Of a stretch of DNA of 32,000 nucleotides, positions 1-32,000 are shown piece by piece. The number at the start of each line of letters is the position of its first letter. The stretch's first letter is position 1. The DNA is taken from NCBI RefSeq assembly GCF_004138485.1, contig NZ_RYEV01000004.1, positions 338,803 through 370,802 on the forward strand. Reading direction: 5' to 3'. Position numbers and translations under genes: made by a program. The notes beneath the pieces are model-generated. The model was not told the origin of the DNA. It worked only from the letters and a program-made list of their open reading frames with translations, and did no database searches. Source of the stretch: Peristeroidobacter soli. Its GTDB lineage: Bacteria > Pseudomonadota > Gammaproteobacteria > Steroidobacterales > Steroidobacteraceae.

Positions 1-124
1 AAAGCCGAACAGCTCACCGGCGCGGGAGGAGAGTTTGGTCAACATCCGCGCGAGGGTACATGCCCGGGAGGGCCAGCGTCACGAGCCACCGCACACTGCC
101 GAGCGACGGAGTGTCAATGAACTC

Positions 125-149
125 GACGGCGGGCCTTGCGCCCGCCGTC
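125..149 (-). terminator. GC-rich stem-loop just downstream of the 167..1003 CDS (possible intrinsic or bidirectional terminator)
   Basis: Perfect 10-bp stem GACGGCGGGC / GCCCGCCGTC with a 5-nt loop (cttgc), 18 nt past the TAA at 167-169. There is no clear U-tract on the minus strand, so this is only a candidate. Confidence 0.4.
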
Positions 150-166
150 TGAGGATTACGACTTTG

Positions 167-1003
167 TTACTGGACGCTGTTCAGGACCGGCGGATTGGGC
201 CGCACGGCATTGGCATCCGGATCGGTCTCCGACAGGCGCCAGTTGTCCCAACGCTGCGTGCCGTAGGCCGTCGTCTCCGTGACGTAGTTCGACATGATCA
301 GCTTGTTGGGAAACACGTTGACGTTCTCGCGCAGCTGCACGTCGGTATGCTCGCCCTTGAGCACGCCGTTGACCCAGAAGCGCACCACGCCGTTCGCCTG
401 ACCGAGCGTATTCTGCTTGATGTACAGCTTCAGCTTGTCCCACTGGCCGAACCGCACCGTCGCCGGCGTGCCGATGTTCTGCGAGACGTTCGGCATGGTG
501 CGACCGAAGCTGCCATCGGCGTTCCACTTCAGATGATCGACGAAATACTCGCCGTTACGCGGGATGACGTTGATGATGATCTGATAGCGGCGGCGACCGT
601 CGTTCACGTCTTCCAGATTGATGATGGCGATCTTGTGCACGCCCGCACCATCGGCGAAATGAAAGCCCGTGTCGAAACGGCTGTCGAAGGTGAGCCACAC
701 GCCATCGTCGGCGACTTCGCCGCCGACGCGCCGGTTGTCACCAAACACGTATTCCTTGTAGTTGTCGGTCGAGCGGCCCGCGGTCATCACGGACTGCGTC
801 GAATACCGGCCGTCCGTCGCCATCGAGGAGGTGACCGTCATCGAGGAATCCAGGCCACCGTTCCATTCGCCGAACGTGCCGGCTTCGAAACTGCTGGTGA
901 AGGGCAGGCGGGCCGCGGCGCTGAGCGCCGGCTGAGTCGTCAGGCTCGCGCCGATCAGGCACAGCGCGGCCGCCAGGGAAGATGTTTTCGTGATCCGTAC
1001 CAT
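167..1003 (-). CDS. Secreted protein with a concanavalin-A-like lectin/glucanase (polysaccharide-lyase-like) fold; possible EPS glycanase
   Basis: 278-aa ORF with ATG at 1003 and high GC3. Sec-type signal peptide (MVRITKTSSLAAALCLIGASLTTQPALSAAA). Beta-rich mature region with a GQWDKLKLYIK...GVVRFWVNG pattern typical of ConA-like/PL-like domains. The function call is weak and based on pattern only. Confidence 0.6.
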   Translation of the reverse strand: MVRITKTSSLAAALCLIGASLTTQPALSAAARLPFTSSFEAGTFGEWNGGLDSSMTVTSSMATDGRYSTQSVMTAGRSTDNYKEYVFGDNRRVGGEVADDGVWLTFDSRFDTGFHFADGAGVHKIAIINLEDVNDGRRRYQIIINVIPRNGEYFVDHLKWNADGSFGRTMPNVSQNIGTPATVRFGQWDKLKLYIKQNTLGQANGVVRFWVNGVLKGEHTDVQLRENVNVFPNKLIMSNYVTETTAYGTQRWDNWRLSETDPDANAVRPNPPVLNSVQ

Positions 1004-1005
1004 TA

Positions 1006-1908
1006 TTACTGCACCGAAAGCGAGGACGGGGGATTCGGACGCGGGGTCGTGCCCGTGCGGAAGCCGGCCGGAGGACCGATGTAGGAATCGTCGATCACGA
1101 TGTCATCGAGCATGAAATAGTTTTCGGGATCGGCGCGGACATTGCCCCAGTTCATGTAGCCGCCGATCAGGTCGACGTAGCTCCAGGTGCCGCCCGGGCC
1201 GGTGTCGTCCATATAGCGCTGCACGTACAGGCCCTGGAACTGGCCGTCCTGCGTGTCGATGTACAGCTTGATCATGCCGGTGCGGGTGTTGGCTTCCAGC
1301 TCGACGCTGATCCACTCGTTGGAGCGCTTGCCGTCGCCCTGAGTGTTGTTACCGAGGCGCAGACGCTCGGTGCCGTTCGGCCAACCCTCGCCGCCCTCGA
1401 AGCGGCACACGGTGCCGTCGCACGGCGCCCAGCTTTCCCAGTTGCCGGCCTGATAGTCGGTGGCGATCACCATCGGACGGCCGCGATTGCCGTCGCGATT
1501 CAGGATGATCAGCTTGCCGCCGGCGCCCAGCTCGTGCCACATGCGGCCCTGGTAGACCAGCACGCGAATGTTGATCTGCTCGGGGATCGTCGACAGGCCG
1601 CGAAAGTCGAACTGACCGACGGCCGCGTAGCCTTCGGAGTTCGGGCCGGTGAACTTGGCGGCACCGCGCCCGTTCCAACCGGAGGTCGGCATCCAGGTCT
1701 GGGTCGCGCCCTGGGTGATCCAGGTGAGGTCGCTGTAGTTGTTCGTGTCGAACGTTTCAGTGAACGGCAGCGAGCGAACCGTGCGAGCAGCCGAAGCCGA
1801 GGTCGCTATACTCATGCCGCCAGCAAACATGCATGCGAGCGCAAGTGCCCGCCCCCATCGTCGTGCGCCCGCGTATGCGCGGTGCGTGACTTCATTCAAC
1901 TGAGCCAT
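1006..1908 (-). CDS. Secreted ConA-like/LamG-like protein, distant paralog of the downstream 167..1003 gene
   Basis: 300-aa ORF with ATG at 1908, preceded by AGGAG 9 nt upstream. Signal peptide ends SASAARTV. The C-terminal region YFMLDDIVIDDSYIG is typical of ConA-like fold ends. It shares the mature N-terminal LPFTxxF motif and the C-terminal RPNPPxxLxSVQ tail with the neighbouring gene. Its stop lies 2 nt before the next ATG. Confidence 0.6.
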   Translation of the reverse strand: MAQLNEVTHRAYAGARRWGRALALACMFAGGMSIATSASAARTVRSLPFTETFDTNNYSDLTWITQGATQTWMPTSGWNGRGAAKFTGPNSEGYAAVGQFDFRGLSTIPEQINIRVLVYQGRMWHELGAGGKLIILNRDGNRGRPMVIATDYQAGNWESWAPCDGTVCRFEGGEGWPNGTERLRLGNNTQGDGKRSNEWISVELEANTRTGMIKLYIDTQDGQFQGLYVQRYMDDTGPGGTWSYVDLIGGYMNWGNVRADPENYFMLDDIVIDDSYIGPPAGFRTGTTPRPNPPSSLSVQ

Positions 1909-1984
1909 TAGCTGCTACTCCTAAATCACTGCCCGGACGAAGCGAGGGCTGGGCCCTCGATGCTCCTGAAACCAGGAATACTTA

Positions 1985-2012
1985 CTTATACTCAATCAAC
2001 CTACACAATCAA
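1985..2012 (-). promoter_or_regulatory. Candidate sigma-70 promoter for the 1908<- secreted-protein operon
   Basis: The minus strand reads TTGATT-16 nt-TATAAG inside the only AT-rich island of the 370-bp divergent intergenic region, about 75 nt upstream of the ATG. The -35 hexamer is one copy of a TTGATTG direct repeat. Not verified experimentally. Confidence 0.35.
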
Positions 2013-2278
2013 TGCAGGCGGTGCCCTGCGCAACCGTCAACTCGATGCCGCCGTACACGAGGCGCCGGCAAGATATCCGCACCTCGGCAAACCGCAAAAC
2101 TGTCGCCATTCCGCATCGAACTTCAGAACGCGAGATCACGAGGCGGCACTTTATGTAGGACACTTTCCAAGGTCACGCAGCAGCTCCCTGAATACCGTCC
2201 GAGTCCGTTGCCCACGTTGCCAGCCGGCGACAACGCAATTCGAGCGCCAGATTCCCGACGTTTCCTGATGACAAAGAT

Positions 2279-2986
2279 ATGAATACATTTTTTGCGCACC
2301 AATCCGTAGGCGCAAACATCCTTACAGGCATAGCAGATCTCGTACGTCAGCAGCGCGCGGCCGTAGATGTATTGGACTTAACTCAGGCCCGCGGCGTTCG
2401 CTCTGCGCAGCCGCTCCTCATCATCCACCAACAGATCGGCGCAAACCGAGAACCACTCGGCAAGATCGCGGCCTTCCGTCAGGTGTTAAATGCCACCGAC
2501 CGGCCCGACTTCGACGTGGCGTTACTCAAGTTCTGCTATGTCGACATCGCCACGCAGGCCGATGCCGAAACTCTGTGGCAGCACTACCAGACGGCGATTG
2601 AGCAACTGTCGGCAGATCAGCCCGGCGTGCAGTTGGTACATTGCACGGTACCGCTGCGATCGTTGCCGGAAGGTCCGTATGCCTGGCTGCGACGTGCCCT
2701 GGGGCATCGGCATCCGTCCCTGATCGGCAATCGCGCCCGGGACTGGTTCAATCGACAATTGCGGGCGAGCTTCGGTGCCGGTCACAAACTGTTCGATCTG
2801 GCAGCGGTACAATCGCGCCGCGCCGACGGTCGCTCGTGCGAGGTCAACGATGAGGGCACCCGGGTGCCCTCATTGGCGCGGGAGTGGACTTATGACGGTG
2901 GTCATCTCAACGAGCGTGGCCGTACCATTGCCGCCGCCGCGTTTCTAGAATTTTTACAAACACTGCAGGACTCGAGAAAGCGCTGA
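2279..2986 (+). CDS. SGNH/GDSL-like hydrolase-fold protein (possible polysaccharide O-acyl esterase or transferase), degenerate block I
   Basis: 235-aa ORF. The C-terminal DGGHLNERG resembles SGNH block V (DxxH). The N-terminal FFAHQSVG sits where the GDS block would be, and FCYVDI sits where the GxND block would be. Codon usage is atypical (TTA, ATA, GTA codons). The stop overlaps the next start (TGATG). Confidence 0.5.
   Translation: MNTFFAHQSVGANILTGIADLVRQQRAAVDVLDLTQARGVRSAQPLLIIHQQIGANREPLGKIAAFRQVLNATDRPDFDVALLKFCYVDIATQADAETLWQHYQTAIEQLSADQPGVQLVHCTVPLRSLPEGPYAWLRRALGHRHPSLIGNRARDWFNRQLRASFGAGHKLFDLAAVQSRRADGRSCEVNDEGTRVPSLAREWTYDGGHLNERGRTIAAAAFLEFLQTLQDSRKR
2850..2873. repeat. Perfect 24-bp palindrome ATGAGGGCACCC|GGGTGCCCTCAT inside the SGNH-like CDS
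   Basis: Read directly from the sequence. The two 12-nt arms are exact reverse complements with no spacer, centred on CCCGGG. Flanking G/T and C/G positions could extend an RNA stem. Confidence 0.9.
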
Positions 2987-4065
2987 TGACTGTTGCCGTG
3001 GTTCCCCAAGCCGCACTCGCCGGTGCCAGCGCGCCGCTCTCCGTCGAGACCGCCAGCGCCGCGCACGCCACCGAGTGGAATGCGTTCCTGAGCCAGCAAC
3101 CGCAGGGCTCCTTCTATCACCTGTTCGAGTGGAGCGGGATCAACCGCCAGGCGCTGCGCAACCCCGGCTTCAATCTCATCGCGCGCTCGGGCGGCGAGAT
3201 CCGCGGCGTGCTGCCGTTGACGTTCGTCGCCAGCCCCCTGTTCGGTCGGGTGCTGTGCTCCATGCCGTTCGTCAACTACGGCGGCCCGGTGACGGTCGAT
3301 GCGAGCGCGACCGACGCGCTGGTCCAGGCCGCGCGCGAGAAAGCGAACGAGCTGAAGGCCGACTACCTCGAGCTGCGCTGTGCCTCCGCCATCCAGACCG
3401 ACATGGCCGTCTCGACGCGCAAGATCAGCATGCACATCGAGCTGGCGCCCGATCCGGACACGTTGTGGAACAAGTTCGCGTCCAAACATCGCACCAACAT
3501 CCGGCGCGCGCAGAAGAACAATCTCGAAGTGCGCTCCGGCGGCGTCGAGCTGCTGGATGTTTTCTATTCGGTGATGGAGCAATCGTGGCGCTCGCTGGGC
3601 ACGCCCTTCTACGCGCGCTCCTACTTCGAAACCATCCTGAAAGCGCTGCCCGGATACACCAGCATCTTCGTCTGTTCGCAGGGCACGACGCCGGTGGCGG
3701 TCGCCTTCAACGGCTACTTCAACGGCATGGTCGAAGGCCTGTGGGCCGGCGGCACCGAACTGTCGCGGCCGCTGCAGGCCAATTACGTGCTGTATTGGGA
3801 AATGATGCGCGATGCCTGCGTGCGCGGCTGCGCTCGCTATCACCTGGGTCGCTCGACCGCCGATTCCGGTGCCGAGGATTTCAAGAAAAAATGGAATGCG
3901 ACGTCCAGCCAGCTGTATTGGTATTTCCATCGCCCGCGCGGCGGCGAGATGCCGCAGCTCAACGTCGACAATCCCAAGTACAAGCTCGCCATCCAGATGT
4001 GGCAGAAGCTGCCGCTGTGGGCGACGCGTCTGATCGGGCCGCCGCTGGCTCGATCGATTCCGTAA
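2986..4065 (+). CDS. FemAB-family (aminoacyl-transferase-like) protein, PEP-CTERM system-associated type
   Basis: 359-aa ORF. The N-terminal WNAFLSQQPQGSFYHLFEWSGIN and the later KHRTNIRRAQKNNLEV, plus a length of about 360 aa, match my recollection of the FemAB-related family found in PEP-CTERM loci (TIGR03019). It is translationally coupled to the upstream gene. Confidence 0.8.
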   Translation: MTVAVVPQAALAGASAPLSVETASAAHATEWNAFLSQQPQGSFYHLFEWSGINRQALRNPGFNLIARSGGEIRGVLPLTFVASPLFGRVLCSMPFVNYGGPVTVDASATDALVQAAREKANELKADYLELRCASAIQTDMAVSTRKISMHIELAPDPDTLWNKFASKHRTNIRRAQKNNLEVRSGGVELLDVFYSVMEQSWRSLGTPFYARSYFETILKALPGYTSIFVCSQGTTPVAVAFNGYFNGMVEGLWAGGTELSRPLQANYVLYWEMMRDACVRGCARYHLGRSTADSGAEDFKKKWNATSSQLYWYFHRPRGGEMPQLNVDNPKYKLAIQMWQKLPLWATRLIGPPLARSIP

Positions 4066-4077
4066 GGCGCCGCGCCC

Positions 4078-5283
4078 ATGGCATTCGTCGCACCGGCGGG
4101 TACGCCGATCTCTCCAGTCACTTTCGTCGTGAGCCTGGCTCGCGGCTTGGGATCGTCCGCCGCGATTCCACTCGGTGAAGGCCTCGCGGCACATGCCGGA
4201 CATCGTCGCTATTGGCTCGTGTCCACGGGTCGCGCGGCGATGGTGCTCGCGTTGCAGGCGATGCGCGATGTGAGCAAGGACCCGCAGCGAGTCGAAGTCA
4301 TCGTCCCCGCTTACACGTGCTATTCGGTGCCTGCCTCAGTCATCAAGGCCGGGCTGAAGCCGCGCCTGTGCGACGTGGATCCGGCGTCGCTGAGCCTCGA
4401 TCCCGAGGCGCTACGCAAGTTCGATTTGTCGCGCGTGCTGGCGATCGTCACCGCGAACTTGTATGGGATTCCCAATCATCTGCAGAGCATCGAAGCGATC
4501 GCGCGTGAGCACGGGGCTTTCATGCTGGATGACAGCGCGCAGGCGCTCGGCGCCACGCATGAGGGTCGTCCCGTCGGCGGCTTCGGCGATGTCGGCCTGT
4601 ACAGCTTCGATAAGGGCAAGAACATCACGAGCCTGGAAGGCGGCGCGCTGGTCGCGAGTCATCCGGAGCTGTCAGCCGCGCTGGATCGCAGGCACGCGAC
4701 GCTTGCGCCCGCCTCGGCGACGCGAACCGCCGCCACGATCGTCAAGCTCGCCGCATATGCGACACTGCTCCATCCCACGCTATACGGCGTCGTACGCAAG
4801 TTGCCCGGGCTGGGCCTGGGCCGCACCGTGTATGATGAGACGTATCCGGTCGAGCGTTACAGCGGAACGCTGGCTGGCTTTGCCGGGACCTTGCTGAAAC
4901 GGCTGCCGACGTTGACTCGAGGCCGGCAGGACAACGCCCTGGCGCTACAGGCGGCATTGAGCCAAGTCCCCGGGGTGCGGTTGATCGACGTGCCAGCGAA
5001 CTCACAGCCCGCCTACGCGCGCTATCCGTTCCTCATGACGGATGCGAGCCGACGAGCGGCGCTGCTGGAGAGGCTGGAGGCGGCGGGGATCGGCGCCACG
5101 GCGTCCTATCCGAGCGCGCTGAACGATGTTCCGGAAGTGGCCAGACACTTGCCGGCCATCGATCTGGAGATGCCCGGTGCCCGTCAGGTCGCGAACACCA
5201 TCGTCACCCTGCCGACGCACGCCTACTCACCCGCAGACCTGCCGGCGCGCGTAGCCGCGTCGATGCGCGGCGTGGTCGATTAA
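4078..5283 (+). CDS. DegT/DnrJ/EryC1/StrS-family PLP-dependent aminotransferase (amino-sugar biosynthesis)
   Basis: 401-aa ORF. Contains VSTGRAAMVLALQA and PAYTCYSVPASVIKAGLKPRLCDVD. SFDKGKNITSLEGGAL carries the PLP lysine in the position typical of the family. Confidence 0.85.
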   Translation: MAFVAPAGTPISPVTFVVSLARGLGSSAAIPLGEGLAAHAGHRRYWLVSTGRAAMVLALQAMRDVSKDPQRVEVIVPAYTCYSVPASVIKAGLKPRLCDVDPASLSLDPEALRKFDLSRVLAIVTANLYGIPNHLQSIEAIAREHGAFMLDDSAQALGATHEGRPVGGFGDVGLYSFDKGKNITSLEGGALVASHPELSAALDRRHATLAPASATRTAATIVKLAAYATLLHPTLYGVVRKLPGLGLGRTVYDETYPVERYSGTLAGFAGTLLKRLPTLTRGRQDNALALQAALSQVPGVRLIDVPANSQPAYARYPFLMTDASRRAALLERLEAAGIGATASYPSALNDVPEVARHLPAIDLEMPGARQVANTIVTLPTHAYSPADLPARVAASMRGVVD

Positions 5284-6542
5284 GCCGCTTCGATCGCCTC
5301 TTCGGAATCGTCGTCGTCGACGACCGCGTCACGGGCATAGGTCAGCGCCGTGCTCAGGAGCTCGGCATTGAGCACGCGAATGTCGTAGCGGGATTGCGCG
5401 AACGCGCGCCCCTCCGCACCCAACGCACGCAGCTGCTCTTCGGACAAGCCCACTAACTTTCGCAGACCGGCGACCATGCCTTCCACGTCGCCCGGCTCGA
5501 AGCTGAACGGCAACATGGTCGGCGCCGTAGACTCGCCCACACCACCGGTGCGGCTCACGGCAGCCACGGCTCTGAACAGCATCGCTTCCTGTACGACGCA
5601 GGCCTGGTTCTCTTCCCAGGTGCCTGCCGGGATGCTCGGCAACAGGAATACATCCGCCTCGGTATAGCAGCGATACAACTGGTCCTGCTCGACCCGGCCG
5701 AGCATTTCGATGTGCCGGTCCAGGCCGTTGTCGGCGATGAAACTCGCGAGCTGTTTGCGCAACGGCCCGTCACCGGCGAGGCGCACCTTGATGTCGTGCC
5801 CTTCCTGGATCAGCACCTTCAACGCCTGCAGGCCGAGCATGAAGCCCTTCTCCTCGCTCAGCCGGCCGACCATGAAAATATTCAGCTTGCCGTCGCGCCG
5901 ATAGGCACGCGGCTGCGGGTCGGGGAAGCCGCGCAGATCGAAACCGACCGGCGAAATCACGATCCGCTCCGCCGCCTGACCGCGACCGATGGCGTGCTTG
6001 CGGGAGCTTTCGGTGTTGGTGAACACCACATCGAAGCTGTCGAACGTCGCCTTCACCGTCGCCACTGACGGCGTCGGCACGCCGGGCACTTCGCCACCGT
6101 GGTAGTACATGGCGATGACCGCCTCGGGATAGATCGCCCGCAGGAACTGCAGGTTGGCGGCGGCTCGCAGATTGTGAACCAGCACCATGTCGGGGCTGTC
6201 GGCGGGCAGCAGCAGCGCGCGAGCCATGTTCAGGCAGCGATGCTTCAAAGACGCGGGATGCGCGAAGGCACGCAACGAGCGTTGGAGGGCCCGCCCGGGC
6301 CGGCGAACGAAGTCACGCAGGGCCTGCCCGAAGAAGCTCGGCAGCTCCCGCGCCGTCGGCGGCAAATACCGCGTCTGACGCACGAACGCGCCTTCCTGGC
6401 CGCCATTGCCCATACCGCCATCGTGCAGCCCGAAGGCATACACCGTCAGTTCGTGGCCATCCTGAAGGAAGCGCTCGAACTGGACGTAGTGATAGGCTTT
6501 GTAGGGACTGGGGAAATGCTCAGCAATCGCCAGCAGCTTCAA
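5280..6542 (-). CDS. Glycosyltransferase family 1 (GT4-type, GT-B fold)
   Basis: 420-aa ORF. TTG start at 6542 with AAGGA 7 nt upstream. The N-terminal KLLAIAEHFPSPYK is typical of the family. LSEEKG and the E-x7-E region (EENQACVVQEAM) are present. It appears to be a lone minus-strand gene between two plus-strand operons. Confidence 0.85.
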   Translation of the reverse strand: MKLLAIAEHFPSPYKAYHYVQFERFLQDGHELTVYAFGLHDGGMGNGGQEGAFVRQTRYLPPTARELPSFFGQALRDFVRRPGRALQRSLRAFAHPASLKHRCLNMARALLLPADSPDMVLVHNLRAAANLQFLRAIYPEAVIAMYYHGGEVPGVPTPSVATVKATFDSFDVVFTNTESSRKHAIGRGQAAERIVISPVGFDLRGFPDPQPRAYRRDGKLNIFMVGRLSEEKGFMLGLQALKVLIQEGHDIKVRLAGDGPLRKQLASFIADNGLDRHIEMLGRVEQDQLYRCYTEADVFLLPSIPAGTWEENQACVVQEAMLFRAVAAVSRTGGVGESTAPTMLPFSFEPGDVEGMVAGLRKLVGLSEEQLRALGAEGRAFAQSRYDIRVLNAELLSTALTYARDAVVDDDDSEEAIEAA

Positions 6543-6757
6543 GACCGCATCCTTTGAGCGTTATCCAGCCCCGCTTGGCCGGTCGCTCGGTGTGTTCCGT
6601 GCGGCCAGAATGCGCTAAACACGTATGGCAGTGCAACTAAATACGCGGACAGGTTCGCGGGTTTGTGACCCACCGCAGGTACAATGCGCCGGGCGATAAA
6701 TAACCGCAGAATTCCGTCAACGGCGCCGACAGCGCGTTTCCCCGAGATGCTCGATCT

Positions 6758-7786
6758 GTGATTGCGAAGCGACTTCTGAAGAGCGCGCTGGTCGCCGGCG
6801 CGTACCACACCGGACTGCTGAGCCTGTATCTCGGGCGCAAGCTGCGGGGCCGTGCCGTGGCGCTCACCTACCACCGCGTCCTGCCCGAACAGGAGCTGGC
6901 CCGCTCCTTCTCGACCGACGCCATCGTGGTCACTCCGGCGACCTTTCGTCGCCACATGCAGACCTTACGGAAATCTTTCAATCCGCTCACCGCCGAACAG
7001 TTCTCGGCTGCGCTCGCAAGCGGCCAATGGCCGGCGCGGGCCTGTATCGTGACGTTCGACGACGGCTGGCTGGACAACCTCGAGCACGCGCTGCCGATCC
7101 TCAAGGAATGTAACGTGCCCGCCGTGCTGTTCGTCGCGACCGATTATGTCGGCACCGAGCGTTGTTTCTGGCAGGAGACGCTGGCGCGCTATCTCGCCGC
7201 CGCGGCGAGCGTCCCGGAGCGCAGCGCCCCGCTGTTCACCGAGCTGGGGATTGCCCACGTTCTGAAGCTGCCGCCGGCCGATGCCCGCACCGCCACCCGG
7301 AGCATGATCGACTCGTTGAAGTCCCAACCGCAGGCGCAGCTCGATGCACTGCTCGCCCGCGTGCACGGTCTGTTACAACAATGGCAGGTCGAGCTGCCGC
7401 AGAATCACCCGGACCGGTTTCTATCCTGGGCGCAGGTCAAACAACTCAGCGAAAGCGGCGTGGTCACCATCGCCTCACATTGCTGCTCGCACACGCCGCT
7501 GACCAAGCTGGCAGCGGATGCCGTGCGCGAGGAATTGCAGCGCTCGCGCCGGGTCATCCAGGAGCGCATCGGCGTCGATACCCACGACATGGCTTATCCG
7601 AACGGCGATCACGATCCCGCCATCGCTGCCGCCGTGCGCGACAGCGGCTATCGCACCGGCTACACCACGATCCGTGGTCACGTGGCGCCCGCGGCCAACG
7701 CCTTTACCTTGAAAAGAATCAACATCCACGAGCGTGGCACGGCCACGCCGGGCGCGTTCCTGGCGCGCCTCGCCGGAATTTTCTAG
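6758..7786 (+). CDS. Polysaccharide deacetylase (NodB homology domain, CE4)
   Basis: 342-aa ORF with GTG start. Contains the VTFDDGWLDN (TFDD) motif, the SHCCSH (HxxxH-type) motif and YPNGD. An N-terminal hydrophobic segment is present. Confidence 0.85.
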   Translation: MIAKRLLKSALVAGAYHTGLLSLYLGRKLRGRAVALTYHRVLPEQELARSFSTDAIVVTPATFRRHMQTLRKSFNPLTAEQFSAALASGQWPARACIVTFDDGWLDNLEHALPILKECNVPAVLFVATDYVGTERCFWQETLARYLAAAASVPERSAPLFTELGIAHVLKLPPADARTATRSMIDSLKSQPQAQLDALLARVHGLLQQWQVELPQNHPDRFLSWAQVKQLSESGVVTIASHCCSHTPLTKLAADAVREELQRSRRVIQERIGVDTHDMAYPNGDHDPAIAAAVRDSGYRTGYTTIRGHVAPAANAFTLKRINIHERGTATPGAFLARLAGIF

Positions 7787-8976
7787 TGGCTCGAATACTC
7801 GTTACGGACGGAGACAATCGCTCCGCGCTCGCAGCCACTCGCGCCCTGGGCGAGCTCGGGCACACCGTGTTCACGGCATCGGAGGCGCATCCATCGCTCG
7901 CCTCGGTGTCGAAACATTCGGCCGGCTTCGATGCCTACAGCAGCCCGTATCGCGCGCCGGATCAGTTCGTCAGAAACGTCGCAGCGATCGCCGAGCGCCG
8001 GCAGATCGACGTGCTGTTGCCGATGACGGAGATCACGACGATCCTGCTGACCCGTGCGCGGGATCTGCTGCCGCCGAAGGTTCGCATTCCCTTTCCGGAC
8101 GCCGACATCGTCGCGACCGCCGCGGATAAGTCGAAAGTGCTGCAGCTCGCCTCCGAGATCGGCGTGCCGATTCCGAAGACACTGGTGGTCGACGCGCCCG
8201 ATGAGATCGATCTGGTGTTACAGCGCGTGGAATATCCGGCCGTGTTCAAACCTGCGCGCTCCCGTGCCTGGAATGGCGAGCGCTGGATTTCGGGCGGCAC
8301 CGGCTACTCGCACACCGCCGAAGATCTGCGCGCGCGGCTCACCAAACTGGATCCCGCCATTTTCCCGGTGCTGATCCAGGAGCGCATTCAAGGCCCCGGC
8401 GTCGGTGTGTTCGTCTGTTGCGGCCAGGATTCGCAAGTGCTCGCGACCTTCGCGCATCGGCGCCTGCGAGAGAAGCCGCCGTCGGGCGGTGTGAGCGTGC
8501 TGTGTGAGAGCGCGCCGGTCGATCCGGTCGCGAAGGAACATGCCATTCATCTGCTTCGAAGCATCGGCTGGCTCGGCGTCGCCATGGTGGAGTTCAAGCA
8601 GGACTCGCGCACCGGCGCTTTGAAGCTGATGGAAATCAACGGCCGCTTCTGGGGGTCGTTGCAGCTCGCGATCGATGCCGGCGTGAATTTCCCGCGCCTC
8701 GCGGTGGATATCGCATTGGAACAGGCAAAGCCCATCGACAGCTACCGCGTCGGCGTGCGCTCGCGCTGGTTCTGGGGCGATGTGGACGCGATGGTCGCGC
8801 TGTTGTTGCGCAGTCGCTCGCAGCTCAACCTGCCCGAGGTCCATCCAGGCCGCTGGCGCACGCTGCTGAGCTTTCTGAAGCTGTGGCAACCGCGCACCCG
8901 TTACGAGCTCGAGCGTGCCGGCGATCCGCGTCCCGCGCTGCTCGCCGCGCGACGCTGGTTGCTCAATCGGGACTGA
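7786..8976 (+). CDS. ATP-grasp domain protein (carboxylate-amine/peptide ligase type)
   Basis: The track ORF 7162..8976 carries a non-coding-looking 208-aa extension that overlaps the deacetylase gene. An in-frame GTG at 7786 overlaps the upstream TAG (TAGTG) and gives VARILVTDGDNRSALAATRALGELGH, a typical ATP-grasp N-terminus. Other motifs are VFKPARS, LIQERIQG and GVAMVEFK...KLMEINGRFWGS. Confidence 0.8.
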   Translation: MARILVTDGDNRSALAATRALGELGHTVFTASEAHPSLASVSKHSAGFDAYSSPYRAPDQFVRNVAAIAERRQIDVLLPMTEITTILLTRARDLLPPKVRIPFPDADIVATAADKSKVLQLASEIGVPIPKTLVVDAPDEIDLVLQRVEYPAVFKPARSRAWNGERWISGGTGYSHTAEDLRARLTKLDPAIFPVLIQERIQGPGVGVFVCCGQDSQVLATFAHRRLREKPPSGGVSVLCESAPVDPVAKEHAIHLLRSIGWLGVAMVEFKQDSRTGALKLMEINGRFWGSLQLAIDAGVNFPRLAVDIALEQAKPIDSYRVGVRSRWFWGDVDAMVALLLRSRSQLNLPEVHPGRWRTLLSFLKLWQPRTRYELERAGDPRPALLAARRWLLNRD

Positions 8977-8979
8977 TCT

Positions 8980-10317
8980 TCAGGTCGCGGGAATCTGCTC
9001 GGCGCCCGGACGCAGGCGTCGCATCCCCGAACGTTTCTTCGCGGTGGCGGGTGCGTCGACCAATCCCGCCTCCTCCGCCATCACGCGACGCAGGGCCACG
9101 CATACGCCGACCATCACAAAGATATGCGGGTAATACGTCACCGACAGGAACCCACCGGCAATGGCGAGACCGATGACGCTGCCGTTGTAGGCGTTGAGCG
9201 CGCGAATATCGGCGGCGAATCGGGTCGGCTCCTTGAGTCGCACCTGCTCCTCTTCGAGCCGCTTGCGCAACCGTGCGTTGCTCCTGAAGTTGCCGAACAC
9301 GAGCTTGAACAACATCAGCAAGCCCAGGATGCCCAGCTCACCCAGGATCAGGAAGTACATGGAATGCGCCGTCATCCAGCGCACCGGCGCATCGGGGCCG
9401 CGATACTTCGGGAAGTTGTTGGGGAAGTTGCCGGCGCCCACACCGAGCGGATTGTGTAACGCCATCTTGGTGCCGGCGCGCCACGCATGGATACGACCCT
9501 CGGCGGAGCTGTCCTCTTGAGGCGCGGAGAGCGTGCCCATGCGCTCGAAGTACACGGCCGGTGCATACAACAGCACGCCGAGCACGGCGACGATGATCGC
9601 GACGACACCCACGGCCTTGCGCGGGCTGCGCCACCACATGTAACCGAACACGCCCATCATGCCGAGCGTCGCGCCTCGCGACTGGGTACCGATGATGGTC
9701 AGCACCAGCAGGCCCAGCAGACTCCAGCTGAAGATCTTCTTGAATCTGGAGGTCTGATTGAGCGCGATGTTGAGCTGGAAGCCGAGCAGGATGCACATCG
9801 ACATCGAATAGTCGTTGCCGTCGCCCAGGAACGTCGCGCCAATGACGTAGTGCCGCGTGGTCGGCGAGAGCACGACCTCGGGGTTCATGACCAGCAGGAA
9901 CAGATGCGAGACGATCAGCGTCAACGCCACGCCATTCACCCGCTCGCGACTCGTACAGATGCGTACGATCATGATGTAGATGAACAGATAGCCGAGCATC
10001 TTCTGGAACACGATGAAGGAGTACCCTCCCACCGTCGCCCAGAGCATCGATGCCAGCACCGCACCCAGAAAGATGAACGGCCACTTGGCGAGCCCGTCGG
10101 CAAAGATCCGGTTCCACGGTCGCAGGCCTTTCGCGAAACACGTGATCACGAACAGCAGCAGCGGGATGGCGCTGTTCAGCGGCACGAGCGCCAGCGGCTT
10201 GAAGTAAGCGGCCGGACGGCCGTACTCGAAGAACAGGGCGAGCAGCAGCCACCAGTAGAGATACCGAGTACTCTTCTCGGCCTCCTCGGGGCTCATCTCC
10301 TTGGCTCTGGTTCTCAC
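8980..10317 (-). CDS. O-antigen ligase/Wzy-like polytopic membrane protein (exosortase A-associated putative O-glycosylation ligase/polymerase type)
   Basis: 445-aa ORF with about 10 or more hydrophobic helices and a periplasmic loop containing RIHAWRAG...HNPLGVGAGNF, typical of the Wzy_C/O-antigen ligase family. The GTG at 10317 overlaps the upstream stop (GTGA). An alternative ATG lies at 10296. Confidence 0.75.
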   Translation of the reverse strand: MRTRAKEMSPEEAEKSTRYLYWWLLLALFFEYGRPAAYFKPLALVPLNSAIPLLLFVITCFAKGLRPWNRIFADGLAKWPFIFLGAVLASMLWATVGGYSFIVFQKMLGYLFIYIMIVRICTSRERVNGVALTLIVSHLFLLVMNPEVVLSPTTRHYVIGATFLGDGNDYSMSMCILLGFQLNIALNQTSRFKKIFSWSLLGLLVLTIIGTQSRGATLGMMGVFGYMWWRSPRKAVGVVAIIVAVLGVLLYAPAVYFERMGTLSAPQEDSSAEGRIHAWRAGTKMALHNPLGVGAGNFPNNFPKYRGPDAPVRWMTAHSMYFLILGELGILGLLMLFKLVFGNFRSNARLRKRLEEEQVRLKEPTRFAADIRALNAYNGSVIGLAIAGGFLSVTYYPHIFVMVGVCVALRRVMAEEAGLVDAPATAKKRSGMRRLRPGAEQIPAT

Positions 10318-11498
10318 GAAGGTCTGCCGACGAGCGTCTGGTAGATTCGAGTCAGTTTCTCGGTGCGAACGTCGAACGAGTAGTTGCGCAGGATACCCTG
10401 GTGCGCGCGCTCCGCCATCCGCACGAAGTCCTGCGGTCGCTCCAGGAATTGCGCGATTCCGTCGGTGAGTTGCTGCAGCGTGGGCTGGATCAGCCAGCCG
10501 GATTCCTGGTGAGCAATGACTTCCGCGGTCCCGCCCACCGCCGTTGCGACGATCGGCACGCGCAGATACGCCGCCTCGAGGATCACGTTGGGCAACCCTT
10601 CGGTGAACGAGCTCTGCACGACCAGATCGATGTCAGCATACAGACGGGGCATGTCCTTCACGTAGCCGACGAATTCGACGCGCTCCTCCAGCCCCAAGTT
10701 CCTCGCCACCGAGCGCAGCTGTTCCTCGAGCGGCCCGATGCCCGCGAACTTCAGCCGCAGTTTCGGCCATCGCGGCGTCAGCGCGTGCATCGCGTTGAGC
10801 AGCATCTCCTGTCCCTTCTCCGGCGACAGGCGACCGACGTTCACCATCGTGACTTCGCCAGTTGGATCGATCGGACGACGCGGCTTGTTGACGGTCTCGC
10901 TGCCGTACGACTTGAGCACCAGGGCGTTACGCAACACCGTCGCCTGCGATTCCGGCAACCACCAGCGCGGCACCAGCGAGCGAGTCGCCTCCGACACGAT
11001 GATCACGTGATCGAAGCGCCGGAACATCATCTTGTCGAGCAGACGCACGACGCGCCGACGCCAGGTATTCGCGATCCAGCCATGCGCGGTCGCGACCAGG
11101 CGCAGCTTCGGCCGGCGGCGTTTGATGATCTGAGCGATCAGACTGGAGCGAAACTCGCTGGTGTGCAACAGGTCGATCTGCCGGTCATCGATGATCTGCA
11201 GAATGGGATCGATCAGCTCGTTGCCGAGCCGGCCATGATCGGCCAGTGCCGTCACGCTGATACCGCGCTGCCTCGCCGCGTCCACCAGCGGATGCTCGCC
11301 TTCGCGCTTCGCCACCAGCACGCCGATGTGAAATTCCACGCGCGCCGGATCGAGGTGCGAGCCGGTTTCGAGAATCGTGCGGCCCGGCCCGTCGACCCAG
11401 GGCGAATCGCGTAAGTGCAGGACGCGGATCGGCGGCTGGCCGACGTTGCGAGCAGCGTCCTGGTCGCGATCGGTCTGGAACTTCGGCTGCGTGCTCAT
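10314..11498 (-). CDS. Glycosyltransferase family 1 (PEP-CTERM/EpsH-locus sugar transferase type)
   Basis: 394-aa ORF with ATG at 11498. Contains IRVLHLRDSPWVDGPGR, GRLSPEKG and the EGLPNVILEAAYLRVPIV (E-x7-E) region. Confidence 0.85.
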   Translation of the reverse strand: MSTQPKFQTDRDQDAARNVGQPPIRVLHLRDSPWVDGPGRTILETGSHLDPARVEFHIGVLVAKREGEHPLVDAARQRGISVTALADHGRLGNELIDPILQIIDDRQIDLLHTSEFRSSLIAQIIKRRRPKLRLVATAHGWIANTWRRRVVRLLDKMMFRRFDHVIIVSEATRSLVPRWWLPESQATVLRNALVLKSYGSETVNKPRRPIDPTGEVTMVNVGRLSPEKGQEMLLNAMHALTPRWPKLRLKFAGIGPLEEQLRSVARNLGLEERVEFVGYVKDMPRLYADIDLVVQSSFTEGLPNVILEAAYLRVPIVATAVGGTAEVIAHQESGWLIQPTLQQLTDGIAQFLERPQDFVRMAERAHQGILRNYSFDVRTEKLTRIYQTLVGRPS

Positions 11499-11499
11499 G

Positions 11500-12630
11500 C
11501 TATTTCGGCCGCTGCGTCGGCTGCCACACTTCGACGCGATTGCCGACCAGCCACAAGGCCAAGGCCTTGAGCGCGGCCGCGTTCACGAGAACGAAGAAGG
11601 CGCTCAGGCGCACCAGGGTGAGACGCGCGGCGAGCGCGGGCCAGACCATGCCGGCGACCGCGGCCACGTACAACACGATCTGCACGACGAACAATCCCAG
11701 ATACAACGGCTGTCCGCGCAAGAGATAGGCCGCGACCAGGCACCCCACCATCGGCAGTGGCGCGAGCCAGCGCATCAGCTTGTGCGACCAGAGAATGAAT
11801 GAGAACGCCGGATGGCGGAACGGATTCAACAGGCCCACGTTGCCGAACAACGCGGTGATGCCTCGCAGGAACGTTCGTACCTTGCGAGTGAATTCGGCGC
11901 GCTGACTGGACGTGGCGGTCATCGAGCCGCGAGCCAGCGGCTCGGCGAGTGCACGCTTGCCCTGACGGACGGTGTTGAGCACGGACAGAAAGTCCGGGGC
12001 CATGCCCGAGCGGAACGGCTCGCACAGCTCGCGCCGCTGACCGTAGAAACATCCGCTCGCACCGGCGATGGAATGCAGTCGTGCCTCTTCCCGGCGCAAC
12101 AACAACTCCAGCTTGCCGTACAGGCCTTCGGTCTCCGAGCCCTCGATGTAATCCTCACCGGAGACGCAGCCGATCTCAGGATCGGTGAAATGCCCGACCA
12201 GATTTCGCAGCGAAGGACGATCGAGCAGGATGCCCGCGTCGGTGAACACGACGATCTCGCCGGTGGCGCGCTCCAGGCCCGCGTTCAGGCCCGAGGCTTT
12301 ACCGCCGCGCCCCTCCAGCGGCACGACGGTGACGAGGCCCTGCCCCGCCGCCATCGCTCGCTCCAGGCTGTCGTCGGTGCAGCCATCGCCAATCACCAGG
12401 ATCTGCATCTTGTCGCGCGGATAGTCCAGCGACAGCAGATTCTCGACCTTCGCGCCGATGCGCCGGGCTTCGTTGTGCACCGGCATGATGATGGTAACGG
12501 TCGGCTCGTGACGCACGTCGGCGACGTGCGCGCGTCGCCCGCCGAGCCGGTTGCAAGCAACCAGCACGAGGGGATAGATGGCGTACGGATACGCCACCAG
12601 CAACGCACAGATCCAGAACAACGCTTCCAC
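11500..12630 (-). CDS. Membrane-anchored glycosyltransferase family 2
   Basis: 376-aa ORF with GTG start. N-terminal TM helix, then VTIIMPVHNE, GDGCTDDS and VFTDAGILLD (the DxD-like region), followed by several C-terminal TM helices. This is a synthase-like topology. Confidence 0.8.
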   Translation of the reverse strand: MEALFWICALLVAYPYAIYPLVLVACNRLGGRRAHVADVRHEPTVTIIMPVHNEARRIGAKVENLLSLDYPRDKMQILVIGDGCTDDSLERAMAAGQGLVTVVPLEGRGGKASGLNAGLERATGEIVVFTDAGILLDRPSLRNLVGHFTDPEIGCVSGEDYIEGSETEGLYGKLELLLRREEARLHSIAGASGCFYGQRRELCEPFRSGMAPDFLSVLNTVRQGKRALAEPLARGSMTATSSQRAEFTRKVRTFLRGITALFGNVGLLNPFRHPAFSFILWSHKLMRWLAPLPMVGCLVAAYLLRGQPLYLGLFVVQIVLYVAAVAGMVWPALAARLTLVRLSAFFVLVNAAALKALALWLVGNRVEVWQPTQRPK

Positions 12631-12690
12631 GCAGATCGTCTCGCATCAGCAAACAAGCGGCGCGGCCCGTGCGCCCGATTGAAAATCAGC

Positions 12691-13680
12691 TCAGAGATTC
12701 AGTTCCGTGACGGGCTCGACCAGCACCGGCTTCAGGTGCATGTAGCGAGTCGCGCGACGCTTCGCCTCGATGTCGCGGAACACGTTCTGCGCCTGCTGAA
12801 CCGTGACACCGATGACCGGCGCCAGCTCTTCGGCGCTATGACCATTGTTGAGCGCGTACAGCGCCAGATCCATCTGCGCGTACGGCAACGCGAAGTAGAA
12901 CTCGTCCTGGCCCTGCGACAGGCTGTAAGTGTCCGTCGTCGGAATCGCGTCGCAGATCTCCTTCGGCAGCTGCATGTGACGCGCCAGCGCGTACACCTGC
13001 GACTTGTAGAGATGCGCGATCGGCTTCACGTCGGCGCTGCCGTCGCCGTTCTTCACGAAGAAGCCCTGGTCGTACTCCAGGCGGTTCGGCGTGCCGATGA
13101 CGGCGTAGTTCAGGCGGTCGGCATGGAAATACTCGACCGTCTTGCGGATGCGCTGCTTGTGATTGGTCGCCGCGACGATCTGCAGATACTCCTTCAGGCC
13201 CAGGCGCTCCTGCTTCATCTCGCCGCTCGGGGTCTGCACCACCAGCTGGAAATGATTGATCTGGCCTTCCAGACCGCCGCTGATGACGATCTTGTTCTTC
13301 CAGCCTTCGCCGTACTCAGGAAACACTTTGCGGATCGCATCGTCGCGCCACTTGTAACAGCCGATGCCTTCGAGCGCCGGCGCGATGTCGAACACTTCGT
13401 ACTTGATGCCCAGGTGCTCGGCGAGCTGACGGCCGCGCGAGGTGCTGAAGCCCGAGGAGTCTTTCTCAGGCAGCATCAGGCCATAGACCTTGTCCTTGCC
13501 CAGCGCCTTCACGCACAGCGCCGAGCTCACGGAGCTGTCGATGCCGCCGGACATGGCGCAGACGAAGCCGCGACGGCCCACGTCCTTGGATAGAATGGAG
13601 CGCAAGCGCGTAACGATGTGCTCGATGACGCGATCGTTGTCCATCTCCAGGACTTTCGGGTCGAGTTTGCGTGCGGCCAT
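12691..13680 (-). CDS. NAD synthetase (NadE)-family PP-loop ATP pyrophosphatase, ammonia-type, no glutaminase domain; paralog embedded in the EPS operon
   Basis: The track ORF starts at a TTG (13686). The ATG at 13680 has AAGAGGA 6 nt upstream and is preferred. The PP-loop motif is CAMSGGIDSSV. Length of about 329 aa and the C-terminal region are typical of the NAD_synthase family. Confidence 0.75.
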   Translation of the reverse strand: MAARKLDPKVLEMDNDRVIEHIVTRLRSILSKDVGRRGFVCAMSGGIDSSVSSALCVKALGKDKVYGLMLPEKDSSGFSTSRGRQLAEHLGIKYEVFDIAPALEGIGCYKWRDDAIRKVFPEYGEGWKNKIVISGGLEGQINHFQLVVQTPSGEMKQERLGLKEYLQIVAATNHKQRIRKTVEYFHADRLNYAVIGTPNRLEYDQGFFVKNGDGSADVKPIAHLYKSQVYALARHMQLPKEICDAIPTTDTYSLSQGQDEFYFALPYAQMDLALYALNNGHSAEELAPVIGVTVQQAQNVFRDIEAKRRATRYMHLKPVLVEPVTELNL

Positions 13681-13703
13681 GAACAATCCTCTTGAACCTG
13701 TTT

Positions 13704-15218
13704 TTAAGCCAGTTTGAAACGTTGAACCTTGCCCGAGGCCGTGCGCGGCAGCACCGCGGCGAACTCGACGATTTTAGGCACTTTGTAGCTGGCCAGCTGC
13801 TGGCGACAATGCGCCTTGATGCCACGCAAATCCGCCGGCGCGCCTTCGCGCAGCACGATCACGGCTTTGATGGACTGGCCCAGCACTTCATCGGCGATCC
13901 CGGTGACCGCCACTTCCTGGACGCCGGGGAACGTCGCGAGCACTTCCTCGACTTCCTGCGGGCTCACTCGGAACGCGCCGACCTTGATCATCTCGACAGC
14001 GCGGCCGTCGATATACAGAAACCCTTCGCTGTCGAGGTGACCGAGATCGCCGGTGTGCAACCAGCCGTCACGCAACACCTGCGAGGTGAGCTCCGGCTCG
14101 CGCCAGTAACCCAACATGATGTTCGGGCCGCGCGCGCAGATCTCACCGATCTCACCCGTCGGCACGACCTGGCCGTCGCTGCGCACTTCGATCTCGACCC
14201 CGGGCAGCGGCATGCCAACCGAACCGAGCTTGGCTTCGAGATGTTCCGGGGCGAGATAGCTCAGACGAGCGGTCGCCTCGGTCTGGCCGTACATGATGAA
14301 CACCTGAGTGTGCGGCAACTGTTGCCGCAGCTTCTCAATCTGCGCCCGCGGCATCGAGCCGCCGGCCTGCGTGAGATAACGCAGTTTGCCCAGATCGAAA
14401 TCGCTCAACTGACAGCGTCCCAGCAACAATGCGAACGTCGATGGCACGCCGGGGAAGCCGGTCACGCCCTCCTCCTGCATCTTCTTCAGCGTCTGCTGAG
14501 GGAATGCAAAGTTGTCTTCCAGCAGCAGCTGCGCGCCCGAGATCAGGTTGCTGTTGAGCACCGAGCTGCCGTAGGAAAAATGAAACGGCAGACCGCACAG
14601 CACTTTGTCGTTCGGCGTGATCTGCAGATAGGCGGCGATGGCGCGAGCATTGGCCACCAGATTGCCGTTGCTCAACAACACACCCTTCGGGCGCGACGTG
14701 GTGCCCGAGGTATAGATCATCATCGCCGGCGCTTCGATCTGCCCCTCGGGCAGATTCAACTCAGACTCAACCGCGCCCTCGCCCGTCAGCGCCGCACAGA
14801 GCGCATCGCATCCGGCGGGACCCGGCTGCAGATCGAGCGTCACCACCAGCGGCACGTTCGCACCGATCGCCGCACTCAGCGTGCTCCACTCCTGATGTTG
14901 CGGATCGGCGATGACCGCGCCACAGCCGGCATGCTCGATCTGTCGCGACAACACGCTGGCGCGCTCCTGCACGTTCAACGGCACGGCAACGCAGCCAGCG
15001 GCGATGACACCGAAGTAACTCGCCACGTAGTGCGGCGAGTTACGCACCAGCAAGGCCACGCGCGCGCCCGGCTCGAGCTCGCGCAGCCTGCCCTGCATGC
15101 AACCGACCGCACGACGCAGCTGCGCATACGTCCACACCCCGCCGTGCCACGACAACGCCGGTGCGTCCGGCATCTGCCGGGCGATCCAGTCGAAGTCGTG
15201 TACCAGGGAGGCGCTCAT
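13704..15218 (-). CDS. AMP-forming adenylating ligase (ANL superfamily; exosortase A-associated acyl-CoA/acyl-carrier ligase type)
   Basis: 504-aa ORF. ANL core motifs are present: MIYTSGTTSRPKGV, MYGQTEAT, HTGDLGHLDSEGFLYIDGR and the C-terminal SGKVQR. Confidence 0.9.
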   Translation of the reverse strand: MSASLVHDFDWIARQMPDAPALSWHGGVWTYAQLRRAVGCMQGRLRELEPGARVALLVRNSPHYVASYFGVIAAGCVAVPLNVQERASVLSRQIEHAGCGAVIADPQHQEWSTLSAAIGANVPLVVTLDLQPGPAGCDALCAALTGEGAVESELNLPEGQIEAPAMMIYTSGTTSRPKGVLLSNGNLVANARAIAAYLQITPNDKVLCGLPFHFSYGSSVLNSNLISGAQLLLEDNFAFPQQTLKKMQEEGVTGFPGVPSTFALLLGRCQLSDFDLGKLRYLTQAGGSMPRAQIEKLRQQLPHTQVFIMYGQTEATARLSYLAPEHLEAKLGSVGMPLPGVEIEVRSDGQVVPTGEIGEICARGPNIMLGYWREPELTSQVLRDGWLHTGDLGHLDSEGFLYIDGRAVEMIKVGAFRVSPQEVEEVLATFPGVQEVAVTGIADEVLGQSIKAVIVLREGAPADLRGIKAHCRQQLASYKVPKIVEFAAVLPRTASGKVQRFKLA

Positions 15219-15229
15219 GCGTGGCTCGA

Positions 15230-15484
15230 TCAGGCAGCCTGGCGCTTGGCAACGAAGGCGGCGATCTTGTTCACGCCGTCCAGGTTGTCCGGCACCATCT
15301 CCTCATCCTTCACCTTCACGCCCAGCTGCTCTTCGATGAAGAAGATGATTTCCAGCATGCCGGTGGAGTCGACGATGCCGCGCTCGAGCAGCGAGTCGTC
15401 GAGGCCGAGCGCCGACTTGTCATCGGTGAACAAATAATTTTCCAGGATGAAACCGCGGATCTGTTCGCGCAGCGCATCGGTCAT
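15230..15484 (-). CDS. Acyl/peptidyl carrier protein
   Basis: 84-aa ORF with GAGGA upstream. GIVDSTGMLEIIFFIEEQLG carries the phosphopantetheine-attachment Ser in a DSxG context. It is sandwiched between the amidotransferase and the ligase. Confidence 0.85.
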   Translation of the reverse strand: MTDALREQIRGFILENYLFTDDKSALGLDDSLLERGIVDSTGMLEIIFFIEEQLGVKVKDEEMVPDNLDGVNKIAAFVAKRQAA

Positions 15485-15507
15485 GAGTCATTCCTCGATT
15501 TACGAAC

Positions 15508-17433
15508 TTAAAATTTTTGGCCCGCGACGAACTGCGCGTGCCACAACTGAGTGGACAGGATGCCGACGAAGGCCATGTTGTCGCGAGCCGCCGGGACTTT
15601 GGCCCGTTGCAGTTTCGCGACGAGGCGCGTGACCTTGTCGGGGTCGAAGTAGCCAGTACGCGCCAGGGCCTGTGGGCTCATCAATTCTGTCACATATTCG
15701 GGCGTCCGATCGCCCACGAACGCCGCGGCGTCCGGGGCACGATACGGTTGCTTGTGTCGCTGCAGGATGGCGGCCGGCAAGCGGTCGCGCATCGCCTGCT
15801 TGAGCAGGTGCTTCTCCTTCAGCACGCGCATCTTGTAACGCGGGTGCAGACGGTTCGCGAATTCGATCAGGCGATGATCGAGGAACGGGAAGCGCCCCTC
15901 CACCGAGCTCGCCATCAGCATGCGATCGCCCTGCGCGGAGAGCAGATAGCTCGGCAGCAGCGTCTTCGCTTCCAGATACTCACCCCGGTTGAACCGGTGC
16001 CAGCCGCGCACTTGCCCCGGCAACGAGTCGCGGAAGCGCTCCACCGCCGAGCCGTCGACCCGGCCGCGGAAATCATCCGACCAGAACAGCTTGCATTGCG
16101 CGGTGGTCGCCCAGCGCGGCAGATGCGAAAAGCACGGATCGGCCGGATTCTGCAGGCCGACCCCGAAGAATTCCTTGAGATACGCCGCACTCTGCGCCGA
16201 GGTCAGGTTCAAGTACGGATACAGGCGCTTGAGCAACGCCGGGCGCCAGCTGGACTCGGGCTGCTGTGCCCAGAAATGGCGCACCTTGGCCTCTTTGAAG
16301 ATGTCATAGCCCCCCAGCACTTCATCGGCGCCTTCGCCCGTCAACACCACTTTCACGTTCGACCGGCGCACCAGCCCCGACAGCATCTGCATGGGCGCCG
16401 GCGCAGTGCGCAGGACGGGCATTTCGCTGTGATGGATGGTTCGCGGGAACGCGTTGGCGATATCCGCGGTCGAGCACTGGATGTGATTGTGAGAGGTTCG
16501 CAGGTAATCGACGACTGTACGTTGGTGCACGGATTCATCGAGACCGGCATCGTCGAAGCCGATGGAGAACGTGCGCAGGGTCTGCGGCACGCGCTCCTGT
16601 AATAACGCGACCAGCGTCGAGGAGTCCAGACCGCCGGACAGATAGGCACCGACCGGCACGTCCGCACGCAGGCGCAGACGCGTGGCATCGGACAGCACCT
16701 CACGCAGCTCCTGCTCCAGATCGGCCTGCGCCCCATGACGATGCGCGCCGGCTTCCGGAAAGCTCCACTCCCAATACTGACGGCGCTTCACGCTGCCGTT
16801 CTCGACGATGAGCATTTCACCCGGCGCGAGCTGATTCACGCCCTTGAACATGGTGCGCGGGGCGAGCGGCGCCCAGAACGTCATCAGCTCATCGAGTCCG
16901 TTCGGATCGAGCTCGGCCTTGACGGCGCCGCTGGCGAGAATGGACTTCACCTCGGAGGCGAACACCAGCTCGTCGCGAGTTTGTGCGTAATACAGAGGCA
17001 ATATTCCAGCGCGATCGCGCGCCAGCACCAGGCGACGCTTGGGCCGATCCCAGATCGCGAACGCGAACTGACCGTTCAACTGATCGACGAACCGGTCACC
17101 GAACTCCTCGTACATGTGCACGATCACTTCGGTGTCGGAGTGGGTATAGAACTGGTGACCGCGCGCCTCGAGGTCCTGGCGCAGCTCGATGTAATTGAAG
17201 ATCTCGCCGTTGTAGGTGATCCACACGGTGCGCTTGCCGTTGTGGATGGGCTGCGCGCCGCCGCCCAGATCGATGATGCTGAGACGCGCGTGGCCCAGGC
17301 CGACGCCGGGCTCGACGTGATAGCCGTCGCCATCCGGGCCCCGGTGCGCAATGGCCTTGACCATCCGCTCCAGACGGCTCTGCTCAGGCGCCCGCTGCGC
17401 GTCGAAATATAGGGTGCCTGCTATGCCACACAT
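15508..17433 (-). CDS. Asparagine synthase (glutamine-hydrolysing)-family amidotransferase, exosortase A system-associated type
   Basis: The start is moved to the Met-Cys at 17433 (MCGIAGTLYF), because the Ntn glutaminase needs Cys2; the track's 14-aa extension is rejected. The synthetase domain has the SGGLDSS PP-loop. Length is 641 aa. Confidence 0.9.
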   Translation of the reverse strand: MCGIAGTLYFDAQRAPEQSRLERMVKAIAHRGPDGDGYHVEPGVGLGHARLSIIDLGGGAQPIHNGKRTVWITYNGEIFNYIELRQDLEARGHQFYTHSDTEVIVHMYEEFGDRFVDQLNGQFAFAIWDRPKRRLVLARDRAGILPLYYAQTRDELVFASEVKSILASGAVKAELDPNGLDELMTFWAPLAPRTMFKGVNQLAPGEMLIVENGSVKRRQYWEWSFPEAGAHRHGAQADLEQELREVLSDATRLRLRADVPVGAYLSGGLDSSTLVALLQERVPQTLRTFSIGFDDAGLDESVHQRTVVDYLRTSHNHIQCSTADIANAFPRTIHHSEMPVLRTAPAPMQMLSGLVRRSNVKVVLTGEGADEVLGGYDIFKEAKVRHFWAQQPESSWRPALLKRLYPYLNLTSAQSAAYLKEFFGVGLQNPADPCFSHLPRWATTAQCKLFWSDDFRGRVDGSAVERFRDSLPGQVRGWHRFNRGEYLEAKTLLPSYLLSAQGDRMLMASSVEGRFPFLDHRLIEFANRLHPRYKMRVLKEKHLLKQAMRDRLPAAILQRHKQPYRAPDAAAFVGDRTPEYVTELMSPQALARTGYFDPDKVTRLVAKLQRAKVPAARDNMAFVGILSTQLWHAQFVAGQKF

Positions 17434-17555
17434 GCTGTTGAGTCGACTGAAAAGCTCGTCCGGCGCGAGCGGCAATTGTCCGGGATTTCGCTTTTTGCGG
17501 CGTGACCGGGGTCACGAGCACAGGCCGTGAACTGTCAGGCCCGGCGACACTCGCG

Positions 17556-18671
17556 CTATTCGCGTCCCGCCGCTGCCTGTCTGGCCTGGTTCCTTGCCCG
17601 CAAACGCTGCGCGAAGGCTCTCATTATGTCAGCGCCCAAGGCAACCATCCCTCGGCCGTTGTACGGATAGAATGCCAAGGTGCGATAGGCCCGCTCCTGC
17701 CGGGTCCAGATCGACAGCCACGGCTCGGCGCTGCCCAGCATCTCGAACGAGCTCAAGCGCTCCTCGAAGGCCGCATGCAGCGCGTCCCACATCAGCTGGA
17801 TGCCGGGTGAATGCTCGGCCCAGCGCTCGTCATAGCCGATCTTGAGCACCCACCAGCGCCCGGCATGCACGACGCCAATCTGCATGGCGATGGGCACGCC
17901 CTCCAGTCGCAGGAAGCACACTCGCAACTGCCCCTGTCGCGCCAGCCGTTGGGCGAGCTGCAGGAAAAATCCGCTCAGCCGGGAATTGGTCAGCAGGGCG
18001 CTGCCACCCCGGCCCTTCCAGCTCGCCGCCTCGACCCTCATGGCCTCGGCCATCGTGGACTCGACGGTATCCGGCCCGGGTTTGAGAATCTGGACATTGA
18101 CCGAGCCTGCCTTCTCGAGATTGCGACGCGCCCGGCGATAGTCCTGGCGCCGGCGCGACGACAGGCTCTGTAAATACTCCTCCCAGTTGGAAGTGATGGG
18201 CACGAACGGCGAGCCGGAGGCTTTGAACTCGAGCAACTGGCCCCGGCCGCGCGCGGCGCGCTTGAATGTTTTCAGCAGCGCCCCGTCGGCTTCGATCCGC
18301 TGCAGGACCAGCGGTCGGCCCAGGCCGATGACGGATCGACACAGCGCCGCCAGCGCGTCGTCGTCGCGATAGCCGAAGCCACAGGGCTCGAACAAGGTGG
18401 TCGCGCCGAGAATTTCCAGCCGCTCGACACCGCCCCCGTTCGTGACCCCCAGCGGCGCCAGCGCGACGATGTCATCGCCGCTTCGTGCCTGGACCACGCG
18501 CAACGCATCGGCGCCGTACAAACGTTCGGCGGCGACCAGCGTCCAATCGACGGATTGAGTGAATTCCTGCGCGATCTGCGGCAGCTGACGCCAGCGCGTC
18601 GCGAGCTCATCGGGGGAGTCGATCCGGCGCAGCGTCTCGACGGTGTAACTCGCCGCTGCGCCCCGGCTCAT
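17556..18671 (-). CDS. CelD/BioF2-like (FemAB-superfamily, GNAT-fold) acyltransferase
   Basis: 371-aa ORF. Contains WRQL near the N-terminus, RRRQDYRRARRNLEK, and ...LKIGYDERWAEHSPG, typical of the Acetyltransf_6-type domain. The start overlaps the upstream stop (ATGA). Confidence 0.75.
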   Translation of the reverse strand: MSRGAAASYTVETLRRIDSPDELATRWRQLPQIAQEFTQSVDWTLVAAERLYGADALRVVQARSGDDIVALAPLGVTNGGGVERLEILGATTLFEPCGFGYRDDDALAALCRSVIGLGRPLVLQRIEADGALLKTFKRAARGRGQLLEFKASGSPFVPITSNWEEYLQSLSSRRRQDYRRARRNLEKAGSVNVQILKPGPDTVESTMAEAMRVEAASWKGRGGSALLTNSRLSGFFLQLAQRLARQGQLRVCFLRLEGVPIAMQIGVVHAGRWWVLKIGYDERWAEHSPGIQLMWDALHAAFEERLSSFEMLGSAEPWLSIWTRQERAYRTLAFYPYNGRGMVALGADIMRAFAQRLRARNQARQAAAGRE

Positions 18672-19753
18672 TGCTGAGAAACGCGAGCCGCCAGCTCACG
18701 CGCGCCATTCAACGTCGCGCGCATGCCCCGCAGCCCCCAGCCACTGCCAGGAATGCTGGCCAACAATCGCAGCACCGACTCCTGGATGGATTTGCGCTCG
18801 GTATCGATCGAGGCGGCACGTTTGAGATAGGCACGCGCCTGGCCGCGACGGGCCGACAACAAATCCCGCCTCGCCGCCTGTAACAACAACCCGCGCTGCA
18901 CTTCATCGACCTTGTCGCCGAGCTTCGAATAGAACTCCCTATCGGCGCGCCACACCCGATCGATCATCGCGATCCGTCGGCCCAGTCGCACGCCCGGGTC
19001 GCCCCGAGTCAAACGCACGGCGTCCTCGTGACTGCGGTTGTAGGTGGTGGAGAGGTTCGTGTACACGCAGCCGCTCTGCTTCGAGAAGCGCGCGAAGAAT
19101 TCCCAATCGCCGCAGGTTGCGATGATTTCGGGCAGGCGCAGCTGGCCCAGCGCCGATTTGCGAATCAACGAGGCACTCGGCAGGACGTACGGACAGACCA
19201 GCGACGAGGCATAGATATCGCCACCGCAGACCATGAATTCCTCGCTCGGCACCTGCAACTGCGGCATTCCTTTGATGGACGCGAACGAGCGCTCCCAGCG
19301 ATAGGGTTCGATGCGACCCGGCACGTGATCGAGCCAGGTGCTCAGACCATCCGTGATCGGCAGGACATCCGACTCCGGCGTCGGGCCTTTGAAGATCAGG
19401 AAATTCGAGAACGTGAAGCCCACGTCGTTGAAATAGCGCAGCAGCGCGACCTGCAATTCGAGCTTGTAGGGCGCCCACAGATCGTCGCTGTCGAGCAGCG
19501 CGAGATACTCGCCTCTCGCTTGTTTGATGCCGAGATTGCGCGCGGCATTCACACCTGCGTTGGGGCGGCGCGTGTAGCGGATGCGATCGCCGTACTTCTG
19601 CACGGCGGCGGTGGTGTCGTCGGTCGAACCATCGTCGATGACGATGATCTCGGTGTTTTGATACGTCTGCGCCAATACCGTGTCGATCGCTTCGCAAACC
19701 AAAGCGGCACGGTTGTACGTCGGAATGACGACACTGACCAGCGGTGCACTCAT
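18668..19753 (-). CDS. Glycosyltransferase family 2
   Basis: 361-aa ORF. Contains VSVVIPTYNRA, IVIDDGSTDDT and LLDSDDLW (DxD). There are ATGA overlaps at both ends. Confidence 0.9.
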   Translation of the reverse strand: MSAPLVSVVIPTYNRAALVCEAIDTVLAQTYQNTEIIVIDDGSTDDTTAAVQKYGDRIRYTRRPNAGVNAARNLGIKQARGEYLALLDSDDLWAPYKLELQVALLRYFNDVGFTFSNFLIFKGPTPESDVLPITDGLSTWLDHVPGRIEPYRWERSFASIKGMPQLQVPSEEFMVCGGDIYASSLVCPYVLPSASLIRKSALGQLRLPEIIATCGDWEFFARFSKQSGCVYTNLSTTYNRSHEDAVRLTRGDPGVRLGRRIAMIDRVWRADREFYSKLGDKVDEVQRGLLLQAARRDLLSARRGQARAYLKRAASIDTERKSIQESVLRLLASIPGSGWGLRGMRATLNGARELAARVSQQ

Positions 19754-21078
19754 GAGGACGGATCCGTCGTCTTCGATGTTTCAGCCGCCGCTTCCTTGTT
19801 CGCATATGGCGAGGGCCGCGGGCGATTCAACTTGCGACGCAGGCGACCCAGATTCCGCCGCACCCAGCGCCAGCCAGTGGCGCGCAGCGCGTTCGGCAGG
19901 CTGTGATAGATGCTCACCGTCACGTTGCTGCGAGACACGTTGGCGAAGCGATCCTTGAAGGCCTCCTCGCCGATGGTGAAGTCGAGCTCGACTCGCGAGC
20001 GCTGCAGGCCGTCCTCGATGATCTTGCGGGTCAGCAGCAACCCCGGTGAATGTTCGGCGTACTGCACTTCGAAGGACGGCTTGTACCAGATGATGCTGCC
20101 GAAATAATCGAAGCCGAAATGAAACGCGATCGGCTGGCCGTTGAACTCGACCACCGAGAACAGCAGCCAGCCCGCCGAATGCAGCGCTGCTGCGAGGGCC
20201 AGATAGAACGTGCGCTGGCTGCCCGCATCGAACAGGCTCGGCCGTCCGGCGGCGTGCCAGCGACGCGCATGCTGATCGAAGAACGCCGGCAGCAGCGCCT
20301 GAATCTCGCTCAGCGCCGACACGTTGCGAAAGCGCACTTCGCCGCGCGAGGAAAACCAGTTGAGCGGCCGCTTGAGGCTGTATTTCTTGAGCAGCTTCTC
20401 GGCACCGGGACGATCGGCTTCCAGCCGCAACGCCGGGCAGCGCAGTTGCGCTTCCTGGACGAAATACAGACCGCGCCCCTCGCCCGCCTTGTGCAGCTCA
20501 TCGAGCGTGCTCGACTGGCTCGGCACATTGCTCAGCCAGCAACTGCGCCAGCGCGAGGCATGCGCACGCAGAAATTTACATATGCTGACGATGGCTGCCG
20601 GCTTGTCGTAAGGGAGCACGAAGTCCTGGTAGTCGGCATTGCCGGTACCGACGAACTCCAGCCGCCGGCCGTGCCAGGCGAGACGGTGGATCATCATGGC
20701 GCCGAAGCCGATGACGCGGCCTTCCCGCCGCAGCAGCAGGAAGAACAATTCGTGGGCCGAGCCGAAGGTCTGCCACCAGGCGTCGAACCATTCGTAGGTC
20801 TGGAAGATCGAATTGGTCTCGTTATGGGAGACCAGGTCGTTCCATTCCTGGGCGGTCAGCGGGATTTGCTCGCGTCGCTCGATCAGCTCGACGGCGATGG
20901 GGGCATTGCTGGAGACATCCGTCGCCAACGGCCGCACGACGGCCGGGGCATCCACGCCACCCGTCAAAGCCGCCGCGCTTACCGACAATGAAGCCATTGC
21001 GGTCCCTGCAGGAACAGAACGCATCGACATGCACCCGAGGTGGCGTTGCTGAGAGATTTTGTCGCCACACCCCGACAC
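19750..21078 (-). CDS. CelD/BioF2-like (FemAB-superfamily, GNAT-fold) acyltransferase, second copy
   Basis: Contains EWNDLVSHNETNSIFQTYEWFDAWWQTFG and ...WYKPSFEVQYAEHSPG. The start is uncertain: GTG at 21078 (the longest ORF) or ATG at 21030, 21024 or 20997. The N-terminal ~30-55 aa have no counterpart in the paralog. Confidence 0.7.
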   Translation of the reverse strand: MSGCGDKISQQRHLGCMSMRSVPAGTAMASLSVSAAALTGGVDAPAVVRPLATDVSSNAPIAVELIERREQIPLTAQEWNDLVSHNETNSIFQTYEWFDAWWQTFGSAHELFFLLLRREGRVIGFGAMMIHRLAWHGRRLEFVGTGNADYQDFVLPYDKPAAIVSICKFLRAHASRWRSCWLSNVPSQSSTLDELHKAGEGRGLYFVQEAQLRCPALRLEADRPGAEKLLKKYSLKRPLNWFSSRGEVRFRNVSALSEIQALLPAFFDQHARRWHAAGRPSLFDAGSQRTFYLALAAALHSAGWLLFSVVEFNGQPIAFHFGFDYFGSIIWYKPSFEVQYAEHSPGLLLTRKIIEDGLQRSRVELDFTIGEEAFKDRFANVSRSNVTVSIYHSLPNALRATGWRWVRRNLGRLRRKLNRPRPSPYANKEAAAETSKTTDPSS

Positions 21079-21114
21079 GATACGCCATGCCCGCGGGCGT
21101 GGCTGTTCACCACG

Positions 21115-22017
21115 TCACACGGACGCTGCGGCGAGTCGACCGACCTGGGCGGCCTCGAGCTGAGAACGCAGCACTTCCTTGACGGTGGTGAACCTGAATT
21201 CACCGATCAGCTTCGCCAGCCGCGCCTCACACACATCCAGGTTCGTGTAATGGCGGAATCTGGATAGCCAGCTCGCGTTGAAGCGCGGCTGCTCCGCGTC
21301 GATCTCCCACGGATGCAGGTAGAAGATGAACGGCTGCTGCTGTCGTTCGTTAATGGAACGCAGGCCCCAGCGCGTGAACCAGTACGGCAGCAAGCGGAAA
21401 TAGCCGCCGCCCGCGACCGGCACGCGCCGGCCGAACAACTCGGCCGTCGACAACGGAAACTCGACGATGCTCTGACCATTCTTTGCATGCATCAGTCCGG
21501 GGCGCGTCGAGGCGCCCGGAATTCCATAACGATCGTGCGCGATCGGAAAAATACTGGAGTCGTAACGGAAGCCCAACTCACAAAGGATGTCGATGGCCCA
21601 CAACGAACGTGCGGTGATCGAATAACTCGCCGCGCGATAGCCGAGCACCGGCGCGCCGATCAGATCCTCCAGCATCGCTTTGGACTCGCGCGTCTCCTGA
21701 CGAAACACTTCCGGCGTCTGCCGATACACCAGTTCGTGCGTCAGACCGTGACAGGCGACCTCGTGACCTGCCGCGTGAATGCGCTTGATCAGTTCCGGGG
21801 AGCGCTTCGCGACCCAGCCGAGCACGAAGAACGTCGCGCGCACGCCGTTCCTGCCGAATAGTTCCAGCAAACGATGGGTGCTCTGCTCGGCGCGATATTC
21901 CATCGCGTCCCATTGATCGCGCCGGATGACTTCCGCCAGCGCGGAGACATGGAAGTAATCTTCCACATCCACGGTCATGGCATTCGCGGTCATCGTGGTG
22001 TCGTGCCTCTGACTCAT
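21115..22017 (-). CDS. Polysaccharide deacetylase, PEP-CTERM-locus subfamily
   Basis: 300-aa ORF. MTVDVEDYFHV, ATFFVLGW and HEVACHGLTHE match the XrtA/PEP-CTERM-locus deacetylase family as I recall it (TIGR03006). ATGA overlap with the upstream gene. Confidence 0.85.
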   Translation of the reverse strand: MSQRHDTTMTANAMTVDVEDYFHVSALAEVIRRDQWDAMEYRAEQSTHRLLELFGRNGVRATFFVLGWVAKRSPELIKRIHAAGHEVACHGLTHELVYRQTPEVFRQETRESKAMLEDLIGAPVLGYRAASYSITARSLWAIDILCELGFRYDSSIFPIAHDRYGIPGASTRPGLMHAKNGQSIVEFPLSTAELFGRRVPVAGGGYFRLLPYWFTRWGLRSINERQQQPFIFYLHPWEIDAEQPRFNASWLSRFRHYTNLDVCEARLAKLIGEFRFTTVKEVLRSQLEAAQVGRLAAASV

Positions 22018-23342
22018 CGGAAACCGCCACCTGCGGCGGACGCGTCCTGAGCGCCCCAGTAATAAGCGAGCGTGACGAAGGCCCGGTTTTCAGTGAACTC
22101 GTTGTTGCCGTCGCGAGTGTTGCGGTCGTAGCGCTCGAGCATGAAGCGCATGCCCAATCGGCTCCACGCACGCCAGTTCAGCGTCGCGGCGAAGCGCAGC
22201 TCATCGTTCTCCTGGTCCGCATTCACGAACTTCTCATTGTCCAGGGTCGCTCGCAGATCGAGCGTCAAGGTGCTCGCCATGCGTCGTGAGACCCCGGCCG
22301 TGAAGCTGCTGCGCTTGCTGTCGAATTGGGTGGCGGACTCGTAGCTGTCTTTGGTGTGCGAACCACCGAGCAGGAAGCTGGTACGGCCGCGCAGATAGGT
22401 CCATTCCAAAGATACCAGCTGGCTCTTGAACGGATCGGACGTGGCGGTGATTTGACCCGCGCCGCCACCGACCACGTTGCCCGTCAGCTGCGCACGCAGC
22501 GAGTCGCCCGCGTCGCCCAACTGTTGGCCGAGCGTCAGGCGCAAGGTCGACGCCGCCGTCAGTTCGCGCGTCACGAATATATTGATCAGCGCGCTGCCCT
22601 GCTTGTCGCTGCCATCGCGCTGCAGCCAGGTGTAGCCCACGTTGGCGTCGATGGTGGTGCGCGAGCCATCCAGACCCCAGCCGACGAACACGCTGTCACG
22701 ATCGTAGTCGGTATTGAATGCATCGGCGAAATCGACGCTCTCGGTCACCGCATTCAACGACAGCTCGGTGCGCGGATTGGGGCGACGGCCGATCGCGAGG
22801 CCCGCGGTGGTGCGCTCGGCATCGAGCGGACTGTCCTGATAGTTCGTCGACGACCAGCGCCCGAACAACCGACCGAAGCCGGTCGAGCCGAAGCGCATCG
22901 TGAGATCGGGACCGGTCGAGAAATAATTCAGGTCTTCACGCGTCGCCGGCGTGCTCGCGGCGAACGGATCGGACTGCGCCTGACCGAAGGAATCCTGCAC
23001 CACCCAGTTCAGGGTCTCGGGCACGATGCCGAACGCCAATGTGCCATTGGCCGTGCCGACCACCTCGCTGTCGTAGGTGTTGTCCATGTATTCGAAATAG
23101 GAAAGATCGACGACGGCATCGCCGCGCAGACGACGCGTGCGCTCCTGCCACAGCAGGTCGAGCCCCACCGTGCCGATGGTCTCGCTGGTCTCGTCGGTGG
23201 CGACGCGGGTGATGTTGTCGGAGTAGCCGACGCCCGCTTCGGCGGAGGCGCTGATATCGGCTCGTGCCGGCGCGCCTGCGATCAACGCCATGACACCGGC
23301 CGCAGCCGGCGCTGCAACCCAATTACGCCGCGTGTGCCCCAT
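22014..23342 (-). CDS. Outer-membrane beta-barrel protein, PEP-CTERM system-associated (putative EPS porin)
   Basis: The start is moved to the ATG at 23342, with AAGG upstream. This gives the signal peptide MGHTRRNWVAAPAAAGVMALIAGAPARA|D. The longer track ORF would overlap the kinase gene by 119 nt. The mature part has alternating-hydrophobicity strands rich in G/S/T/D/Y/F throughout. Confidence 0.7.
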   Translation of the reverse strand: MGHTRRNWVAAPAAAGVMALIAGAPARADISASAEAGVGYSDNITRVATDETSETIGTVGLDLLWQERTRRLRGDAVVDLSYFEYMDNTYDSEVVGTANGTLAFGIVPETLNWVVQDSFGQAQSDPFAASTPATREDLNYFSTGPDLTMRFGSTGFGRLFGRWSSTNYQDSPLDAERTTAGLAIGRRPNPRTELSLNAVTESVDFADAFNTDYDRDSVFVGWGLDGSRTTIDANVGYTWLQRDGSDKQGSALINIFVTRELTAASTLRLTLGQQLGDAGDSLRAQLTGNVVGGGAGQITATSDPFKSQLVSLEWTYLRGRTSFLLGGSHTKDSYESATQFDSKRSSFTAGVSRRMASTLTLDLRATLDNEKFVNADQENDELRFAATLNWRAWSRLGMRFMLERYDRNTRDGNNEFTENRAFVTLAYYWGAQDASAAGGGFR

Positions 23343-23406
23343 GTACCTTGCCCTTCCCGATCGGCCATGACCCGAGTCGCGGCCATGACGTTTCTTTGAG
23401 ATCGAC

Positions 23407-24396
23407 TCAGCCGTCGGCGACGCTACGCCGCAAGGCGCCGTCGTCGCCCTCGGCGGTGTCGCCGGAACGGTCGTTATCCTTGTGGCCATAGTACTGGTAG
23501 TAATAGCCGGGACGGACCTGCTCATCGGTTTGATTCAACACCAATCCCACCGACTTGCCTTCGCCCAGAAGTTCAATGGCATCGAGCACCGCGCTTTGCG
23601 GCGTCACGCCGGCGCGTACCACCATCACGATCTGACCCACGACCGCGGACAGCGCCATCGCCTCCTGCGTGATCAGCAGCGGCGGCGAATCGAACAGCAC
23701 GATGCGGTTCGGATAGCGCACGGTGATCTGATTGGCGATCTGTTCCATGCGTGAGCTCGCGAGCAGCTCGTTGGCCGTGTCGATCGCCTTGCCGGCCGGC
23801 AGGATGCTCAGGCCCGGCACATCGGTCGGCAGGATCAGCGATTCCACATCCAGCTGCTCATCGCGCAACAGATCCATCAGACCCAGCTCGTTGTGCACGC
23901 CGAAAGTGCGGCTCAGATGCGCCTTGGCGACGTCGGCGTCGACCAGCACCACGGACAAATCCTTTTCCATCGCAAACGACAACGCCAGATTGATGCTGGT
24001 GAACGTCTTGCCGTCGCCGGGCATGGCGCTCGCGATCATGATGCGATGACCGTTCGGAATCTTCGCGACGCCCCGGCCGAGGGCATTGGCGATCAACGGA
24101 CGCTTGATCTGTCGATACTCACCGGAGAGCTGACGCTCCTGACTCAGCGGCGGCAACAGCTCCGACTGACGGAGCGCTTCGCGATCGATGTGAATCACGC
24201 GCGTCGGACGCGCCGGCTCGGGCGTCGGCACGGCGGTAACGATCGGAGCGGCATGCGTCACCGTCGGCTGCGGTGCCGGTGCGGGACGCTGCGCTTGCAG
24301 CGGCACCGTATTCAACGATGCCTGCGACGCATGTGCCGGCGGCACCTGCGAGCGCGACTCCTGAATCTTCTTCAATGCTCGTTCGACCAGACTCAT
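23407..24396 (-). CDS. epsG: BY-type tyrosine autokinase (cytoplasmic, stand-alone), PEP-CTERM locus type
   Basis: 329-aa ORF with GGAG 7 nt upstream. Walker A is SAMPGDGKTFTS, Walker A' is VVLVDADV and Walker B is IVLFDSPP. A C-terminal Tyr cluster (GYYYQYYGH) is present. Confidence 0.85.
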   Translation of the reverse strand: MSLVERALKKIQESRSQVPPAHASQASLNTVPLQAQRPAPAPQPTVTHAAPIVTAVPTPEPARPTRVIHIDREALRQSELLPPLSQERQLSGEYRQIKRPLIANALGRGVAKIPNGHRIMIASAMPGDGKTFTSINLALSFAMEKDLSVVLVDADVAKAHLSRTFGVHNELGLMDLLRDEQLDVESLILPTDVPGLSILPAGKAIDTANELLASSRMEQIANQITVRYPNRIVLFDSPPLLITQEAMALSAVVGQIVMVVRAGVTPQSAVLDAIELLGEGKSVGLVLNQTDEQVRPGYYYQYYGHKDNDRSGDTAEGDDGALRRSVADG

Positions 24397-24411
24397 CGTC
24401 CACTCCGGGCG

Positions 24412-26025
24412 TTAGCCCAACATCTGACGCAGCAGGCGCGACGCAGGCTGCTGTACGACCACAACCACGATGAATACGACGAACAGCGCCGCCGCGGCGA
24501 CGGCGTAACGCACCAGACCCTGACGCAACTGAGCCTGATACTTCTCGACCCAGCTGCGAGTCACCGAGCCGAGCACCGGCAGCCCCGTCATGTCGGCCAG
24601 CCCGCGACTGGTCGAGAACACCGGCCGCATCATGTGCATGACATAGGCGACGGCGCAGCCGGCGCCGATACCCACCACGAACACGGCGAGCAGGAACAAG
24701 GGACGATTCGGGAACGTCGGCTTGAAGCTCGCGCTCGGCGGATCGACGATGTTGAACTTCACCACGCCGGTCTGCTCGGCATCGCCGGACAGACGCGCCT
24801 TCTCCAGGCGCTCGAGCAGGCTGTTGTACTGCGTGCGCGTGACCGTGTAATCACGGGTGAGGCGAGCGTATTCAGCTTCGACTTCCGGCGCGGTATCGAC
24901 CAGACGGCGCAGCTCGCTCTCGTTGCGCTGATGATCGGCCAGCTGGCTGCGCAGGGCGGCGATTTCCACGTCGGCCTGATTCAGCGTCGTTTGAATGCTC
25001 TGATACACCGGATTGCTCGAGGCATTCGCAACCGCCGCGGCGCCCGGATCACCCCGGCGCAGCGCGGCCAGCTCTTCCCGCTGACGTGCCTTCAGCGCCT
25101 CCAATGTTTCCTTGGTCGCGATGACTTCAGGATGTTTCTCGGTGTAACGAAGCAGCAGGTCATCCAGACGGGACTGGGTCTCCTGGATGCGGGTCGCGGT
25201 GTCCTGCGGACCGGTGCTCGCGCCCGTCGCCGAGCGACCGCCCGAACCGGTTTCGGTCGGCGGCACGAACGGCGTTTCACCCCGCAGCTGACGCTGCAGC
25301 TCGGCGCGACGGCTGTTGGCCACACCCAGCTGGCTCTGCAGCCGCTTCACTTCCTGGGTCTCGGTGGTCAGACGCGCGAAGTAACCGCCCTCATCGCCCG
25401 GCACCAGACCGAGGTTCTTTTTCTTGAACTCGGCCAGCTGATTTTCGGCATCGGCCAGACGACGGCCGTAGTCGGTCAGCTGCTCCTTCAAGAAGCGCTG
25501 CGCGGACGCGGTGCCGTTACGGTCCGAGCCGATGGTGTCCTCGACGAACGAGTTGAGCAGCATGTCGACCACTTTCAAAGCCGTCTGGCGATCGTGGTCG
25601 GTGAATGAAATACGAAACAATGTATTCGGGATGCGCGGATCGCGGGTCATCGGCGGCTCGAGCGCGACTTCGACGCGAGCCATGATGCTGTTGAGCATCG
25701 CTTCGCGCTCCGGACCGGTGCGCGCCGTGACATCGAGGCCGGCCTGCTGCGCGACCTTCTCGAGGTTGGCCCGACCCAGCAATGCCTGACGCACCAGGTT
25801 CAGCTGCGACTCCACGTCCATGTTGACGACCAGGCCGTCGACCGCCTTGCTCAATGCCGTGCGCGTATCGACGTTGACGCGGGCGCTGGACATGTAGCTG
25901 TCCGGGATCGTGAACACCACGAACCAGCCGAACAGACACACGCCCCATGCCACCGCCAGCGCATAGCGCCGGAAGCGCCAGGCGCCGCGCAGCTCGTTCA
26001 AAACCTGATCGATCAGTGCCTGCAT
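24412..26025 (-). CDS. epsF: Polysaccharide co-polymerase (Wzz/GumC-like chain-length determinant), PEP-CTERM locus subfamily
   Basis: 537-aa ORF. N-terminal TM helix after MQALIDQVLNELRGAWRFRRY, a long coiled-coil periplasmic region, and C-terminal TM helices (PLFLLAVFVVGIGAGCAVAYV and AAAALFVVFIVVVVV). Confidence 0.85.
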   Translation of the reverse strand: MQALIDQVLNELRGAWRFRRYALAVAWGVCLFGWFVVFTIPDSYMSSARVNVDTRTALSKAVDGLVVNMDVESQLNLVRQALLGRANLEKVAQQAGLDVTARTGPEREAMLNSIMARVEVALEPPMTRDPRIPNTLFRISFTDHDRQTALKVVDMLLNSFVEDTIGSDRNGTASAQRFLKEQLTDYGRRLADAENQLAEFKKKNLGLVPGDEGGYFARLTTETQEVKRLQSQLGVANSRRAELQRQLRGETPFVPPTETGSGGRSATGASTGPQDTATRIQETQSRLDDLLLRYTEKHPEVIATKETLEALKARQREELAALRRGDPGAAAVANASSNPVYQSIQTTLNQADVEIAALRSQLADHQRNESELRRLVDTAPEVEAEYARLTRDYTVTRTQYNSLLERLEKARLSGDAEQTGVVKFNIVDPPSASFKPTFPNRPLFLLAVFVVGIGAGCAVAYVMHMMRPVFSTSRGLADMTGLPVLGSVTRSWVEKYQAQLRQGLVRYAVAAAALFVVFIVVVVVQQPASRLLRQMLG

Positions 26026-26032
26026 GGTGTGC

Positions 26033-26752
26033 TCAGAAGAAGGATTGCGGTACCACGATCACGTCCCCGGGCTTGAGCTCGAGGTTCTGATTCATCGCAC
26101 CTTTGTTCACGAGGTCGTCGACCTTGACACGCAGCTCAGTGTCCTTGCCATCGACTTTTCGGACAATCTTGCCGCGGTTGCCAGCCGCAAATTCCGTGAG
26201 TCCGCCGGCCGCGAGAATCGCATCGAGGACGCGCATGCCTTCGCGATAGGGCAATGACTGCGGCGTGGTCACCTGCCCGATGACTTTCACCTGGCTGAAC
26301 GCGCTGACCGGGTTGGTGACGATCACGTTCACCTGCGGCGAGCGAATGTATTCAGCCAGCACCACTTCGATATCGCGCGCCAGCTGAGAAGGCGTTTTGC
26401 CGACGGCGATCATGTCCTCGACCAGCGGCGTGGAAATCTTGCCGTCCGGACGCACCGGCACGGTCTGTGTGAGCTCGGGATTGCGCCACACGAATATCTG
26501 CAAGGTATCGCCGGGGCCGATGCGGTAGTCCGGTGCGACCGAGCTGGCCGCCATCTGCGGCATCGGTTGGGTGGCCGCCGGGCGGGTGTCGGCAGGATTG
26601 ACACTTTCGGCGGGTTTGCTCGGCTGAGTGGCCGGCGCGGGGCTGGCTGTGGAAGGCTTGGGAGTCTGGCTCCAAACACTCGTGGCCCAAAAAAACATCA
26701 ACATGGCCACGAAGTTGAGCGCCGAAATTTGCTTCTGCATTCGATTCGTCAC
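26033..26752 (-). CDS. epsE: Short OPX-family polysaccharide export protein (Poly_export + SLBB domains, no Wza-type C-terminal helix)
   Basis: The Poly_export motif is YRIGPGDTLQIFVWRNPELT...VRPDGKIS.PLV. There is a signal peptide but no lipobox Cys. The start is GTG at 26752 or ATG at 26740 (MQKQISALNFVAMLMFFWATSVWS|Q). Length is only about 235-239 aa. Confidence 0.85.
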   Translation of the reverse strand: MTNRMQKQISALNFVAMLMFFWATSVWSQTPKPSTASPAPATQPSKPAESVNPADTRPAATQPMPQMAASSVAPDYRIGPGDTLQIFVWRNPELTQTVPVRPDGKISTPLVEDMIAVGKTPSQLARDIEVVLAEYIRSPQVNVIVTNPVSAFSQVKVIGQVTTPQSLPYREGMRVLDAILAAGGLTEFAAGNRGKIVRKVDGKDTELRVKVDDLVNKGAMNQNLELKPGDVIVVPQSFF

Positions 26753-26910
26753 AAGTGAAAGGTGGCTTCAGGGGCGCCACGCCCGCGACTGCAGTACGGC
26801 TCACGTCATGCATGCATCAACAGCTGCGGTAGCCTAACAGAAAAGCTGCCAAACCCGCGGAATAGCCCTTGAAACCGTGACGTAGCGCGCGCTTGTCGAT
26901 ACTGCCGTGC

Positions 26911-29706
26911 TTACTCCTGTCCGCCCAGTTCCGTTAACAGACGCTGGGCCGCCGCGCGGTTGTCGAAGGTCGTCTGACCGGCCAGCAACTGCGTCAGCTG
27001 TTCCTTGGCCTGGGCCTTCGCTCCCGTGCGAGCCAGAGCGGCGGCGTAGTGATACTTGATGTCGGCCGATGCGTTCGCCGCAGCCGCCGCCTGCTCGAGC
27101 AACGGCAACCCCTCGGCGCTCTGGCCCGAGTCGACCAGGATCCAACCGAGCGTGTCCATGATAGCGGGGACCTTGGGGGCAAGTAGATGAGCCTGACGGG
27201 CAGTCGCGAGTGCCCGTGGGTCCCGTTGCTCGTGATACAGCCACGCAAGGTTGTTCAACGACGGCACGTGCTTCGGCTGACGTTGCACGATTTGCTCGTA
27301 CTGTGCGATCGCCTGTCTGGCCTCGCCGCTCTTGATATAAGCGTCGGCGAGCAAGGTACGGAACGACAGATCATCCGGATGCGCGCGCGACCAACGCTCC
27401 AGCGGCTCGAGCGCATTCGGCAATTTACCGGCGCTGCGCACCTGGTAAATCTTGGTGGCGAGCTCCGGCGCCGGCCGGATCGCCAGGGCCGCTTCATAGG
27501 CTCGCGACGCTTCCGGATACTTCTGCAGAACGGTGTAGACCTCGCCTTCCAGGGCCAGCAGCTGCGGGTTGTTCGGGCGTGTCTGTTTCAATGCGTCGAT
27601 GCGGTTCAAGGCCGCACTGCCATTGCCCTCCTGCACCTCCAGGAACGCGAGCGCTCCGATCGCCGGCAACCACTCCGGCTGCAGGCTCAGCGCTTTTTCC
27701 AGCGACTCGCGCGCCGGACCGCGTTGATTCAAGCCCAGCTGCGCGCGTCCCAGGTTCAACCACAGCAACGGGTTGCCCGCATCGCTCGCGGTGCCGTCCT
27801 TGAACATCGCCTGCGCCTGATCGAAGCGGCCGCTCTCCAGATAGAGCAAGCCCGCGGCGTTCACCACGTCGCCACGCTTCGATGAAGCCTCGACCGCCGC
27901 ATTGATGAACCCATCGGCCCGCTTCGCATCGTCCTTCGCGAGCGCCATCCGCGCCAGCATCAGCGGTGGCTCGATGGCTTTCGGATTGGCTTTGTGGAGC
28001 GCTTCGAGACGGCTCGTCGCCGCAGCCTGCTTACCTTGAGCAAGCTCCACTTCGACCATCGCGAGCTGCGCGCCGGTATTGGTCGGATCGAGATCGATCA
28101 ATCGCTGCAACGCTGCTCGCGCCGCATCCTGACGGCGCGCGGTCCATTCGACGCGGGCGAGCGCAAACAACAGCTCGGGTTGTTTGGGGTTCTTCGCGAG
28201 CGCGTCATTGAGCAGCGCCCGGCCCTTGTCGAGATCGCCGCTCCGCGCATAGAACCCCGCCGCGATGCCCACCGCGGCCGGCTCGCTGCCGTACTTGTTC
28301 AACAGCGTTTGAACTTGGGCGCGCGCGGCCGCAGGGCCCTCCGCGACAGAGATGGCCTGAACCAACAGCGCCTCGCGACGCGGATCGATCTTCGGATCGC
28401 TCTCTCCCCGACGCAGCAGCGCGACGGCCTTGTCCGCTGAACCCGCCTGCACGTAGGCACCCGCCAGCTGAATCTGCAGCCCGCGGCTGTTAGGCGCATC
28501 GCGCAGTGCCTTTTCCAAAGTATCGATGGTTTGTTGGTCGGCGCCGGCGGCGGCACGCGCGCCCTCGAACAAAGTGGTCAGACGGGAGTCATCGGCGTTG
28601 GTCTCGATCGCCGGCACCAGCACTCGCAACGCGCCGTCCGGATCCTGCAGACGCATGCGCACCTGCGCGAGCAATTGCCGCGCCTCGAGATTCTGAGGCG
28701 CCTGCTGCACGACCTGACTCAACTCCTGACTCGCCTGCTCCAGATTGCCTTGCGCAACCAGCGTGACGCCGAGCAGATAACGCGCTTGAGTGAATTGCGG
28801 AGCGGCGTTCACCAGCCGACGCAGACCGCTCGCGGCCGCCAGATAGTCATTGGTCGCCATGGAGATGCGAGCCGACATCAGGGCGGCCAACGGCGAGCCG
28901 GCGGCGATGCGATTCATCGCATCGAGATTGGCGCGGGCCGCGTCGATGTTACGGGCGACCAGCTGCATCTCGATCAACGTCGACAGCAGCGAGACCTGCC
29001 GGGTCGCTTCGAGCTGTTTCTCCGCCAGTGCCTTCGCTTTGAGCAGCGCCTTCTCGGCCTCCTCCGTTCTGCTCGCGCGAGCGAGGATCGCGCCCTGCGA
29101 ATACCACGAGAGCGCGGACTGTGGATGTTGCTCGGTCAGTTGCGTCGCGAGCGCCAGCGCTCCCTGCGCATCGCCCTGCGCCGCCAGCGTATCGATGATG
29201 CCGACCTGCGCATCGATCAACGCCGGATCGGCCGCGGCCGACGCACGAAATGCCTGCTGAGCCTCGGCGGTCCTACCCAGCCCCTGCAACGCGAAGCCGC
29301 GATACAAGGCGGCGCGGGCCGGCTCGATCTGCTCCACCGACGCAGCCGAGACCTTTTCCAGCGCCGGCGCAAAGCGACCCAGCGCCAGGTCGATGCGGAC
29401 CCGAAGCTCCAGATGCGGATCCGCGCCGCTCGGCTTGGGCAGTTTGTTGAGCTCGGCCTCGGCGTTGGTGGGATCGCCCAGCCACAACGCGACCTCGGCC
29501 AGCAACGCACGCGCCGGAAGCAGCTCGGGGTCCTTCTGCAAGGCGTTCTTGAGTTCGACCAGCGCGCGCCGATAGTCGCCCTCCGCCACGGCGGACTGCG
29601 CACGCTCGTAGCGCTGTTCGGGGCTGACGAGAAAGTCACAACCGGCCGTCGTCAGCAGCATCGCGCCGAGCACGCAGCTCACCATCAACGTGCGGATCTT
29701 CAACAT
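26911..29706 (-). CDS. prsT: PEP-CTERM system TPR-repeat lipoprotein
   Basis: About 931 aa. ATG at 29706 is preferred, with GGAG 5 nt upstream; the track begins one codon earlier at a GTG. Lipobox LLTTAG|C. Ala/Leu-rich TPR repeats run through the whole length. It sits next to xrtA and prsR. Confidence 0.85.
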   Translation of the reverse strand: MLKIRTLMVSCVLGAMLLTTAGCDFLVSPEQRYERAQSAVAEGDYRRALVELKNALQKDPELLPARALLAEVALWLGDPTNAEAELNKLPKPSGADPHLELRVRIDLALGRFAPALEKVSAASVEQIEPARAALYRGFALQGLGRTAEAQQAFRASAAADPALIDAQVGIIDTLAAQGDAQGALALATQLTEQHPQSALSWYSQGAILARASRTEEAEKALLKAKALAEKQLEATRQVSLLSTLIEMQLVARNIDAARANLDAMNRIAAGSPLAALMSARISMATNDYLAAASGLRRLVNAAPQFTQARYLLGVTLVAQGNLEQASQELSQVVQQAPQNLEARQLLAQVRMRLQDPDGALRVLVPAIETNADDSRLTTLFEGARAAAGADQQTIDTLEKALRDAPNSRGLQIQLAGAYVQAGSADKAVALLRRGESDPKIDPRREALLVQAISVAEGPAAARAQVQTLLNKYGSEPAAVGIAAGFYARSGDLDKGRALLNDALAKNPKQPELLFALARVEWTARRQDAARAALQRLIDLDPTNTGAQLAMVEVELAQGKQAAATSRLEALHKANPKAIEPPLMLARMALAKDDAKRADGFINAAVEASSKRGDVVNAAGLLYLESGRFDQAQAMFKDGTASDAGNPLLWLNLGRAQLGLNQRGPARESLEKALSLQPEWLPAIGALAFLEVQEGNGSAALNRIDALKQTRPNNPQLLALEGEVYTVLQKYPEASRAYEAALAIRPAPELATKIYQVRSAGKLPNALEPLERWSRAHPDDLSFRTLLADAYIKSGEARQAIAQYEQIVQRQPKHVPSLNNLAWLYHEQRDPRALATARQAHLLAPKVPAIMDTLGWILVDSGQSAEGLPLLEQAAAAANASADIKYHYAAALARTGAKAQAKEQLTQLLAGQTTFDNRAAAQRLLTELGGQE

Positions 29707-29718
29707 CACCTCTCCCGA

Positions 29719-31233
29719 TTAGCGCCCGTCGCTGGACGCGAGGCTCGTCGTCATCTCGCGCAACAGATCGCGCGCGGCCGCGCAGTCTTCATCCTGACAG
29801 CGCGTTCTGAAGGCGACGACCGCCGACAGCGGCGCCGACAGCAGCGATTTGACGCCATATTGAACCTGCAGGGACACGCTCTGACGATACCAGCGATCGT
29901 CGAGACGATAGGCATACCAGAGCAGCCAGCGATCGCCGCGCGAGTCGGTCGCCTCCACTGCCATCCATTCGCCCGGCCCCGCGCCTCGCTGACGCGCAGT
30001 CAGCGTCTCGCCGGTCACCGAGTTGGTGAAGGACACCAGCTCCTTGCCCTGATGCTGATCGGCGTAGAGCGCGGCAAACCCTTCGACCGCATGCGCCTGC
30101 CTCGAATAGCGCACTCGCTGCGTCACATCGTTGCCGGCAAACACCGGCTGCCAGTCATCGGCAGCGCTCTGCTCCACCGACCAGCCCTGCAGCGACGCCG
30201 GCAGCAGGCGAGGCAATTGATCCGTCGGGATCGTATTGTTGTCCGCGAGCAGCCACAGCGGCGCCACCAGCAGGCTGACCGCAGCGAGCGACGCGCCCCG
30301 CCACGACACCGGACCGCTCTTGGGAACCGACTCCGCTTCGATCGACGGCTCCGGCGCCGCCGGCCAGCGACGCACGATCAGGAAATAGATGACCATCGTG
30401 CCGGCGAACATCACCCAGCCGAAGCTGTAATGCTCCTTGGTCACGAAGTAGTGCTGCATGTTGGTCACGTGCCCGGCGACGGCGATGATGAAAATGCGCA
30501 CCCAGTTGGTCAGCAGCGCGAGCAGCGCCGCCAGCGCCACCAGTTTCACGCGCGTCCACAGCGAGTCGCGATTGATCTCGCCGTACAGCACGGCGATCGC
30601 GATACCGACGATCAGAAAGTGCAGACCGCTGCAGCCGCCGGCGATCTCGAGCGATCCTTCCGGCAGCGTGAACGTATTGCCTGAGAAGAACACTGGAATG
30701 CCGACGGTTCGCAACAGCATGCGAACCGCCCAGCTCGACAAGGACTGCAGCAGCGGATTGATCGCATCCCACAACGGGATCGCGAAATACAGAAACGCGA
30801 ACGGCAGCCAGTTGCGGCGCGCCGCCTGGAACCCGTAGGCCGCGATGAACGCGCCGAAGATCATCGCGGGCAACAGCGCCTGATGCGCGATGCGAATGCC
30901 GGCACGGTAGGCGATCAGCCACACGACGCTCGCCGCCAGCACGCCGACGCAGGCGAGCACGCTGGGCCGGATCTCGACCTGCGACCAATCGCTACGATTG
31001 CGCCACACCAGCCACAGGCTCATCACGACGATCAGATAACCGTGCGTATACGAGCGGCGGATCGTGTCCTCCCACTGCTCGATCAGCGAGAGCGTGGTCG
31101 GCCAGAACAGCAGGAAGCCGAGTACGAGCAGTGCCATCGCACCGACCGCACGAAGATTGCGATTTCGGGCGACGGCGCGAGGATCGAGAGCAAGCGTCGC
31201 CGGATCCGTCGACGACCAGCCGGACATGCCCAT
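29719..31233 (-). CDS. xrtA: Exosortase A (XrtA/EpsH) with fused C-terminal EpsI-family domain
   Basis: 504-aa ORF. The polytopic N-terminal half carries exosortase signatures: SYTHGYL, catalytic Cys in LEIAGGCSGLHFL, NWVRIF (Arg) and EHYSFGWVMF. The C-terminal ~200 aa is a soluble domain after one TM helix (AVSLLVAPLWLL), typical of EpsI. Confidence 0.9.
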   Translation of the reverse strand: MGMSGWSSTDPATLALDPRAVARNRNLRAVGAMALLVLGFLLFWPTTLSLIEQWEDTIRRSYTHGYLIVVMSLWLVWRNRSDWSQVEIRPSVLACVGVLAASVVWLIAYRAGIRIAHQALLPAMIFGAFIAAYGFQAARRNWLPFAFLYFAIPLWDAINPLLQSLSSWAVRMLLRTVGIPVFFSGNTFTLPEGSLEIAGGCSGLHFLIVGIAIAVLYGEINRDSLWTRVKLVALAALLALLTNWVRIFIIAVAGHVTNMQHYFVTKEHYSFGWVMFAGTMVIYFLIVRRWPAAPEPSIEAESVPKSGPVSWRGASLAAVSLLVAPLWLLADNNTIPTDQLPRLLPASLQGWSVEQSAADDWQPVFAGNDVTQRVRYSRQAHAVEGFAALYADQHQGKELVSFTNSVTGETLTARQRGAGPGEWMAVEATDSRGDRWLLWYAYRLDDRWYRQSVSLQVQYGVKSLLSAPLSAVVAFRTRCQDEDCAAARDLLREMTTSLASSDGR

Positions 31234-31314
31234 TCTAGCGGGCCATCTCAGTGGACGATGCCGTACTTGATCATTTAGTGGACCATCTCAGTGCGCGATG
31301 CCGTACTTATCCAT
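31234..31314 (-). repeat. Tandem 40/41-nt duplication of the prsR 3' end plus linker, creating an 8-codon mini-ORF (31248..31274, MIKYGIVH) between prsR and xrtA
   Basis: Direct comparison of 31238-31274 with 31278-31314 gives 30/37 identical positions. Each unit, read on the minus strand, is ATG..AAGTACGGCATCGnnCACTGAGATGGnCCnCTA. The next ATG after unit 2 is the xrtA start. Confidence 0.9.
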
Positions 31315-32000
31315 CAAGTCATAGAGCGTCGGCCGGCTGACGCCCAGCAGCTCCGAGGTGCGCGAGATGTTGCCTTCAGTGATCGAGAGAGCCTGACGAA
31401 TCGCCTGGCGCTCGGCACGCGTGCGCACTTCCTTCAGGTTGAACAGCAGCTCGCCATCGACGCTTTCTTTCAGATGCAGATCCTCGGCGGTGAGCAGCGA
31501 GCCCTCGCCCATGATCATCGCGGTCTTGACCCGGTTCTCCAGCTCACGCACGTTGCCTGGCCACGAATAGGCTTCGAGCGCCGCCGTCGCCTCCTCGGTG
31601 AAGCCACGCTTCGGACGGCCGTGCATGCCGCCGAACTTACGCAGCATCGCATGAGCGAGCACGGTCGGTGCGCCCCGACGCTCGCGCAGCGGCGGCACGT
31701 CGATCGTCACTTCACCGATCCGGAAATACAGATCCTCCCGGAAGCGCTGCTCGGTGATCAGTTGCTTCACGTTCTTGTTGGTCGCGCACACGACGCGCAC
31801 GTCGACCGGAATCTCCTGCCGGCCGCCGACGCGCTCGATGACGTGGTTCTGCAGGAAGCGCAACAGCTTCGCCTGCAGCGGCAGCGGCATGTCGCCGATC
31901 TCATCGAGGAACAGCGTGCCGCCGCTCGACAGCTCCACCTTGCCGATGGTCTGTTTCACCGCGCCGGTGAACGCGCCCTTCTCGTAGCCGAACAATTCGC
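31288..32000 (-). CDS. prsR: Sigma-54-dependent transcriptional activator, PEP-CTERM-box response regulator type (5' end outside the window)
   Basis: The frame stays open to the window edge. The track's first M is really the Leu codon of [13 protein letters not shown], the GAFTGA sigma-54 contact motif. Walker B is LFLDEIGD. Also present are [10 protein letters not shown] and a C-terminal Fis-type HTH ([24 protein letters not shown]). Confidence 0.9.

Follow-up and report, generated by a model that had tools for sequence, protein, structure and literature searches.

The dlt operon has the gene order dltA-dltB-dltC-dltD. In the AsnO/Ngg pathway to N-acetylglutaminylglutamine amide, a GNAT-type acyltransferase is paired with an AsnB-family enzyme that amidates the carboxylate of the acylated product. 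In bacterial sphingolipid synthesis, a specialised ACP (AcpR) is loaded by a co-encoded FadD-like synthetase (AasR) and serves a single consumer enzyme (PMC9386255). The closest described system is the operon asnB-SMb20651-SMb20650-nadE, found on pSymB of S. meliloti strain 1021, with work on its ACP and ligase dating from 2009 (Ramos-Vega et al., 2009, Microbiology 155:257, as cited in PMC7232532 and PMC9386255). The ligase and ACP genes are co-transcribed, SMb20651 is a functional ACP that is acylated upon co-expression with the ligase SMb20650, and SMb20650 is FadD-like yet does not substitute for FadD (PMC7232532). pSymB could be removed after engA and tRNA-Arg had been moved to the chromosome (PMC4207669), and its nadE copy is therefore not the only NAD synthetase of the cell.

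We analyzed a stretch of 32,000 nucleotides from Peristeroidobacter soli (the window), in which four consecutive genes occupy positions 12691-17433. Judged by its sequence, the region is a copy of a putatively autonomous, horizontally mobile four-gene cassette, orthologous to the S. meliloti pSymB operon. It adds one more copy to a cassette that was already known.

Gene content of the region and the surrounding XrtA locus

In the ORF listing of the window, the four ORFs all lie on the minus strand and are separated by 23, 11 and 23 nt. All four translations have intact catalytic motifs, and their matches to Pfam and NCBIfam HMMs are far above chance level, confirming the gene identities, motifs and 11-23 nt spacing of a preliminary description. 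The features of the region are:

12659..12675, minus strand: terminator-like hairpin in the 60-nt gap past the NadE-like stop codon (consensus scan)
12691..13680, minus strand: NadE-like PP-loop ATP pyrophosphatase, 329 aa (NF002048/PRK00876; Pfam NAD_synthase)
13704..15218, minus strand: ANL-superfamily adenylating ligase, 504 aa (Pfam AMP-binding and AMP-binding_C)
15230..15484, minus strand: dedicated carrier protein, 84 aa (NCBIfam ACP models, all below cut-off; PDB alignment)
15508..17433, minus strand: AsnB-type glutamine-hydrolysing amidotransferase, 641 aa (TIGR01536; Pfam Asn_synthase and GATase_7)
17454..17470, minus strand: terminator-like hairpin, ~20 nt upstream of the AsnB start codon (consensus scan and sequence reading)
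17556..18671, minus strand: GNAT-fold protein (Acetyltransf_6, FemAB-like), 371 aa (Pfam PF13480, 9e-30)
19750..21078, minus strand: second Acetyltransf_6 GNAT-fold protein, 442 aa (Pfam PF13480, 1.6e-27)
21115..22017, minus strand: XrtA-system polysaccharide deacetylase (TIGR03006, 401.1 bits, cut-off 276.2)
29719-31233, minus strand: XrtA-EpsI (NCBIfam)

The two hairpins may weakly mark the 5' (17454..17470) and 3' (12659..12675) boundaries of the cassette. Compared with an expectation of 8.6 +/- 2.3, the 12 terminator-like sites found by the consensus scan are not a significant excess.

The ATG start of AsnB gives MCGIAG, with Cys2 as the N-terminal nucleophile; with a start at the TTG at 17475, further upstream, the N-terminal Cys would become buried. 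The protein carries the PP-loop motif SGGLDSS and scored 508.6 bits against TIGR01536 (cut-off 267.1) and 3.5e-94 against Pfam Asn_synthase, with GATase_7 also matched. Among the AsnB orthologues in cassettes, Cys2 is present in 49 of 50 and SGGLDS in all 50. The carrier protein contains GIVDSTG; its phosphopantetheine site is Ser40, which lies within the signature D-S-T-G-x-L-E and is invariant in 40/40 orthologues. It had no Pfam match at 1e-3 and matched NCBIfam ACP families with E-values down to 2.4e-14, none of them over the cut-off. Peptidyl and D-alanyl carrier proteins of the PDB align with it so that its serine sits on their phosphopantetheine serine. The ligase (motifs YTSGTTSRPKG, YGQTE, TGDLG and GKVQR) matched AMP-binding at 8.8e-77, and its nearest solved structures are feruloyl-, oxalate- and malonyl-CoA synthetases and FadD5. 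It also has DGWLHTGD, a motif of the acyl-CoA-synthetase type, and is probably a dedicated acyl-ACP synthetase for the adjoining carrier protein.

The location of the cassette inside an XrtA operon was borne out by NCBIfam, which places genuine XrtA genes upstream of it on the same strand: besides XrtA-EpsI and the TIGR03006 deacetylase, these include PrsT, the XrtA-type export protein, the chain-length determinant and the tyrosine kinase. A 503-aa ORF at 22014-23525 matches TIGR03016 weakly. The cassette is adjoined by Acetyltransf_6 GNATs, deacetylases and glycosyltransferases. The 371-aa GNAT gene lies directly upstream of AsnB, an arrangement that is identical in two Steroidobacter loci (L001 and L002), with the gene nearby in a third locus (L009); its product is a candidate acyltransferase for the carrier-bound unit. 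The 442-aa Acetyltransf_6 gene is kept alongside the cassette in the same three loci and may encode a partner of the cassette, although we treat it as context. The Pfam scan took the window ORFs of at least 200 aa, and NCBIfam alone was used for the six ORFs between 21115 and 31233 (22014-23525 included) and the partial gene 31288-31995. As previously described, the ORFs scanned with Pfam gave no match to a PLP decarboxylase or alpha/beta hydrolases, and no match of the DltB (MBOAT) or DltD type was found among the ORFs scanned with Pfam and NCBIfam.

The cassette across genomes

Linkage was counted in 71 genome loci, from many phyla, having at least 2 kb upstream of the NadE-like gene. The ligase was present in 64, the ACP in 61 and both, directly beside the NadE-like gene, in 60, and AsnB was present in 44 of the 53 loci with at least 6.5 kb upstream; HMM searches recovered cassettes with rearranged gene order. 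The cassette motifs are invariant across orthologues. The NadE-like protein is the best conserved of the cassette (median identity 64%, compared with 45% for the ligase), and its gene, the most conserved of the four, defines this widespread cassette. It had been viewed as an addition marking an undescribed variant, a view that does not fit its conservation or the literature on the operon since 2009.

Domain fusions join the same partners. Ligase-NadE-like fusions form three clusters, with identity down to 49%, a fusion to a phosphopantetheinyl transferase (PPTase) is a single case, a NadE-like-AMP-binding_C-PCP protein comes from two independent assemblies, and fusions of NadE-like and AsnB also occur. 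The NadE-like gene is present on 116 plasmid records. The A. brasilense cassette is plasmid-borne, and this organism has two characterised Gln-dependent NadE enzymes (PMC7196632). Wherever this can be judged (S. meliloti, A. brasilense, plasmids), the NadE-like gene is accessory. A few family members (in loci L041, L059 and L061) share ~64-70% identity with cassette copies but are solitary and surrounded by housekeeping genes; neither an ACP nor a ligase lies within 10 kb of them. Polysaccharide genes occur in about half of the 61 longer loci. A different GNAT-like family, 'c5', lies beside the cassette in other genomes (adjacent in ~33 of 80 loci). The c5 profile matched only GNAT-fold acyltransferases in the PDB; c5 is absent from the window and has no detectable similarity to the Acetyltransf_6 proteins there.

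Possible functions of the NadE-like protein and the cassette

The NadE-like protein starts at ATG (329 aa) or at a TTG two codons upstream (13686) and carries SGGIDSS. It has 100% identity to a P. soli protein. As previously described, it lacks a glutaminase domain, Pfam giving NAD_synthase alone. Compared with solved NH3-dependent NAD synthetases, it has a ~60-aa insertion at roughly residues 107-165, around which its PDB match to NadE is broken in two. In the AF2 model (pLDDT 94.8), the insertion is predicted to form a helix and a three-stranded sheet, and NadE 2e18 was the top Foldseek match, with 16-25% identity across the NadE matches. The PP-loop, ATP, Mg and catalytic Asp residues of NadE are kept in the alignment. 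Also kept are the equivalents of B. subtilis NadE N133, R137, Y144, F167, F168, K170 and D177, which we take to be NaAD contacts, and of D173, presumably implicated in ammonia handling; residues aligned with Y32, F129, T169, H257 and K258 are lost.

We propose that a carboxylic acid is activated as its adenylate by the ANL ligase and then bound as a thioester to the phosphopantetheine arm of the 84-aa carrier, a loading step seen with the S. meliloti orthologues and presumed for the window. The general idea that the ligase loads a dedicated carrier was already part of the preliminary description and agrees with the acylated ACP obtained in S. meliloti work by co-expression. The loaded acid would be no amino acid but would resemble the substrates of acyl-CoA synthetases. 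Free carboxylates of this carrier-linked pathway would be adenylated and turned into carboxamides by AsnB, which depends on glutamine, and by the NadE-like enzyme, which depends on ammonia; each such carboxylate could sit on the tethered unit, on a precursor or on the immediate product. The conserved catalytic residues suggest the chemistry, and gene linkage and domain fusions suggest its connection to the carrier pathway. The neighborhood points to a GNAT-fold acyltransferase that would pass the finished unit to an amine acceptor, with the adjoining Acetyltransf_6 proteins as candidates in the window genome and the uncharacterised c5 in many others; against this step, S. meliloti has the four genes without a GNAT neighbor. 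In the window, the acceptor would most probably be an amino sugar in the XrtA-associated polysaccharide whose amine has been released by deacetylases of the locus, and the enzyme encoded at 21115..22017 could free such an amine. Since polysaccharide genes accompany only about half of the longer loci, a polysaccharide acceptor is putative and specific to this context. No product is known for any cassette member, the S. meliloti operon included, as the preliminary description had stated for this cassette, and the acid loaded and the carboxylates amidated are therefore guesses. The whole account, from mobile cassette and ligase loading to double amidation and GNAT transfer, is tentative and falls slightly short of being probable. 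Under the proposed carrier-linked amidation, the NadE-like protein is most likely not a housekeeping NAD synthetase.

The preliminary description had read the region as a NadE-containing variant of the exosortase-A ligase/ACP/amidotransferase set, with Dlt-like loading and amidation of polysaccharide uronic acids by AsnB and NadE. This would suit a cassette that shares its strand with the genuine XrtA locus around it, and TIGR03098 and TIGR03108 were the second-best NCBIfam matches; XrtA-type export genes lie within 10 kb in 8 of the 61 longer loci, and AsnB paralogues are frequent in such polysaccharide clusters (PMC3684757). However, the ligase scored 343.6 bits against TIGR03098 (cut-off 592.35) and AsnB 460.9 against TIGR03108 (cut-off 816.9), so that membership of these families does not hold, and in the 2006 PEP-CTERM paper there is no mention of a ligase, an ACP, an amidotransferase or a decarboxylase. 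Uronic acid amidation is not favored because both amidating enzymes, with the ACP and ligase, occur without polysaccharide genes in S. meliloti and in about half of the 61 loci; XrtA genes are likewise missing in S. meliloti and many other loci, and the fusion partners of the NadE-like protein are ligase, PPTase and PCP, not sugar enzymes. Of the Dlt analogy, a generic ligase plus carrier stands, whereas the acyl-CoA-synthetase type of the ligase, a DltC score of 31.4 bits (cut-off 68) and the lack of MBOAT or DltD matches among the scanned ORFs speak against the rest. We regard this reading as very unlikely. It is improbable, to a somewhat lesser degree, that the NadE-like protein, from an unusual subfamily (PRK00876), really works as an NH3-dependent NAD+ synthetase, an operon paralogue serving, for example, local NAD+ supply, with the product handled by ligase, ACP and AsnB only. 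The protein scored 491.6 bits against NF002048 (cut-off 313) and also exceeded the TIGR00552 cut-off, it has the NadE fold with many active-site residues conserved, and in MAGs of Desulfobacula, Fibrobacter and Krumholzibacteriia there are solitary family members amid housekeeping genes; since several presumed NaAD contacts are conserved, true NAD synthetase activity may hold. Against it stand the near-obligate adjacency of ACP and ligase across phyla, the recurrent ligase fusions (those to PPTase and PCP being single cases), the insertion and the five lost residues, and a gene that S. meliloti can lose and that is redundant in A. brasilense; no member of the subfamily with a solved structure or an assayed activity was found.

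Two further readings concern what is activated. The NadE-like protein might be a carrier-directed adenylating enzyme, a PP-loop counterpart of an adenylation domain, whose acyl-adenylate is captured by the phosphopantetheine thiol or a carrier-unit amine instead of ammonia. The protein P0134 combines a NadE-like domain with the C-terminal subdomain of an adenylation domain and a PCP; its A10 lysine position appears, by sequence reading, to be Asn (..SPDGNIDITSLP), and its neighbors are a normal A-PCP protein, hydrolases and an Sfp-type PPTase. The high conservation of the NadE-like protein relative to the ligase would fit a hub with several partners. However, P0134 is the only protein with this architecture among billions, the standard cassette has one carrier with a loading ligase already present, and the Asp aligned with D173, with its presumed ammonia role, is conserved, which leaves this reading decidedly improbable. 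Somewhat less so, though still unlikely, the cassette would serve lipid synthesis and not polysaccharide decoration, its fatty acyl-ACP being used, for instance, for a lipid anchor or an N-acyl amino-acid amide, and by analogy with AsnO both amidating enzymes might neutralise head-group carboxylates. C12:0 and C18:0 acyl forms of the ACP were reportedly seen in the 2009 S. meliloti study. Both annotation and discussion treat the S. meliloti ligase as a long-chain-type enzyme, and it acylates the ACP in E. coli (PMC7232532); among PDB entries, the c5 profile is matched best by N-myristoyltransferase (E = 0.006), AsnB has a TIGR03104 score, if below cut-off, and in Shinella the cassette adjoins phospholipid genes, together with a polysaccharide transport gene. 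On the other side, SMb20650 formed no oleoyl-CoA in vivo (PMC7232532), acylation in E. coli may mirror available rather than native substrates, the operon has never been linked to any lipid, and all neighbors in the window are polysaccharide genes.

Comparison with known systems

The S. meliloti pSymB operon has the same four families as the window, in the same order, orientation and tight spacing, with identities of 51% (AsnB), 42% (ACP), 37% (ligase) and 56% (NadE-like), and its ACP reads DSTGVLE, the same DSTGxLE signature. The S. meliloti copy lies between an aldo/keto reductase and min genes, without polysaccharide, XrtA or GNAT genes nearby, whereas the window copy is inside an XrtA locus. 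The TIGR03098 and TIGR03108 families provide a homologous ANL ligase and AsnB-type amidotransferase in XrtA/PEP-CTERM loci. Given the scores above, the window proteins are paralogues and not members of these families, and their usual companions (a PLP decarboxylase and two hydrolases) gave no Pfam match among the scanned ORFs, the window having the NadE-like gene instead.

With NadE (B. subtilis 1KQP/1NSY, P. horikoshii 2E18), the window protein has in common the PP-loop fold, SGGxDS, and the Mg and catalytic residues. It differs in its low structural-alignment identity, its insert and the replacement of several presumed NaAD contacts, and its gene belongs to an ACP/ligase operon, with fusions to these partners in some family members. 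Like DltA and DltC, the window pair consists of a ~500-aa adenylating enzyme and a ~80-aa dedicated carrier in a cell-envelope polymer locus; the carrier matches DltC only weakly, the ligase type and the scanned ORFs differ as given above, and the carrier-then-ligase order is not that of dlt operons. AcpR/AasR shares with the window pair a dedicated ACP and a co-encoded acyl-ACP synthetase, but its consumer is a serine palmitoyltransferase, whereas the conserved partners in the window are two ATP-dependent amidating enzymes. The AsnO/Ngg pathway resembles the window in its pair of a GNAT-type and an AsnB-family protein, the window AsnB scoring 409.8 bits against the NAGGN amidotransferase model TIGR03104 (cut-off 570.1); unlike the window, it operates without a carrier protein, ligase or NadE-like enzyme.

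A carrier-protein cassette within an XrtA locus

Four consecutive open reading frames (ORFs) were confirmed on the minus strand of the window at 12691-17433, separated by gaps of 23, 11 and 23 nt in the ORF listing. The preliminary description had identified them as an AsnB-type amidotransferase, a carrier protein, an ANL adenylating enzyme and a NadE-type enzyme without a glutaminase domain. The family scans agreed with all four identities with very strong scores, and NAD_synthase was the sole domain in the last protein.

Genes of the cassette
15508-17433, minus strand: AsnB-type protein; translation from the ATG at 17433 begins with the obligatory MCGIAG
15230-15484, minus strand: carrier protein (ACP), 84 aa, with the motif GIVDSTG
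13704-15218, minus strand: ANL enzyme (ligase), 504 aa, from the ORF listing and family scans
12691-13680, minus strand: NadE-like protein, 329 aa, with an alternative TTG start two codons upstream

The first protein showed the features of the AsnB family, namely the MCGIAG start, GATase_7 (1.5e-46) and Asn_synthase (3.5e-94) domains and an SGGLDSS motif. It scored 508.6 bits on the generic model TIGR01536 (cut-off 267.1), and its nearest solved structures were the hydroxyamidotransferase 7YLZ and E. coli AsnB. The ACP gave no Pfam match at 1e-3; it matched several NCBIfam ACP models and aligned, at the phosphopantetheine serine, with peptidyl and D-alanyl carrier proteins of solved structure. 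Its top NCBIfam match, the ornithine-lipid OlsHI ACP, was rejected at 53.5 bits (cut-off 130); the GH3-like planctomycete pathway reached through this match is a separate system, and the literature on the five ACPs of Ralstonia had no bearing on the cassette ACP. Among solved structures, the ligase was nearest to feruloyl-, oxalate- and malonyl-CoA synthetases, FadD5 and MenE, and it carries the motif DGWLHTGD, which is typical of acyl-CoA synthetases. Given this resemblance, the loaded substrate is more likely an organic acid than a D-Ala-like amino acid. The catalytic motifs of the three proteins were essentially invariant in orthologues (D-S-T-G-x-L-E in the ACP; Cys2 and SGGLDS in AsnB; A3, A5, A8 and A10 in the ligase).

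The surroundings of the cassette are a textbook XrtA locus. XrtA-EpsI scored 233.5 bits (cut-off 208) and lies upstream on the strand of the cassette, as do PrsT, an export protein, a chain-length determinant, a tyrosine kinase and the TIGR03006 deacetylase, all above their cut-offs; a PrsR fragment and an outer-membrane protein also belong to this XrtA/PEP-CTERM locus and to the same strand. In the Pfam and NCBIfam scans the 5' flank of the cassette held two Acetyltransf_6 GNAT proteins and a GT2 protein, one of the GNAT genes sitting immediately before AsnB, and the 3' flank held a GT2, a GT4 and a Wzy_C/TIGR03097-like protein. The block deacetylase - GNAT - GT2 - GNAT - cassette - GT2 - GT4 - Wzy was kept in the Steroidobacter loci L001 and L002 and, in part, in L009 from a Chromatiales MAG.

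Further genes of the locus
17556-18671 and 19750-21078: the two Acetyltransf_6 proteins
2986-4065, plus strand: third FemAB/Acetyltransf_6 protein
4078-5283, plus strand: DegT-type sugar aminotransferase
6758-7786, plus strand: second polysaccharide deacetylase
about 7789-8976, plus strand: ATP-grasp enzyme

With a FemAB protein, an aminotransferase, a deacetylase and an ATP-grasp enzyme in its left part, the locus is unusually rich in enzymes of amino-sugar amide-bond chemistry. At the edge of the locus, an ORF at 167-1003 (minus strand) gave weak polysaccharide-lyase matches in Pfam (PF14099 at 1.4e-8) and may encode a depolymerase for the same polymer. The 122-nt gap between the GNAT and AsnB genes contains an inverted repeat at 17501-17516 (7-bp arms, 2-nt spacer; CGTGACC CC GGTCACG, minus strand), with a terminator-like hairpin close downstream of it at 17454-17470; the repeat could be an operator or a chance occurrence. 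Neither sigma-70 nor sigma-54 promoter signals rose above chance in the window, and no Rfam family matched it.

Membership of the exosortase-A-associated families, which had been proposed for the ligase and the amidotransferase, was not borne out. The ligase scored 343.6 bits on TIGR03098 (cut-off 592.35) and AsnB 460.9 bits on the XrtA amidotransferase model TIGR03108 (cut-off 816.9), and on these scores the two are to be regarded as paralogues of those families. The companions that the preliminary description gave for the set, a PLP decarboxylase and two alpha/beta hydrolases, were not found by Pfam and NCBIfam among scanned ORFs of at least 200 aa. The likeness to a Dlt system fared no better: the carrier scored 31.4 bits on the DltC model NF003464 (cut-off 68), and no Pfam or NCBIfam match to DltB (MBOAT) or DltD occurred among the scanned ORFs of the 32-kb window. 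For the companion, DltB and DltD searches alike, ORFs from 21115 upward were covered by the NCBIfam scan only. In the 2006 PEP-CTERM/EpsH paper the words ligase, acyl carrier, asparagine, NAD, decarboxylase and amidotransferase are all absent, so that the attribution of these families to that work rests solely on later family models. A literature search returned nothing relevant that connects exosortase with NAD synthetase, ACP or asparagine synthase, and AsnB paralogues were the only cassette-type genes listed in papers on floc formation and polysaccharide clusters.

Distribution, conservation and accessory genes of the cassette

The cassette is a conserved, mobile unit in many bacterial phyla. 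A HMMER search of cluster representatives recovered relatives of the NadE-like protein in 328 clusters at E ≤1e-30. Scanning one genome per species, seeded with a 9-sequence NadE-like alignment because a 38-sequence alignment was too diverse, yielded 80 loci from Gamma- and Betaproteobacteria, Gemmatimonadota, Myxococcota, Desulfobacterota, Verrucomicrobiota and others. The window proteins were mapped onto these loci, and genes were counted when they immediately precede the NadE-like gene on its own strand: where at least 2 kb of upstream sequence was available, the ligase was present in 64 of 71 loci, the ACP in 61 and both in 60. Where the upstream sequence reached 6.5 kb or more, AsnB was found in 44 of 53 loci. 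Rearranged cassettes were recovered with orthologue-based HMMs, so that besides the order of the window (AsnB-ACP-ligase-NadE-like) we observed AsnB-ligase-ACP-NadE-like in Burkholderiales, ACP-ligase-AsnB-NadE-like in Azospirillum, and a form in which a PrmC/HemK-like methyltransferase gene separates the ligase gene from the NadE-like gene. An example of this N5-glutamine methyltransferase homologue lies at L027:9069-9980 (plus strand; TIGR03534, 202 bits, cut-off 199), and the same insertion occurred in about 12 further loci, such as L013, L015, L025 and L043. It hints at a product with an amide or amine nitrogen that certain lineages methylate.

Across 46 complete cassettes, median identity to the window proteins was 64% for the NadE-like protein, 53% for the ACP, 52% for AsnB and 45% for the ligase. 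Identity of the NadE-like protein ranged from 58 to 73% across phyla, and pairwise values were mostly 60-70% whatever the taxonomy. This highest conservation, together with its linkage, makes the NadE-like gene the core of the cassette and not an add-on. Of the 61 loci spanning 12 kb or more, 32 had polysaccharide-type genes and 8 had XrtA-type export genes no further than 10 kb away. When plasmid records were searched at the protein level, the NadE-like gene turned up on 116 plasmids or chromids (76 from Sinorhizobium), and many copies were on plasmids that are mobilisable or conjugative. In Shinella zoogloeoides, a plasmid-borne cassette is flanked by an exopolysaccharide transport gene and a phospholipid block of CDP-alcohol phosphatidyltransferase, lysophospholipid acyltransferase, phosphatidate cytidylyltransferase and PAP2 phosphatase (flanking genes at L083:658-2829 and 10527-16331).

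In several proteins the NadE-like enzyme was fused to other domains, which ties it physically to carrier-protein chemistry.

Architectures of fused NadE-like proteins
P0127: ANL ligase + NadE-like
P0124: NadE-like + 4'-phosphopantetheinyl transferase
P0134 (L084:8001-9533): NadE-like + AMP-binding_C + PP-binding
P0140 and P0268: NadE-like + GATase/AsnB

The ligase-NadE-like fusion formed three clusters, with identities down to 49%, on at least 11 contigs. The architecture of the metagenomic P0134 was a singleton, yet it had been assembled independently in two data sets; read from the sequence, its A10 lysine position appears to be Asn. Around it (L084:3129-12594) are genes for an A-PCP protein, a small GNAT, a GDSL lipase, two alpha/beta hydrolases and an Sfp-type PPTase.

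The commonest extra gene encodes a family of about 350 aa, here called c5, which lacked any Pfam or NCBIfam match. Counting only second-round HMM matches at E <1e-20, because overlapping stop-to-stop ORFs had contaminated the HMM, c5 immediately follows the NadE-like gene or precedes AsnB in about 33 of the 80 loci; it is absent from the window.

Examples of c5 genes
L039:10978-12036, plus strand
L065:10982-12013
L018:11013-12065
L082:8867-10108

The core of c5 is GNAT-like (HRSLGPAL...LLYGFPN...VFKRxGY), followed by a conserved C-terminal D-E-D, and among PDB entries its profile matched GNAT-fold acyltransferases alone (top N-myristoyltransferase, E = 0.006). The c5 protein is likely the transferase of the cassette in the genomes that carry it. 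A distant relationship of c5 to the Acetyltransf_6 proteins of the window was considered and dropped, as hhalign gave probabilities of 0.5% and 6.9% and thus detected no relationship.

The NadE-like enzyme and NAD synthesis

The NadE-like protein clearly belongs to the subfamily NF002048/PRK00876 (491.6 bits, cut-off 313), and it also scored 139.8 bits on TIGR00552 (cut-off 63.65). Solved structures of NH3-dependent NadE matched it in two pieces flanking an insertion, which in the AlphaFold model (pLDDT 94.8) consists of a helix (110-121) and three strands (130-161). Foldseek searches with this model returned NadE structures only, at 16-25% identity and with target-normalised TM-scores of at most 0.87. 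The family was aligned to B. subtilis NadE, using a sequence identical to PDB 1EE1, and residues are numbered accordingly. S46, D50, S51, R139, T157, E162, D173 and K186, the PP-loop, Mg-binding and catalytic positions of NadE, are all kept. Among the residues that bind NaAD in the B. subtilis structures, N133, R137, Y144, F167, F168, K170 and D177 are kept and Y32, F129, T169, H257 and K258 differ, the C-terminal alignment being uncertain. From the conserved catalytic positions, the protein is almost certainly an ATP-dependent catalyst that adenylates a carboxylate and forms an amide.

Such a catalyst may still be an NAD synthetase, and a retained NAD synthetase activity of the family would suit the stand-alone members, which sit among housekeeping genes.

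Stand-alone NadE-like genes (no ACP, ligase or AsnB within 10 kb)
L041:10001-10945
L059:3631-4617
L061:10001-10963

These genes are 63-64% identical to the window copy and up to about 70% to other cassette-linked copies. Three indirect points argue against a housekeeping role of the NadE-like gene. A DNA search located the S. meliloti genes, annotated in the order asnB, acyl carrier protein, acyl-CoA ligase and nadE, on pSymB of strain 1021, and pSymB is dispensable apart from engA and tRNA-Arg (PMC4207669); A. brasilense, whose plasmid p1 carries the cassette and a c5 gene, has two characterised glutamine-dependent NadE enzymes (PMC7196632); and there are the other plasmid-borne copies. The NadE-like gene is thus dispensable in at least one well-studied organism, and the label 'NAD(+) synthase' is probably wrong for a very large family.

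As to the stand-alone loci themselves, L041 adjoins ispG, proS and an aldo/keto reductase gene, and the copies of L059 (Fibrobacter) and L061 (Krumholzibacteriia) are 81% identical. Aldo/keto reductase genes are likewise found next to the S. meliloti operon and, in L056, after the NadE-like gene.

Proposed carrier-dependent amidation and the S. meliloti operon

In the mechanism that we propose, the ligase would load an organic acid onto the carrier, ACP function and acylation having been reported for S. meliloti. With glutamine and ammonia as their respective nitrogen sources, AsnB and the NadE-like enzyme would each turn a carboxylate of the carrier pathway into a carboxamide, and a GNAT-fold transferase would hand the unit to an amine. 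In the window locus a plausible acceptor is a sugar amine uncovered by the two deacetylases (21115-22017 and 6758-7786). The preliminary description had named uronic or other carboxylates as amidation targets. Two observations argue for carboxylates of the cassette's own small molecule and against uronic acids of the polymer: the amidating enzymes stay with the ACP and ligase where polysaccharide genes are lacking, and some cassettes add an enzyme resembling glutamine-N5-methyltransferases.

A bolder reading is tentative, and we give it rather less than even credence: the PRK00876 family would be no NAD synthetase, it would form the PP-loop hub of a widespread carrier-dependent amidation, adenylating a carboxylate of an ACP-linked intermediate, and GNATs would move the amide-bearing acyl unit to polysaccharides or other amines; the rare NadE-like-Asub-PCP form may even replace an adenylation domain. 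If it is true, thousands of genomes hold a mis-named gene and an undescribed envelope modification. The gene called 'NAD(+) synthase' is the most constrained part of the cassette and has repeatedly been fused to carrier machinery, and the cassette is frequently linked with the GNAT-like c5 family and with polysaccharide loci, exosortase loci included. The comparative data thus flag a probable systematic mis-annotation, and suggest that some exosortase-associated polymers bear an amide-containing acyl decoration.

The operon of S. meliloti, in which SMb20651 is the ACP and SMb20650 the ligase, was reportedly described by Ramos-Vega et al. in 2009 as asnB, ACP, ligase and a putative NAD synthetase of the NH3-dependent type; acyl forms with C12:0 and C18:0 are said to have been obtained in E. 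coli. The gene smb20650 is co-transcribed with the ACP gene smb20651, and SMb20650 is no substitute for FadD (PMC7232532). According to the same source, which cites Ramos-Vega et al. 2009, adding SMb20650 to E. coli making holo-SMb20651 led to acylated SMb20651 (PMC7232532). In the later literature we found no paper assigning a product to the operon, and this fifteen-year-old question is now directly testable.

The window cassette has the S. meliloti-type arrangement of four co-directional genes with short gaps, in the order of locus L081, and its proteins are 51% (AsnB), 42% (ACP), 37% (ligase) and 56% (NadE-like) identical to those of S. meliloti over nearly full length. The observation of the preliminary description holds and its interpretation is supported in part: the feature is a member of a cassette known since 2009, with the NadE-like gene at its core, and not an undescribed exosortase-A variant. 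The ACPs of both systems share the motif DSTGxLE. The S. meliloti operon is bordered by aldo/keto reductase genes on one side and minCDE on the other, and, unlike the window cassette, it has no polysaccharide genes around it.
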